Assembly (NCBI GenBank): GCA_963726245.1
Contig: CAVSBT010000030.1
Coordinates: forward strand, 37,480 to 101,479
Reading direction: 5' to 3'
Length of the DNA: 64,000 bases
From: an uncultured Chloroflexia bacterium
Lineage (GTDB): Bacteria > Chloroflexota > Dehalococcoidia > DSTF01 > JALHUB01
Shown here piece by piece: positions 1 to 64,000 of the stretch (position 1 is the stretch's first letter; each line of letters begins with the position of its first letter). The translations under genes were made by a program, and so were the position numbers. The notes beneath the pieces were generated by a model. That model searched no databases, was not told the origin of the DNA, and saw only the letters and a program-made list of their open reading frames with translations.

Positions 1-16
1 GCTCGACGCACCGGCC

Positions 17-2663
17 GTGCTCACACGATTGGAGACTTCCGAGAATGGTCTGAGTGCGGCTGAGGCAACGGGCCGCCTGGGCAAGCTCGGGCCAAACGCC
101 GTTCGCAGCCACGGTGCGAATGCCCTGGATGTGCTGCTCCGCCAGGTCAAGAGCCCCCTCCTGATCCTGCTGGTGGCGGCCGCAGCCACGTCGCTGGTCG
201 TCGGGGAGCGAACCGACGCCCTGATCATCTTTGCCATCATGGCCCTCAGCGTAGGGCTCGGGTTCTTCAATGAGTACCGGGCCGCGCGCGCCGTAGAAGC
301 GCTGCACTCTCGCATCCGCCACACCGCCGTCACGTCCCGCGACGGCAAAGTCGTCGAGGTCGATCTCACGGACCTGGTGCCCGGTGACGTCGTGCGTCTC
401 ACCGTCGGCGAGGTGGTGCCGGCAGATATGCGTCTCCTGGAGGCCGACGAGCTAACGTGTGATGAGGCGATGCTGACGGGTGAAGCGACGCCCGCGGAGA
501 AGAACACCACCCCTGCGCCTCCGGCCGAATCACCCCTCGATCTGCCGTCGTGCGTATTCATGGGCACCGTGGTGCGCACAGGCGGCGGCCGCGGAGTGGT
601 AGTGCAGACGGGAAGAAACACCGCCTTCGGTCGCATCGCCATCCGCCTCGGCGAGGCGCAGGAAGAGACCGGCTTCCAGCTCGGCCTCCGCGATTTCTCC
701 GTCCTGCTCGTAAAGGTCACGGTCGTTCTGACCGTGTCCATCTTCGTCATCAACGTCGCACTGCGACGGCCGCTTCTGGATGCCGCACTCTTCGCTCTAG
801 CCATCGCGGTAGGGCTCACGCCGCAGCTCTTGCCCGCCATCGTTACGATTAGCCTTTCGACCGGCGCCCGTCATCTGGCCCGCAAATCGGTGATCGTCAA
901 GCGGCTCGTAAGCATCGAGGACCTGGGCAACATGGAGGTGCTGTTTACCGACAAGACAGGCACCCTCACGGAAGGTAAGATCACCTACTCGGCGGCCCTC
1001 GATCCCGCCGGCAACCCCTCGAGTGAAGCGTTCCTTCTCGGGCTGCTGTGCAACTCGGCGACGGTCGAAGGCGGCGTCACCGTCAGCGGGAATCCTCTCG
1101 ACCGCGCCCTGTGGGACGCTCCCCAAGCCGCAAGCACCCCCGTGTCGGACTTCGTCCGTCTCGCCGAGGCCCCCTTTGACTACGACCGTCAGCGGATGTC
1201 GGTGCTGGTGCAGGACCCGAAGGGAGCCCGCCGCGTGATAACGAAGGGTGCGCCCGAGTCGGTGCTTGCCCTCTGCCACGAGGTCCCGCCGAGCGTGCCC
1301 GCCCTGCTGAATGCCCAGTTCGATGCCGGCAGCCGGACCATCGCCGTGGCGACTCGTGACGGAGAGCGGCCTCTCGACCATCGGCCCTCAGGACGAGCAC
1401 GACCTCCAGTTCGCTGGGTTCCTCACCTTCGTCGATCGGGCGAAGCCCGACGTTGGCGCTTCGATCGAACGGCTGAACAAGCTCGGCATCACCGTCAAGA
1501 TTGTTACGGGAGACAACGACCGGGTGGCGACCAAGCTCTGCACCGATCTGGGCATGCCCGTCGCTGGTACGCTGACCGGTACCGCCTTGGAGAAGCTGAG
1601 CGATGATGAGCTGGTGGCGGCGCTGCCTTCGACTACGATCTTCGCCCGGGTAACACCTGAACAGAAGTCGCGGATCATCCGGGCCCAGCGGACGCTGGGC
1701 GCCGACGTCGGCTTCCTCGGCGATGGGGTCAACGATGCGGTTGCACTGCATGACGCCGATGTCGGCATCTCAGTGGACTCCGGCGCCGACGTGGCCAAGG
1801 ACGCCGCCGACATCGTGTTGCTTGACAAGGACCTGGGCATCCTGGCGGGCGGCGTCGTCGAGGGCAGGCGCGTATTCGCCAACACCATCAAGTACGTGCT
1901 GATGGGGACATCATCCAACTTCGGCAACATGTTCAGCGCCGGCGGCGCCTCTCTCGTGCTGTCCTTCCTGCCGATGCTACCGCCGCAGATCCTCCTCAAT
2001 AACCTCCTCTACGACGTGAGCGAGATGACCATCCCGACGGACAACGTCGACGAGGAGCTGCTGGAGCATCCGGCGCACTGGGACACCTCTTTCATCCGCA
2101 AGTTCATGATGTTCTTCGGTCCCATCAGCTCGGTGTATGACTTTCTCACTTTTGGGGTCATGCTGTGGGTCTTTAACGCCGGCGAGACGCTGTTTCATTC
2201 CGGGTGGTTCGCCGAGTCGCTCGCCACGCAAACGCTGGTGATCTTCATCATCCGCACCAGGCGGATTCCCTTCTTCCACAGTCGCCCCAGCCGCCCACTG
2301 CTGGCGACGACGCTGGCCTGCGCCGCCATCGGTGTCGTGCTCCCGTTCTCGCCTCTGGCAGGCCTGCTCGGGTTCACGGCGCTGCCCGCCGGCTTCCTTG
2401 CGATCCTGGTGCTGATGGTCGTCACGTATCTGGGTCTGGTCGAGGCCGGCAAGTCGCGGTTCTTCCGGCCGGAGCCGGGCGAGCGGCCTCTGGCCCGGAG
2501 ACGCGGGAAGTGGGAGAGGCGCGTTCACCGGGTTGCGGCGCGCTGGAGCCACCCGAGGCTTCCCGGGACGGGGACTGCCTCACGGAGTCGCCTGAGGTCA
2601 AGCCGCAGGTCTTCGGCCGGCTTGAACAGCGGATCGTCCGACAAGACTGGGGCGGAGCCGTAG
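17..2663 (+). CDS. mgtA: Mg2+-importing P-type ATPase (MgtA-like); one frame break near 1350-1380; possibly 5'-partial at window edge
   Basis: ORF 17..1606 carries the P-type phosphorylation motif DKTGTLTEGKI. ORF 1311..2663 (+1 frame) continues with KIVTGDN, GDGVNDAVAL and the MgtA-type C-terminal block LLYDVSEMTIPTDNVDEE. The two frames overlap at 1311..1606. The first frame is open back to nt 2. Confidence 0.85.
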
Positions 2664-2745
2664 CGGCACCGGCAGGCTGCGGTCTGACAAGCCGAGCGAG
2701 GGCTAGCAGATGCCAGCCCTCGCTCCCTTCTCGGCCAATTGCCTG

Positions 2746-3084
2746 TTAGAGTGCGGCCTCTCCCCTCTCGCCGGTGCGGACGCGCATGGCATCGTCAATC
2801 GTGGAGACGAAGACCTTGCCATCGCCAATCTCGCCCGTGCGTGCGCTGTCTCTGATCGCCTTGAGGACCTTCTCCGCCATGGTGTCAGCGACCACCACCT
2901 CGATCTTCACCTTGGGAAGGACGTCGACGCTGTAGGCCGTGCCACGCCACTGCTGGGTGATACCGCGCTGCGTGCCATGTCCCTTGACCTCGGTGAACGT
3001 GAGACCGCCGTAGCCGATCTCCTCGAGCGCCTTCTGCACCAGCGCCACCCGCTCCGGCCGGACTATCGCTTCGATCTTCTTCAT
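2746..3084 (-). CDS. glnK: P-II nitrogen regulatory protein
   Basis: 112 codons from ATG 3084 with GGAGG just upstream. Sequence MKKIEAIVRPERV..., T-loop GTQRGITQQWRGTAY. Lies immediately downstream of amt, as in amtB-glnK operons. Confidence 0.93.
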   Translation of the reverse strand: MKKIEAIVRPERVALVQKALEEIGYGGLTFTEVKGHGTQRGITQQWRGTAYSVDVLPKVKIEVVVADTMAEKVLKAIRDSARTGEIGDGKVFVSTIDDAMRVRTGERGEAAL

Positions 3085-3121
3085 CTCTGCTAACCTCCGC
3101 TTCAAGGAATCACGTCCCGCG

Positions 3122-4796
3122 TCAGGAGCCAGCGCCGACGGGTTCAGACCCGGACAGAGCACGCCGGAGCAGATCCTCCGGGATGGAGCCGTGGAGCTCT
3201 CGCTCCATCACGAAACCGGCGTAACCCGACACGCCGAATTCCGGCTCGTCCAGCCCCAGGACCTCCGCCTCCTCCGACACACGCATCGATGTTACCGCCT
3301 TGTAGGCTCCGAAGACGAGCATCGTCACGCCGAATGCCCAGCAGAAGCTGACGACGACGCTGAAGAGCTGGGCGCCCATCTGACCAACGTCGCCGTAGAA
3401 CAGGCCGGTGACATTGCCAGTGATGCCGTTCCAGCCTGCGCCGTACGTCCCGTCGGCGAAGAGGCCGAGGGCGATGAGTCCCCAGGCACCGCAAACGCCA
3501 TGGACTGAGACGGCGCCGCAGGGGTCATCCACATGGGCAACGTTGTCCCAGAACCAGACGCTGACACAGACCAGCAGGCCGGCGACAAGCCCGATGATCG
3601 CGGCCGCGTAAGGGGCGACAAAGGCGCAAGGGCGCGGTGATCGCGACCAGGCCGGCCAGCATGCCGTTGCAGGACATGGAGATGTCGGGTTTGCCATAGA
3701 CCCAGGCGGTGTAGGCGATCGCGGCGGCGGCGCCAAAGACAGAGGCGGTCGCCGTGTTCTCGATGATGACGGCGATGCGCAGGTCTGAGGAGCCGAGCGT
3801 CGAACCGGGGTTGAAGCCCATCCATCCGAAGAGAAGTATGAACGTGCCGACGACAACATAGGGGATGCTGTGGCCGGGGATGGCGTTGGGCTTCCCGTCA
3901 CGGTTGAACTTACCGATACGCGGCCCGAGGAGGATGGCGAGCGCCAGGGCGGTCCAGCCGCCCACCGCATGGACGACGCCGGAGCCGGCGAAGTCGACGG
4001 CGCCGTGGCCGAGATTCAGGCTACTGCCGATCTGAGAGAGCCAGCCGCCACCCCAGATCCAGTTACCGTAGATGGGATAGACGATCCCGCCGATAAGGAG
4101 CTCGGCGAAGATAAACGTCTTGAAGTTTATTCGCTCGGCGATGGCACCAACGATGATGTAGCCGGCCGTCTCCATGAAGACGACTTCGAAGAAGAAGAGG
4201 GCCAGGGCGCTCACATCATAGCTATGGCCGGACTGGAGAAAGAAACCGTTGAGGCCGATGAGGCCCCAGTGGCTGCCGCTCACTGTCAATAGGTGGCCCA
4301 AGACCATCGCCCCGCCCAAGTTGCCGGGGGCGGCGTTCAGCGCCGTGCCTCCGAACTGGAACGCGAAGCCCACCGTGTAGTAAGCGATCCAGGCGATGAC
4401 AAAGGCGGCGAAGTTGAGCATCATCATGTGGCCGGCGTTCTTCGCCCGCGTCAGCCCGGTGGTGAGGAGAGCGAAGCCGGCCTGCATGAAGAGCACGAAG
4501 GAGCCCATGATCAGCGTCCAGGTGAAGTCGACGGCGATCTTGTCGTGGCCAACCTGCGTGGCGAGCGCGCCGACATCGTTCTGTGCGCATTTCTGGGCGT
4601 CTGCTTCGCTAGTTGCGCCCTGACACTGTTGAGAGAAGGCACCGCCGCCGTTACCGGAGAAAGTCACGGCGTTGACGGCGCCGCCCGTCTGAGTGCCGCT
4701 GGCGTCGCCGTGGTGGAACTGGGAGACCGCCACCAGGGCTATAAGCGTGATGACCGTCAGGGCTACAAGCTTCTGAATGCCGCTCCACTTTCTCAC
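3122..4796 (-). CDS. amt: ammonium transporter (Amt/MEP family); one frame break near 3625-3640
   Basis: GTG 4796 preceded by AAGGAGAA. Multi-TM Amt sequence (AVDFAGSGVVHAVGGWTALA, VHGVCGAWGLIALGLFA). N-terminal part is in the frame of ORF 3525..5267, C-terminal part in the frame of ORF 3122..3970. Join reads AITAP|CAFVAPYAAAIIG. Confidence 0.9.
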
Positions 4797-4919
4797 GATC
4801 GTTCTCCTTTCCGGATCCACTCCTCGCTTACGCAGGCGGAGTGCCCAATACAGTGTTCCAGCGATGGGCCACGAATCGCGGGATCGTGTCCCATTGTCCC
4901 GATCATCCTGAGGCCCCGC

Positions 4920-5267
4920 AAACGGCTGCACCAGGCCGTAGCCACGGCCGCGTACCGTCTCGAGCCTGTGGGGCCGTGACGCGGCCAGCTTGGTCCGCAG
5001 GCGGCACACCATGACCGCCAACCGTCGTCTCTCGCGCGCCCCGCTGGAGCGCCACAAAGTGCGCGTCAGCTCTTCGTAGGCGATGATGCGGTTCGCTTTG
5101 TTCACCAGGACCCGCAGCAACTCGAACTCCAAGTACGTGAGCTCCGTGGGCTGGTTGGCCACCATCGCCCGGTAGCTCGCCACATCGAGGGCCACGTTGC
5201 CTGCGCAGAGCACCGTCATCTCGGCCGGTGCCGACGACACCCGGACTTGTGACATCGCACGCACCAT
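4920..5267 (-). CDS. stand-alone OmpR/PhoB-type winged-helix DNA-binding domain protein (no receiver domain); 3' end undefined
   Basis: ATG 5267 with GGAGGA about 10 nt upstream. LTYLEFELLRVL...CRLRTKL...ETVRGRGYGL matches the Trans_reg_C pattern. The frame continues without a stop into the amt start. Confidence 0.6.
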
Positions 5268-5476
5268 GGTTGCTCGTTCCTCCCCACACGAAAGAGTATT
5301 GTATCGAGCGTAGCAGCGTCAGGTTGCGTGTTGAATTCGGGAAGATTACTGGAGGGTTAAATCTGTGTTACGCGGTCCGGCGGGGGCAGCCCGGCGAGCG
5401 TGTCGAACCCCTCGATGAACTCGCCCACAGCCAGGAACAATAGAGGATGGGGGGTCACCTCTCAGGTCGTGGAGTG

Positions 5477-6316
5477 CTATCCCATCACACGACGCAGGAG
5501 GTCGCGGGGCTTCAACACGGTGGCGCCGCCGATGGCGATGTCCCGCCGTTCGAACGCTCGCAGCGCCATCACAATCAACAGGAGCGTGACACCCAGCAGC
5601 AGGGCCACGTGCGGCCAGTCGATTCCCTTCACGAGTGGCAGGCCGGCGCCGTAGTAGTAGAACGGCGAGGCGAATCGCAAGCCTGAGACCTCTTGCACCC
5701 CGCTCGCCAGGCTGTTCACGAAGTAGGTGGCTGTGGCAACGCCGGCTGCGACGCCGGCAGCAACGGCCCGGTTGGCCGCTACTGCACTGAGCCATAGCGA
5801 GAGGGCGAAGAACAGGAGCGTGATGGGCAGCATGTTCGCGCATGCCACAGCGGCATCGGCCAGCGTGACGTCGATGGAGACAAAAGGTATCGACACGACG
5901 AACCCGACAAACCCCAGGACGACCACGAGCACGGCGCCGGCGCAGAACGCCAGGCACTTCTGGAGCACCATCGTCGAGCGGGCGACCGGCTGCGCCATCA
6001 GCAGGTCGATCGTGCCGCTGCCCTCCTCGCCGGCGATGGCCCCCGTGCCCTGGACCACCGCATAGACTATGAGCAGCACCGGTATCCAGCTAAAGAACTC
6101 GGCGCTGATGAAACCCGGCGCGGATGCGTAGCTGAGGTCACTGCCCAGGAAGGCCTGCAGCGCTGGTGGCAACTTGATGCTCTCGACCGTGGTGCGGTAC
6201 GACGGCCAGATGAAGATGATCATTGCGGCCATGGCCAGGAGCGCCAACCCGTAGCCGATTATCTGCCACCTCTGGTCCCGCAGCGACTTGTCAGCAACGT
6301 TGAAGATCTGACGCAT
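5477..6316 (-). CDS. ABC-2 type transporter permease
   Basis: ATG 6316 preceded by GGAGGAGGAAG. About 6 hydrophobic helices. Overlaps the stop of the upstream ABC ATPase by 26 nt, suggesting translational coupling. Confidence 0.75.
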   Translation of the reverse strand: MRQIFNVADKSLRDQRWQIIGYGLALLAMAAMIIFIWPSYRTTVESIKLPPALQAFLGSDLSYASAPGFISAEFFSWIPVLLIVYAVVQGTGAIAGEEGSGTIDLLMAQPVARSTMVLQKCLAFCAGAVLVVVLGFVGFVVSIPFVSIDVTLADAAVACANMLPITLLFFALSLWLSAVAANRAVAAGVAAGVATATYFVNSLASGVQEVSGLRFASPFYYYGAGLPLVKGIDWPHVALLLGVTLLLIVMALRAFERRDIAIGGATVLKPRDLLRRVMG

Positions 6317-7223
6317 CGGCTTCCTCCTCCGGCTCTGCAGCCGAGTAGTAGGCGAGGAAGACATCCTCCAGGCTCGGCTGCTCCGTCCGCAGGTCGATCA
6401 CTTGCTGTCGCCCTATCGCCTTGATGACGGCGTCCAGGCTGTCGCGCGACTGGACATGCACGGTGTTGCCGTCTCGCCTCAGCTCGCGCACCCCGGGCAG
6501 CGCGAACAGGTCGGCAGGGGGCGGCTCTGCGAAAGTCACCTCCAGGATGTGCACGCTTCGCCCCTTTAGCCTCGCGATATCCTCCACGGCCACTATCGAG
6601 CCGCTCCTGATGATGGCGACGGCGTGGCTCAGCCGTTCGACCTCTGAGAGGACGTGGGATGAGAAGAAGACGCTCCGCCCGTCGGCGACCGCCTCCTCCA
6701 GCAGTCGCGCCACCTCCTGCTGCACCAGCGGGTCGAGGCCGCTCGTCGGCTCGTCGAGGATGAGCAGCTCCGGCCGGTGCATCAACGCCTGCACCAGCCC
6801 CATCTTCTGCTTGTTGCCCTTGGAGAGCGTCCGAATGGTCAGCGACGGGTCGAGGTCCAGCCGTTCCAGCAGGTCCCGTCGGTAAGCCGGGTCGCGCTTG
6901 TCCGGCCGGAAGGAGTCGACCAGGTCAAGGAAGTCGTGCCCGCGCATCCCCTCGTACAGCCGCAGGTCGCCCGGGAGGTAGCCGACACGCCGCCGCACCT
7001 CCAGCGACTGCCGCTGCGCGTCGAGGCCGAGGACGCGCGCGGTGCCGGCCGTCGGGCGGATCAGGTCGAGGAGGATACGCATCGTCGTCGTCTTGCCGGC
7101 GCCGTTCGGCCCCAGGAAGCCATAAATCTGGCCCGCCTCGACGCTGAGGTCGATCCCGCGCAGAGCACGCACTTGCCCGTAGTCCTTCACGACACCCCGC
7201 AGCTCGATTACCGGAACGGACAC
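6291..7223 (-). CDS. ABC transporter ATP-binding protein
   Basis: Walker A GPNGAGKTT, signature LSKGNKQKM, Walker B LLILDEPTSGLD. 310 codons. Confidence 0.9.
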   Translation of the reverse strand: MSVPVIELRGVVKDYGQVRALRGIDLSVEAGQIYGFLGPNGAGKTTTMRILLDLIRPTAGTARVLGLDAQRQSLEVRRRVGYLPGDLRLYEGMRGHDFLDLVDSFRPDKRDPAYRRDLLERLDLDPSLTIRTLSKGNKQKMGLVQALMHRPELLILDEPTSGLDPLVQQEVARLLEEAVADGRSVFFSSHVLSEVERLSHAVAIIRSGSIVAVEDIARLKGRSVHILEVTFAEPPPADLFALPGVRELRRDGNTVHVQSRDSLDAVIKAIGRQQVIDLRTEQPSLEDVFLAYYSAAEPEEEADASDLQRC

Positions 7224-7296
7224 GACGCGTTTCCCTTCTCTAACGGTCGGCCTATTATATTGGCGAAGCAGCGAAAAGATCAGCCGCGCGGCGGCA

Positions 7297-8096
7297 TTAT
7301 TCGCCCTGGGTTCGCCGCCGGCGAGGAAACCAGGGAATGAAGGCCGACGTGGTCTCGATGTAATCTCTGTACTGCGGCTTGGTCTCGACCTGCCTCCTCT
7401 CGAGCAGGGCCACCCCCGAAACCCTCAGCAGCAGCCCCGTCATGATCAGGGGGCCGTACACGGTCCAGGCCCCGTGCACGGTGGCCGCAGCGATGATGAA
7501 GCAGCCCCACCAGACGGTTGCGTCGCCGAAGTAGTTGGGATGCCGGGTGTAAGCCCAGAGGCCGGTACGCATCACCTTCCCGCGGTTGGCAGGGTCGGCC
7601 TTAAAGCGCGCTAGCTGCCAGTCGCCGACAGCCTCGAACAGGAAGCCGGTGCCCCATACCAGTGCTCCCAAGAGGTCGACCACGTTCAGTTCGTCGGGCG
7701 ACTTGTAGAACTGGGCGCCCAGGATGGGGGCAGAGATGAGCCAGAGCAGCAGCCCTTGCAGCAGGAAGACCTGAAGGAGGCTGGTCCACCAGAACCTATC
7801 GCCCGCCTGCTCCCGCCAGCGCCGGTAGCGGTAGTCCTCCCCCTTGCCCCAGTTCCGCCACAGGATGTAGGCCGAAAGCCTCAGCCCCCAGACACCGACA
7901 AGGCAGGTGATGAGGATCTTGCGTCCGATGAACCCGTCGGTGAGGACGAAGTAGACAGCGGCCAGGAGCAGGAAGCCCAGCCCCCAGAAGATGTCGACGA
8001 CACTGGCATCCTTCCTGGCCAGGCTGAGCAGCCAGACCAGGATCACATACGTCAGCGCGCAAACAGGGAGAGGCTGAGGACATCGAGCAAGGCCAT
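7297..8096 (-). CDS. DUF1295 / steroid 5-alpha-reductase-like membrane protein; 5' end uncertain (possible frame break near 8055)
   Basis: VVDIFWGLGF...WRNWGKGEDYRYRRW...TGLWAYTRHPNYFGD is typical of the DUF1295 family. An ATG at 8096 (MALLDVLSLSLF) lies in a neighbouring frame and would give a normal N-terminal helix. Confidence 0.7.
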
Positions 8097-8135
8097 CTCT
8101 GCCCGACAAGATCACGGCTGGACCGCCGAGAGCTC

Positions 8136-9350
8136 CTATCCCACACGCTCGACCACGGCCGCGATGCCCTGACCGCCGCCGATGCACATCGTCTCCAGCC
8201 CGAAGCGGACCTGACGCCGCGCCATCTCGTTCAGCATCGTTGCCATGATGCGGCCGCCCGTGGCGCCCACAGGATGGCCGATGGAGATGCCCGAGCCGTT
8301 GACGTTCGTCCGGTCGAAGTCACGCTCCGTGAACCCCCACTCGCGGGTGCAGGCCAGCACCTGCGATGCGAAGGCCTCGTTCAGCTCGATCAGCTCCATG
8401 TCCTTCAGGGTGAGCCCCGCGTGCTCCAGCGCCTTCTTGCTGGCGGGCACGGGACCCAAGCCCATGTAGGCAGGGTGCACACCGGCCACCGCCCAGGAGA
8501 CGAGCTTGCCCATCGGCTTCAGGCCGAGCTCGGCCGCCTTCTCCGGAAAGGTGATGAGGCAGCAGGCGGCGGCGTCGTTCTCGCCGCTGGCGTTGCCGGC
8601 GGTGACGGTTGCCTCCGGGTCTTGCTTGAGACGGATCGGCCGCAGCGAGGCCAGTCGCTCCAACGTCGTGTCGGCCCGCGGATGCTCATCCCGGGCAAAG
8701 ACTGTGGGCTCGCCCTTCTTCGACGGCACGGTGACAGGCACGGTCTCCGCGTCGAACCTGCCGGCCTCCCAAGCGGCGACGGCGCGCTGGTGAGAACGAA
8801 GCGCCAGCTCGTCCTGCTCCTCACGCGGGATCTTGTACTGGCGGCGGAGGTTCTCCGCCGTCTCCAGCATGCCGCCCTCGACCGGATAGCGGCGGCTGCC
8901 GGCCGTCACGCGGCCGCGGTTGAGCCGGTCCAAGAGAGTCAAGTCGCCGCGGTTCGGTCCCCAGCGCATGTTGTTGACGTAGAACTCCGCGTTGCTCATG
9001 CTCTCCACGCCGCCGGCCAGCACCACGTCGGCCGCGCCGGTCTGCACCTCCATGGCCGCAAAACAGATCGCGAGAAGCCCGGAGCCGCAGCGGCGGTCGA
9101 CCTGACACCCCGGCACCTCAACCGGCAGCCCAGCCTGCAACACGGCGAGCCGGCCAATAGCCGGCGTCTCGCCGTTGGGGTAGCAGTGCCCGAAGACACA
9201 GTCGTCGATCACACGCGGGTCCAGCTTCGTCCGCTCCAGCACAGCGCCGACGACCAGTGCCGCCAGCGTCTCCACGTCGACATCGCGGAGCGCACCACCA
9301 AAGCGGCCAACCGGCGTGCGCACCGGGCTACAGATTACGGCTTCGCGCAT
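8136..9350 (-). CDS. acetyl-CoA C-acetyltransferase (thiolase)
   Basis: ATG 9350 (MREAVICSPVRTPVGRFGG) with GGAGGA upstream. Active-site regions VDRRCGSGL and GLETMCIGGGQG. 404 codons. Confidence 0.92.
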   Translation of the reverse strand: MREAVICSPVRTPVGRFGGALRDVDVETLAALVVGAVLERTKLDPRVIDDCVFGHCYPNGETPAIGRLAVLQAGLPVEVPGCQVDRRCGSGLLAICFAAMEVQTGAADVVLAGGVESMSNAEFYVNNMRWGPNRGDLTLLDRLNRGRVTAGSRRYPVEGGMLETAENLRRQYKIPREEQDELALRSHQRAVAAWEAGRFDAETVPVTVPSKKGEPTVFARDEHPRADTTLERLASLRPIRLKQDPEATVTAGNASGENDAAACCLITFPEKAAELGLKPMGKLVSWAVAGVHPAYMGLGPVPASKKALEHAGLTLKDMELIELNEAFASQVLACTREWGFTERDFDRTNVNGSGISIGHPVGATGGRIMATMLNEMARRQVRFGLETMCIGGGQGIAAVVERVG

Positions 9351-9683
9351 GATCGTCCTCCTAATCCAAGCCTTCCTATCTGAGGTTGCCAACTGCGCCG
9401 ACAGAGCGCAGGACACTATCGAAACGTGCTCATCGTACCACCGGCCTTTGCCTCGGCCAAGACGAACCTGCGATGCGGGCGGCCACCCGCAAACGCGGGG
9501 CGCGGCTGGCCAGTTGCGCATCTCCACCAGTCTGCTTGACCGTTGCGGATGCCATCCGCACACTTCCCTCTAGACAGCGTTCGCGTTCTGCCGTGGTGAT
9601 AGTGATCGCCCGGTCGTGCCCGGCCAAGAAAGCCGAGGGCGGCCCGAGCGGCGCGACGGCATGGGGCAAAGGAGGTCGTCGCC

Positions 9684-10979
9684 ATGCTGGGAGGACACAG
9701 ATACTGGCGGGCAGGCATTCGTTCTGGCACGGGAGGCGTCAGGCGATGGATCCTGGCCGGCGTCGCACTGTGTCTGATCACCCTGGTCGCCATCTCGTGC
9801 GGCGGCTCGTCTCATCAAGACGGCTCGCCCTCAGCGACCGCACCGTCCTCGCCGGCGCCGTCGAACACTGTCTGGCTGTGCCGCCCCGGACTCGCCAACA
9901 ATCCCTGCGAAAGCGATCTCACGACCACGGTGGTGTCTGCCGACGGCTCGAGCACCACCGAGGCGGCGACTCCGGCGAAGGACCCGCCGATCGACTGCTT
10001 CTACGTGTACCCAACGGTCAGCGGCCAGACAACCACGAACGCCAACCTGGACATCGACCCGGAAGAAAAGGCAGTCGCCGTCCAGCAGGCGGCCCGCTTC
10101 TCGCAGGTATGCAAGGTGTACGCCCCCATGTACCGGCAGCTCACCGTGGCGGGGCTCGGCGCGGCGGTCGGCACGGCGGGTGGGGGCGGACTGCGAGGTC
10201 CCAACCCGGCCTACGCCGACGTGCTCTCCGCGTGGCAGGACTACCTAGCCCATTACAACAACGGCCGGGGGGTCGTCCTCATCGGCCACTCCCAGGGGGC
10301 AGCCATGCTGGCCCGTCTGGTCACGTCTGAGATCGACCCCAACCCGGCCTTGCGTGCCCGCCTTGTCTCGGCGCTGCTGATGGCCGGCAACATATCGGTC
10401 GCCGCGGGTCAGGACGTGGGTGGTGACTTTCAGAACATTCCCGCCTGCCGGTCCGCCGATCAAACAGGCTGTGTGGTGGCCTACTCAAGCTTCATCCAGC
10501 CGCCGCCGCCCGATACCCCGTGGGGCAGGGTGAACGTCGGCCTGAGGTTGGGCGAGCAAGCCAATGGGAATCTAGAGGTGCTGTGCGTCAACCCGGCTTC
10601 GCTTTCAGGGGGCACGGGCCCGCTGGAGCCCTACTTCTTGGCCACTCGTCTCCCCGGGGTATTTGGCGCCGACTTGATCGGAACACCCTCCGCCCCCACG
10701 CCGTGGCTGGCCTACCCCGGCCTCTACACCGCCCACTGCGAGAGCTCCGGCGGCACCAACTGGCTGCAGGTTGACGCCACCAATATCGCCGGTGACCAAA
10801 GGTGGGTAGCAAGGCAGACGCTCGGGCCCACATGGGGGTTGCACCTCGTCGATGTGAACATCGCGATGGGCAACCTCGTGGACCTCGTTCGCCAGCAGGC
10901 CGCACGCCTACTCACACTGAGGGAAGCGGGGATTGAGGTTGTCCTACTGAGGAGCCGCCCGATCGTGGACTCTGCTTGA
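9684..10979 (+). CDS. secreted/lipoprotein alpha/beta hydrolase, DUF3089-like
   Basis: Lipobox-like LVAISCGG. IDCFYVYPTV...VYAPMYRQ and a GHSQGA nucleophile elbow. Confidence 0.65.
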   Translation: MLGGHRYWRAGIRSGTGGVRRWILAGVALCLITLVAISCGGSSHQDGSPSATAPSSPAPSNTVWLCRPGLANNPCESDLTTTVVSADGSSTTEAATPAKDPPIDCFYVYPTVSGQTTTNANLDIDPEEKAVAVQQAARFSQVCKVYAPMYRQLTVAGLGAAVGTAGGGGLRGPNPAYADVLSAWQDYLAHYNNGRGVVLIGHSQGAAMLARLVTSEIDPNPALRARLVSALLMAGNISVAAGQDVGGDFQNIPACRSADQTGCVVAYSSFIQPPPPDTPWGRVNVGLRLGEQANGNLEVLCVNPASLSGGTGPLEPYFLATRLPGVFGADLIGTPSAPTPWLAYPGLYTAHCESSGGTNWLQVDATNIAGDQRWVARQTLGPTWGLHLVDVNIAMGNLVDLVRQQAARLLTLREAGIEVVLLRSRPIVDSA

Positions 10980-11931
10980 AGATCTGGCTCGGGTTCGCAG
11001 CCATCAGGCCGTCGATGGCCGCGGGTATGAGGAGAAAGCCGAGCACCAGCACGCCCTGGCCACCGGTCACCGCCAGCAGAGAGCCCGGCCCCCTCGCGCC
11101 TGATGTGACGGCCAGGATCACCAGCACGCTACTCACCAACGTGACCAGTCTTGCTGTTCGGGACTGGGCACGCACGATGGTCGCCCCCGCCAGGGCCATG
11201 CCCAGACACGCGCCGCCCAGCGAGGCGTCGTAGCCAGCCGCCTGCGACCAGTCGGGCCCGACAATGCCTCCGGCGTGATGCACGGCGGCCAGCCACATCG
11301 TCACAGCCGGGAGCGGTGAGAGCATCACGGAGGCCAGGACCCAGTCGCGCCGCACCACCACCACGGTGCACCAGCACAAGACCAGCACCGCCAGCGGGTA
11401 GTACACGACCGCGCCGGATACGCCCAGCAGGACGATCGGGTTCTTCGTGCCTCCTGCCACGTCAGACGCATGGCTCCGAAGGATCAAGAAGGCCAGGTAG
11501 CCACACACGACTAGCATGGCCATCGCAATGCCCGCCCAGGTGTAGAACCACGATGGCTTGCCGTGCCATGAGGCGCCCAGGGTGACCACCACTACGACCG
11601 CGCCAAACGCTGCCAGCGCCGCCGGATTGTGCCACAAGTGGGTCGCGAAGAGGACGGCCGCCAGCAGGAACGGAATGGCGGCAAGAAGGGCCTCTCGCCA
11701 CGTTACCTGAGTGTGAGCTTCTTGCAGCAGCCTCGCCAGAACGCGGGGGCGCCCGAGGTGACGTCGGAGCACCTTCTCAAGAACCTCATCCCCCTGACCC
11801 TTCTGCCGCAACTCCTGCAGGCAGTCGTCGGCGTGGGTTTGCAGCTCCCTGAGAACGTCGTCAGCCGCCGCCGGCTCCAAGGAGAGGCTTCGCCGCAGCT
11901 CGTCAAAGTAGGACCCGAGTTGGGGTATCAC
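10912..11931 (-). CDS. integral membrane protein, PadR-associated
   Basis: 339-codon ORF directly downstream of the PadR gene. Soluble helical N-terminus, then multiple hydrophobic helices. No family recognised. Confidence 0.55.
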   Translation of the reverse strand: MIPQLGSYFDELRRSLSLEPAAADDVLRELQTHADDCLQELRQKGQGDEVLEKVLRRHLGRPRVLARLLQEAHTQVTWREALLAAIPFLLAAVLFATHLWHNPAALAAFGAVVVVVTLGASWHGKPSWFYTWAGIAMAMLVVCGYLAFLILRSHASDVAGGTKNPIVLLGVSGAVVYYPLAVLVLCWCTVVVVRRDWVLASVMLSPLPAVTMWLAAVHHAGGIVGPDWSQAAGYDASLGGACLGMALAGATIVRAQSRTARLVTLVSSVLVILAVTSGARGPGSLLAVTGGQGVLVLGFLLIPAAIDGLMAANPSQIFKQSPRSGGSSVGQPQSPLPSV

Positions 11932-11953
11932 AGTCTCGGGCGCTCCTTCGCCA

Positions 11954-12283
11954 CTAAGCTGGCCTGGTGATCATCCTGACAGCCGTGGCAAATCCCTGCC
12001 ACTGAACCAGTTGTTCAGCCAGCCTCCGTTGGCCCTTAGGGGTGACTGTGTAGTAGCGCCGCTCCTGCCCCGCCGTAAGCCGGCGCCATCGCCCGGAGAC
12101 ATATCCATCATGTTCCAAGCGGTGCAGTGCTGGATAGAGGGTCCCCTCGCGAAACTTGAAGTAACCCTCGCTGCGGCTATCAAGCTCCTTCATGATCTGG
12201 TAGCCATACATCGCCTCTTCTTGCAGGAGGGCGAGAAGGAGCAGGTCGGTGTTCCCCTTTAGGAGCTGAGAAATGTAACGCAT
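11954..12283 (-). CDS. PadR family transcriptional regulator
   Basis: LLLALLQEEAMYGYQIMKEL...GTLYPALHRLEHDGYV...RRYYTVTPKG. 109 codons, RBS upstream. Confidence 0.9.
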   Translation of the reverse strand: MRYISQLLKGNTDLLLLALLQEEAMYGYQIMKELDSRSEGYFKFREGTLYPALHRLEHDGYVSGRWRRLTAGQERRYYTVTPKGQRRLAEQLVQWQGFATAVRMITRPA

Positions 12284-12440
12284 GGCACCTCGTATCCCAA
12301 GGATGTCGATTACCTAGGGTCAACTTACGCCCGCCCCGTTTGCCTGTCAATGGCCTTCCAAGAGCGCCTTGACAAGAGCTAGGACCTCGATTACCGTTGT
12401 ATATTGGCAACCGAGGACACTCCCCCGAGAGACGCAACCC

Positions 12441-13492
12441 ATGTCTACCGCGACTATTGGTCTCGTCTCGCCACCGACCTTCCTGCAGCGATACCGGCAG
12501 GAGATCGACGCCGAATTGCGGGCGCTGGTCGAGGGCCGGCCGGCGGCCTTCTCTCCCCAGGTGCGCTATCAACTGGGCTGGATCGACGAGCAGGGGCAGC
12601 CCTCGGTCAGTGGGCGGTGGCAAGGCGCTGCGTCCCTCCCTCGCTGCTCCTGACATGCGACGGCCTGGGCGGCGATCATAGTCAGGCGCTTCCGCTGGCG
12701 GCCGCCATCGAGCTCGCGCACAACTTCTCCCTCGTCCACGACGACGTACAGGACGGCGACCGGGAGCGCCGCCATCATCCTACAGCCTGGGTCCTCTGGG
12801 GCGTGCCCCAAGCCATCAACCTGGGGGACGCCCTGGCCGGCCTCGCCCTGTCCGCCCTCCACAGCGCTTGCGAACGCGGCCTGTCACCCTCCCAAGCGCT
12901 CGAGGCGCGCAGCATCCTGGCAAAGGCCTGCCTGGAGTTGATCGAAGGCCAGCAGATGGACCTCTCGCTCGAAGAAGAGAGGAGGGTCTCCCTCCCTGAC
13001 TACCTCATGATGGCGGAGAGGAAGACCGGCGCCCTCATGGGCGCCTCCCTGGAGCTGGGAGCTCTGGTCGCGGGAGGCGCGGGCGCGCAGCTTGCGGCCT
13101 GCCGTCAGGCCGGGCGCAGCCTCGGCCTCGCCTTCCAGGTTCGCGACGACTGCCTCGCTATCTGGAGCGACCGCTCTGAGACGGGCAAGGACGCCGGCGG
13201 CGACATCCTGCGCAAGAAGAAGTCACTGCCCGTCGTGTTCGGCCTTTCTCAGACAGGGGCTCTCGCCGCAGAGCTCGGCCGCATCTACAGACGAAACGCC
13301 CTCTCGCCGGAGGACGTGGAGCACGTCCGCTGTCTCCTCACCGAAGCGGGGGCGCTCACCTTCGCCCGCCGTCTCGCTGACGAGCTTGGCCAGACAGCGC
13401 TCCTCCAGCTACAGAGCGTGGGGCTGGCGCCCTGGGCGCAGGAGGAGCTCCGCCTGCTGGTCGACTACCTGATCCAAGATTTGAAACGATGA
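12441..13492 (+). CDS. polyprenyl (farnesyl/geranylgeranyl) diphosphate synthase; two close frame breaks (~12610 and ~12640)
   Basis: Starts at ATG 12441 (MSTATIG...) in the frame of ORF 12369. A short stretch GGKALRPSL is in the frame of ORF 12397. The rest is in ORF 12404 and carries both Asp-rich motifs (LVHDDVQDGD and FQVRDDCLAI). Confidence 0.85.
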
Positions 13493-13587
13493 ACGACATC
13501 CGGCAACGGCATGAGTAGGGGCGACCCCCGTGGTCGCCCGGCGGCCTAGGGCAGGCACGGGGGCCTGCCCCTACAGAGGGGATCGAG

Positions 13588-14469
13588 ATGCGGATCGAGC
13601 TGGCGACGCCCTTCGGGTTCTGCTTCGGGGTCAGGCGGGCCATCCAGATGGTCGAGCAGGCGGTCGCGGACAGTGGGGAGATCTCCAGCTTGGGATCCAT
13701 CGTCCACAACCCGAAGGTCGTCGGGCGCCTCGGCGAGCGGGGCGTACGCGTGGTGCAGCACTTCGATGATGTGGCGGGCACGGTGGCCTTCACCGCTCAT
13801 GGCGCCGGACCCGCGACCTATGAGGAGGCGGCGAAGCGGAGCCTGGCGGTGGTCGATACGACCTGCCCCATCGTGGCCAAGGCGCAGCGTGCGGCCACGC
13901 GGCTCACCAGAGCCGGCTTCCGCGTCATCATCTATGGCGATGAGATGCATCCTGAAGTCCGAGGAGTGCTGGCCTGGACCAGAGGAAAGGGGGTGGCCAT
14001 TCTGGATCCTCAAATGGAGATCGATATCCCGGGTCGCAAGGTGGCGCTGCTTTCGCAGACCACCAAGAGTCAGCAGGCCTTCGCCAGCTTTGTGGGCGAG
14101 TTCTTGGCCGCCAACATCGGCCGCATCAACGAGGTCCGCATCGTCAACACCACCTGCCCGGAGACGGAGGATCGCTATGAGGCTGCCCGTCGCCTGGCGA
14201 TGAACGCGGACCTGATGATCGTCGTAGGCGGAAAGAACAGCGCCAACACCTGCAAGCTGGCGGACACCTGCGCAGCAGCCGGCGCCAAGACCTACCACGT
14301 CGAGTCAGCCGAGGACATCGACCCCGCGTGGATCGAAGGCCGCGAGGTCGTGGGGGTGACGGCCGGCGCTTCTACGCCTGACGAGTGCGTGGATGAGGTC
14401 ATCACACACCTCAGGCAGCTCGACCGGCGGCGGAACGGGAGGGCGACTCGTGCTCGAACCGGCCGCTAA
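13588..14469 (+). CDS. ispH: 4-hydroxy-3-methylbut-2-enyl diphosphate reductase
   Basis: MRIELATPFGFCFGV, TTCPIV and NTTCPET supply the three cluster cysteines. VVGGKNSANT. 293 codons. Confidence 0.93.
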   Translation: MRIELATPFGFCFGVRRAIQMVEQAVADSGEISSLGSIVHNPKVVGRLGERGVRVVQHFDDVAGTVAFTAHGAGPATYEEAAKRSLAVVDTTCPIVAKAQRAATRLTRAGFRVIIYGDEMHPEVRGVLAWTRGKGVAILDPQMEIDIPGRKVALLSQTTKSQQAFASFVGEFLAANIGRINEVRIVNTTCPETEDRYEAARRLAMNADLMIVVGGKNSANTCKLADTCAAAGAKTYHVESAEDIDPAWIEGREVVGVTAGASTPDECVDEVITHLRQLDRRRNGRATRARTGR

Positions 14470-14995
14470 CCCCAGCAACGACCGCCGTCGCAACGGCGGC
14501 GCCTTCCGCCAGGCGACCCTGGAGACACCCGTTCTCCGCGAAGGCACGCGCCCCTTCTGCCTGACGGCCACCCTGCACATCCATACCGGCGACGGCCCTC
14601 ACTTCATCGACATCACCGACCAGGTGGAGGAGTTGCTGCAGCGCTCCGGCATGCGCACCGGGTTCGCGGTTGTCTTCTCCCGCCACACAACGGCCGCCAT
14701 CCGCATCAATGAGAGCGAGCCCCTGTTGCTGCGCGACATGGAGCTCCTGCTGGAACGTGTGGCGCCGCGGGACAGCTACTACCACCACAACGACCTCACG
14801 ACCCGCACCGTCAACCTGACGGAAGAAGAGGACATCAACGGCCACGCCCACTGCCGCCACCTCCTCATGGGGTCAAGCGAGGCGATCCCCGTGGTCGACG
14901 GCCGGCTCCACTTCGGTCGCTGGCAGCGCCTCTTCCTGGTAGAGCTGGACCGCCCACGGGACCGCGAAGTGGTGGTCCAGTTCGTGGGGGCCTAG
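14450..14995 (+). CDS. YjbQ/UPF0047 family (secondary thiamine-phosphate synthase-like)
   Basis: GTG 14450 after GGGAGGG. FIDITDQV...VFSRHTTAAIRINE...INGHAHCRHLLMGSS...GRWQRLFLVELD. Confidence 0.8.
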   Translation: MLEPAANPSNDRRRNGGAFRQATLETPVLREGTRPFCLTATLHIHTGDGPHFIDITDQVEELLQRSGMRTGFAVVFSRHTTAAIRINESEPLLLRDMELLLERVAPRDSYYHHNDLTTRTVNLTEEEDINGHAHCRHLLMGSSEAIPVVDGRLHFGRWQRLFLVELDRPRDREVVVQFVGA

Positions 14996-14999
14996 CAGG

Positions 15000-16985
15000 G
15001 TGCTGAAGAAGCCGCCGCTCGCCCTTCGACACGCTCAGGACGAGCGGCTCCTGGATTCCGCTCGTGGTGACGCGGCGGCCGACAGCGCCGTCGCCCTCGA
15101 TCACGCCATCGAGCGCGCCCAGGACTACTTGCTCCACCACCAGCACGCCGAAGGCTACTGGTGGGGCGAGCTGGAGTCGAACGTCACCATGGCCGCCGAG
15201 TACCTGCTCCTGACGCACTTCCTGGGGACAGGCGATCCGGAGCGCTGGCGGAAGCTCGCGGCCTATATGCGCCAGCACCAGCGCCCCGACGGCGCCTGGA
15301 GCGTCTGGTACGCGGGCCCTCCCGACCTCAATTGCACCGTCGAGGCCTACTTCGCCCTCAAGCTGGCCGGCGACGGGCCCGACGAGCCCCACATGCGCCG
15401 GGCCCGCGAGTTCGTTCTCTCCCAGGGCGGCATCGCCCGCAGCCGCGTCTTCACCCGCATCTGGCTCGCCCTCTTCGGCCAGTATGACTGGCGGGCCCTG
15501 CCGGTCATGCCGCCGGAGCTCATGCTCCTGCCCAACTGGTTTCCGCTCAACATCTACGCCTTCGGTAGCTGGGCCCGCGCCACCATCGTCGCCCTTCTCG
15601 TGGTGATGACGCTGAAGCCGGTCTGCCCGCTGCCCCCCGGCGCCGGCGTCGACGAGCTCTACTGCGACCCGGCCGATCGTCGCCGGGCCGCCGTCCGCGC
15701 CGGCCGCCGCCCGTCCGCCTGGCGCAGCTTCTTCCTGGCTGCCGATCGGGCGCTCCACGTCCTGGAGCGCTGGCCCTGGAAGCCTCTGCGGGGCATGGCG
15801 CTGAGACGGGCGGAGCGCTGGATCGTGGAGCACCAGGAGGCCGATGGAAGCTGGGCCGGCATCCAGCCGCCCTGGGTCTACTCCCTCATGGCCCTCCACT
15901 GCCTGGGCTATGGGCTCGACCACCCGGTCATGGCGCGAGGCCTCAAGGGGTGGGAGGGCTTCTCCCTGGAGGACGACGAGACCTTCCACGTCCAGCCGTG
16001 CATCTCGCCTGTGTGGGACACAGCCCTGGCCGTCATCGCCCTTCGCGACGCGGGCCTTCCGCCGGACCACCCGGCTCTCCTCCAGGCGGGCCGCTGGCTG
16101 CTGGAGCGCCAGATCCTGGCGGGCGGCGACTGGCAGGTGAAGAGCCCAACGACGCCGCCCGGCGGCTGGCCCTTCGAGTTCGCCAACGACCGCTACCCGG
16201 ACATCGACGACACGGCGGTGGTGATGATGGCGCTGCGTGGCCTGCCGCTGCCCGGAGCAGGACGCCCTAAAGGGAGCCCTGGACCGCGGCCTGGGCTGGC
16301 TGCTGGGCATGCAGAGTCGCAACGGCGGTTGGGCCTCCTTCGACAAGGACAACACGCGGCGCTTCGTCACCCAGATCCCGTTCTGCGACTTCGGTGAGGT
16401 CATCGACCCGCCGAGCGAGGACGTCACCGCCCATGTCGTCGAGCTGCTGGGCGCCTGGGGCTTCGACGCCAGGAGCCCGCCCTCCAGCGGGCCCTCGCCT
16501 ACCTGTGGTCGACCCAGGACCCGGAGGGCGCCTGGTTCGGGCGCTGGGGCGTCAACTACGTCTACGGCGCCGGCGCCGTGCTGCCCGCCCTGGCCGCGAC
16601 GGGCCACGACATGGGCGATGAGAGGGTGCGCAGGGCTGTGCGCTGGCTGGAAGCGCACCAGAACAGCGATGGCGGCTGGGGCGAGGCCTGCGAATCGTAC
16701 TTGGACGAGACCATGCGCGGCCGCGGTCCCAGCACCGCCTCCCAGACCGCCTGGGCGCTGCTCGCCCTGCTGGCGGCGGGCGAAGAGGCCGGCGAGGCCG
16801 CCCGGCGCGGCGTCGACTACCTGGTCCGCACTCAGGCCGAGGACGGCTCGTGGGAGGAGCCTCACTTCACCGGCACCGGCTTCCCCGCCGACTTCATGCT
16901 CAAGTACCACATGTACCGCGTCTACTTCCCCCTCATGGCCCTGGGGCGCTACCGGCGTCTCAGAGCGAGCGCACCCGCCCGATGA
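15000..16985 (+). CDS. shc: squalene-hopene cyclase; two frame breaks (16251-16253 and ~16475)
   Basis: DIDDTAVVMMAL (DxDD motif), QW-type repeats (GGWASFD, DGGWGE, DGSWEE), GRWGVNYVYG. Frame 0 up to about 16250, frame +1 to about 16475, then back to frame 0 (ORFs 15000..16397, 16237..17064, 16578..16985). Confidence 0.92.
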
Positions 16986-17039
16986 TCGAGCCCGCGTCGG
17001 CCGACCTGCTGGCGAGCGAGCGCCCTCCTGCACCCGGAG

Positions 17040-17913
17040 GTGGCCGCCCAGGCGGAAGGCATGAGCGCCGCCGAGGCCTTCGAGTACTGCCGCCGGTACG
17101 CCTCCTCGCACTATGAGAACTTCACGGTCGTCTCCTGGTTCCTGCCGCGACGCCTGCGCCCTCATTTCTTCGCCCTCTACGCCTACTGCCGCTTCGTCGA
17201 CGACCTGGGTGACGAGGCGACCGGCGACCGCCTGGCGCTCCTCGACGAATGGGAGGCGGCGCTCCGCCGCTGCTACGAGGGCCGGCCGCAGCACCCCATC
17301 CTGGTGGCGCTGGCCGAGACGGTGCGGCGAGCACGCCGTCCCCATCGAGCCCTTCCTGCGCCTCATCGAGGCCAACCGCATGGACCAGCGCATCCATCGC
17401 TACGCCACCTACGACGACCTCCTGCGCTACTGCCAGCACTCCGCGAACCCGGTGGGCCGCCTGGTCCTTCACCTCATGGGCTACACCGACGAGGAGCGCC
17501 GCCGCCTCTCGGACTGCACCTGCACCGCCCTCCAGCTCACCAACTTCTGGCAGGACGTGGCACGGGACCTCGAGAAGGGACGCATCTACATCCCGCTGGA
17601 GGACATGGCCCGATGCGGCTACCCGGAGGAGCGGCTCCTGACGCGGGTGGTCAATGATGCGTTCCGCCGCCTGATGGCCCTGGAGGTGGAGCGCGCCCGG
17701 CGCCTCTTCGAGGAAGGGCGCCGCCTCGAAGACCTGGTGGACCGGCGGTTCCAGGTCGACCTGCGGCTCTTCCGCCTGGGAGGCGAACGCATTCTGCGGG
17801 CCATCGAGAGACAGGGCTACGATGTGCTTCACCGCCGGCCCTCGCTGTCGAAGGGTGAAAAGCTATGGCTCATGTTGACTACGGTCGCACGACAGGCTCT
17901 GCCGCTGCGGTAG
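17040..17913 (+). CDS. hpnC: squalene synthase HpnC (hydroxysqualene synthase); frame break in CCCC run 17340-17343
   Basis: SHYENFTVVSWFLP...LYAYCRFVDDLGDE in ORF 17040, then PIEPFLRLIEANRMDQ...QLTNFWQDVARD in ORF 17113. Deleting one C restores the frame. Confidence 0.85.
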
Positions 17914-18809
17914 GCGTCCCTTCCTCCGGCCCCGTAGCCTCACCCGCGGAGGTGGAACGCGCCTATCGATCCTGCCAGGACTACACCAGGAGCCGCGCCA
18001 AGAACTTCTACTACGCCTTCGCCGCGCTGCCGCCCGCTAAGCGGAGGGCCATCTATGCCGCCTACGCCTTCGCCGGGCAGGTGGACGACGTAACCGACGG
18101 CGACGCGTCTCTGGAAGCCAAGACGTGCGAGCTGGCTGAGTACAGGCGGCGTCTGGACGGCTGCTACCACGGACACCGCCAGGAGCCCTTGTTCGTCGCC
18201 CTCGGTAACGCGGCCGACCGCTTCTCCCTACCACGCGAGCACTTCGAGGAGCTGGTCAACGGTGTGGAGATGGACCTCACCACCTACCGCTACCGCACCT
18301 TCGACGAGCTCCGCCCGTACTGCTATCGCGTAGCCTCCGTGGTCGGGCTCATCTGCATCCAGGTCTTCGGCCACCGGCCGCACCCGCGGGCCAGGGAGTT
18401 CGCGACGGACATGGGCATCGCCCTGCAGCTCACCAACATCATGCGTGACGTGAGAGAAGATGCGGAGCGCGGCCGCATCTACCTGCCTTTGGATGAGCTG
18501 GACCGCTTCGGCTACAGCGAAGCGCAGCTCCTGAGAGGCGACTACAACGAGGCCTTCCGCCGGCTCATGGCCTTCCAGGCGGGGCGCGCCCGTGGCCACT
18601 TCGCGAGCGGGCGGCTGCTGCTGCCTCTGCTCTCGATGCGCTCCCGCGTCTGCATCAACGTGCTCCAGGGGGTTTACTTCGAGATCCTCCGTCGCATCGA
18701 AGAGCGGCGGTACGACGTGTTCTCGGAGCGGGTCAGCTTCTCGGATCGCGAGAAGCTGACGCTGATTGGGAAGCTATGGTTGCAGGCCTTGAGGCCCCGC
18801 GCGGCATAG
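17865..18809 (+). CDS. hpnD: presqualene diphosphate synthase HpnD
   Basis: AKNFYYAFAALPPAKRRAIYAAYAFAGQVDDVTDG...ALQLTNIMRDVRED. Intact 314-codon ORF. Confidence 0.85.
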   Translation: MAHVDYGRTTGSAAAVGVPSSGPVASPAEVERAYRSCQDYTRSRAKNFYYAFAALPPAKRRAIYAAYAFAGQVDDVTDGDASLEAKTCELAEYRRRLDGCYHGHRQEPLFVALGNAADRFSLPREHFEELVNGVEMDLTTYRYRTFDELRPYCYRVASVVGLICIQVFGHRPHPRAREFATDMGIALQLTNIMRDVREDAERGRIYLPLDELDRFGYSEAQLLRGDYNEAFRRLMAFQAGRARGHFASGRLLLPLLSMRSRVCINVLQGVYFEILRRIEERRYDVFSERVSFSDREKLTLIGKLWLQALRPRAA

Positions 18810-20185
18810 GCCGCCGGGTCGCGATAGTCGGGGCGGGCCTGGCCGGTCTCGCCGCCGCCTGTGAGCTGGCGGAGCGCGGCTTCGCCGTCACGCTGTTGGA
18901 GAGACGGCCCTTCGCGGGCGGCAAGACCTACTCGTTCGTCCATCCCGCCAACGGAGTCGAGGTGGACAACGGCCAGCACGTTGTCCTCAACTGCTGCACC
19001 GCCTACGGCGATTTTCTCCGTCGCCTGGGGCAGTCTGAGGCCATCCGTCGCCAGCGCCGCCTCGACGTGGTGGTTATTTCTAGAGGGCGGGCGGCCCGCC
19101 TAGCCGCCCGAGCCCTGGCCGGCGCCGTTCCATCTCCTGTCCTCGCTTGCCGGCTACCGGCATCTGAGCCCGCGTCAGCGGCTGCGGGCCGTCCGGGGAG
19201 CGCTGCACATGCTGCGTACCGACGAGAGGACGCCCGGCCTGGACGACGAACCCTTCGCCGCCTGGCTCCTCCGCCATGGCCAGACCCCAGAGGTGATGCA
19301 GCGGCTATGGGACGTCATCGTAGTCGCCACGCTGAACGGGCGCTGTGAGGAGGTGAGCGCGGCCGCCGCCCTCATGGTGCTGAGGACCGGCTTCCTGCGT
19401 TCGGCCACCGGCGGCGGCATCGGCGTGCCCCGCGTCGCACTCTCTGCTCTGCACGTCGAGCCAGCCCTCCGCTACCTCCGGCAGCGCGGTGCCCAGGTCC
19501 TGACCCACGCCGCCGTTCGGGCGGTCCACGTCGAGGATGGCGCCGTGGTTGGGCTGTCGCTGGCGGACGGCGCCGCCATCGAAGCCGACGCCTACGTATT
19601 GGCGACGCCGCCCTCCGCCACGCGTCGACCTCCTGCCTCAGCCCTGGCGCGAGCACCCCCTCTTCGAGTCCATCGGACGAATACGCAGCGCGCCCATCGT
19701 CAACGTCCACCTGTGGTACGAAAGGCCCGTGATGGACCTCCCATTCGCCGCCTTCCTTGACGAAGACCTCCAGTGGGCCTTCAACACCTCCCTGCTGCGC
19801 GGCGAGAAGTCTGCCGGTCATCACCTGACCCTGTCTCTCAGCGCGGCCCAACGCTACATGGGCCTGGAGAAGAGGGAGATCGTCGAGAGGCTCACCGCCG
19901 CCCTCGGCCGCGTCTTCCCTGCCGCCCGTGGGAACGAGGTCGTACAGGCGGCGGTCATCAAGGAGCCAGAGGCGACCTTCCTAGCCGGAGCCCGGAGCGG
20001 GCCGGCGGAGACCGGGGCCCGTAACGCCCATCGCCGGCCTCTTCCTGGCCGGCGCCTGGACCGATACGGGCTGGCCCGCCACCATGGAGAGCGCCGTCCG
20101 CAGCGGCATGGCATGCGCCCAGGCCGTCGGCGAGCGGCTCAGCGCCGCCGGCCGGCCGGTTCGGGTGGCGGCTGCCGCCGTCTAG
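18776..20185 (+). CDS. hpnE: hydroxysqualene dehydroxylase HpnE (FAD amine-oxidase fold); three frame breaks (~19110, ~19620, ~19990)
   Basis: Dinucleotide motif VAIVGAGLAGLAAACELAERG. LPAPFHLLSSLAGYRHLSPRQRL in the frame of ORF 19209. IVNVHLWYERPV in the frame of ORF 19537. C-terminus LFLAGAWTDTGWPATMESAVRSG in a further frame, ending at TAG 20183-20185. Confidence 0.8.
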
Positions 20186-20199
20186 ATAGGGAGATTGGC

Positions 20200-21214
20200 A
20201 TGCCGGTGCCCCTGGCTCAAAGCGCCGCGCTCGGCGCCTACCTGGTGAAGAAGCGCCTGGCCGGACAGAAGCGGTTTCCCCTGGTCCTGATGCTGGAGCC
20301 TCTCTACCGCTGCAACCTGGCCTGCGCCGGCTGCGGCAAGATCCAGCACCCGGAGCCCGTACTGAACACCATGCTCTCGCCGGAGGAGTGCTTGCGGGCG
20401 GCCGAGGAGTGCGGCGCGCCCGTGGTCTCGATCGCCGGCGGCGAGCCGCTCATCCACCCGCAGATCGATGAGATCGTCGCCGGCCTGGTGGGACGGAAGC
20501 GCTTCGTGTACCTCTGCACCAACGCCCTTCTTCTGGAGCGCTCGTTGCCGAAACTGAAGCCGTCTTCTTACCTGACCGTCGGCGTGCACCTGGACGGACC
20601 CCGCGAGCTGCACGACGCCATGGTCCGCCGAGACGGCGTCTTCGACAAGGCGGTGCGCGCCATTCGCGCCGCCAAAGAGGCCGGCCTGCGGGTGAGCACC
20701 AACACCACCATCTACACCCACAGCTCGCCGGAGCAGATAGCGACGTTCTTCAACTTCCTGATGGGCCTGGGCGTGGACGGCCTCATGCTCTCGCCCGCCT
20801 ACGACTACCCGGAGGCGGCAGATCAGTCCGCCTTCCTGACGCGCCATCAGATGGTCGAGACGTTTCAACGGATCTTCGCTCAACAAGACCACGGCCGCTG
20901 GCGCTTTGAGCACACGCCCCTCTTCCTGGAGTTCTTGCAGGGGAAGCAGTCCCTCCAGTGCACCGCCTGGGGGAATCCCACCCGCAGCGTCCTGGGCTGG
21001 CAGCGCCCCTGCTACCTGATCGCCGACGGCTACGCCAGCCAGCTTCGAAGAACTGATGGAGGACACAGAGTGGGAGCGCTACGGCCGCGGCCGCGACCCG
21101 CGCTGCGCCAACTGCATGATGCACTGCGGCTACGAGCCCTCGGCGGTGCGGGCTACGTCCTCCAGCCTCCCGAAGATGGTCCGCGCTGCCCGCTTCGCGC
21201 TGACCGGGAGGTGA
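20200..21214 (+). CDS. hpnH: adenosyl-hopene transferase HpnH (radical SAM); frame break ~21042
   Basis: ATG 20200 after GGGAG. CNLACAGCG radical-SAM motif. After ...LIADGYAS the conserved tail SFEELMEDTEWERYGRGRDPRCANCMMHCGYEPSAV is read in the +1 frame, to TGA 21212-21214. Confidence 0.88.
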
Positions 21215-21232
21215 GCGACGCGCGAGCAGCCG

Positions 21233-22026
21233 GTGTCGCTGGCGATCCTGGCGGCTCTTCCCGCCGAGGCGCGGGCTTTGCGCCGCGCCCTCTCCCAGGT
21301 TGCGCCTTCAGCCAGCGACGCCGGCGTCTTCGAGGGCCGCATCGCCGGGCAGCGGGTGGTGGTGGGCGCCGGCGGTGTGGGCCGGGCTCCCACCGAGGCG
21401 ATGGCCCGCTTTACTGCTCCGAGACCTATCGCCCGCGGGTCATGCTCGTCGCCGGCGTGGCGGGGGCGCTGGACCCCGCCCTCGACAGGGGCCAGACAGT
21501 CGTCTCGCCGCGAGTGCGTCACCTCGAAGGTCCCCATCACGAGGACCATGGTGGCGAAGTCGATGACATACGCTGCGATGAGGGCCTCGTCCAGACCGCC
21601 TTGCAGGCGCTGCGCAAGGCCGGCGTCGCCTGTGCCCTCTCCGACTGCGCGACCGTAGACGTGGCACTTACCACCGTTCGCGAGAAGGCCGAGGCCTGGG
21701 ACCGTCTCGGCGCCGGCATCGTCGACATGGAGGCCTACTGGGCCGGCCTGGCGGCTCGCGAGCACGGGGTGCCGTTCCTGGCCGTTCGCGTTGTCCTGGA
21801 CCTGGCGAGCGAGCGCCTTCCCGCCTTCACCCGCGAGTGGCGCGGCCCCAGGGACTCCCCAAGGCTGGTCCGGCGCTGGCTGCTCCGGCCCTGGGAGGTG
21901 GTCGAGGCTCTGGTGCTCCGACGCCGCCTGGCGCAGGCGCTGCGGGCGCTCGAGCTGGCAATCGCGGCCCTCGCGCCCGCGCTGGCCTCAGCCCGCGCAG
22001 GCGAGGAAAGCGAGGCGAAACTCTAA
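21233..22026 (+). CDS. hpnG: hopanoid-associated nucleoside phosphorylase (HpnG-like); frame break ~21410
   Basis: N-terminus MSLAILAALPAEARAL...VVVGAGGVG (ORF 21233). Remainder VMLVAGVAGALDP...GAGIVDMEAYWA...PFLAVRVVLD in the frame of ORF 19537..22026. Position directly after hpnH. Confidence 0.72.
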
Positions 22027-22038
22027 CTAGAGACTGCG

Positions 22039-25002
22039 TCACAGGTCCAGCCGGAACCCCTGGCCGCGAACCGTGACTATCAGCTCCCTGGCGGCGCCCG
22101 CCGCCCGCAGCCTCTCGCGGACGCGGTGCACCAGCGAGTCGACGGCTTCCTCCGAGACGCCGGCGGCCTCCACCCCCGGCCAGACGCGGCGAATGATCTC
22201 CTCCCTCGTGCATAGCCTGCCCGCCTTCTCGTACAGGTGGGCGAGCAGTTCGTACTGCTCCCTCGACAAGGATGGCGTGACCTCTCGGCCCCTCACGAAG
22301 AGACGGTGCGTGGCGAGGTCCAGCCGCAGCTCCTCTTCGACTGCGACCGGGCTGTCCTGTTCGGCGGGAGCCGCCCGCTCTAGCGCCCCGACGGCGACCC
22401 CCGCCGGCTCACGATGCCGCCGCCCGTTGTAGAAGACCAGGGCCACGCCTGCGGCGACCGCCATGAGCGCGGCGACGGTGGCCAGCGAGACACCCAGCGG
22501 GACCGGGAACCCTCCCCCTGCACCACCACCGGCGCCGGCCTCAGGAGAGGAGACGGCCGTGCCGGCCCCGGTCCCGGACGGGAGCACGGAGATGGGCTCG
22601 GGCGCCGCCCAGTCGAGATCCCCGCTCTTCACTGTCACCTGCACTTGGCCTGAGCGAGGGGAGGTCAACTTAGCGGTCGCTATGCCATCGATGGTCAGGG
22701 CGGCGACCTCCTGGAGGGCGCCATCCGGCATCTGAAAGCTGAAGGTCACTTTCGTGTCGTTTGGAACCCGGTGTCCGTTGCCAGCCGCCAGCGGCTGCGC
22801 CAGCGACACGGCGAACTGCTGCCCGGCCACCGGCTGGCTGGGGTCGACCGTGAGCTGAAGGTGCTGGGAGGGGTCAGCCTTCACCTGCTCGTTCAGGTCA
22901 TAAAGGACGTAATCGTTGTAGACGTAGTCGACGGGCAGGCTGCCGTGGCCAGCGCCGGTGCGGAAGATGGTCGGGTCCTGGAAGAGGGCCCGCAGGGATA
23001 CCCTCAAAGACGGCTCTGTCTTGCTGTACAGGGCGATGAACAGGTCGACGTTTCGAAGCTCGCCGGCGTCCAGGTGATAGGGCGAGTTGTAGGCGAAGAC
23101 AACGACCTTCTTGCTGCGCAGGTCGAAGAGCGACGGGCCCCTTCCCAGGAAGTCCTTCAAGACCTCTGAATCGGGAAAGCGACTCGGATCGCGCTCCAGG
23201 AAGGCGAAGACCAGCCAGTCGGCCTCCTCCACCGCCTTTCTCACTTCAGCGTCCCCCGTCCCTCTCAGGACGCTCCCCAGCTCGCTGAAGCTGATCGTCC
23301 TCAGACTGTCCTGCGAAACGCGGCCCGGGAACATCTCGGCGACCAGGCCGGCGAGCTTGCCTCGGGGCCAGAGGGGCCGGTAGCCGACGAGGTCCGAGGG
23401 CGCGGAGCACGTTGGGTCATCCCAGCACTCGACGAACAGGATCTTCTGGCCGAGGGTTGGCGCGGGCAGCGTCCTCCTGAACTCCTCCACGGCTGGCGGG
23501 ACGGATGAACGTGAGAGCTCTTTCGGCAATCGACTCCACTTTGGCTGCGCTGTCTGCCAGTCCCACGGCGGCGGGCCCGCTGGTGGCGGCCGTGACCACC
23601 GCCGGCTGCAAGCCCTGGTATAGGCGCTGCTTGAGAGAGAGGACCCGCCGTGCAGCGTCATCGACTCGCTCTCGCACCTGCGCCGTCCGCCTCGTACCGG
23701 CTCACCAGGTAGTCGACGGTCGCCGGGAGGTCTTGCCACTGCCAGGGCCGGATCAGCGGCAGGATGTCATTGCCCGCCATCAGGGCCTCCAGCGCCACGT
23801 CGCCCTGCCGGTACGTCCCGAACTTGTTCAGCGCATAGGCCTGCACCGCGCCCGCCGCCAGGTCGTCGGCCACGGTGAGGCCGCCGGCCTCACGCCAGGC
23901 GGCGAAGTCCGGCAATCCCATGAAGGTCTGCATGCAACTGGGGCTGAACGTCACGGGCGTCCGGCCGTCGCAGCCGGCGACGCCGGGGTAGCTCAGGTGG
24001 GAGTTCATGATTCCGTCGGTGACGCCGGGGTCTCCGGGCTTGCCCCGCGAAACGGCGGCGAAGGGCGCCAGGTCCACCTGCGCCAGCTCCTCCAGCGTCT
24101 TCCCCACGACGATGGGGACGTCCTCGTAGTCGACCTGCCGCGTGCTGCGGCCGTGGCCGGGGAAGTGCTTGGCCACCGTCGCCAGCCGCCCTCCTCCGCA
24201 CTTCTCCACGCCCCGCGTATAGGCGGCGCCCATCTCCCCCACCCAGCGGGGGTCGCCGCCGAAGACGCGAATCCCCTGGTCGCCGGGGCCGCCCGACCGG
24301 GGCGAGTCGAGCACGTCCAGGTCGGGACCGAAGAGCATGTTGACGCCGACGGCAGCCAGCTCCTGCCCAACGATGCAGCCCACCGTCTCGGCCTGACTCG
24401 GGTCGAAGGTGGCTCCGATGGCCATGTTGCTGGGGATAGGCGTGAAGCGGTTCAAGAGCCGGGTGGAGGGACGGCCGTCACCCTCGTGGTCGATGGTGAC
24501 GAACAGCGGCAGGCAGTAGGCCGTGCCCCCCGCGGTGCCCGCAGAGGCCTCACAGGCCGCCTGCTGCAACTGCTGGGTAAGACCCGCCACCTGCGACGGC
24601 GTGTCAGGGTCGCTGTCCTGTCGGGAAGTCGCAGTGGACGGGGTCGTCGGCGGTCCCGTTCACTATGTTGCAGTTCTCCGGGCTGAGGTAGACGCCTCCC
24701 ACCTTGTTCTCGGCGATGAACGCGCGGGCCTCGGGGCTCAGCTCCGGGCCCTGGAACCCCACGACAAATAGCTGCTCCACCTTCTCCCGCGGGCTCAAGG
24801 ACTGGAGGAGCATATTGACGAGGTCGGCTTGCGCCGGGGTAGGCTGCTGAGCGAGAGCCGGTGGGCTTCCCAGGGATGCAGCGACGAGCACCAGCGCCAG
24901 CAGGAACAGTCGTGTTCTCACGCCGCGAGTATAGCGCAGCCCCACAGCGGCGAATAGCCGCCCAGCGAACGGCATATCGCAAGACAAGCGCAAGGAAACC
25001 AC
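22039..25002 (-). CDS. membrane-anchored regulator: signal peptide, GH3 (NagZ/beta-glucosidase-like) ectodomain, Ig-like region, one TM helix, C-terminal OmpR-type winged helix; three frame breaks (~24600, ~23690, ~23490); start uncertain (25002/24975/24921)
   Basis: - Signal-like RTRLFLLALVLVAASLG (ORF 24604..25002).
- GH3 motifs VTIDHEGD and KHFPGHG (ORF 23658..24590).
- ORF 22039..23739 contains, uninterrupted, VVVFAYNSPYHLD (GH3 C-domain-like), a beta-rich segment, the TM helix VSLATVAALMAVAAGVALVFY, and LSREQYELLAHLY...VHRVRERL...TVRGQGFRLD. Confidence 0.75.
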
Positions 25003-25110
25003 GCTTGAAAAGGCGAATTTGCGTCAAGCAAGGAGGCCGCCCCAAGAACATGATGAGCCCTGGACGGGGGCTCCGGTAGCGTCCGCCGCTCGGTTGAAGG
25101 GAGAAGCGCA

Positions 25111-27628
25111 ATGGCCCGCACGATCCGCCTGCTGCGATGGTGCCTTGTCGGCAGCATAGTAGCGGCGCTGCTGGGCTACGTTGCCCTCTACCTTCTGCCG
25201 CTACCGCCTGCCCCCGCCGCCCCACCTCTGGCGGAATCGACGAAGATCCTCGACCGGCAGGGCCGTGTCCTGTACGACTCCGGCACCGCCGAGGGCCACC
25301 ACACCTACCTGCCGCTCGACCAGGTGCCCGATCACCTCAAGCAGGCGGTCATCGCCACCGAGGACGCCTCCTTCTATAGCCACCCCGGCGTCGACATCGG
25401 AGCTATCCTCCGCGCCGCGTTCACGGACCTGCGCGATCGCGAGCTGACCTCCGGCGCCAGCACCATCACGCAGCAGTTGGCCCGCAACCTCTACTTCGAT
25501 CCAGCGGAGCGCTCCTCTCGCAACCCGCTCCGCAAGCTGCGCGAGGCCGTGCTCGCCCTGCGGATGGACCGCACGCTCTCCAAAGACGAGATCCTGGAGC
25601 GGTTCCTGAACCAGGTCTACTTCGGCAACCTGGCTTACGGCGTGGAGGCGGCCTCGCGCACGTACTTCGGCAAGGGCGCCCGCGACCTGGACCTGGCCGA
25701 GTCCGCCTTGCTGGCCGGGCTGCTCCAGTCGCCCGCCGCCTACGACCCCTTCACGCAGATGGACGCCGCCAAGGCCCGGCAGGCGACGGTCCTCACGCGG
25801 ATGGCCGATGAGGGGTACATCAGCCGCTGCCGAAGCGGAGGCGGCAGGGGCGGAGCCGCTGTCCCTGAACCCCACGCCCTTCCCTATCGAGGCGCCTCAC
25901 TTCGTGGCCTGGGTGCGGGACCAGCTCCCAGGCCTGGTGGGCGAGGCGGCCGTCGCGCAGGGCGACCTGCGCGTCTACACGTCGCTCGACCTGGACCTGC
26001 AGCAGTCAGCGCAGGCGGCCGTGGCCTGGCACGTGGGCCAGCTCAAGGACCGCAACGTGACCAACGGCGCCGTCGTCGCCATCGACCCGCAGACCGGGCA
26101 GGTGCTGGCCATGGTGGGAAGCGCCGACTACTTCGACGCCGATATCGACGGCGCCGTCAACCTCACACTGGCCGAGCGGCAGCCGGGAAGCTCCATCAAG
26201 CCCGTCGTCTACGCGGCCGCGCTGGAGGCGGGGTTCACGCCGGCGTCGCCGCTGCTGGACGTGCCGACAACGCTGAAGACCCGTCGCGGCGAGCCCTACG
26301 CGCCGAACAACTACGACTTCACCTTCCACGGCGTCGTCCCCCTGCGGGAGGCGCTGGCCTCCTCCTACAACGTGCCCGCCGTCCGCGTCCTCGCCGCCAT
26401 CGGCGTGGAGCGGGCCTTCGAGATGGGCCGGCGGCTCGGCCTCACGACCTTCCGCGACCCGTCACGCTACGACCTGTCGCTGACCCTTGGCGGCGGCGAG
26501 GTGCGGCTCCTGGACCTGACGGCGGCCTACGCGGCCTTCGCCATCGGAGGCGCGCGCGTCGACCCCGTGGCCGTGCTGCGCGTCGAGGACAGCGCCGGCA
26601 ACGTCCTGTACGAGGCGCCGCGCGCCCTCGCGCGAGCCGGTGGTCTCGCCCCAGACCGCCTACCTCATCAGCGACATCCTCTCGGACAACGACGCGCGGG
26701 CGCCCGCATTCGGCCTGAACAGCCCACTCCGCCTCGACCGGCCGGCCGCCGCCAAGACCGGGACCACCAGCGACTTCCGCGACAACTGGACGGTGGGCTA
26801 CACGCCTCAACTGGCCGTGGGCGTGTGGGTGGGCAACGCCGACAACAGCCCGATGCGGAACGTGTCGGGCGTCGATGGGGCGGCGCCCATCTGGCGGGAC
26901 GTGATGCAGACAGCCCTGAAGGGCACAGCCAGCCGAGGGGTTCTCGGAGCCGGAAGGGATCGAGCGGGCGTCCGTATGCCTGCCGTCCGGCCTCCTGCCC
27001 ACGCCCTACTGCCAGCGGCAGCGCACGGAAGTCTTCGCCGCCGGGACCGCGCCCACCGCCCAGGACGACTACTACCGGCCGGTTCTCGTCTGCGACGCCA
27101 CGGGCCAAGCCGTGACGCCCGGCGACACGAGCTGCCCCGGCAGCGCCAGCGAGCGCGTCTTCGCCTTCGTGCCGCTGGAGGCCATCCCCTGGGCCCGGGA
27201 GGCAGGCATCGCCCTTCCGCCGCTGCCCCCGTACACGACAGCGGTGGATACCACGCGGGGCCGTGGGACACTCACACCCCCGCCTGAAGGCGGGGGCATG
27301 GATTCGTCGCCTAATGCCCCAGCCTTCAGGCTGGGGTCTTCTGAGGCCCTGCGGCTGACCTCACCGGCCGACGGCGCGGTCTTCCACCTGAGCCGCGAGC
27401 TCGGCCCGGAGGACCAGACGCTGCGCATCGAGGCTCTGCCCGCGACGCCGGTGCGCTACGTGGAGCTCTACGTCGACGGCGCGCTCATCGGCCGCGTGGA
27501 CGCTGGTCCCTATCGGGCGTGGTGGAGTCCCAGCCCCGGGCTCCCACCAGGTCCGCGCCCGCGCCGTCGGTCTGGATGGAAACGAGACCTGGAGCGAAAC
27601 AGCGAACGTTGCGGTCCTGCCGCCGTAA
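25111..27628 (+). CDS. pbpC: class A penicillin-binding protein (transglycosylase/transpeptidase), PBP1C-like C-terminal domain; four +1 frame breaks (~25823, ~26638, ~26928, ~27540)
   Basis: GT51 motifs [12 protein letters not shown] and [12 protein letters not shown]. Transpeptidase motifs [26 protein letters not shown]-terminal beta domain [12 protein letters not shown]...[12 protein letters not shown]. Ends at TAA 27626-27628. Confidence 0.85.
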
Positions 27629-27638
27629 GGAGGGAATC

Positions 27639-30600
27639 ATGCTGTCGCGTCTGAAGACCCGCATCCAATCCCTGTCGGTCCTGCTGCGAGACCGCTGGAC
27701 GCGGCTGGGCCGGCGGCGACAGGTCGCGGTCGGCATCGTCGGCGCGCTGGTCGTGGCGGGCGGCGTCAGCGCCGCCGTTGTCCTCGGCCTGAGCGGCGGC
27801 GGCCTGCCTTCCTGCGACAAGCCCCTCTGCGCCGAGGTCATCGGCCCCGTGGGGGATGCTGTCCAGCCGATGGCGCCGGTGCGCATCCGGCTGGCCGGCG
27901 ACCTGAATCGCAAGGCGGCCGTCGAGGCCCTGCAGATCAGCAACCAGCCGGCGGGCGACAAGCGCTTCGAGGGGGACGTCCTGACGTTCCGCCCGGAGTG
28001 GCCCGGCTTCGCCAGAGGCGTGAGCTACGACGTGGCCCTGGCTCTGCCCTCCTCGGAACTCCCCGTGGGAGCGGAGCCCGTCGACATGAGCTTCCGCTTC
28101 ACCACCGACGGGAAGCTGCAGGTCTCGTCGGTCTTCCCCGAGGACGGCACACAGGAGGTGGCGCTGGACGCCGGCATCATGGTGCAGTTCAACCGCTCCG
28201 TGGCGCCCCTCACCGTCATCGACGAACGCGGGCCGCAAGGAATCATCGAGTTCGACCCGCCGGTCGCGGGCGAGGGCCGCTGGTTGAACACGTCTCTCTA
28301 CACCTTCACGCCGGCCGCCGCCGGGTGGGCGCCTGCCGCCCGATACACCGCCACCGTCAAAGCCGGGCTGGCCAACCAGTTGGGGGCCGAGCTCGAGAAG
28401 GACTACGTCTTCTCGTTCACAACGGTCTCCCCAAAGGTGCTGATCTTCTTCCCGCTGGACAACACCAAGTTCGTGGGTCCTGAAGAGGAGATCAAGGTCG
28501 GCTTCAACCAGCCGGTGGACCGGCCCTCGGCCGAGGCCGGCTTCTCGCTGGTTCCCCAGGGCACGACGAACCCGGTCGCCGGAAGCTTCGAGTGGCTCGA
28601 CGACCGGACGTTCGTGTTCCACCAGGCGCAGCCGCTCGCCCTCGCCACAACGTTCGAGGCGGCGGTCCGCGCCGGCGTCAGGGCCCTCGACGCCACCGCC
28701 GCGACAGCCGAAGACGTGCGCTGGACGTTCACCAGCATCGGGCTGCCTCACGTTGCCTCCACCGACCCCGAGAACGGCAACCAGCATGCCCAGCGCAACG
28801 GCGTCCGCATCACCTTCACGAACCCCATGGACCAGAAGTCCGTGGAGGACCACATCGTCATTTCGCCCAAGCCGGACAGCGACCCCTACATGAGCTGGGA
28901 GGCGACGGGCCTCAACCTCTACCTGGGCTTCGATATGAAACCCTCGGCCGTCTACCGCGTTACCCTGAGCACCGACGCCAGGGACCGCTACGGCCAGCCC
29001 CTCGTCGAGCCGTTGGACCTGAGCTTCGTGACCGAGCGGATGCAGCCGGGCTTCAGCATCTTCCGCTCCTCCCGCTCGGGCACGTTCAACGTCTACCTGG
29101 ACCCGACGATATTCGTTAGCTCCTGGAACCTGGAGCGCCTGGACTTCGAGCTCTATCGCATCGACCGCAACGGCCTCATCGCGACCGAACGCGAGCCCTA
29201 CCGGTCGTACACGCCGCCGCCGACCGGTCTGGTGCGGAAGTGGAGCGAGTCCGTTGAGAACCCACCTCTCGACCAGCCGACCCTCACATCCACGCGGCTG
29301 GCACAGGAAGACTCCAAGCTGCCCGAGGGAGTCTACTTCCTGCGCGTCTCCGCGCCGGGAACCGATGGCTACGACGAGATGGCCATCGTTGTCAGCAGCG
29401 TGAACGTCGCCAGCAAGTGGACGCGGGACGACCTGCTGACCTGGCTGGTGGACATGTCGACGGGCGAGCCGATAGCCGGACTGCCCTTCCAGGTCCTGGA
29501 CTCCGCCGCCAACGTCGTCGCCAGCGGTACGACAGATACGGACGGCCTGGCTCACATCAAGGTGCCGGAACCGCCTCAAGGCAACTACTGGTCGGGCTAC
29601 TACCTGTCGGCTGAGCAGGGCGGGCGGACGATCCTGGCGGGCACCGCCTGGAACGACGGCATCGGCCCCTGGAACTTCAGCTCAGACATGAGCTTCGAGT
29701 TCGCGCCGCCCGACCTCGTCGGGTATCTGTACACCGACCGGCCCATCTACCGCCCTGGCGAGACGGTGTACTTGAAGGGCGTCGTGCGCGGGGACGACGA
29801 CGCACGCTACTCAATGCCCTTCCGGCCCCACGCTTGCCCTCACGATTCGCGACGAGCAGGGCCGGGTGGTGAACAGCCAGTCTGTCACCCTCTCCGACAT
29901 GGGAACCTTCGACACGGACCTCGCCCTCAGCTCCGAGGCGTCGACCGGCATGTACTACGCCTCCCTGACGCAGGGCCAGCCCTCGCCAGACGTCTACCGC
30001 CCGGACGTGGCCTACGTTTCCTTTAGGGTGGCGGAGTTCCGCAAGCCCGAGTTCGAGGTCAACGTCACCACTGACAAGGACTCTTATGTCAACGGCGAGA
30101 CGATCCAGGCGAGTGTCGCGGCCGACCTCTTCTTCGGCGCTCCCCTGGCCAACGCCGACGTGAAGTGGCAGATCACGGCGCAGCCGTTCTCCTTCCAGCA
30201 CGAGGACTACCCAGGCTACAGCTTCAGCGACTACCAGCGGGACTACCAGTACGACGACTACGGCCCGCGCTACGAGCCCCAGCAGTACATGCGCGGCGAG
30301 GGTACCGGCAAGACGGACGCCCAGGGTCGCTTCAGCTTCAGCGCGCCGGCGAATGTCTCCAGCGACCCGCTGAGCCAGACCTTCACCGTCGAAGCCACGG
30401 TCACCGACCAGAACGCGCAGTCGGTCGCCGAGTTCACGGCCGTCGAGGTGCACAAGGGGAAGTTCTACCTCGGCCTCAAGCCCGAGTCATACGTCGCCTT
30501 CGCCGGCGAGGAGACGAAGGTCAGCCTTGTGAGCATCGAACCCGATGGCAAGCCGGTCGCTAACGTGCCGGTCAAGGTCAGCATCTACGAGCGCAAGTGG

Positions 30601-33600
30601 CGCACCATCCGTCAGCGCGACCCCGACGGCCAGCAGCGCTACCACAGCGAGCCCGAGGATACCCTTCAGGAGACCATGGACGCCCGCACCGGCGCGGACG
30701 GGACGGGCGAGTTCGCCTTCACGCCGGCGAAGAGCGGCGAGTACTACGTGGTGGTCGAGGCCAAGGACAGCGCCGGCAACCCCATCAAAGCCTCGGACTT
30801 CGTGTGGGCGTCCAGCGCAGAGCACGCGAGCTGGTCGGTTGGCAACGACGACGTCATCAAGCTTGTCGCCGACAAGGCCGAGTACAGCCCCGGCGACACG
30901 GCGAAGATCCTCGTCGCAGCGCCCTTCGAGGCCAGCCGCGGGCTTGTCACCCAGGAGCGCGGCCGCCTCATAGGCTACGAGCTACATGACTTCCAGACGA
31001 ACTCCGACATCCTCGAGGTTCCGATCACCGCCGACCACATCCCCAACGTCTACGTCGGCGTCACCCTCTTCAAGCCGCCGACGGCGGACAACCCGATGCC
31101 CCAGGTGAAGTTCGGGCTGGTGGAGCTCAAGGTCTCCACCGACCAGAAGAAGCTTCGTATCTCGATCGAGCCCGACAAGGACAAGCTTCAGCCCCGCGAC
31201 ACGGTCAAGTACAAGATCACCACCACCGACAGCGAGGGCCATGGCGTCCCGGCAGAGCTCTCGCTGGCCATGGTTGACCTATCCGTGCTCTCACTTCAGG
31301 ACGAATTCGCCCGGCCCGTCCTCCAGGCCTTCTGGGACCAGCGGCCGCTCGGCGTGCTCACAGGCTCCTCCTTCGCCGTCTCCATCGACCGCGCCAACGA
31401 GCTGGCCATCAGTCGACAGGCCGGCGGCGGCAAGGGCGGCGGCGGCGGCGCCGGCGACCAGACGCGCACCTTCTTCCCCAACACCGCCTACTGGGAACCG
31501 AGCCTGCGCACGGACGGCGACGGCAAGGCCACGGTTGAGGTGAAACTGCCGGATACCCTCACCACGTGGCGTCTCACCGCCCGAGGCGTCACGACCGACA
31601 CCAAGGCCGGGGAGGCCCGCAACGACATCGTCACGTCCAAGGAGCTGATCGTGCGGCCGGCGGTGCCGCGATTCCTGGTCGCCGACGATCACGCCTTCCT
31701 GGGGGCGATCGTCCACAACTTCAGCGACGCTTCTCTTGACGTCGACGTGTCGTTGACCGCGGATGGGCTGGACGTCGAGGGGAAGGACACGCAGTCGGTG
31801 ACCATCGAGCCCGGCGAGGACGCCCTCGTGCGCTGGGAACGACGGCGCCGCCGGGCCGCGACAGCGTGGACCTCACGTTCAAGGCCGAGGGCGGCGGCAG
31901 GTCCGACTCCGTGGGGCTGACGCTGCCCCTGTACGGGTTCGTCACGCCCGAGACCGTGGGCACGGCAGGAGAGGTGACGGACGAGGCGTCGGAAGCCATC
32001 GAGGTCCCCTACTACGTGCGGCCCGACGCCGGCGAGCTGACGGTGAGCGTGTCGCCCTCGCTGGCGGCCGGGGTGAACACGGCCATCGACTACCTCAAGG
32101 AGTACCCGTGGGAGAGCACCGAGGTCACGGTCAGCCGCTTCGTGTCGGTCCTGGCCCTCCAGCGCGCCACCGAGCAGCTCGGGCTCAGCGACCTCGGCGC
32201 GCCGTCGACCGACGTGGATGCGCTGGTCCAGCGATCGCTGCAGCGGCTGTACAACTACCAGCACCAGGACGGCGGCTGGGGCTGGTGGTCCGGCGACGAC
32301 TCGGACCCGGCGATCAGCGCTTACGTAGTCGCCGGCATGGCTGAGGCCAAACGCGCCGGGTTCAGCGCGGACCAGTACGTCGACGACAGGGCCGCCGCAG
32401 TACCTCACGGGCGAACTGGACAAGTCGCGCGACGTGCTCACGCCCGAGCTCGACCTGAGCGCCTACATCCTCTACGCGCTGGCCCTTGACGGCCGCGGCG
32501 ACCTGGGGAGAACCTTCTCCATGGCCGAGCGGCGGGCCAACCTCAGCAACACCGCTAAGGCCTGGATCGCCCTGGCCATCAAGCTGAGCGGCGGCGACGA
32601 GAAGGACCCCCGCCTCACCTCGCTCCTCTCCGACCTCCAGTCGGCCGCCATCCCCTCGGCGACGGGCAACCACTGGGAGGAGGCGCAGTACAACCCGGAC
32701 ATCTTCGGCGACAGCACGCAGACCACGGCCCAGGTGCTCCAGGCTCTCACCGAGTTCCAGCCCGAGCACCCGCTGGTGGACGGCACGCTGCGCTGGCTGA
32801 TGGTCGCCAGGAAGGAGGGCCACTGGGAGTCCTCCCACGACACGGCCATCGCCCTCCTGGCGATCACCGACTTCATGCTCGTGCGCAAGGACGCGCAGGA
32901 GTCCTTCGACTATCGCGTGGAGCTGAACGGCGACGCCAAGCTCAAGGGTACGGCCGAGGCGGGCAAGGTGAACCAGGAGGATAAGACCGTCATCGACATG
33001 AAGGACCTGTTGAAGGACACGGTGAACGAGCTGAAGCTGACGCGCCAGCCATCCGATGCCGCCGGCCGCCTCTACTACACGGCGCACCTGCGCTACTTCA
33101 CGCCGGCTGAGAACATCGAGGCGGCGAACTACGGCATCGGCGTCTCCCACCAGTACTTCCGGGCCGACGTGAACCCCGAAACGCCGGTGACGGAGGTGCA
33201 GCTCGGCGACACCGTGATGGTCAAGGTGACCCTCACGGCGCCGTCCGACCTGAACTTCCTGGTGCTGGAGGACTACCTGCCCGCGGGCCTGGAACCGATC
33301 GATACCAGCCTGAAGACGACGTCCGGCGAGATCCAGCGCCGCCTCTACGAGGAGGAGCGCAAGGCGTACCAGATTCAAAAGCGTTACAGCCCCTTCGGCC
33401 ACACGGACATCCGGGACAACCGCGTCGCCTTGTTCGCGCGCTTCGTGCCCAAGGGCGTGTACGAGTACACCTACTTCGCCCAGGCGACGACGCCCGGCGA
33501 GTTCAAGCTGGCGCCGGCCACGGCCTACGAGCAGTACTTCCCGGAGGTCTGGGGCCGGAGCGACGGCGGCACGTTCGTCGTGCGAGAGGAGGCGGGCGCC

Positions 33601-33828
33601 TCGCGGGGCCGGCCCCTCGAGCCTCCCCAGGTGAGCATCACGGGCGACGCGCCTCCCGACGCCGCGCCGCCATCGCGCGAGGTCTCGACACGGCTTCCGT
33701 GCTTCGCTGCCCCCTTGTACTGCCTGGATGAATCCGAGAGAATGCGCAATCAGGCCCAGAGAGGCAGTGGAAATTGGCGGCGCCTAAAGGGTACAATCTG
33801 CTGGGCTGGAAGCAGCCCCTTGCCGTGA
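27639..33828 (+). CDS. bacterial alpha-2-macroglobulin family protein (~2,060 codons), thioester motif degenerate; three frame breaks (29826-29829, ~31850, ~32395)
   Basis: ATG 27639 after AAGGAGGG. N-terminal membrane anchor, long series of MG-type beta domains, YLKEYPWESTEVTVSRF at the position of YPYGCxEQ, C-terminal receptor-binding-like domain. Fragments are ORFs 27519..30026, 29866..31920, 31866..32489, 32434..33828. Confidence 0.8.
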
Positions 33829-33853
33829 GACAGGCGCGAGGTAGGGGAAGCCA

Positions 33854-34690
33854 ATGACACAATCTGAGGCGGTGACAGACGGAAGGTGGTCGCTGGAGAA
33901 GTTCGCCCAGAACCCCTTCTACCGGGAGATAAACCGTCGCCTGGTTGCCCTGGCCAGTCTGCGACCAGGCATGAAGGTGGTGGACCTGGGCGCTGGCACG
34001 GGCGCCGTTACCTGTCTGATAGCGCAGCACGTCTCCGGGCCCGGCGCCGAGGTGATCGCGCTGGAGCCGTCCCGGACCGCTCTGGAGGTGACGAAACAGA
34101 ATCTGGCGGACGCCAAAGATGTCGTGCTGGACTTTATCAGGGGAAGCGCGGAGAACCTCTCTCAGCTAGTTAGACGGCGGCGGCCCGTGGACGCGATCTT
34201 CTTCTGCAACGCCATTCACCTGGTGCAGGAGAAGGGCACCGTTGTCCGAGAGGTATACCGCAGCCTGCGCGACGGCGGCACGTTCTCCTTCAACACCTCC
34301 TTCTTCCAGGGGGCCGAGCCGCCGGAGTCGATGCAGTTCTACCGGCGCTGGATGATGAAGGCGCTGCGCTATCTCCGCGAGGAGTACAACCTGGCCCCTG
34401 ACAAGGCTCAGCGCGCCCTGGCCCGCCAGCAGCTCACTCCGGAAGAGTACATCGACCTGCTAGAGGCCAACGGCTTTCGCGTGCGCGAGAAGGAGGTCGT
34501 GCCCGTACCCATAACTTTGAACGGCTTCAGAGGAATCAGCGAGTACGGGCTGTTCATCGAGGGGGCTATGCCCGGCGTGCCCCTGGAACCGGCCAGCGAG
34601 GCCCTCAAGCACGCCGTGGGTGTAACGTTCGAAGAGCTGGGACTTGAGGCCTCGCCCCGCAACTGGCTTCTCGTCGTGGCGGAGAAATAG
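33854..34690 (+). CDS. class I SAM-dependent methyltransferase
   Basis: VVDLGAGTGAVT motif I, DAIFFCNAIH. Intact 278-codon ORF. Confidence 0.8.
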   Translation: MTQSEAVTDGRWSLEKFAQNPFYREINRRLVALASLRPGMKVVDLGAGTGAVTCLIAQHVSGPGAEVIALEPSRTALEVTKQNLADAKDVVLDFIRGSAENLSQLVRRRRPVDAIFFCNAIHLVQEKGTVVREVYRSLRDGGTFSFNTSFFQGAEPPESMQFYRRWMMKALRYLREEYNLAPDKAQRALARQQLTPEEYIDLLEANGFRVREKEVVPVPITLNGFRGISEYGLFIEGAMPGVPLEPASEALKHAVGVTFEELGLEASPRNWLLVVAEK

Positions 34691-34788
34691 CCGAAGGCTC
34701 GGTACCCCCGTAGAAGCCCCTCTGGTTGAGACCCCGTGGCTGACAATGGCCGGCCCAGCAAGCCTGGCCCTATAATGGCCTGGGTTCA

Positions 34789-35469
34789 GTGAAGAAGATC
34801 CTCGTTGTCGATGATGAGCCCACGCTGGTAGCAACGCTCAAATACAACCTGGAGCGCGAAGGCTACCAGGTGTTCACCGCCTCTGACGGTGAAGCAGGCC
34901 TGTCTCTGGCACGCGCCAGCCACCCCGACTTGATTCTTCTCGACCTCATGCTGCCCGTTCTCGATGGCCTCGAAGTCTGCCGCATCCTTCGCCGCGAGAC
35001 GGCAGTCCCGATCCTAATGCTCACCGCGAAGGTCGAGGAGGTGGACAAGGTGGTAGGGCTGGAGCTGGGGGCCGACGACTACGTCACCAAGCCCTTCAGC
35101 ACGCGTGAGCTCCTCGCTCGCGTCCGTGCTCTCCTCCGCCGCGCCGAGACGGCGCCCGCAGCCGAGGCGGAGCTCCTGACCACGGGCGATCTTCAGGTAG
35201 ACCTGCGACGGAGGGAAGCGTCGAGGGACGGCCGGGCGCTGGCCCTCAAGCCCAAAGAGTACGAGTTGCTGCTTTTCTTGGTGCGGAACCGCGGCCGCGC
35301 CTTCACCCGCGAGGAGCTCCTGAGCCGCATCTGGGGATATGACTTCGCCGGCGACTCCCGTACTGTCGACGTCCACGTCCGCTGGCTGCGCCAGAAGATC
35401 GAAGAGGCGCCGGCCAGCCCCACGCGCCTGATCACGATCCGCGGCGTCGGCTACCGGTTCGAGGCGTAA
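34789..35469 (+). CDS. OmpR/PhoB-family response regulator (Pho-type by context)
   Basis: [11 protein letters not shown]...[14 protein letters not shown]...TAK receiver, plus w[12 protein letters not shown]...KEYELLLFL...[12 protein letters not shown]...TIRGVGYRF. Confidence 0.9.
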
Positions 35470-35471
35470 GG

Positions 35472-36771
35472 ATGGATGCCCGTTCCATCCTGATCGTCGT
35501 TATCACCGCAGCGGTGGTGGCCGCCGCCCTGGGCCTCGCGGTTGGCGGCACCATCCTGCGGCCGCTGGGCCGCCTGACGCGGGCCGCCCGTGGCATAGCC
35601 AGCGGCAACCTCAGCGAGCGGGTGAGCCCGCGGCCTTCCGGAGAAGTGGGCAAGGTGGCCGACGCGTTCAACCAGATGGCCCAAACTCTACAAGATATGG
35701 TGGAGGAGACGGCTCGGGAGCGTCACCGCCTGACGGCCGCCCTCAACAGCAGCATCGACGCGGCGGTGGCGGTGGATCCGGAAGGGCGGGTGACCTTCGC
35801 CAACGTCGCCGCGGAGCGCCTGTTCACGCGCTCTCAGAAAGAGCTGATGGGCAATCCCTTCGCCTGGATCCTGCCTGACGAGCAAGTGATAGAGGCGCTG
35901 CGATCGAGCCGCGAGCAAGGCCGGCAAGAGACGCGCCTCGTCGAGAGGCCGAATCGCCAGCACCTTCAGGTCATCACGGCGCCCATCGTCGGTGGTGGCG
36001 ACTGGGCCACCCTGGTGGTCTTCCACGACCTGACCGACGCCCGGCGAGTCGAGCAAGTGCGGCGGGACTTCATAGCCAACGTCTCCCATGAGCTCAGGAC
36101 GCCGCTTGCGTCAATCAAGTCAGTGGTCGAGACGCTGGAGTCGGGCGCGTTGAACGACCAGGCCATCGCCCGGGAGCTGCTCTCACGGGCAGACGGAGAG
36201 GTGGACCGGCTGGTGCAACTGGTGGAGGAGCTACTGGAGCTATCTCGCCTGGAATCCGGGCAAGCGCCGCTCGCCCGGGAGCCGGTGGACATGGAGGCCG
36301 TCCTGACCAGGGCGGTCGAGCGACTCACGGCCCCAGGCGGCGAAGCGGGAGCTACACCTCACCCTGGAGGTCGCTCCGGGCCTGCCCCCCGTCACCGGCG
36401 ACGCCGAGCGACTGGAGCGAGTGGCCGTCAATCTCATCCATAACGCCCTCAAGTTCACCCCGGCCGGCGGCTCCGTCCGTGTGTCGGCGGGCCTGGTGGG
36501 CGGCGCAGTCACCGTCCAGGTGAGCGACACGGGCAGCGGCATCGCCCCCGAAGACCTGCCGCGCATCTTCGAACGCTTCTACAAGGCGGACCGCGCCCGC
36601 AACCAGCCGGGCGCCCGGACGAGCGGCAGCGGCGGCACCGGTCTCGGCCTGGCCGTGGTCAAGCACACGGTCGAGGTCCACGGCGGCACCGTCGCCGTCG
36701 AGAGCGAGCTCGGCCGGGGCTCCACGTTCAGCTTCTCGATTCCTCTGGCACCTCCCTCCCCGGAGGGTTAG
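35472..36771 (+). CDS. phoR: sensor histidine kinase (PhoR-like: TM, HAMP, PAS, HisKA, HATPase); frame break in CCCC run 36331-36334
   Basis: H box FIANVSHELRTPL, N box LIHNALKFT, G boxes DTGSGI and GTGLGLAVV. C-terminal third lies in the +1 frame (ORF 36421..36771). Confidence 0.85.
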
Positions 36772-36806
36772 GGGTCTGTTGGCAAACCCAAGTGGGCCGC
36801 TCCTGG

Positions 36807-36862
36807 TTCGACAGGCTCACCATGAGCGGATTCTGAGAACCGCTCGTCCTGAGCCTGTCGAA
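36807..36862. repeat. REP-like palindromic element / possible terminator after the kinase gene
   Basis: Arms ttcgacaggctcaccatgagcgg (36807-36829) and ccgctcgtcctgagcctgtcgaa (36840-36862) are reverse complements except for a 5-nt core. A half copy (cttcgacacgctcaggacgagcgg) recurs at 15022-15047. Confidence 0.6.
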
Positions 36863-36960
36863 GGGCGGGCGGCTGCTTCTTCAGCAGACCCTTAACTCCC
36901 CCGTCTTCACGCTCCGCCGCCTCTGGCGATGAGCGCCGGCAACCACGAGAGTCCCCAACT

Positions 36961-36998
36961 TTTACCGCTCGTTCATCCGCGTTAACAACCCGTTAAAC
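36961..36998 (+). promoter_or_regulatory. putative Pho box upstream of pstS
   Basis: Direct hexamer repeats TTTACC (36961), TTCATC (36972), TTAACA (36982), TTAAAC (36993) at 10-11 nt spacing, 75-110 nt upstream of the pstS start. Confidence 0.55.
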
Positions 36999-37072
36999 GA
37001 GAGGCATTATCGTAACAACTAATAGAGGTTGCAGGGAGCAATCATCTCAAAGGAGGAAACCCTTGACGCAAA

Positions 37073-38270
37073 GTGCACACAAGACCAGCGGCGGAAAGGC
37101 GTGGTAGCAGGCTGCCCACGCTCCTGGCGGGTATCCTGGTCCTGGGACTCGTGGGGCTTCTGCTCGCCGCCTGCGGCGGGAGTGACAACAACAGCGGCTC
37201 GGCAAGTCCCACAGCCACGCGGCCGGCGGGCAGCCAGCCATCGCCGAGCGCCCAGGCAGCGACGTCCTGCCCGCCCCCAGGAGCGGCGACCTCACTCACG
37301 GGCGCCGGCGCCACCTTCCCCTTCCCCCTGTACTCCAAGTGGATCTCCGAGTTCGACAAGCAGTGCAACGTCCAGATCAACTACCAGTCCATCGGCTCCG
37401 GGGGCGGCATCAAGCAGATCACCGCTAAGACAGTAGACTTCGGGGCCAGCGACGGCATCATGAACGACGAGCAGACGGCCGCTGCTGAGGCCGCCGGGGG
37501 GCCCATCCTCCACATCCCGATGACGGTCGGCGCAGTCGCCGTGGCATTCAACCTGTCGGGCGTCCAGAGCGGCCAGCTCAGACTCGCCCCCGACGTCCTG
37601 GCGGACATCTACTTGAAGAAGATCACCAAGTGGAACGATCCCCGCATCGCGGCCGACAACTCGGGCGTCAACCTGCCGGACACGGACATCGCCGTCGTTC
37701 ACCGCTCCGACGGCTCCGGCACGAGCTTCATCTTCACCAACTACCTGTCCAAGGTGAGCCAGGAGTGGAGCGACAAGGTGAGCTACGCCACGTCGGTGCA
37801 GTGGCCGGGCGATATCGGCGGCGAGGGGAATGAGGGCGTGGCCAACCAGGTGCGCCAGAATCCCCGGCGCCATCGGCTATGTGGAGCTAGCGTACGCCGT
37901 CCAGAACAATCTGCCCTGGGCTGCGATTCGCAACAAGAGCGGCACGTTCGAGGAGCCCAGCCTGGACGGAGCCACGGCCGCGGCCACAGGCATACCGCTG
38001 CCCGATGACATGAAGGTGCTCCTGACCGACTCCTCGAACCCCAACGCCTACCCCATCGTAGGGTTCACATGGATACTTGCCTACGTGAACCAAAGCGACC
38101 AGGCGAAGGGCCAGGCGCTGGTCTACTACCTGTGGTGGTCCATTCACGACGGCCAGCAATTCAACAAGGACCTGCTCTACGCGTCCCTCTCGCCGGAAGC
38201 AGTGAAGAAGGCGGAGGCGGAGATCAAGTCGATCAGCTACCAGGGGCAGCCCCTGCTGCAGGTCCCCTAG
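37073..38270 (+). CDS. pstS: phosphate ABC transporter substrate-binding lipoprotein PstS; frame break in CCCC run 37862-37865
   Basis: Lipobox LLLAACGG. GAGATFPFPLYSKW and GSGTSFIFTNYL. Tail PGAIGYVELAYA...AYPIVGFTWIL in the +1 frame (ORF 37830..38270). Start GTG 37073 is tentative. Confidence 0.88.
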
Positions 38271-38290
38271 CAGGGTGATGAGGACAAGAA

Positions 38291-39277
38291 GTGCGGCCAG
38301 GGAGAGGCGGCTCAACAACGGCGCCAGCCATGGCGAGGCGTAGGCGCCGGGGCTTCGGCAACTGGAGCGACGCCCTATTCAGAGGCATCTTCGCTGGGAT
38401 GGGGCTCTCGGTGCTGGCGCTGGCTTTCTTCCTGACCTACGAGCTGGTGCTCCAGTCGCGCGAGTCAATCAGCGCCTTCGGCTGGGGCTTTCTCACCGGC
38501 ACGCACTGGGACGCGGCGCATCGGGTGTTTGGGGCGGCGCCCGCCATCTACGGGACGGTCATCAGCTCCCTCATCGCCCTCGTCCTGGCGGTACCTGTCA
38601 GCCTGGGAGCGGCCATCTTCCTCTCGGAGATGGCGCCACCCTGGCTGCGGACCCCCCTGTCCTTCCTCGTCGAGATGCTGGCGGCAATCCCCAGCGTCGT
38701 GCTGGGGCTGTGGGGTATCTACGTCTTGAATCCCTGGGTGGGGGACTTCTTGGAGACGTCGACGCTCAGCCATCTTAGCTTCATCCCCCTTTTCCGTGGG
38801 CATATCTTCGGCGGTTTTGGAATGCTGTCGGCCGGCCTGGTCCTGGCGATCATGGTCCTGCCCATCATCACCGCCATCAGCCGGGACGTGATGCAGGCCG
38901 TGCCGGCAAGCCAGCGGGAGGCGATGGTGGCCCTGGGTGCCACCAAGTGGGAGGTCATTCTAGGGTCCGTGCTCCCGTATTGCCGGTCGGGCCTGGTGGG
39001 GGCGGTCATCCTCGGCCTGGGCCGGGCCCTTGGCGAGACGATGGCGGTCACGATGGTGATCGGCAAGGGCTACAACATCACCGCCGCTCTGTTCGAGCCT
39101 GCCAGCACCGCCGCCAGCACCCTGGCGAGCGAGTTCAACGAGGCCACGTTCAGCCTCTATACCTCTGCGCTGGTGGAGCTCGCGCTCCTCCTCATGGGCA
39201 TAACCCTCCTGGTGAACGTACTGGCCAGGCTTCTGGTATGGCGGGTGGCCCGCTCGCCGGAGCTGATCGCGGAATGA
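38291..39277 (+). CDS. pstC: phosphate ABC transporter permease PstC
   Basis: Multi-TM protein with the EAA-type loop REAMVALGATKWEV. Position after pstS. Confidence 0.88.
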   Translation: MRPGRGGSTTAPAMARRRRRGFGNWSDALFRGIFAGMGLSVLALAFFLTYELVLQSRESISAFGWGFLTGTHWDAAHRVFGAAPAIYGTVISSLIALVLAVPVSLGAAIFLSEMAPPWLRTPLSFLVEMLAAIPSVVLGLWGIYVLNPWVGDFLETSTLSHLSFIPLFRGHIFGGFGMLSAGLVLAIMVLPIITAISRDVMQAVPASQREAMVALGATKWEVILGSVLPYCRSGLVGAVILGLGRALGETMAVTMVIGKGYNITAALFEPASTAASTLASEFNEATFSLYTSALVELALLLMGITLLVNVLARLLVWRVARSPELIAE

Positions 39278-40113
39278 GCGGCATCACCTACCGGCGGCGG
39301 AAGACCGCGAGCGCAATGGCGCTCGGCTTCTGTGCGGCCTCCGCCTTCGTGGCGGTGGGAGTGCTGGCGCTTATCCTGGGCTTTGTGCTGGTCAACGGCA
39401 TCAGGTCTCTGAACCTGGACTTCTTCACCCAAATGCCGACACCCTTGGGCGAGCCGGGCGGAGGTGTCGCGAACTCCATAGCCGGCTCGCTGCTGACCAT
39501 CGGCATCGCCGCCTTCATCGGGATTCCCGTAGGCGTGGGAGCGGGCGTCTTCCTGTCCGAGTACGCGGGCGCCCGCCTGGCGAACGTCATCCGTTTCACC
39601 GCCGACGTCTTGACCGGCGTCCCCTCCATCGTGGTTGGCGTCTTCGTCTATGGCGCAATAGTGCTCAAGATGGGGCACTTCTCAGCCCTGGCGGGCGGGA
39701 TCGCCCTGGCCATCATCATGCTGCCCATCGTCGCCCGCTCCAGCGAGGAGATGCTGAAGCTGGTCCCTCGCTCCCAGCGAGAGGCCGCCCTCGCACTCGG
39801 CATCACCCGCTGGCGGACCATCTTCAGCGTCATCATCCCGGCGGCGCGCCGAGGGCTGGTCACCGGCGGTCTCCTGGCCGTGGCGAGAGCGGGGGGTGAG
39901 ACTGCGCCCCTCATCTTCACCGTCCTCGGCAACCGTTTGTGGACCCTGAGCGTCACCGGCGGCCCCGTCGACGCCTTGCCGCTACGCATCTGGCGTTATG
40001 GTACCGGCCCTTACCCCGAGTGGCACCAGCAGGCCTGGGCGGCGTCCTTCGTCCTGGTCATGATGGTGTTCGTCATCAGCCTGACAGCCCGACTCGTCTT
40101 GAACAGGAAGTGA
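39274..40113 (+). CDS. pstA: phosphate ABC transporter permease PstA
   Basis: ATG 39274 overlaps the pstC stop (ATGA). [16 protein letters not shown] loop. In the frame of ORF 38947..40113. Confidence 0.88.
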
Positions 40114-40126
40114 CGCGAGACCCACG

Positions 40127-41002
40127 ATGAAGACCGATTCCCAACTCAAGAGCGAGGCCCCTATAATGGCCTATGAGATGCGTGTAGAGAGCGAAGCCCA
40201 AGGCGCGGTTTCTGAGACGGAGGCCCTGTCAGAGGGGCTGGTCGTCCGTGACCTGAACGCCTGGTACGGGTCGTTCCAGGCCCTGCGCGGCGTCGGCCTG
40301 CTGGTGGCGCCCAGACGCATCACCGCCATCATCGGCCCTTCCGGCTGCGGCAAGTCGACGCTGATACGGTGCTTCAACAGGATGCACGAGGTGACCCCCG
40401 GGGCACGGGTCGCGGGTGAGGTGCTCCTGAGAGGAGAGGACATCTACGCTTCCGGAACGGACGCCGTAGTGGTTCGCCGGCGTGTTGGCATGGTCTTCCA
40501 GAAGCCAAACCCTTTCCCCACGATGTCCATCTTCGACAACGTGGCGGCCGGCCTGCGCCTCAACGGCTTCCTTGTGCGCCGAAGCGAGATGACGGACACG
40601 GTGGAGCGCAGCCTGCGGCAAGCCGCCCTCTGGGATGAGGTGAAGGACAAGCCCAACCGGCCGGCCACGGAGCTCTCCGGCGGCCAGCAGCAGCGACTCT
40701 GCATCGCCCGCGCCCTGGCCATCGAGCCTGAGGTTATCCTCATGGACGAGCCCTGCAGCGCCCTGGATCCCGTCGCGACTCTCAAGATCGAGGACCTCAT
40801 GCGGGAGCTGGCCCGCGAGTACACCATCATCATCGTCACCCACAACATGCAGCAGGCCGCCCGTGTCTCGGACTACACGGCGGTGATGATGATGGCCGAG
40901 GACGGAGCGGGGGAGATGATAGAGTTCGGCTCCACGCGGGAGGTCTTCACCTACCCCAAGGAGAAGCGGACCGAGGACTACATCACCGGCCGGTTCGGCT
41001 AA
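40127..41002 (+). CDS. pstB: phosphate ABC transporter ATP-binding protein PstB
   Basis: [45 protein letters not shown]. Confidence 0.93.
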
Positions 41003-41017
41003 GAGGGAACACAAGCC

Positions 41018-41683
41018 ATGACCCGCACCGCCTTAGAACGCCAGCTTGCCGAGATCCAGGAGGACATGCTGGTCCTGGCCAACATGGTGGCGAGCGCCAT
41101 CGACCGGGGCATCCAGGCCTTGCGCAATCGTGACGTAGAGCTGGCCCATCAGATCATCGCCGACGACCTCAAGATCAACCGCAAGCGCTACGATCTCGAG
41201 GAGAAGTGCCTGGAGCTCATGGCCACCCAACAGCCCCTCGCCACTGACCTCCGCACTATTATCGCCGTGCTCTACATCATCGTTGACCTGGAGCGCATGG
41301 GCGACCACGCCGAAGGGATCGCCAAGGTCGCCCTCATGCTGGCCGACGAGCCTCCCCTCAAGCCCTACATCGACATCCCGCGCATGGCCCAAATCGCTAA
41401 CGGGATGCTTATGGGCAGCCTCGAGGCTTTCAAAGCCCGCGACGCAGACCAGGCCCGCGCCATCTGCGACGCTGACGACGAGGTTGACGCCCTCTACGAT
41501 CAGGTCTACAGGGAGCTTCTAACGTTCATGCTCCAGGACCCGCGCACCATCCAGCGCGCCACCCATCTCACCTGGGTAGCCCACAACCTGGAGCGCATCG
41601 CCGACCGGGCGACTAATATCTGCGAGCGGGTCGTCTATCTGGTGGAAGGCAAGACAGAGGACCTGAACGTCTCCAAGTACTGA
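41018..41683 (+). CDS. phoU: phosphate signalling complex protein PhoU
   Basis: Two PhoU repeats (DLERMGDHAEGIA and NLERIADRATNIC). 221 codons. Confidence 0.93.
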   Translation: MTRTALERQLAEIQEDMLVLANMVASAIDRGIQALRNRDVELAHQIIADDLKINRKRYDLEEKCLELMATQQPLATDLRTIIAVLYIIVDLERMGDHAEGIAKVALMLADEPPLKPYIDIPRMAQIANGMLMGSLEAFKARDADQARAICDADDEVDALYDQVYRELLTFMLQDPRTIQRATHLTWVAHNLERIADRATNICERVVYLVEGKTEDLNVSKY

Positions 41684-41721
41684 GCCGGGGCCACCGCTGG
41701 GTCTCGCAGCCCCAAATGAAG

Positions 41722-41750
41722 ATCGGCCGGCATTCTGATGGCCGGCCGAT
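41722..41750. terminator. GC-rich hairpin between convergent phoU and the minus-strand operon
   Basis: Perfect 10-bp stem atcggccggc / gccggccgat with a 9-nt loop. No clear U tract. Confidence 0.45.
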
Positions 41751-41786
41751 TCGTGTTGCCTGCAAGCATGAGGGATTGGCGTCTAC

Positions 41787-42404
41787 CTACTCCGCCACCT
41801 CCATGGCGATGTCACTGTGGTCGTCCAGATGTGGGATCAGCCCGCGCCGAAGGGCCAGAGTGGCGGCCTGGACGCGGTTGGCGGCGCTCCTGACTTCCGG
41901 CGGCCGCGACCGCCTGACTGTCGGCGTTGCCCTGTGCGCTGAGGCAACTACGACGACTGCCTTCGACGGCACCTTCGGCACCTCGTAAGTAGTGCGGGCC
42001 AGCGAACGTTGCTCGGTTGCAGATCTGCCCGCGGCCTTCCTCCGCCGAAGCCACTTGGCACCTCCCAATCCGAGCACTGCTGCGAAGAGAGACAGCGGGA
42101 CCGCTAGCGCGGCTATTGGAAACGAACCCTCTGAGGTCTCCCCTGCCCCAGTCTTAGGTTCGGCTTGCTGGGCAGGCGCGGGCATGGATGGTGGGGGTGC
42201 TGGTGGTCGGAGGCTACGGCACGCCCGTTCAGCACTACCCGTCGCGGAGCCCTGCGTAAGGACGACCTTGACCGAGCGGTCCTGAAAAGCCGCCGGGGAC
42301 GACGCGCCAGAAGAAGGACGACGGCCAGCGTCCTGAGTTTCATCGCGCGTCTCGCGGTTGGTCGGGGCCGTCCCTGCGCTGGCGGAACTGTTGATTGTGC
42401 CCAA
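41787..42404 (-). CDS. hypothetical low-complexity protein with one TM helix followed by RRRK; possibly frameshifted
   Basis: 205-codon ORF. Hydrophobic stretch PIAALAVPLSLFAAVLGLGGAKWLRRRK. A signal-peptide-like start, MKLRTLAVVLLLA, sits in a neighbouring frame (ORF 42113..42343). No family recognised. Confidence 0.3.
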   Translation of the reverse strand: MGTINSSASAGTAPTNRETRDETQDAGRRPSSGASSPAAFQDRSVKVVLTQGSATGSAERACRSLRPPAPPPSMPAPAQQAEPKTGAGETSEGSFPIAALAVPLSLFAAVLGLGGAKWLRRRKAAGRSATEQRSLARTTYEVPKVPSKAVVVVASAHRATPTVRRSRPPEVRSAANRVQAATLALRRGLIPHLDDHSDIAMEVAE

Positions 42405-42406
42405 GC

Positions 42407-42781
42407 TTAGCCCGAACCAACCGGGGCTTCATTCTCAGCGTCCGAGGACGAGAGCCTGGCACCGACGCTTAACCCAGCGCGGTCAACAAACCCCGGCGGT
42501 AGTTCGAGCACGCTGTGCGCCCGCCGCCCACCCATCGAGAGACGGAATGGACGGAGACGTGAGCACGTCTTTACCACCGTCCCGTCAGAGGCCAGATAGG
42601 CCACATCGATGGGGAACCTCATGAAGAATGTGTGGATGGACCTGCAGGGCCTGATCCACAGTCCCTGACCCTCGGGGGGTCCCTTGCGGCCCAGTAGGCC
42701 TACAGCCCGAGTCCAAGGATTCTCGGCCACCTCAGCCAGGCACAGCTGATGGCCGGCTACATGAATCTGGACTAGTCTCAT
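42407..42781 (-). CDS. DUF192 domain protein
   Basis: LAEVAENPWTRAVGLLGRK...GLWIRPCRSIHTFFMRFPIDVAYL...HSVLELPPG. Confidence 0.8.
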   Translation of the reverse strand: MRLVQIHVAGHQLCLAEVAENPWTRAVGLLGRKGPPEGQGLWIRPCRSIHTFFMRFPIDVAYLASDGTVVKTCSRLRPFRLSMGGRRAHSVLELPPGFVDRAGLSVGARLSSSDAENEAPVGSG

Positions 42782-44096
42782 GAGGCCTTGGACTTGAGGA
42801 AGTATGTGTGGCAGACCTCGTCCAGCGACTCCGGCGTCACGACCGGCTGGCCACTCTCGCTGTACCGCGCCGAGTCGACGATTGCGTCGATGAGATCGCG
42901 GGGGTGGCAGCCGCGCAGCGCACGCTGCTGCGGCTCATACCACTGCTTGAAAAGGTAGTCGACCGCCTCGCCGCGGAACTCGATGCCTTGTTCCCCGCAG
43001 ACCCGCGCGAAGATGGCGCGGAACTCCTCTGGAGTGGGGTCCGGGATCTCCACGTTGTAGCGTATGCGCCGCCAGGAATGCCTCGTCCGCCAGGGCTTCC
43101 GGCGGCAGGTTGGTGGAGAAGAATGGAATGACGTCGAATGGCACTTCAATTGTCTGGCCCGTGTGCAGAGACAGGTGGTCGACACCACCCTCTAGCGCGA
43201 CGATCCAGCGGTTCAGTAGCTCCACCGCCGGTATCTGCTGCCTGCCGAAGTCGTCGATGATCAGGATGCCGCCGTTAGCCTTCATCTGCAGCGGCGCCTC
43301 GTAAACCTTCGACCGCTCGTCGAGCACGAGCTCCAGGCCCTGACGCGTCAGTTCGCCGCCCGTCAGCACAGCGGGGCGTCGCGCGATCGCCCAGCGACGG
43401 TCGTGTCTGCGCGTGTGTACGTCCCTTCCCTTCTCAGCGTAGTCCGCCAATTCGTGTTTCGACGGATCGAAGAGCCGGACGATGTGGCCGTACACCTCCA
43501 GTGCATAGGGAACGGCGATGTAGCCTGAAAGCGCCTGGCCCAGCAGGTGGGCGATTGTCGTCTTGCCGTTGCCGGAGGGCCCATAGATCAGTGTCGGCCG
43601 GCCTGAGAATATGGCCCGCCCGACGCGATTCCTGGTGTGTTCGCTGAGCACGAGCTGGGAGAGCGCCTTTGGGACGACCTCCGCGGTGAAGCCGCTACCG
43701 CCCGCAGACTGGAGTCGCACCTGGGCGATGTATTCTTTCAGAGGGACCGGTGCCTGCCCGATGTATGAGTTGCGCTCGAAGGCGACGCGCCGCGCGCTCC
43801 AACCCTCGACTGCTGAGCCGGTAGCGATAGCTGGCGGGTCCCTGGCCCTCGCCGGCGACGGTCTCGCAGAGGCCGTCGCCTGTGAGCAGCGCCAGTGCCT
43901 CCTGCATGACCGGTAGCGAGAGAGCCAGTGTGTCCGCAAGGTCGTCGGCCGTTGGTCGGGCGCTGTAGTAGAGCGCCTTCAGCGCCAGCTCGATGACGAA
44001 GGCGGCATCGAGCCCCGTGTCGCGCAGGTAGGCGGGCTCACGAGGGAGTTGCTCGTCCAGCTCCGCCGGCTCGACTGTTTGAGACGGGTAGCGCAT
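42778..44096 (-). CDS. AAA+ ATPase with N-terminal wHTH-like domain; two frame breaks (~43080, ~43795)
   Basis: Walker A GPSGNGKTT, Walker B GILIIDDFG, LNRWIVALEGG, FLRRIRYNVEIPDPTPEEF. Spread over ORFs 43695..44096, 42935..43939 and 42778..43188. Confidence 0.75.
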
Positions 44097-44098
44097 CT

Positions 44099-45709
44099 CT
44101 ATTCATGCCTTTCCGGAATCTCTTCCGCATTCGCCACGGCACCGTGCTCTGTCGTCAAGAAGTCGGGTGGAGTGTCCTGGGCTGCGACTGCCTCGAACCT
44201 CAACCGATACGGCCCGATCTCTATCTCGTCGCCGTCGTCGAGGCTGGCCCAGCTCACTCTCTGCCCGCAGAGGACCGTCGGGTGCATCGGGTCCAGCGAG
44301 CGAATGATGAAACGTTCGCCGGTGAACCAGATCTGCGCGTGAGCAGGTGCAACGTCATCCGCTTCCGTCTTCAGGCTGATGTCGCACTCGCGATCCGTCC
44401 CCAGTGTGACTGGTTCCTCGCCTAAAGCTAAGGCGTCCTGATCGCCGCCGGGACCGCGAACGACGAGCCGCCCCAGGCAAGGACGATCCCGTTCTGTCCC
44501 GTTCGCCTTTGCGGAAGACGGAGCTGTGTCGTGCAACAGACGGTCGTCAGGCAGCGGACCGGGCGGTTGCTTGAGCGGCCGGTTCCGTCGCAATCGCTCA
44601 CTGCCGCGCCATGCAGCCTTTATTGCCAGGGCCAAGCCTTTGCCGCCGGTCTTCGCCAGCCATAAGAGACCACGATAGCCCAGGCGCACCGCAACGACCG
44701 CGACCCGAGTTCCCCCCTCTGCAACGGCAACAATCGCTTTGAATGCCGGGGATGCCTCTCGCACCTGCCATCCGGGCCCTGCCGTTTGTTCCCTCGGCTG
44801 TCGCGCTTGGGGTTCGCCGGCCGGGCTCTCGAGGTGCACTTTCGTGGTCTTCTGGTCCCGCTTAGCTTCCGGCGCCGGTAGTACCTCTCGCACCTGCCAT
44901 CCGGGCCCTGCCGTTTGTTCCCTGGGCTGTCGCGCTTGGGGTTCGCCGGCCGGGCTCTCGAGGTGCACTTTCGTGGTCTTCTGGTCCCGCTTAGCTTCCG
45001 GCGCCGGTAGTACCTCTCGCACCTGCCATCCGGGCCCTGCCGTTTGTTCCCTGGGCTGTCGCACTTGGGGTTCGCCGGCCGGGCTCTCGAGGTGCACTTT
45101 CGTGGTCTTCTGGTCCGGCTTAGCTTCCGGCGCCGGTAATGCCTCGAGAGCAAGCGATGCCCGGCTGCGGGACTCGTCGTAAGCCGCGCGTCGCGAGCGA
45201 TCGAGGAGGACGGATCGTGCCTGCACCAACTCCTCGAGATAGTTCCCCTGGGGCTTGCCGATCGCTTCTTTCGAGTTGAGTGTCCGCAGTATCGAGTAGG
45301 CGCGGGCAATGAGCGGCGTCCCAGCCGCGGGGTCGACGCGCAGTAACTCGTAGTAGTCGACCGGCAAGCCCTGGCGCTTCTTGAACAGACTGAAAGGGAA
45401 AGAAGCCTTTTCCTGGAGCTGCGCTTTCCCGGCCCGTTCCCGCCGCAACTCCCGTACGCGGGGCACCGTCGCGCCTACGACGCGACGGTGCCCCGCGACG
45501 GCGAGGACCTGGTAGGCGGCGTTGAGGGCGGCCAGCTCACGCTCGGCGCTCCTCCTGACCGCCAGCTCGGCTCGCAGCCTGCTCGCGAGATACCAGTAGG
45601 CCTCCGCGACGAGTTCTTGAGGTGCGTCGGGGTCGACCTGGAGGAGGCGATAGTAGCCGCTGACTTCTCCGGAAGAGCCGTGTTCGTCAGCGCGTTCCTG
45701 AGCTTCCAT
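44099..45709 (-). CDS. J-like domain / tandem-repeat / FHA domain protein
   Basis: Two J-like helices lacking HPD (YYRLLQVDPDAPQELVAEAYWYL and DYYELLRVDPAAGTPLIARAYSIL). Three 43-aa repeats. C-terminal FHA pattern (LGTDRECDISL...VAPAHAQIWFTGERFIIRSL...NGTVLCGQRV-like). Confidence 0.75.
   Translation of the reverse strand: MEAQERADEHGSSGEVSGYYRLLQVDPDAPQELVAEAYWYLASRLRAELAVRRSAERELAALNAAYQVLAVAGHRRVVGATVPRVRELRRERAGKAQLQEKASFPFSLFKKRQGLPVDYYELLRVDPAAGTPLIARAYSILRTLNSKEAIGKPQGNYLEELVQARSVLLDRSRRAAYDESRSRASLALEALPAPEAKPDQKTTKVHLESPAGEPQVRQPREQTAGPGWQVREVLPAPEAKRDQKTTKVHLESPAGEPQARQPREQTAGPGWQVREVLPAPEAKRDQKTTKVHLESPAGEPQARQPREQTAGPGWQVREASPAFKAIVAVAEGGTRVAVVAVRLGYRGLLWLAKTGGKGLALAIKAAWRGSERLRRNRPLKQPPGPLPDDRLLHDTAPSSAKANGTERDRPCLGRLVVRGPGGDQDALALGEEPVTLGTDRECDISLKTEADDVAPAHAQIWFTGERFIIRSLDPMHPTVLCGQRVSWASLDDGDEIEIGPYRLRFEAVAAQDTPPDFLTTEHGAVANAEEIPERHE
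44754..45139. repeat. three near-identical 129-nt tandem repeats inside the FHA gene
   Basis: The marker gcacctgcca recurs at 44761, 44890 and 45019, giving a 129-nt period. Each copy encodes LPAPEAKxDQKTTKVHLESPAGEPQxRQPREQTAGPGWQVRE. Confidence 0.9.
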
Positions 45710-45722
45710 GGCACGGCCCCCG

Positions 45723-46634
45723 CTACCGGTTGAAGGCCTTTACCACCTCAATGGCGACCGGCCCGAGGATCACGATGAAAAAGGACGGGAGAATGAAGAA
45801 GATGAGTGGGAACACCATCTTGCCCGGAGTGCGCCGTGCCTGCTCTTCCGCATGCTGCCGCCGGCGGCGGCGCATGTCATTCGCCTGGGCCCGCAGGGCG
45901 GCGCCGAGACTCGTACCGAGCTCTTCGGCCTGAACGATGGTGTTGGCGAAGGACTGAAGGTCGGCCACACCCGTACGCTCCCCCATATCCACCAAGGCCT
46001 CACGGCGGGTCTTGCCCATCGTGACTTCTCTTAACATCTCGGCGAACTCGTCGGAAACGGGGCCGCCGAGCTTGTCCGACACCTTCTGGAAGGTGGAGTC
46101 GAGCCCCAGACCGGATTCGACGCAGGTCGTCATCAGGTCAAAGGCATCGGGCAGGCTGCGCCAGATGACCAGCCGACGCCGGCGGGCGCTACGTCGCAGC
46201 CAGAGGAAGGGCATCATCACGCCGAGGAGCGCGAATAGAGGCACGCCGACAACGGCCTTGCCTGAGACCAAGCCGCCGCCAGCTGCCCAGGCCAGAAGCA
46301 GAAAGGTGCAGGGCAGCAGCATCACCAAGGCCACGACCACCGCGAAGAAGGTGACTAGAGCCATCGGCTCCCCGGCCGCAATGAGGTTACGACGCGTCCG
46401 CGCGATGAACGCCGGCGGCAATGCGCCGATTATCGCGCTCGCGATCCCGTCGACGACTGGCAGCACCACCCGGTGCTCGAATGGGATCTCCCGGAGCGCC
46501 AGCGACTGCGCCTGCTGGTTCGCTAGAGTGCGCAGGCGTGCGTCGAGCTGCGCGTTCGCCTGCTGGAACCGCCAGACCGCGACCGACCCAACGGCGAGAA
46601 AGACGAAGACTGAACTGAGGACCGGCAAGACCAT
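45723..46634 (-). CDS. type II secretion system F family protein (TadC-like)
   Basis: 303 codons. N-terminal TM helix, central TM pair, T2SSF domain FDLMTTCVESGLGLDSTFQKV...EEQARRTPGKMVFPLIFFILPSFFIV. Confidence 0.8.
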   Translation of the reverse strand: MVLPVLSSVFVFLAVGSVAVWRFQQANAQLDARLRTLANQQAQSLALREIPFEHRVVLPVVDGIASAIIGALPPAFIARTRRNLIAAGEPMALVTFFAVVVALVMLLPCTFLLLAWAAGGGLVSGKAVVGVPLFALLGVMMPFLWLRRSARRRRLVIWRSLPDAFDLMTTCVESGLGLDSTFQKVSDKLGGPVSDEFAEMLREVTMGKTRREALVDMGERTGVADLQSFANTIVQAEELGTSLGAALRAQANDMRRRRRQHAEEQARRTPGKMVFPLIFFILPSFFIVILGPVAIEVVKAFNR

Positions 46635-46642
46635 CTCTCTAC

Positions 46643-46930
46643 CTATATCTCTATGGCAACGATGCGCCGTATCGTGAGGAAGCCGATCACCTGAAAGACG
46701 GCGGCGATCACCAACAGCACTATTCCAGCGGGCTCAGTCCACAGGTTGGACATGATATCCGGCGCGATCAAAAGGAAGAAGGCGCCCAACGCCACTGGCC
46801 ATAACGATAGTACCAAGGCGGTGAAACGATGCTGCGCTGTCAGCACCATTATCTCGCCGCGAATACGGTCGCGGTCGCGGATAGTCTCCGCCACTTTATC
46901 CAGGGTCTCGGAGAGGTTGCCACCGGTGCT
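46643..46930 (-). pseudogene. 3' fragment of a TadB-like T2SSF gene (N-terminal two thirds missing)
   Basis: STGGNLSETLDKVAETIRDRDRIRGEIMVLTAQHRFTALVLSLWP... is only the last ~95 codons of a T2SSF protein. Homology stops at about 46930, where a GH114 fragment begins. Confidence 0.7.
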
Positions 46931-48212
46931 GCGCTGTAGCCGTCGATGTTGTCGAACTCGACGCCGTCAAACCCCTTAGTGCGGCAGAGCTCGAGCCGCG
47001 CCCCGATGATCGGGCCAAGCACGTCCAGTTGCCTAATGTCGAGCCACCGCTCGCCCGGCCAGCCCTTGCTGTTTCCCAGGACCGACTGAGGGAAGTCGCC
47101 AGCATCAGGCCGCCAGTCCTCCCATGACCCCGCGCTGACGTGGCAGATCACCTTGCGCCCCTGGGCATGTAGGGTGGCGACGACGCTTGCGCTGTTGCCG
47201 AAGAGGTCGATGTCCCACATCTGGGCGTCGACAGAGGGATCCAGTTGACCGGTAAGCTGCCACTGCCAGGTAGTGGCCCGCGCGGGCCTCCAAACCGCCC
47301 CGGCGGTTGGCGTATTCGTAGGTGTCGGGGTGGCGGTGGCCGTTCGCGTTGCCGTGGGGGTGGGAGTCGCCGTGACGGTTGGACTGCGAGTAGCGGTTAC
47401 GGCGTTGGCAGGCGTGGGCGCAGCAGTCTCGGTGTAGCTAGGCGTCGGTGTGTTGGTCGGCATCTTCGTGGGCGTGGGCGCCGCCTTGAACGTGACGATC
47501 TGCCCCCGCCAGGTACCGGATACGGTAGTGGTGGCCGTGGTGGAGTAGGTGCCGGTTGCCGTCGCTATGCGGTCCGCGCCGGCGAAAGTACGTATGGAGG
47601 AGGTCCCAAACTGGAAATCGAACTGTTCATTGAAGGAGTTGGTCCAGCCGCTGAAACTGGTGGTGGCCCGGATGACCATCCCCACGATGAGGAGCTCGCT
47701 GGCCTGCGTGGTCGTCACGCTCCCTGAGGATGGGGAGCTACTGGTGCCCGTCGACGAGTTTGTCTGATCGAGCGGTGAGGAAGTGGTTATGCCGCTGTAC
47801 TCGTAGATCTGCAGTCCCAGCACGGACCTATTGTTCGACACGGTCACCGTGACCGTTCTGGACTCGGCGCTGCCGGCTATCTTTTAGAAGATGGCCTGCC
47901 CCGGCGTCCCGGTCTGGTTGATGGCGGTTGACCAGCCGGTGGGCGTGTTGATGGTGCTGGTAGTTACTTGCGCCGAGATGCGACCAGCAGGTCGCCGGCG
48001 ACCGGCGTGGCGTCGAAAGTGGCCGAGACGCTGGTAGTGAGGTTTCCTCCGCCGTATTCATTCTGGACGAGTGCGGGGTCCGGGGCCGCCGACACGGGGC
48101 GGTACCGCCCGGTCTGGATGTCGAGCACGGTGAGAGCCGTAGCCGCCATCGTCAAGAGGACGACAACAAGAGCGACTTGGAGAGTTCTAATCAGAGTCAA
48201 ATTGCCGGGCAC
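46931..48212 (-). pseudogene. truncated secreted GH114 (endo-alpha-1,4-polygalactosaminidase-like) gene with an unknown N-terminal module and PT linker; frame break ~47960, in-frame TAA 47884-47886, 3' half missing
   Basis: - Signal anchor LQVALVVVLLTMAATALTV.
- About 230 codons of unrecognised sequence.
- TPTPT linker.
- WQWQL...MWDIDLF...VICHVSAGSWEDWRPD...GFDGVEFDNIDGYS, then abrupt loss of similarity to the paralog at 61317..62532. Confidence 0.75.
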
Positions 48213-48270
48213 CCCTCCTCAGTGACAATCGCCTATTCGCACGCGGAGCACAAACTCCCCATAGCCCTCT

Positions 48271-49413
48271 TTATCCATCCCATTGACCCACAATCGAGGA
48301 AACACCAGCAGGGACGGCTGAAAGAGGGACTCCCTCATCAGGGCTGGGATCGCGACGCCAGGTCTCAGCGGGCCCTGGGGGTTCTCGCGTCGGAGGATTG
48401 TCTCGCGCGGTGGTACCGGCCGCCGACCGGATGATCTCCATTATTGCATTGGCGAGTCGGCCGGGATGGTGACGCAGTAGCGTGCCCGCGGAAGCAACCG
48501 GCCGCGCGACGACCTCGGGCACGAGGGCCCGGCACTCTTCCAAGTCGGTCTCGACTAGACGGGAGGCCTCTGATTCATATCGCAGCTTGAGGTTGTCCGG
48601 CACTGGAGAGCTGTTGACAAGCACGGTGTCTAGCGCACCAGAACCCAAGTACTGGGCGATGGTGCGCACAAAATCGGACGCCCTGAACCCGTCGGATTCT
48701 CCTCTCTTTGTGGCAAGGTTGCACACGAAGATCGTCTTCGCCGAGGAGCGGTCAATGGCTTCAGGCACACCCTCCACAACGAGATTCGCAATGACGCTAG
48801 TGTACAGGTCGCCCGGCCCGAGAATGACAACATCAGCCTCCGCTATGGCCTTTGCAGCCTCCGTGTTCACGTAGGCGCGTGGGTCCGTGTACACGTAGTC
48901 AATAGGCACTTCCGCCTTTTCCTCTCGCACATCCAGCCGGTCTTCACCTTTGAGGACGGTGCCGTCCACCAGGCGGGCGCACAGGTCGGCCTTTGTCAGA
49001 GTTACAGGAATCACGCGGCCCTTGATACCGAGGATCCGCCCCGCCTCTTGGATCGCCCTGTCGATGCCTCCTGTGATCTCCTCTAGCGCCGTGATAAACA
49101 GATTCCCAAAACTGTGGCCGTTTAGTCCTTCACCACGTGGGAACCGGTAGCTGAAGAGCTGGCGCAATAGGAGACTGGAGTGCTCTTCCGGCATAAGGGC
49201 CACCATGCACTGCCGCACGTCACCGGGGGGCAGATGACCAAACTCGTCGCGCAGCCTGCCGGAACTTCCTCCCCGATCAGTCATCGCCACGACAGCGGTC
49301 AGGTCAACGGCTTGTTCCTTCAGACCGGTTAAGATCGTGTGGGATCCCGTGCCGCCGCCCACAACCACGACTCTTGGTAGTCTCCCATCTTGAGTGCTGA
49401 CGTGGCCATTCAT
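48271..49413 (-). CDS. yvcK: YvcK/CofD-like (UPF0052, gluconeogenesis-factor family) protein
   Basis: RVVVVGGGTGSHTILTGLK...VVAMTDRGGSSGRLRDEFG.LPPGDVRQC...VILGPGDLYTSVI. Confidence 0.8.
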   Translation of the reverse strand: MNGHVSTQDGRLPRVVVVGGGTGSHTILTGLKEQAVDLTAVVAMTDRGGSSGRLRDEFGHLPPGDVRQCMVALMPEEHSSLLLRQLFSYRFPRGEGLNGHSFGNLFITALEEITGGIDRAIQEAGRILGIKGRVIPVTLTKADLCARLVDGTVLKGEDRLDVREEKAEVPIDYVYTDPRAYVNTEAAKAIAEADVVILGPGDLYTSVIANLVVEGVPEAIDRSSAKTIFVCNLATKRGESDGFRASDFVRTIAQYLGSGALDTVLVNSSPVPDNLKLRYESEASRLVETDLEECRALVPEVVARPVASAGTLLRHHPGRLANAIMEIIRSAAGTTARDNPPTREPPGPAETWRRDPSPDEGVPLSAVPAGVSSIVGQWDG

Positions 49414-49444
49414 GCCTGTCTCCTCCCTCAGCGAACGACGGATT

Positions 49445-50404
49445 CTAGCGGCGCAAGCCTACAGGGAGTATGCGCGACTCATCGTAATCGAAAAGCGTCT
49501 GAAGACCATCGCCCAGGCTATGGCGAGGCTGGAATCCGAGCACTACTCGGAGCTTCTCGATGTCAGCGCAGGACCGGTACGGATCACCGGGCCGCCGCTT
49601 GCCGAAGGAACAGCCAAAGGGAGAACCTGCGATGTCGCTCAAAGTCTGAGCGATCTGAAGGATCGAGGTCTCGACTCCAGTTCCCACATTGATGCATTGC
49701 CCGCGGGCCTCTTTCGCGGTTAAGGCCAGAAGATTCGCCTGAGCCACGTCTCGAACATACACGAAGTCCCGGGTCTGGCGGCCGTCTCCGAAGATCACGG
49801 GTTGCGCTCCGCGCCTGAAGGAATGCAGGAAGATGGAGATTACCCCGGAATAGGGGCTGCTGGGATCCTGTCGGGGCCCATAGACGTTAAAGTAGCGCAG
49901 AGAGACTGTCTCAAGCTGATAGAGGTCGTTGTAAGTCTGAGCGTACGCTTCGACGGCCAGCTTCTGTGCAGCGTAGGGTGAGGCGACGCGGGCAAGTATG
50001 GTCTCGCTGGTGGGCACCTCTGGCGCCGGGCCGTACACCGCTGCGGAACTCGCCAAGACAACGCGCTTGGCTCCCGTCTGGCGTGCCGCCTCCAAGACAT
50101 TCAGCGCGCCCGTCAGGTTCACTTCATGGGATTTGAGCGGAAGGCGAACTGAATCCAGAACCGATGCGACAGCGGCCAGGTGGAGGACTCCGTCGTAGCA
50201 CCCACTCTGCATCAGCGACATCAACAGGTCGCGATTGCGAATGTCCCCCTCCACGATGTGAATCCAGCGCTTCACCGAACGCAGGTTCTCAAGCCGTCCC
50301 GTAGCCAGATTGTCGAGCACAGAGACATCGTGCCCCTGTTCCAACAGGACCTCGACGCTGTGGGAACCTATGAAGCCTGCGCCACCGGTCACTAGCAACT
50401 TCAT
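49445..50404 (-). CDS. NAD-dependent UDP-hexose / UDP-HexNAc 4-epimerase
   Basis: ATG 50404 (MKLLVTGGAGFIGSH). SSAAVYG and YAAQK (YxxxK). 319 codons. Confidence 0.85.
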   Translation of the reverse strand: MKLLVTGGAGFIGSHSVEVLLEQGHDVSVLDNLATGRLENLRSVKRWIHIVEGDIRNRDLLMSLMQSGCYDGVLHLAAVASVLDSVRLPLKSHEVNLTGALNVLEAARQTGAKRVVLASSAAVYGPAPEVPTSETILARVASPYAAQKLAVEAYAQTYNDLYQLETVSLRYFNVYGPRQDPSSPYSGVISIFLHSFRRGAQPVIFGDGRQTRDFVYVRDVAQANLLALTAKEARGQCINVGTGVETSILQIAQTLSDIAGSPFGCSFGKRRPGDPYRSCADIEKLRVVLGFQPRHSLGDGLQTLFDYDESRILPVGLRR

Positions 50405-50500
50405 TGCTCTTCCCCACGAGGCCGAAAGGATACCCTTCCCTCGCACCGATATCGACTGGACCGATACTTCGCCACTGGCTGCCGTCTGCCCCCTATCCTC

Positions 50501-52297
50501 TCAGAATGACGCGTAACAGTAGTAAGCAGCGTCACGCAGAATGTGCCGCACGGCCAGCGAACTGGCTACGACGAGCGTGCCGCCTCCACAAACCAAACCT
50601 AGCACGGCGAACTCATAGCCGATGGCAACTGACAGGGCGCCGCCAGACACGAGGGCCACGGCCAGCGACGCCACGAGCCCCCTGACGGCCAACGATGGCT
50701 GGGACATGGCGACACAGAATCCACAGTTCAAGGCCCCGACAGCCAGCAAGCCATATCCCACCAGGCCCATCCTGAGAATGGACAAGTGGGTGGAATCGGT
50801 TGTCAGCTCCAGGTAGCGGTGGGACGTGAGCACGTCCAGGCCCACCAAGCCGAAATACACGCCGCCGCTAGCCGCCAGCAGGACCGCGATCAGCAGCATG
50901 TGGTGGCGCACCAGTTGGCGGCCGACCCGACGGCCCAGGGAACTGGCCTCGTACACCAACAGCGACCGCTGAAGAACCTTGATGCCTCGGAAATGCTGTC
51001 GGAGCGCGTGATCGGCCACTCCGCCAACCAAGATGTAGGGCACAATAGCGGCGGCCAGGAACATCCCCAACGCTGCCACCGCACCAGGCCGGTCGACGTT
51101 TGCCGGAAGGGAGCCAACCCACCCGGTGAGCAGGCTGGAGAAGGCCAGAACCATGAAGAGAAGCCCGTACAGGAAGTAGTGCCGGAGTGAGAAGCTCAAC
51201 CACCCTATCGCGGGAAGACGAAGTATCGAAGGGCGGCTTCCGGCCAACCGCACCTGCCGGCGGAATTCTAGCTCCGCCAACAGGATGGTGGTGGCGATGG
51301 CAGAGCCGAATCCCGTGACCGCCGATACCCGCAGGGCGACGTCCGCCGGGACCCCAAGCGCCGCAAGGAACCTCAAGCCCCCATAACCCACGACGGCTCC
51401 CACCCCGAGGCAGAGGAGGGTGTAGTGGCGCACTTCTAGGAGCGCCAATGCCGACAGCGCGAGCCAAAGCAGCGACAAGGAGAAGTAGATGCCCAGCGTG
51501 TCCAGCAACGAGAGCCAGGAGAGCCCAGCAAACCCTATGACTACGGGCGGAAGGACGAGAGCAACCCCCACCACCGCTAGCATGCAGAGGGCGCCCAGCC
51601 GGTAGCCGAGAGCGCGGGCCGCGGCATACTGGCCCTGGCTGACGAAGCTCCACCCTCTGCGCGAGAACGCCTGAACAAAGCCCGAGGTCGCCAACAGACT
51701 GAGCATGATGGCTATGCTAAGAGCAAAGACGCCCTTCGCCGAGGTCTCAGTCCCCTTGGCCAGGGCAGTTAGTACGAGGCCCCACATCAAGAGAGGAACG
51801 AAAGCTATCGGCCCCTGAATGTAGTCCTGAATCGCGTCTCGCAGGGCGCTCGTCAATCTGCGAGGTGTCCCGCCTCGACTGTCAGGCGCCGCCCCGTCAG
51901 CCCTTGTGGCGCAGTTCGCCAGGGCGGGCAGAGTTCTTTCCGCCAGCTCGAAGACATCGCGGCAGCCGTGATTCTGGGCGGCAGCACGGTCGTTTATGCC
52001 CTTAGACTCGAGGATGGCTGCGACCTCCAGGGCATAGACCGGCGTGAGAAGTCGCTCTTTGGCCAGCAGAGGGAGACTAGGCCGGACCGGCTGTCGTGGC
52101 GGCGGGTCCTTCGTCCCGGCCTCCGCCGCACCATTTCCATTGTTTCCCGGATTGCCAGCCCCCCCTCCGTTGCGTGGAGTCTTCACGAGCGCCACAGGCG
52201 GCGGTCGCCGGTCAAAGGCCAATCGATCCGAACCGACGAGGATCGCTTCCTCCCGGCCCTGTGTCTCAATCCGTTCCCGTTTGACAGCCCAGCTCAT
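50501..52297 (-). CDS. polytopic membrane protein, tentatively PelG-like polysaccharide export component; start uncertain (frame open upstream into the GT4 gene)
   Basis: Low-complexity N-terminal region, then about 12 hydrophobic helices (FVPLLMWGLVLTALA ... LGLVCGGGTLVVASSLAV). Directly follows the PelF-like gene. ATG 52297 is only one candidate start. Confidence 0.5.
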   Translation of the reverse strand: MSWAVKRERIETQGREEAILVGSDRLAFDRRPPPVALVKTPRNGGGAGNPGNNGNGAAEAGTKDPPPRQPVRPSLPLLAKERLLTPVYALEVAAILESKGINDRAAAQNHGCRDVFELAERTLPALANCATRADGAAPDSRGGTPRRLTSALRDAIQDYIQGPIAFVPLLMWGLVLTALAKGTETSAKGVFALSIAIMLSLLATSGFVQAFSRRGWSFVSQGQYAAARALGYRLGALCMLAVVGVALVLPPVVIGFAGLSWLSLLDTLGIYFSLSLLWLALSALALLEVRHYTLLCLGVGAVVGYGGLRFLAALGVPADVALRVSAVTGFGSAIATTILLAELEFRRQVRLAGSRPSILRLPAIGWLSFSLRHYFLYGLLFMVLAFSSLLTGWVGSLPANVDRPGAVAALGMFLAAAIVPYILVGGVADHALRQHFRGIKVLQRSLLVYEASSLGRRVGRQLVRHHMLLIAVLLAASGGVYFGLVGLDVLTSHRYLELTTDSTHLSILRMGLVGYGLLAVGALNCGFCVAMSQPSLAVRGLVASLAVALVSGGALSVAIGYEFAVLGLVCGGGTLVVASSLAVRHILRDAAYYCYASF

Positions 52298-54012
52298 CCA
52301 GAGGTGCCGCTCGCCGTTCCTCCCATCGCTTCCGTCGCCGTTTCTCCCATCGCTTCGCTCGCCGTTCCGTTGGGCTTCTGCCTCGGCCCCGACTGTCAGC
52401 GGGCTTGACCAGTGGCCGCCAGACTCGAGGACCCTCTCCACCTCCTCGGCATACCACTTCAATCTCAGTCGCACGTAGCACTGCAGGTAGCTCGAGGCAA
52501 AGCCCTTGGCCGAGAACTCGCAGGAGCGCGCGATGTCGGGCCCGCTTGCCGAGGAGGCGCCTTCGCTCTGGGTCGCGGAGCAGGTCGAGGCACGCGGTAG
52601 CCAGGGCTTGTGGGTTACCGGGCTCGACGACGGCGCCACAAGCGCCTATGGCCTCGGCCACTCCCCCCACATCGGTACCCACGACCGGCTTGCCGCACAT
52701 CATTGCCTCGATAACGGTGTAGGGAAACCCCTCGGACCGGCTGGAAAGCACGACGAGGTCACCTGCCCCGTAGGCCTCGGCGAGATTCTCCGCACGTCCG
52801 CGGAAGATGATGGCATCTTTCAGGCCCAAGTGATCCGACAGGGCAGAGACCTCTCTCCAGTACCCCTCGTTGCCCGCGGGCACAACACCATACATAAGCA
52901 AGCGCACAGACGGGTCGGACCGGCGGACCTCGGCCAGTGCCTGGAACAGAGTTGTAAGGTCTTTCAGGGGGTCAACACGGCCCACCCAGACCAGCGTGGG
53001 CGTCCGCGCTTCGGAAGGGAGCGGCTTGAACTTGTCCGGATCGACCCCGTTGTAAATCGTGCGCAGCTTCTGAGGTTCGGCACCCAGGGTCCGCTCCCAG
53101 CGCTGATTGAAGTCGCAGACCGGCGCAATCTCATCCGCGCATCGATAGCTAATCCTCGTTATTAGAATGTCCAAGCCGAGCCAGAAGCTCTTTAGGAAGG
53201 GCGATGGCGACACCTCCCGAAGGGCAAGGCATCGCTCTCTGATGTAGACCCCGTGCTCGGTCAGAAGCATAGGCACGCCATACACCAGCTTCGCCACAAC
53301 GCAGAGCACGGCGCTGATCCCTGTCACGGTGCCATGCACGACGTGAGCCGGCGGAATATCAATCGTCAAGACGGCAAGCAGACGGTACAGGAGGCGCACG
53401 GCTTCACTTACCTCGTCGAGGTTAGGCGCCTCGAGTCCGCGGCGGGACGTACCGACGGCGAGCGCTGCCTTGGCCGCCTGCCAAGTCACTGAATGCCTCA
53501 AGGTGGTGGAGTAGTCGTAACGGCGGAAATACCCGTGCAATGCCACCACCGCATCGAGGACGCAGGCCAAGTCGTCCGAGGGGCTCAAGAATCTCCTGAA
53601 GGAGAGTCTGAAATCGAGGCAAGAAGTGCCGGCGAATGACCGCCTCGCTCGTCTCGCGCTTTCGAGCAGCCAGCCGCCACACGCTGAGAGCACGATCCAG
53701 CTCCGACGGCTCATCGATGCCCCAGAGCGGTACAGTGATCACTCGTTCCACATTGGATGGGAGCCCGTATGCCTCCTTCACATAAGGGTTCGCGGTGACA
53801 GCCAGGAGCGTGAATCTGCTTTCAGGCAGACCTCTCAGTAGGAGGTCACACCAATTGGACACGCCGCCCGTCTCGTAGGGATACGTGCCCTCCGTGACCA
53901 ACAGGACGCTGAGGGGCTTCGAGGAGGTCGCTTCGGAGCCGCAGGCGCACGTCGCCTTAGGAGCCACCTTGTGGGAGCCTGTCAGCCGAGGCCCATCGTC
54001 GCGCGACGGCAT
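52298..54012 (-). CDS. pelF: PelF-like GT4 glycosyltransferase (DUF3492 + Glycos_transf_1); frame breaks ~53590 and 52541-52543; no stop codon found at the expected end
   Basis: ATG 54012 after GGAGGGG. LLVTEGTYPYETGGVSNW (DUF3492 signature), TEHGVYIRER, SRSEGFPYTVIEAMMCGKPVVGTDVGG. The tail EFSAKGFASSYLQCYVRL is in the frame of ORF 50501..52639. Confidence 0.75.
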
Positions 54013-54412
54013 TAGCGTGCCCCTCCGCAGTCCAGGCCCACCTGAGCCAGCCCTACAGCACGTCTTGCATTGTGATGGCCCCCTCAGGCGGGCCGGCATC
54101 CCACGGCCGATTGGGTGGCGGGCTGGGGCTACAATCACAGCCCCGCCCTGCCTTTATGCCGACATCCATCTTCTCGCTGTCGTAGGTCACTCCGTCCGGG
54201 CCAGGCCTACCGCCATCACAATCGTAGGTCCCCACGTAGAACAGCGCGGCGGTAGCGTCGCACGTGCTGACCACTTGGTCCCTGGGGCCATCGGGCATCG
54301 GGCGGGGGTTGGCGGGCACCGGCCCATGGGCCACTGCTGTCGGCGTTTGCCTGCGCCCGGCTATCTGGGCGCCAGTATCACCTTACCTGGCAACGCCCCC
54401 TAAGTTGGCGAA

Positions 54413-57400
54413 TCACGACCTGCACCTCCTCCCAAGTTGGCGAATCACGACCTGCAGGTCCGCCGTGTTCACTTGGCCGTCATGGTTCACGTCGTAGCGT
54501 GGATCGTGACTTCGGGACAGTATCGCCCCATATTCGGCGAGAACATCCGCAATATTCACCCGTCCATCACCGGTCACGTCGCCGCAGAAGGCGGTGGCCG
54601 TGGGCGTCCGTGTGGGCGTCCGTGTTCGCGTCGGTGTTCGCGTCGCCGTGGGCGTCCGTGTTCGCGTCGGTGTTCGCGTCGCCGTGGGCGTCCGTGTTCG
54701 CGTCGGTGTTCGCGCCGGTGTTCGCGTCGCCGTGGGCGTCGAACTTGGCGTGGCGGTCGCCGTGGCTGTCGGGATAGCCGTCGGCGTCTGCGTCGGCGTC
54801 TGCGTGGCCGTGGGCGTCTCTGTGGGCTTCGGCGTCGAGTCCGGGTCCGGCGTGGGCGTCTCCGTGGCCGTCGGCGTGGCTGTCGGCGTCTCCGTCGGCG
54901 TCGGCGTGTCAGTCGGCGTCTCCGTGGCCGTGGGCGTGTCAGTCGGCGTCTCTGTGGCCGTCGGCGTGTCGGTCGGCGCTTCCGTCGGCGTGTCCGTCGG
55001 CGTATCGGTCGGCGTCTCCGTGGCCGTCGGGGTGTCTGTTGGCGTCTCCGTGGCCGTGGGCGTGTCAGTTGGCGTCTCGGTGGCCGTCGGCGTCTCCGTC
55101 GGCGTGTCGCGTCGGCCGTCGGCGTATCGGTTGGCGTCTCCGTGGCCGTCGGGGTGTCTGTCGGCGTCTCGGTGGCCGTCGGCGTCTCTGTCGGCGTCTC
55201 CGTGGCCGTGGCGTGTCAGTTGGCGTCTCCGTGGCCGTCGGCGTATCGGTTGGCGTCTCGGTGGCCGTCGGCGTCTCCGTCGGCGTCTCCGTGGCCGTGG
55301 GCGTGTCAGTTGGCGTCTCTGTGGGCGTCGGCGTATCGGTCGGCGTCTCGGTGGCCGTCGGTGTCTCCGTCGGCGTCTCGGTTGGCGTCTCGGTGGCCGT
55401 GGGTGTCTCCGTTGGCGTCTCCGTGGCCGTCGGCGTCTCTGTCGGCGTCTCCGTGGCCGTCGGCGTGTCGGTCGGCGTCTCCGTGGCCGTCGGGCGTGTC
55501 AGTTGGCGTCTCTGTGGCCGTCGGCGTCTCGGTTGGCGTCTCGGTGGCCGTCGGCGTCTCCGTCGGCGTCTCCGTGGCCGTCGGCGTGCTCTGTCGGCGT
55601 CTCCGTGGCCGTCGGCGTGTCCGTCGGCGTCTCGCGTGGCCGTGGGCGTGTCAGTTGGCGTCTCTGTGGCCGTCGGCGTATCGGTTGGCGTCTCGGTGGC
55701 CGTCGGCGTCTCCGTCGGCGTCTCGGTCGGCGTCTCCGTGGCCGTCGGCGTGTCAGTTGGCGTCTCTGTCGCCGTCGGCGTCTCGGTCGGCGTCTCGGTG
55801 GCCGTCGGCGTCTCCGTCGGCGTCTCCGTGGCCGTCGGCGTGTCCGTCGGCGTCTCGGTGGCCGTCGGCGTGTCTGTCGGCGTCTCTGTGGCCGTCGGCG
55901 TCTCGGTCGGCGTCTCGGTGGCCGTCGGCGTCTCCGTCGGCGTCTCGGTCGGCGTCTCCGTGGCCGTGGGTGTCTCCGTCGGCGTCTCCGTGGCCGTCGG
56001 CGTATCGTTGGCGTCTCCGTGGCCGTCGGCGTATCGGTTGGCGTCTCGGTGGCCGTCGGCGTCTCCGTCGGCGTCGTGCGTCGTCGGTGTCGGTCGTGTC
56101 GGCGTCTCTCGTCGGCGTCTCGGTGGCCGTCGGCGTGTCTGTTGGCGTCTCCGTGGCCGTCGGCGTCTCGGTCGGCGTCTCTGTGGCCGTCGGCGTCGTC
56201 TGTCGGCGTCTCCGTGGCCGTCGGCGTCTCCGTCGGCGTCTCCGTGGCCGTCGGCGTGTCCGTCGGCGTCTCCGTGGCCGTCGGCGTCTCCGTCGGCGTC
56301 TCTGTCGGCGTCTCCGTGGGCGTCCGTGGCGTCTCCGTCGCCGTCGGCGTCTCCGTCGGCGTCTCCGTGCCGTCGGCGTCTCCGTCGGCGTCTCCGTGGC
56401 CGTCGGCGTGTCCGTCGGCGTCTCCGTCGGCGTCTCCGTCGGCGTCTCGTGCCGGTGTCTCAGTCGGCGTCTCCGTGGCCGTCGGCGTGTCTGTCGGGGT
56501 CTCCGTCTCCGTCGGCGTGTCAGTTGGCGTCCCCGTCGGCGTATCGGTGGCCGTGGGCGTGGCCGTCGGCGTATCGGTTGGCGTCTCCGTCGGCGTGGCC
56601 GTGGCCGTAGGCGTAGGCGCGTTGGTAGCCGTGGTGGTCGGCGTGGCCGTAGGCGTAGGCGTGTTGGTAGCTTGGCCGTCGGCGTGGCCGTGGCCGTAGG
56701 CGTGTTGGTAGCCGTGGCCGTAGGCGTAGGCGTGTTGGTAGCTATGGCCGTCGGCGTGGCCGTGGCCGTAGGCGTGTTGGTAGCCGTGGCCGTCGGCGTG
56801 GCCGTGGCCGTAGGCGTCACCGTGCTGGTAGCGGTCGGCGTCGACGTCGAGCCCGGTAAGGGCGTCGCGGTCGGTTCCCATGACGGCAGCTGGATTGTCC
56901 TGGTGCCGCCCGCGCTGAAGTTGAGGTAAGAGATCTCCTGACCGGCATACTCCTCGACCTGGTCACCGTTAGGCATGCCGGTGACGGGAATGCGGCATGC
57001 GTGCGCGGTAGTCACTGTCAACGTGCCGCCGCTGGGGGAGCCGTTCGGACCCGGCACGAAAGAGGCGGTGATCCCGCAGGCATTGTAGCTCATGCGGTCT
57101 AGCATGAGCACGCCTATGTCGTGCTGTGCCAAGCCGATGACCGGGACATCAAGGAGGGCATTGTATTTCGCCAGGGTTTCGTCCAGCAGATCGGTGAGCA
57201 GCGAGTGCGTACCGTCGTAGGCCCGAATGTCCGTCTGGTGGAACATCAATGGGTAGGTCCCGTACCTCAGCATGTACTGGAGGATCGTGTCACTCTCGTA
57301 ATCCATGATCTCCGCATAGGTGAGGTTGTGGTCCCACCAGGGGTACTGCCCGTTGGGCCCATACAAGTAGTTGTATTCGGACACCAGCTGGGCGGGGGTG

Positions 57401-58902
57401 CCGGTGTTGTAGAAGATGTCGGTCGGATAGCGCGGGATCTCCAGGATGCCCGGCACCAGCGTATTGGGGTGGCCTGTGTTGGGGGGTGGCAGCGTCCCGA
57501 TGACCGAAGTGTCGGATACGACAGACCGGATTCCAAAATCGTACGCCGCCTGCATGGCGTTCCGGTTGCCGAACCCGGAGACGTCCGGCGTCACCAGGGC
57601 GTCCTTCGCGTAGTGGGAGAACGGGAATCCAGTTGCGAAGGTGTCGTTCTGCTGTAATTGGTTTGTGGTCTGGTTGTAGTTGGTATTATCGAGGTTCTCA
57701 TGGTCATAGGTGTGGTTGACCCAACTGAAATTGGTCTGAAGAGCGTGTGCGCGGGTCGTAAGCGTATCGGAGCCCCCGCCCGTGCTGCCTGACCCGTTGA
57801 ACGCGAATTCAACAGCCACCTGCGACAGGTCGGGAGCGCTAGCGCGTTTCGCCGTGAGCCAGGCGTAGAGCGCGTCCAGATCGGCTCCCGATATGCGGTA
57901 GGTGCCATCCTCCCAGACGTCGTCGTCGATGAAGAGGTCATCCACCTGAGGGGACAGATAGACGTGGCGCTGGCCCAGGAAGAAGCCCTTCGCCAGCCAG
58001 TTGAAGACGCCGTAGTCCAGGGCGAGGGTATGATCTAGCCAGATGGCATTGTCCATTGTGAGGGCCAGGTTCTCCCGCCCGTCGGAGTATGAGTGGACGG
58101 CGGCTACGGTGTATACGGTGCCTCCGACCTGGGTCACGAGGAGCGGCGTGGTGCCACTATTTGGGGTCGCCAGGTAGGTCCAGGCGCCGCAAATGGGCAA
58201 GGGGCTGCTGCTCAGAGACGAGAAAACCGAGTCGCCGGCGGAGGTTAGCGTAGTCTGGAGACAGGTCGCGGTCGTATCGACGCCGCCTATCGGAAAGCTG
58301 AGGCCGTAGTCAGGGCTGACGGAATACGTGTAGTAGGTGGCTTGGCGTATGCGGAACAGGGATTCGTATTGCCACAGGGTCTCCCACTCGGTGGTATTGA
58401 AGGCGCCGCCCAAGTCCCCAGTCGCCAGTATGATCCCCTGGTAGTAGCCATGCTGGTTCCCATCCGACAGCAGGCCCGGCGCCAGAGTGGTCGTGCTCGC
58501 GATCAGCACATTGTACGGCAGCCCGATGTAGTCGAGAGACGTGGTTATCGCCTCGAGGCGCGGGTCGTTGGCCTGGGCTGAGATAACCAAGAACTTGAGG
58601 TCGATGGGGTCATCTGTGGGAGCACTCGCGCTAACGCTCTCAATCGCGTCAGCCACAGGTCTGGTGCCCTGTCCGCTTGCCACGCCCGCCACGCTATTAG
58701 CGGGCTGACTCACATACTCGAACGGCCTCACGACGCCAAGGCCCGGACCCAGGGTCGGGCCCACCGGCGGAGCCGCGTGCTGCCACTGTGGTTGCCCATC
58801 GGCGGGGGCAGGAGAGCCCGCGTTGCTGGGCAACTGCGAGAGCTGGGAGGCTCCGAAGGCGAGAATGGCGATCAGGACGGAGAACCGGACGATCCTACTC
58901 AT
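54413..58902 (-). CDS. secreted multidomain protein: signal peptide, ~700-aa CE4/Agd3-like putative polysaccharide deacetylase, ~770-aa Pro-Thr repeat, C-terminal dockerin; several frame breaks inside the repeat
   Basis: - Signal [20 protein letters not shown].
- Candidate metal/catalytic motifs SPQVDDLF and [11 protein letters not shown].
- Repeat read as [10 protein letters not shown] units.
- Last 60 codons are [23 protein letters not shown]...[22 protein letters not shown] (two dockerin-type Ca loops), hand-translated from 54413-54589. Confidence 0.7.
54590..56900. repeat. 2.3-kb tandem repeat, dominant 30-nt unit, encoding a Pro-Thr linker on the minus strand
   Basis: Units such as gccgtcggcgtctcggtcggcgtctcggtg repeat head to tail (for example 55741-55920). 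No stop codon in any of the six frames, which explains the five long overlapping ORFs in the track. Confidence 0.92.
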
Positions 58903-59064
58903 GGCTGCCTGGCCTCGAAGTCAGTCACGCCGTGCCCAACTTCGACCGGACACGTCCGGCCCCGCCTGTGTTGGGGATTCGGGATGCTGGAGCACACCGG
59001 CCCAAAGCAATCACCATCCACTTCTCGCTGCGGGTGTGGGCCTCTGTCCCTGATGTGTGGCATT

Positions 59065-59469
59065 TCAGTCGTCCAGTATTCCCTGCATTAGGCCGTCGAG
59101 ATCGAGATGTCGCAGCCACCGCCAACGGTCGAACAATATCCCGGAGCCGGCCAGCGTGATCGCCAGGACGCGGATTCGGGGATCACCCTCAGTTGCGCGG
59201 AGAAGGAAAGAGAGGGTCCCCCGGTCCAAACTGATTCGCGCCTCCGTCTCGACGACCAACACAACCTTGTCGGCACTGAAGTCATCAATGAGTCGTAGGC
59301 CATTCTCTCCACTGCGTGTGCTCTCAACGCTAGCAATGCCCGGGTGCCTCACCATCAATCCAGTGACGATGTCACGGAACAGGCGATGTTTGTACAACAC
59401 CACGACGCCCGTTCGGCGCCCCCGGCGGTCGCGCGTCCCTGCCCCCATCTCCAGTTGGCCGACCTGCAT
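59065..59469 (-). CDS. hypothetical protein, receiver-like fold lacking the acidic pocket (pseudo-receiver)
   Basis: VVVLYKHRLFRDIV...ADKVVLVVETE...IRVLAITLAG resembles a CheY-like beta-alpha pattern, but YK replaces the DD pair. 134 codons. Confidence 0.4.
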   Translation of the reverse strand: MQVGQLEMGAGTRDRRGRRTGVVVLYKHRLFRDIVTGLMVRHPGIASVESTRSGENGLRLIDDFSADKVVLVVETEARISLDRGTLSFLLRATEGDPRIRVLAITLAGSGILFDRWRWLRHLDLDGLMQGILDD

Positions 59470-59682
59470 CGCGTCCCTCGGGGACGAGTGTACCCAAGGT
59501 CAGCGTCCGGACGCATCGCCTGACCCGTCAGAGAAGAAAAACCACATCGCCATTCTTGGAGTGGCCATGTGGTTGCAGCGCAGTGGATTGATGGGTCGGG
59601 ACAGTCGCCAGATGACCCAGTCCCTAGGACAGCGGCGTGCCGAGTGGACTATTCCAATGGGCCTACCTGCGGCGGGTCGGCC

Positions 59683-60387
59683 TCACCCCCCAGAGGGAGG
59701 AACTACCCCATGCCGATAGGCCACAGTCGCGGCCTGCACTCTATTCGAAGTGTTCAGCTTGCGCATGATGGAGCGGAGATGGGCTCGAATCGTTCCTTGT
59801 GAAAGATAGAGCTTATCCGCAATGGCCCTGTTGGTTTGTCCTAGTGCCACATGCTCGAGGATCTGACGCTCACGCTCTGTGAGCGAGGCCAGAGCAGGGC
59901 TGAAGCCGGGATCGGGGTCTACGCCAGAGGTCAGATTCGAAATGAGCCGCTTGATGATACGTCTAGAGATGAAGGTCTCGTTCCTTGCCACCTCCAACAC
60001 ACCATTGACGAGCTCTGCTGCATCGGCCGTTCGGTCAAGCAATCCCCGGATACCTGACCGGAGCGCGCTCACTATCACTTGCTCTGGGGCATCAACGGAT
60101 AGGATTACAAGCTTTGGCTCGTCGACCGCCGTCCTCAAGAGACTTAGGAGCTCGATGCCAATCGAATCGTCAAGCCACGCATCCGCCAGGATAACGTCAG
60201 GCTGGGATCGGTGTGCCTTCTCCACGGCCTCGTCGTAGCTGGCGGCTTGCTCCACGACGCCAATTCGCTCATGTTCACGCAGAATGGCAAGAATGCCCTC
60301 ACGCAAGAGTGCGTGGTCGTCGACCACGAGAACTCCAATGCGCTTTTCGCCGTCAGGCGTTACTTGAGATTCCTTCCGCAACAACAA
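59683..60387 (-). CDS. NarL/FixJ (LuxR-type) response regulator; start uncertain (TTG 60387/60384/60381)
   Basis: IGVLVVDDHALLREGI...PDVILADAWLDD...LVILS receiver, plus the LuxR HTH LTERERQILEHVALGQTNRAIADKLYLSQGTIRAHLRSIMRKL. Confidence 0.85.
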   Translation of the reverse strand: MLLRKESQVTPDGEKRIGVLVVDDHALLREGILAILREHERIGVVEQAASYDEAVEKAHRSQPDVILADAWLDDSIGIELLSLLRTAVDEPKLVILSVDAPEQVIVSALRSGIRGLLDRTADAAELVNGVLEVARNETFISRRIIKRLISNLTSGVDPDPGFSPALASLTERERQILEHVALGQTNRAIADKLYLSQGTIRAHLRSIMRKLNTSNRVQAATVAYRHGVVPPSGG

Positions 60388-60802
60388 GCTCCCTGAAGAC
60401 GATCGTCGAACACGACGTCTTTTGCCTTGTCGTGCGAACCTGCGACGTGGATCTCTGGAAGAAGTTCTCGGGATCCGTCGTGTCGCAGCCCGCCACGCCA
60501 ATCCACTCCGACGAGAGCTCGCTGCTTGAGAAGGAAGGACTGCGGGTGCCCGCCACCAGCAACCGAGACGCTCTTGTAAGGTCTATTAACATAATACGGC
60601 CGTTCTGTCAACTCGTCTGTTGGGTCGCAGGTAGAGTGTCCTAGTTACGTCGCAGCTAGGGTACTCTGAGCCCGCCGGCAAGTTTGTACCTGGGTGCCTG
60701 CGGGCATGACCGTCTGTTGCCCCGAACGGGAGCACGCGAGGCAGTATCTGAGAGCAAGGGCACCCTCCCGGCCGTCACACTGCAGAGAGAGAGGTGAGGG
60801 TT

Positions 60803-61241
60803 ATGGAGGTCGTGCACGAGCGCTGCTGTGGGCTCGACGTGCACAAGAAGACGGTGGTGGCCTGCCTGCTCACGCAGGGGCCGGGCGCGAGGTCCATCTG
60901 GGAGGTCCGCACCTTCGGCACCACCCAGGAGTTGCTGGCGCTCAGGGACCGGTTAGGCGCGGCCGGATGTAGCCACGTGGCAATGGAGAGCACTGGCTCG
61001 TATTGGAAGCCCGTGTACAACATCCTCGAGGGCGCCTTCGACCTGTTGGTGGTGAACGCCCAGCACCTGAAGGCCGTGCCTGGGCGCAAAACGGACGTGG
61101 GCGACGCCGAGTGGATTCCCCGATCTGCTGCGCCATGGCCTGCTCCGTCCCAGCTTCATCCCCTCCCGGCCGGAGCGCGAACTGCGTGAGTTCAGCCGCT
61201 ACCGCACCGCCCTGATCCGGGAACGAACTGCTGATATCAAC
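60803..61241 (+). mobile_element. IS110-family transposase remnant (N-terminal DEDD domain only; frame break in CCCC run 61118-61121; C-terminal half absent)
   Basis: MEVVHERCCGLDVHKKTVVACLL...VAMESTGSYWKPVYN...VVNAQHLKAVPGRKTDVGDAEWI, then (+1 frame) DLLRHGLLRPSFIPSRPERELREFSRYRTALIRERT. Similarity ends at about 61241. Confidence 0.8.
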
Positions 61242-61316
61242 TCAGTGGCCACGACAAGTGCGATCCCGGCAGGTCCTCGCGCTGGTCGTGCCTGGTAGCG
61301 ACATGCGCCAGTCGAA

Positions 61317-62532
61317 TTGACTATTATGGTAATATGTGGCGGAGGTTTGCAGAAAGTGACCTCGGCACGGGCTGTCTTCCATGTTCAGATGATCTCACTG
61401 GTGGCAGGGCTCCTGATCCTCGGAACGCTGGTCATGGGCAATACGTGTGATCCGGCGCCGGCGGCTCCAATGCCGACAGGTACGCGCACGACCGTAGCAA
61501 TCGCTAGCAATCGTCTAGCCGCCGCGGCGACTTCTACCCGCACGCCAACGCGAACGCGGACTCCCACCCGCACGCCAACGCGAACGGCCACCGCCACCGC
61601 AACGCCGACGCCCACGGCTACAGGAACCGCCGGCGGGGTTTGGAGGCCCGCGCAGGCCACCACCTGGCAGTGGCAGCTTACCAGCGACCTTGATCTCTCT
61701 GTCGATGCCGCAGATGTGGGACATCGACCTCTTCGACAACAGCGCAAGCGTCGTCGCCACCCTACATGGCCAGGGGCGCAAGGTGATCTGCTACATGAGC
61801 GCCGGGTCATGGGAGGACTGGCGACCCGATTCCAGCGACTTCCCTGAATCAGTCTTGGGCAACTACCTTGAGGGCTACGACGACGAGCGGTGGCTCGACA
61901 TTAGGCAACTGGACGTGCTCGGCCCGATCATGGGAGCGCGGCTCGACCTCTGCCGCGATAAGGGCTTCGACGGCGTCGAGTTCGACAACATAGACGGCTA
62001 TAGCAACAGCACTGGCTTCCCGCTGCGTGCGGCCGATCAGGTCGCCTACAACACGTGGCTTGCGAACGCCGCCCATGAACGGGGCCTGTCGGCGGGGTTC
62101 AAGAACGACCTCGACCAGGTCACTGATCTCGAGCCGTCCTTTGACTTTGCCATAGTAGAGGAATGCTTCCAGTACGATGAGTGTGATTTGGCCCTCCCCT
62201 TCATCGAGGCAGGCAAGGCTGTGTTTGAGGTCGAGTACAGCGGAACCCTCGAGAGCTTCTGCCCTCAGGCGAACGCTATGGGCTTCATGTCGATGAAGAA
62301 GCATCAGAGCCTGGACGCCTGGCGCCAGCCCTGCACCTCATCCACCGAATCTACCGTTGGCGGCGTCGCAGAGCTTCCAGACCTTGCTGGAGCCTCGGTA
62401 GGGGAGGCGGGTGCGCCTGCCGAGGGCGCTGGTTGGTCGGCTGGCGCCTACGCCGCCCTCGGTGGCGCATCGGCGGCAGTTGTAGTCTGCATCACCTCCG
62501 CCTGGTACGCCAGAAGGCGGTGGCTCAGTTAG
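61317..62532 (+). CDS. secreted/anchored GH114 (endo-alpha-1,4-polygalactosaminidase-like) hydrolase with TRTP linker and C-terminal TM anchor; 1-nt insertion ~61705
   Basis: WQWQLTSDLDLSVDA | MWDIDLFDNSA...VICYMSAGSWEDWRPD...ERWLDIRQ...GFDGVEFDNIDGYSN...GLSAGFKND...AIVEECFQYDEC. The paralog at 47.2 kb reads gtcgacgcccagatgtgg where this copy has gtcgatgccgcagatgtgg. The tail AAVVVCITSAWYARRRW is hydrophobic then basic. Confidence 0.8.
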
Positions 62533-63009
62533 GCACCCACACAACGGCCTCGCCCTGGGGCTTGCTGGGGTCTGTGCCGGTCGCGGCTGCCGGAATCGAG
62601 GGGTTCTCCATGCGTGAGATCGACGCGACGCGGCCGCTCACTACTCCAGCGGGTGCTGCAGTCCCGATACGCCGACCTGCTCACAGTCCGGCAGTCCCAC
62701 GAAATGGCTCACAGCCGGGACGTCGGCGAAGACCGACGCTGCTTGTGGCAGTGACTCCACTTGAGGTCCGTCGAATTGAACACCAGCCACCCAGATCGAG
62801 ACGGGCAACGCCGCCCATCATCCCGGGGCTGTCAGTGGAATGCCCTTCGGACCTGGCGTGGCGACCCAGAAGCATTGAAGAGCCAGTCCTCGCTTGCTCA
62901 GAAGCTGGCGCGGATGAATGCTGCGTTCTGCAGACTTGACCGTCAAGACTCGATTTGATATCCGAGGGCCTCAACCATCGGGCGCGCTCGAGATCAAGCC
63001 CTGTCTCAA

Positions 63010-64000: not shown

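Follow-up and report, generated by a model that had tools for sequence, protein, structure and literature searches.

Can a glycoside hydrolase fold outside the cell and a DNA-binding domain inside it, joined in one polypeptide, pass a sugar signal to a promoter? This question is raised by a minus-strand gene (22039..24921) in the 64,000-nucleotide stretch of uncultured Chloroflexota DNA analyzed here (the window), which would encode a transmembrane (TM) regulator with GH3, Ig-like, TM and winged-helix (wHTH) domains and comprises 959 codons once three inserted bases are removed.

The gene had been recognized in pieces. The open reading frame (ORF) 22039..23739 with a C-terminal Trans_reg_C domain, described in the initial annotation, was confirmed on the minus strand, and the upstream frames said to supply a signal peptide and a GH3 domain with KHFPGHG are those at 24604-25002 and 23658-24590. 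The breaks between them, previously placed at about 24600, 23690 and 23490, were pinned to one extra base each at 24619 (A), 23679 (A) and 23493 (G) of the minus strand. Deletion of these three bases yields a single ORF of 959 codons from GTG 24921 to the stop at 22039. A stop separating the GH3 part from the TM-wHTH part, which would have spoken against the proposed fusion, was looked for, and the corrected frame is continuous, without in-frame stops or decay. The three frame breaks are read as sequencing or assembly errors, because the fusion forms one uninterrupted ORF in at least 14 further genomes or contigs of Chloroflexota. Translation most likely starts at GTG 24921 rather than at 25002, since an indel relative to locus L001 shifts the frame upstream of this point, this GTG is the sole conserved one (kept in L001 and L019), and a TATACT box lies 6 nt before it. 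From this start the protein begins with MRTRLFLLALVLV and continues to ALA followed by QQ, and the intergenic region, previously given as 25003-25110 (108 nt), becomes 24922-25110 (189 nt).

The architecture of the corrected protein is real and consists of a signal peptide, a two-domain GH3 module, an Ig-like sandwich, a TM helix, a linker and an OmpR/PhoB-type winged helix, all encoded on the minus strand. The signal peptide (residues 1-24; 24850..24921) reads MRTR, LFLLALVLVAASLG and SPPALA before QQ, has a hydropathy peak of 2.09 and shares its N-terminus with the orthologues. It is followed by the GH3 N-terminal TIM barrel (residues ~43-429; 23633..24795), the GH3 C-terminal alpha/beta sandwich (residues ~466-686; 22861..23524) and the Ig-like beta-sandwich (residues ~687-781; 22576..22860), which is all-beta in the AlphaFold model and matches Big_1 weakly, with E values of 1e-3 to 2e-3 that are below cutoff. 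The single TM helix (residues 810-828; 22435..22491; Kyte-Doolittle 2.37) is followed by RRHR, and a cytoplasmic juxtamembrane linker of 32 residues (829-860; 22339..22434), rich in Ala, Pro and Gly and of low pLDDT, leads to the winged helix (residues 862-959; 22042..22335), identified by its Pfam match.

A type I single-pass membrane protein with the GH3 module outside and the wHTH inside, the topology first proposed for this gene, is strongly supported by hydropathy, by the positive-inside rule and by ten ectodomain cysteines that are conserved and likely paired. The protein has exactly two hydrophobic segments. The TM helix of the window protein is flanked by no Lys or Arg on its N-side and three on its C-side, the C-side count is 4-6 in the ten orthologues scanned, and in 11 of 11 members scanned 0-1 such residues outside face 3-6 inside. 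Topology prediction accordingly placed the wHTH inside in all 11, and not outside, where it would have contradicted the proposal. A helix is predicted at the TM segment in the AlphaFold model of P0002; in the model of the C-terminal half the TM helix and linker are not confidently predicted, and the segments flanking the helix on both sides are low-complexity and disordered in the models. The earlier statement that kinase and receiver are absent also held: Response_reg, HisKA and HATPase profiles found no match in the protein at E up to 0.1, and it has no N-terminal receiver with a phospho-acceptor Asp, which sets it apart from response regulators.

The GH3 module belongs to the GH3 family by its PF00933 score (125 bits against a cutoff of 27, residues 45-429) and matches PDB 6k5j with an E value of 3e-39. 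In the domain search suggested with the initial annotation, Glyco_hydro_3 and Trans_reg_C exceeded their cutoffs, and Glyco_hydro_3_C gave no match to the alpha/beta domain at its Pfam cutoff. Since Glyco_hydro_3_C and Big_1 stay below cutoff, the C-domain and Ig-like calls rest on a structure model, the AlphaFold model of P0002, which is 85% identical to the window protein and has a mean pLDDT of 90.5. In Foldseek, the N- and C-domains of this model superpose on the two-domain GH3 structures 6K5J and YbbD with TM-scores of 0.76-0.85 (normalized to the target), and the matches to 6K5J, 4GYJ and 3BMX span 640-700 columns, as in two-domain GH3 proteins of the YbbD/NagA type.

The catalytic residues, about which the initial annotation had asked, are partly those of NagZ. 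The nucleophile D352 (23865-23867) in TVADDL aligns with the catalytic Asp of 6K5J and YbbD, is shared without exception by 18 family members and fits the GH3 pattern of an Asp in S/T/A-D-x-L after strand 7. The KHFPGHG motif (24150-24170) is present in the N-domain, and the complete NagZ motif K-H-[FI]-P-G-[HL]-G-x4-D-[ST]-H with its Asp-His acid/base dyad is absent, the sequence reading KHFPGHG-RSTRQV-D-YE. A conserved carboxylate, D264 (24129-24131), occupies the position of the NagZ His and is Glu in some orthologues, and the position of the dyad Asp is Q, V, L or P. The nucleophile was thus retained and the dyad replaced by a conserved Asp/Glu. The protein falls outside the NCBIfam NagZ equivalog NF003740 (72.3 bits against a cutoff of 207). 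Members with and members without a wHTH alike keep the nucleophile Asp, IDHEGD, GIRVFGG, KH and a D/E where NagZ has its His, and the GH3 enzyme is probably still active. With the acid/base His of NagZ absent, known GH3 enzymes cannot serve to predict its activity or substrate.

The C-terminal domain scores 59-61 bits with Trans_reg_C (PF00486; cutoff 26.2). Its model, with pLDDT values of 76-92, contains a beta-sheet, three helices and a wing (strands 385-396, helices 407-418, 426-433 and 444-460, and wing 468-478 in the numbering of the C-part model), so that both profile score and topology are those of an OmpR/PhoB winged helix. Its best solved relatives are the DNA-binding domains of RegX3, PhoB and WalR.

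The fusion is rare, unstudied and kept in a few related species. The search of other genomes that the initial annotation had called for found it as one ORF in Chloroflexota relatives, with intact ORFs of 942-960 codons in 10 species-representative Chloroflexota genomes and additional intact fusions in P0037, P0134, P0135 and P0136. The family comprises 18 matches at E<1e-30 among 1.8 billion representatives, all from uncultured Chloroflexota. An artefactual fusion of two adjacent genes was ruled out by more than 10 genomes with one continuous frame and a conserved linker. The initial annotation knew of no characterized regulator of this architecture, and a literature search for a GH3-wHTH regulator found none.

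The upstream region offers a putative promoter and operator. The -10 box TATACT (24927..24932, minus strand; 5' end at 24932, counted from the start codon) has no -35 match upstream, and the spacing between -10 box and start is 6-9 nt in all lineages; the 6-nt spacing here suggests a leaderless mRNA. This -10-only, leaderless reading was derived from comparative alignment. Scanning 21800-25300 for sigma-70 promoter and terminator consensus sequences found nothing, and a leaderless-start scan of the whole window gave 2 against ~0.85 in shuffles, a figure made uninformative by the broken reading frames. Farther upstream, 61 nt from the -10 box and ~73 nt from the start codon, lies the candidate operator CTTGCG-N5-CTTGCG, a direct repeat with an 11-nt period (24978..24994, minus strand) that is the single match in the 64 kb with up to one mismatch allowed. 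L016, with 44% protein identity, has one exact CTTGCG-N5-CTTGCG at the same position (~71-73 nt before the start codon). Phased arrays precede -10 boxes in 4 lineages, at distances from the box that differ among lineages. In addition, TTGCGCTT occurs twice in the 64 kb, both times within the pbpC/GH3-wHTH intergenic region, and the second copy (25104..25111, minus strand) coincides in part with the ATG and ribosome-binding region of pbpC, which is encoded on the opposite strand.

Three other lineages have similar CTTGCG arrays beside the gene, a pattern suggesting that these repeats are the operator of the regulator. The hexamer pair, expected ~0.02 times per locus flank, was seen in 4 of 8 lineages and at none of 3 loci without the wHTH, and each of 12 loci has a single YTGCGCTTNYC, which in 11 of them lies beside the gene. 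Strict hexamer chains in all sequence numbered 29 against 13 expected, with one chain of at least 3; what marks the repeats is where they stand with respect to the gene rather than their overall abundance. The pattern was defined post hoc, from data already inspected, and confidence in the operator is lowered by L023 and L024, fetched later as a prospective motif test, in neither of which the strict pattern was found; L020 and L022 show it only in degenerate or displaced form.

Taken together, we favor with moderate confidence a transmembrane one-component regulator in which the GH3 module senses a glycan and the tethered wHTH acts on the CTTGCG repeats of a lineage-specific, glycan-related regulon. 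The GH3 module would bind, and probably cleave, a beta-linked glycan at the cell surface. Glycan occupancy may alter the pairing or clustering of the proteins in the membrane, gathering the tethered winged helices on CTTGCG repeats, in tandem and phased by 11 bp, that lie immediately before promoters with a -10 box and without a -35, and RNA polymerase would then be recruited as with PhoB, OmpR and ToxR. The best candidate target here is the gene's own leaderless promoter, implying autoregulation, and a second, weaker candidate site is found at the start of pbpC. Other lineages carry these repeats upstream of a neighboring glycosidase gene, so that the regulon appears to be lineage-specific and glycan-related. 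An external sugar would probably lead to direct gene activation by a single membrane-spanning protein. A reading that we regard as doubtful makes an active surface exo-glycosidase itself the transcription factor, acting through 11-bp CTTGCG repeats at -35-less leaderless promoters of a regulon that includes its own gene and pbpC-A2M. Turnover or occupancy at the active site would then be transmitted via the single helix to the fused PhoB-like winged helix, and, if this is true, cell-wall or glycan fragments would be linked directly to envelope defence with no kinase.

The initial annotation had gone further toward the envelope, proposing that the GH3 module senses GlcNAc-terminated muropeptides and that the wHTH regulates pbpC-A2M, the divergent envelope pair, which we consider unlikely. 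Both partners were confirmed on the plus strand, both frame-broken: a class A PBP of the PBP1C type (25111..27287; three frames; Transgly and Transpeptidase domains), 89-94% identical to the intact L001 gene, and a bacterial alpha-2-macroglobulin (27519..33828; at least 4 frames; Big_5, bMG3, MG2, bMG5, bMG6, A2M_BRD, A2M and bMG10). The divergent arrangement with its shared 189-nt region and a fold whose nearest matches are NagA and the muropeptide-cleaving YbbD/NagZ are consistent with this proposal. The sole second TTGCGCTT at the pbpC start and the class A PBP and ECF sigma factor on the divergent side of the distant L020 are hints of an envelope link, and in L022 an OatA-like acyltransferase gene is preceded by a perfect repeat. 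Against it, the divergent neighborhood is limited to the window's species group (window, L019 and L001), L002 and L006-L018 lack the pair within 10 kb, and neither gene is among those called on L021-L024. In L001, moreover, the pbpC adjacency is kept beside a GH3 gene without the wHTH, and an OmpR-type two-component pair directly after the A2M cluster (34789-36443) offers an alternative regulator. The missing NagZ D-[ST]-H motif and the equivalog score far below cutoff also argue against muropeptide sensing, which the YbbD/NagZ-like fold leaves as only one possibility among several. The candidacy of pbpC-A2M as a conserved partner was rejected, as tblastn of the window PBP and A2M pieces against 18 loci matched L001 alone. 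Gene neighbors in other lineages are GH31 with an FGGY kinase, GH51, and a divergent CUT1 sugar ABC transporter; none of the main-clade neighbors (GH31, FGGY, GGDEF) or L001 neighbors (Cgl0159, PFK) occurs in the window.

It is likewise improbable, to a similar degree, that the protein is mainly a surface-anchored glycosidase, with CTTGCG repeats that are generic promoter elements or belong to another regulator and a wHTH target elsewhere. P0002, P0008 and P0010 share the ectodomain and TM anchor and lack the wHTH. In L001, the closest other species, the repeat is kept although the GH3 gene has no wHTH, so another factor could bind it, and the prospective test in L023 and L024 points the same way. 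Set against this, no part of the protein is better conserved among lineages than the wHTH, which argues for a conserved DNA target, the 11-bp direct-repeat geometry is typical of OmpR/PhoB sites, and the repeats track the gene across genomic contexts.

The same domains could also work by regulated proteolysis, with ligand-dependent cleavage at or in the membrane freeing a soluble wHTH much as in RsgI or in the cleavage reported for CadC, which seems quite improbable. Single-pass sensors with extracellular glycan modules do use site-1/site-2 proteolysis (RsgI: PMC10328401, PMC12203970), and the TM helix is flanked on each side by disordered, low-complexity sequence. On the other hand, the loci compared share no neighboring protease gene, no cleavage site is identifiable in the sequence, and ToxR-type regulators act while tethered (PMC10629549). 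That the gene is a dead pseudogene with real frameshifts and a product of at most 566 residues is very improbable: the public assembly has the same breaks (P0018 equals ORF 23658-24590 exactly), but L019, from another sample and 96.4% identical, reads through all three sites, lacks all three +1 insertions and has its own, different indels, alignment of the two contigs shows about one gap every 250 nt, intergenic DNA included, pbpC and A2M are broken likewise, and the corrected frame is intact.

The favored glycan-responsive regulator can be placed among transmembrane transcriptional regulators (TTRs), defined by a DNA-binding domain and at least one transmembrane region in one protein (Demey et al. 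2023, PMC10269533), both of which domain search and hydropathy found here. Such transmembrane one-component regulators are common (~50,000 in one census), and Glyco_hydro_3 is not in the TTR domain list of that census (PMC10269533). Like ToxR, CadC and TcpP, the GH3-wHTH protein is a single polypeptide with one TM helix, a membrane-tethered OmpR-type wHTH and no phosphorelay; regulators of this type activate promoters from the membrane (PMC5430869, PMC10629549, PMC10269533). In ToxR-like proteins the wHTH is N-terminal, the sensor C-terminal and a signal peptide absent, whereas here signal peptide and sensor come first and the wHTH last. This order bears out the inverted ToxR-like layout of the initial annotation and places the protein outside the strict ToxR-like family (N-terminal wHTH, TM, C-terminal periplasmic sensor). 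Unlike in the ToxR group, the wHTH is nearest to response-regulator effector domains (RegX3, PhoB, WalR) and the sensor is an enzyme fold. The anti-sigma-I factor RsgI6 of C. thermocellum, with its extracellular GH10 module, reports extracellular glycans to transcription (PMC4711584) and is likewise a single-pass membrane transducer with an extracellular glycoside-hydrolase-fold sensor. RsgI is inserted the other way round, its N-terminus in the cytoplasm, and acts via a separate sigma factor and proteolysis; the RsgI6 GH10 has very low activity, whereas here the catalytic residues look intact and the DNA-binding domain is directly fused.

The ectodomain finds its best sequence and fold matches in B. 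subtilis YbbD (NagZ; 3BMX/4GYJ) and Paenibacillus NagA (6K5J), with which it shares the TIM barrel, the alpha/beta sandwich, the nucleophile Asp and KHFPGHG. These are soluble or lipoprotein enzymes with an Asp-His dyad, whereas the ectodomain has a conserved Asp/Glu at the His position and continues into an Ig domain, TM helix and wHTH. Bacteroides SusR and hybrid two-component sensors and Vibrio TfoS and ChiS are membrane regulators that control glycan-utilization genes, and, as proposed here, a glycan-sensing domain lies outside and a C-terminal DNA-binding domain in the cytoplasm. Their DNA-binding domains are of AraC/HTH_18 or other types, many have kinase and receiver modules, and their sensors are binding domains rather than a GH3 enzyme fold. 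In trigger enzymes such as PutA, enzyme and DNA-binding domain share one polypeptide and substrate turnover can set transcription; PutA is peripheral and cytoplasmic, whereas here the two lie on opposite sides of the membrane. To our knowledge, the transmembrane one-component regulators studied are almost all ToxR-like (wHTH first) or Bacteroides hybrids, and the GH3-wHTH protein adds a variant to those known.

A complete GH3 sensor joined to a C-terminal domain of the PhoB type would amount to a minimal system in which to learn how an enzyme active site communicates with DNA through one helix, and it may be of use as a compact glycan biosensor part. The predicted operator and leaderless promoter make the hypothesis directly testable with the 100-residue domain and a 60-bp probe. 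Variants of the output side occur within the family. In P0004, a class III cyclase domain, which works as a dimer, is inserted between the TM helix and the wHTH. In L018, a paralogue without the wHTH adjoins a Ser/Thr kinase and an FHA-wHTH protein, the wHTH of which is 53% identical.

The gene encoding the putative GH3-winged helix (wHTH) regulator is split on the minus strand of the window (25002-22039) into four overlapping reading-frame pieces: the signal peptide with the start of the GH3 domain (24604-25002, minus), a GH3 piece carrying KHFPGHG (23658-24590, minus), a short middle piece (23417-23677, minus) and a last piece extending to the stop (22039-23739, minus). DNA alignment to L001, the locus of the closest other species (84% identity), showed that each frame break corresponds to one surplus base in the window. 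All three surplus bases are missing from L019, a 96.4% identical contig from another sample with the same synteny (methyltransferase-A2M-pbpC, divergent from GH3), which establishes that the breaks are errors. L019 has its own one-base indels, different from those of the window, close to its 3' end, and aligning the two sequences shows roughly one gap every 250 nt, intergenic DNA included. Removal of window bases 24619, 23679 and 23493 yields a single 959-codon ORF that starts at GTG 24921 and stops at 22039, so that the frame correction proposed in the initial annotation holds. Similar breakage is found in pbpC (three frames) and in the alpha-2-macroglobulin (A2M) gene (at least four frames), which together occupy 25111-33828. 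The window is therefore an error-prone long-read assembly, and the three genes are not a set of pseudogenes.

Ahead of the codons for "RLFAA...", the window and L001 differ by an indel that shifts the frame, yet the nucleotides are conserved, and this stretch is therefore non-coding. GTG 24921 is the only start conserved across the window, L001 and L019, and it gives a canonical signal peptide, MRTRLFLLALVLVAASLGSPPALA followed by QQ, resembling those of the orthologues. Thus, the pbpC/GH3 intergenic region spans 24922-25110 (189 nt) instead of the 25003-25110 originally delimited. A TATACT box is located at 24927-24932 (minus), 6 nt before GTG 24921, and every other lineage has TATACT or TATAAT 6-9 nt before the start (orthologues in L006-L016, L020, L022 and L024). 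No -35 match is present upstream of the gene. The box spacing is a signature of leaderless mRNA, and the gene family appears, from these sequences, to be expressed as leaderless transcripts.

Pfam identified Glyco_hydro_3 in the N-terminal part of the protein (E 2e-36) and Trans_reg_C at the extreme C-terminus (E 1.6e-16), with a sub-threshold match to Big_1. The AlphaFold model of P0002, an 85% identical protein without the wHTH, was built with 66 homologues (mean pLDDT 90.5) and was matched by Foldseek to beta-N-acetylglucosaminidases of the two-domain GH3 type, namely 6K5J and YbbD/NagZ of B. subtilis (target-normalised TM-score 0.76-0.85, 640-700 aligned columns). The segment initially described as GH3 C-domain-like is therefore correctly named, although the Pfam GH3_C model is silent on the protein. 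The GH3 part is followed by a beta-sandwich, a disordered Gly/Ala/Ser-rich stalk and the TM helix. The C-terminal part of the window protein models as a canonical OmpR/PhoB effector domain, whose closest relatives of known structure are the DNA-binding domains of the response regulators RegX3, PhoB and WalR. Hydropathy analysis revealed exactly two hydrophobic segments in all 11 members scanned, in which K+R residues beside the TM helix number 0-1 on the N-side and 3-6 on the C-side, and the clade conserves ten cysteines in the ectodomain. These features put the predicted GH3 module outside and the wHTH inside the cell. The observation made in the initial annotation is confirmed, and its proposed architecture and topology are supported.

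The nucleophile Asp D352 (TVADDL) and the motifs IDHEGD, GIRVFGG, KHFPGHG and SH are conserved irrespective of whether a member carries the wHTH. As for the catalytic residues expected of a NagZ-like enzyme, the Asp is thus kept, but the His is replaced: the NagZ hallmark D-[ST]-H is not present in the family members compared, and the NagZ catalytic His position, 7 residues past GHG, is occupied by Asp or Glu in every member. The NagZ equivalog model also scored far under its cutoff. We infer that the ectodomain is probably an active hydrolase with a carboxylate acid/base.

A homologue scan with one genome per species found 13 loci, 11 of which (L006-L016) match through the wHTH; all are Dehalococcoidia or 'Chloroflexia' MAGs, and three are closed chromosomes. 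At ten of these 11 loci the gene is an uninterrupted ORF of 942-960 codons, from the signal peptide to ...RG(Q/R)GFRL(D/E)L, and the eleventh (L015) is interrupted by masked sequence. The same fusion occurs in NCBI protein P0037 (MCJ7510542.1), named merely 'winged helix-turn-helix domain-containing protein'. When 1.84 billion cluster representatives were searched exhaustively with HMMER, no more than 18 proteins reached E<1e-30, and full-length fusions account for three of these (P0134, P0135 and P0136). The fusion is genuine and, although rare, conserved. P0002, P0008 and P0010 share the ectodomain and TM anchor and lack the wHTH, and the relatives in L017 and L018 have a multi-TM tail. In P0004, a 599-aa metagenome protein, an inserted class III adenylate/guanylate cyclase domain (PF00211) separates the TM helix from the wHTH, giving this sensor a further output in the cytoplasm. 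Given these varied tails, the family appears to have begun as a membrane-anchored GH3 enzyme, with cytoplasmic output modules acquired afterwards.

The protein is a member of the broad class of transmembrane transcription regulators (TTRs; PMC10269533). GH18, GH42, GH16, GH28 and GH39 are among the TTR-associated domains in that census, whereas Glyco_hydro_3 is absent from its domain listing. Its inverted domain order sets the protein apart from ToxR-like regulators in the strict sense, and the lack of a receiver domain sets it apart from response regulators. Its nearest functional analogue is RsgI6-GH10 of C. thermocellum (PMC4711584), in which a glycosidase fold also serves as the extracellular sensor but the output is an anti-sigma mechanism with proteolysis. 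Our literature search found no paper describing a GH3-wHTH regulator, in agreement with the initial annotation.

The plus-strand neighbours are, as first described, a class A PBP and a bacterial A2M, but their proposed role as targets, with muropeptides as the ligand, is unsupported by comparative evidence, though it may still hold in this organism. The divergent pbpC is confined to the species group of the window (window, L019 and L001), and L002 and L006-L018 have none within 10 kb. In L001, pbpC adjoins the GH3 gene although the latter stops just past the membrane anchor. In this locus (1681-5348), pbpC shows 89-94% identity, the GH3 gene ends in RRRRRQAWTSIDGERWRFY and a stop codon without a wHTH, and Cgl0159-family and PFK genes, neither in the window, lie downstream; this reflects either a rearrangement or chimerism of the contig. 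The gene order in the largest clade is FGGY sugar kinase, GH3-wHTH, GH31 and GGDEF. A second lineage has a GH51 arabinofuranosidase immediately downstream (L021 and L023), with a CUT1 sugar ABC transporter on the divergent side in L023. On the divergent side, L020 has genes for a class A PBP and an ECF sigma factor; neighbours elsewhere include an MFS transporter and lipases (L022) and a glycosyltransferase (L024). In L018 (Anaerolineae; 12907-14829), the GH3 paralogue has a multi-TM tail and no wHTH; downstream of it lie genes for a Ser/Thr kinase and an FHA-Trans_reg_C protein, and the wHTH of the latter shares 53% identity with that of the window. That the two parts are fused in some genomes and adjacent in another supports the view that this GH3 family is functionally linked to wHTHs of this type.

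The GH3-wHTH finding also brings a concrete, testable operator prediction. A search for repeats in the corrected intergenic region found CTTGCGCTTGTCTTGCG at 24978-24994 on the gene's strand. It consists of two CTTGCG hexamers 11 nt apart, starts 61 nt upstream of the -10 box and is the sole match at ≤1 mismatch within the 64 kb. The exact pattern recurs in L016 (protein 44% identical), about 71 nt before the start versus about 73 nt in the window. In addition, TTGCGCTT has only two copies in the whole window, both in the pbpC/GH3 intergenic region, the second overlapping the pbpC ATG. Each of 12 loci has a single copy of YTGCGCTTNYC, which in 11 of them is adjacent to the gene. In the largest clade, the array precedes the downstream GH31 gene and not the regulator, at -57, -46 and -35 from a TAGAAT box, and four-unit arrays lie farther upstream in L007 and L020. 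The hexamer pair has a background of 4.8e-5 per nt (about 0.02 expected per 400-nt flank) and is present in four of eight wHTH lineages versus none of three wHTH-less loci, counts made on the same data from which the pattern was derived. L023 and L024, fetched after the pattern was set, lack a match by the strict criterion, and L001 retains the repeat though its gene has no wHTH. Direct repeats of 11 bp abutting a -35-less promoter are the classical PhoB/OmpR site geometry, and on this ground the CTTGCG repeats are tentatively predicted, at a little under an even chance, to be the operator of the regulator.

Several further features were observed. Just past the A2M-methyltransferase genes, an ordinary OmpR-type response regulator (Response_reg and Trans_reg_C) and a HAMP-PAS-HisKA kinase (34789-36443, plus) form a two-component pair that could instead regulate the envelope genes pbpC and A2M. 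In L022, 5 kb downstream of the GH3-wHTH gene, a perfect TTGCGCTTTCCTTGCGC repeat (9669-9690) is flanked by a TetR gene and a gene for an OatA-like acyltransferase (Acyl_transf_3 and SGNH). In L021, two perfect palindromes, TGCGGGTTGAAACCCGCA and CTGCGGGATTTATCCCGCAG (1958-2056), are located between the GH3-wHTH stop and the GH51 gene and might represent either a terminator or a different type of operator. A hopanoid-type gene cluster (17865-22026, plus) begins with a squalene/phytoene synthase gene (17865-18809, plus) and includes an 829-codon ORF (19537-22026, plus) with amine-oxidase (HpnE-like), radical-SAM and DUF3463 (HpnH-like) and PNP_UDP_1 (HpnG-like) segments in a single frame, which may be a genuine fusion or may have arisen artificially from indels and high GC.

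Follow-up and report, generated by a model that had tools for sequence, protein, structure and literature searches.

A GH114 gene half joined to a tadB remnant: a probable deletion scar between a Tad remnant and an EPS locus in an uncultured Chloroflexota genome

Canonical Tad/Flp loci are organised as tadZ-tadA-tadB-tadC, with TadB and TadC as the T2SSF platform proteins. Endo-alpha-1,4-polygalactosaminidases of the GH114 family, such as the hydrolase domain of PelA and Ega3, are found in loci of the Pel/GAG type. As for the loss of genes, the short-homology deletions of Salmonella Typhimurium LT2 join same-strand segments at a short direct repeat with loss of the intervening DNA, and those confirmed experimentally have endpoints with direct microhomology of 8 bp or more (PMC3411829). 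The locus described here resembles each of these systems in part: a Tad locus that is intact in relatives of the same family is represented by a remnant that, in contrast to the canonical loci, lacks tadE, tadG, cpaB, tadZ, tadA and 70% of tadB, and what is left of tadB is joined to half of a GH114 gene.

The window, that is, the whole stretch of 64,000 nucleotides that was analysed, corresponds to contig C30:37480-101479 of a 2.68-Mb MAG in 46 contigs, with a completeness of 82.8% and a contamination of 6.3%. Relatives of this MAG are uncultured Chloroflexota labelled Chloroflexia or Dehalococcoidia, and ten relatives from the same family were included in the orthologue comparison. The relative G009 is a complete genome (OY969814.1) from a genus different from that of the MAG, and G001 represents the MAG's own genus. 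The features of the locus, including the surviving part of the second Tad locus of this family (tad-2), are as follows, in window coordinates.

42796..44096, minus strand: tad-2 gene for an AAA+-like protein, which has 435 aa in G009 (tblastn, three segments in three frames)
44099..45709, minus strand: tad-2 gene with J and FHA domains, longer than in G009 at 536 aa compared to 441 aa (Pfam DnaJ and FHA; G009 orthologue)
45723..46634, minus strand: tadC, intact, 303 aa, now orphaned (Pfam T2SSF; 82-85% full-length identity to TadC of G009 and G015)
46643..46932, minus strand: tadB', remnant of a TadB-type (T2SSF) platform gene, codons ~226-321 plus stop (Pfam, identity, nucleotide alignment)
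46933..46936, minus strand: putative crossover, CAGC common to the GH114 and tadB sides (junction aligned with G015 tadB, G009 tadB and the GH114 paralog)
46933..48212, minus strand: GH114-A, 5' remnant of a secreted multi-domain gene (Pfam; similarity to the paralog ends at 46933)
47884..47886, minus strand: in-frame TAA in the X module of GH114-A (AIF*K, against AIFYK in G009 and G015)
47979..47980, minus strand: shift of the reading frame by one base within the X module (LLVA continues as ISAQVTT in a different frame)
48271..53714, minus strand: core of a Pel/GAG-like EPS operon upstream of the junction, with GT4/PelF-like, 712-aa polytopic, epimerase and CofD-like proteins (Pfam)

The GH114-A remnant begins with a membrane anchor at the N-terminus. 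This is followed by an 'X' module, unnamed and about 180 aa long, a Pro/Thr linker and, as far as ...FDNIDGYS, the first half of a GH114 domain. The minus-strand ORF at 46849-47847 matches Pfam PF03537 (GH114) only over profile positions 1-119 of 231 (E 5e-45), such that a complete (beta/alpha)8 domain is absent; the GH114-like part of this ORF closes with ...GFDGVEFDNIDGYS, followed by 28 codons out of frame. According to the repeat finder, the arm of the inverted GH114 paralog stops exactly at 46933 (pair I2: 46933-47066 vs 61871-62004, 88%), which is about where the preliminary description, made from the sequence of the window, had placed the end of the match; its statement that the C-terminal half of the domain is missing holds as well. 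Similarly to the GH114 genes of Pel/GAG-type loci, GH114-A matches PF03537 with its N-terminal half and adjoins PelF-like, Agd3-like and epimerase genes; unlike those of PelA and Ega3, its barrel is incomplete, and two fuller paralogs, B and C, are located nearby. GH114-A is 14-17% diverged from these paralogs (83-86% identical), and GH114-B carries a frameshift.

The X module (47500-48100, minus strand) shares 69% protein and 79% nucleotide identity with part of a 721-aa protein of G009 (G009:C1:1366115-1366720), in which a pilin-like N-terminus and a Pro/Thr linker accompany it. The module is widespread in the family, with further occurrences on G006:C70, G002:C1 and G014:C7, and often comes in two to four tandem copies. 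The one-base frame change at 47979..47980 may be an assembly error, as may the in-frame TAA at 47884..47886, given the error rate of the assembly; the 82-aa N-terminal ORF, looked up as a check on this frameshift, has no record in the Logan data by exact look-up. A 476-aa GH114 homologue that is 79% identical to the GH114-A half is encoded on another metagenomic contig (ENA ERZ27247725 k141_1003696), at the end of an array that includes an HNH_3 gene, a gene whose product has 1138 aa and numerous small ORFs that lack a Pfam match; this array may be phage-derived, in which case its GH114 homologue may be a phage depolymerase.

On the other side of the junction, tadB' lies in a frame different from that of the GH114 remnant and, past the junction and in another frame, encodes STGGNLSETLDKVAETIRDR... 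The segment 46643-46945 covers positions 72-124 of 125 of Pfam T2SSF, and the product aligns with residues 227-321 of the 321-aa G009 TadB at 78% identity, in agreement with the earlier statement that the N-terminal two thirds are lost; at the nucleotide level, the similarity to tad-2 of both G009 and G015 halts at 46936 (BLAST). The preliminary description was also right, as far as this locus is concerned, about the lack of tadA, pilin and secretin genes further on, and did not mention either the intact tadC directly downstream or a separate, complete Tad locus on contig C25 of the MAG.

Two observations concern the genes beyond tadC. The J-domain/FHA gene contains, at 44745-45145 on the minus strand, three 129-nt tandem repeats (family D4) that are mutually 94-100% identical and are absent from the G009 orthologue. 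Single extra bases at 43788 and 43073 distribute the AAA+-like gene over three frames, and the block between these two positions shows 92% nucleotide identity to G009, with 100% over 100 nt, compared to 76-79% in the flanks; this block could reflect mosaic recombination, an artefact of consensus polishing or unusually strong conservation.

A second Tad locus is present in nine relatives of the family, with TadC proteins 61-85% identical to that of the window. In G009, the order of tad-2 is tadE, tadG, cpaB, tadZ (REC and ParA-like), tadA, tadB, tadC, the J-domain/FHA gene and the 435-aa AAA+-like gene, and judging by ORF sizes, a short contig of G015 has the same order from tadZ onward. The window retains only tadB', tadC, the J/FHA gene and the AAA+ gene of this series. 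Comparison with relatives that keep the locus, which the preliminary description had proposed, thus confirms the truncation. Searches of the 46 contigs with the G009 proteins (tblastn; the MAG is 83% complete) detected no tad-2-type tadE, tadG, cpaB, tadZ or tadA; the only matches to tadE through tadA belong to the Tad locus on C25, at 34-62% identity. Nor was an orphan GH114 C-terminal half found on the same 46 contigs of this 83% complete MAG. A functional Tad pilus calls for the TadA ATPase together with TadB and TadC in the locus; here, there is no tad-2-type tadA in the MAG and tadB is truncated, so this copy of tad-2 is predicted to be unable to assemble a pilus. From the G009 coordinates and the missing half of GH114, the loss would amount to at least ~6.5 kb.

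Gene order in the relatives gives no direct picture of the arrangement prior to the junction. The genes upstream of tad-2 in G009 show no synteny with the MAG, G001 from the same genus has neither tad-2 nor the EPS genes, and an EPS array adjoining tad-2 was found in no relative; the closest GH114 homologues (P0002 and P0005) occur in unrelated contexts.

At the junction itself, the similarities to the two sides overlap by 4 nt, CAGC at 46936-46933. The strings quoted in the preliminary description for paralog B (TATAGCAACAGCACTGGC) and for the junction (TACAGCGCAGCACCGGTGGC) are correct; at the equivalent point, GH114 copy C reads GGCTATAGCAACAGCACCGGCTTT and tadB of both G009 and G015 reads ATCCAGCGCAGCACCGGCGGCAAC, and the corresponding sequence of the junction is GGCTACAGCGCAGCACCGGTGGCAAC. 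Copy C and the G009/G015 tadB thus have CAGC in common and, after 1-2 bases that do not match, the exact 10-mer CAGCACCGGC, which includes the CAGCACCGG that follows the crossover at 46931-46923; the two parents are represented here by stand-ins, namely GH114 paralogs that are 83-86% identical to GH114-A and tadB orthologues from another genus, the true parents being unavailable. When a GH114 gene is compared with the tad-2 segment of 6.5 kb, such stand-in sequences have exact 10-mers in common at 2.8e-6 per position pair; a 10-mer of this kind directly beside a randomly placed junction would be very improbable. Because the junction reads AGC-G-CAGCACC instead of AGC-AA-CAGCACC, the crossover is best placed within CAGC, just 5' of the 10-mer patch and not inside it. 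Of the earlier claim of about 10 nt of microhomology, then, the shared sequence itself stands, as an exact 10-mer plus CAGC, and the position of the exchange has to be moved out of the 10-mer.

Neither an IS-mediated adjacent deletion nor an integrase/att-mediated island insertion is indicated at the junction. There is no IS end or transposase at 46.6-47.0 kb, the nearest being an IS110 remnant at 60794-61290; no tRNA was found in 30000-64000, no direct repeat flanking the EPS side was reported by the repeat finder, and no integrase ORF adjoins the junction. A promoter/terminator scan yielded nothing that exceeded the shuffled background. Both remnants are on the minus strand, with GH114-A upstream of tadB'-tadC, and are therefore collinear, as a simple deletion requires.

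We consider it probable that the junction is a genuine chromosomal scar left by a deletion in place. The truncation of both remnants relative to intact homologues, together with the microhomology, supports the interpretation as illegitimate recombination or deletion that had been put forward in the preliminary description. Under the deletion model, the ancestor would have carried a Pel/GAG-like EPS array that ended in a gene for a secreted X-linker-GH114 protein, and this gene would have been located upstream of tad-2 on the same strand; tad-2 itself would have had the order tadE-tadG-cpaB-tadZ-tadA-tadB-tadC-J/FHA-AAA+, this pre-deletion order being hypothetical. A RecA-independent short-homology event would then have joined GH114 codon ~305 to tadB codon ~225 at the imperfect 15-16-nt patch CAGC[AA/G]CAGCACCGG, either by replication slippage or by microhomology-mediated end joining, the two pathways being equally possible. 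End joining is plausible in this lineage because the genome encodes a Ku homologue (G000:C3:24324-24869; PF02735, 180 bits). The loss would have comprised the 3' half of GH114, tadE through tadA and the first two thirds of tadB, at least ~6.5 kb, leaving the tad-2 pilus dead and tadC, the J/FHA gene and the AAA+ gene as orphans. Such an event would be of the same kind as the LT2 deletions, in that same-strand segments are joined at a short direct repeat with the intervening DNA lost, and, as in spontaneous bacterial short-homology deletions generally, the gene at either end is left truncated and out of frame. It differs from the LT2 cases in that the repeat is imperfect (CAGC, 1-2 nt and CAGCACCGG) and known from stand-in parents only, and in that an environmental population would carry the deletion in fixed or dominant form as opposed to a rare variant.

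The EPS side of the junction raises the question of its origin. No orthologue of GH114 or of the CofD gene of the EPS locus was detected in the 10 family relatives including the same-genus G001, and none of the EPS genes, the PelF-like, PelG-like, epimerase and Agd3-like ones included, has a DNA-level match in 8 of these relatives; the junction can indeed be described, as before, as the border between the Tad remnant and the EPS locus. Separately, an IS110-family transposase gene extends from 60794 to ~61290 on the plus strand and breaks off near residue 170, immediately ahead of GH114 copy B. Contig C44 has a related copy, which is 68-86% identical over the first ~108 residues. Elsewhere in the window, a stretch of ~100 nt at 36773-36893, in which ARAGORN predicts no tRNA, matches at least 15 contigs of G001 at 84-92% and looks like a dispersed short repeat.

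The limited distribution of GH114 and the EPS genes would fit an alternative that we regard as unlikely, namely that the junction dates from the arrival of the EPS DNA as foreign DNA, one end of which would have joined at CAGC/CAGCACCGG within tadB by homology-facilitated illegitimate recombination and replaced the 5' part of tad-2. Besides the absence of GH114 and CofD orthologues and of DNA matches to the other EPS genes, the slightly lower GC content of the EPS side (0.626-0.637, compared to the genome mean of 0.667) and the truncated IS110 transposase at the other edge of the EPS core are compatible with acquisition. However, the GC deviation is only ~1-1.5 SD, and composition was rejected as evidence of horizontal transfer on this ground; the X module that GH114-A carries is native to the family, as its nucleotide identity to G009 indicates; the 14-17% divergence of GH114-A from copies B and C marks it as an old paralog, which argues against a fresh import of the truncated copy; and a second illegitimate junction was not identified.

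A larger rearrangement, by inversion or translocation, with the reciprocal halves surviving in the ~17% of the genome that lies outside the MAG, appears more doubtful still. The incompleteness of the MAG (82.8% complete) leaves room for it, and inverted GH114 repeats abound in the region, which also contains an IS remnant, but tad-2-type tadA, tadZ and cpaB and an extra GH114 C-terminal half are all absent from the 46 contigs, and a simple deletion explains the same-strand remnants without further steps.

The deletion reading presupposes that the join exists in the organism, and here an independent assembly is informative. Contig ERR10755944_660875, which was retrieved by exact-protein look-up from the Logan assembly of run ERR10755944 (k=31, made independently of the MAG), is 1739 nt long and corresponds to 46968-45230 of the window with two mismatches and 0 gaps. 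It opens with 35 nt of GH114 (GACGGCGTCGAGTTCGACAACATCGACGGCTACAGC) and continues into tadB' and tadC; at the far end, it stops just short of the 129-nt repeats of the J/FHA gene. Its first base coincides with the first base of a 32-nt stretch common to GH114-A and copy C, and the contig ends there because a k=31 graph must branch at such a shared stretch, and an abundant alternative allele that branches at the junction itself therefore seems to be absent. Run ERR10755944 contains both sides of the junction, since another of its Logan contigs matches 48118-52220 at 100% identity. Logan drops k-mers seen only once, and hence at least two reads carry the junction. The support from this k-mer assembly means that the join was not made by the MAG assembler, and an assembly chimera, already held to be the less likely explanation in the preliminary description, is largely excluded. 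An exact search for the junction 39-mer in JGI metagenome contigs gave 0 matches.

The MAG does contain numerous errors of another type. A hidden Markov model of GC3 periodicity identified ~590 same-strand frame changes without a nearby stop across the MAG, or 2.2 per 10 kb; the five that were inspected (C25:43001, 34321, 86139, 60509 and 101566) fall within pheT, topA, ftsY, thrS and a metE-like gene, and because some of these are essential genes, the frame changes without stop are assembly indel errors. Given this background, frameshifts near the junction are no proof of pseudogene decay, and the inference of long-term decay from them was rejected; claims of pseudogenes in this MAG that are based on frameshifts require read support. 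The truncation at 46933 is a lesion of a different kind from the single-base indels and has independent support. A chimeric contig or chimeric library molecule is very improbable: an error-prone MAG with 6.3% contamination would allow for one, but the identical junction is present in a differently made assembly, assemblers join at repeats of at least k bases and not at 4-10 nt, a 10-mer of microhomology is unexpected for ligation chimeras (PMC3411829), and both flanks are similarly diverged from the other genera of the family.

With the deletion retained as the preferred explanation, the remnants provide some indication of its age. The amino acid difference from G009 is 22% for tadB' (14% between G015 and G009) and 18% for TadC (12% between G015 and G009), and the GC and GC3 of tadB' are the same as in the G009 orthologue. 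Relaxed selection in tadB' was considered and rejected, given that GC, GC3 and the ratio of amino acid divergence to that of tadC all show no difference. Because tadB' has diverged no faster than the intact tadC, there is no sign of long neutral decay, and the deletion looks recent. Both remnants are nevertheless predicted to be non-functional, because the domain boundaries leave half of a GH114 (TIM) barrel and less than half of a T2SSF domain, neither of which would be expected to fold or function.

The genes now form one same-strand array that starts with the PelF-like gene (53714) and ends with the AAA+ gene. It is conceivable, albeit highly doubtful, that the deletion went beyond decay and fused the EPS operon directly to tadC-J/FHA-AAA+, so that a former pilus-associated FHA/AAA+ signalling module would now be under EPS-operon transcription, marking a switch from pilus to polysaccharide attachment in this lineage.

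The type of event is already well known and opens no long-standing question, and the value of the case lies mainly in annotation and quality control. The region at 46.6-48.2 kb should be annotated as two pseudogene remnants and not as a novel fusion protein, and the locus shows that a real structural lesion can be separated from the many single-base assembly errors of a MAG. For the organism, the junction would mean that its second Tad locus is dead, and for the lineage, an uncultured group of Chloroflexota that encodes Ku, it would provide a clean natural example of a short-homology deletion.
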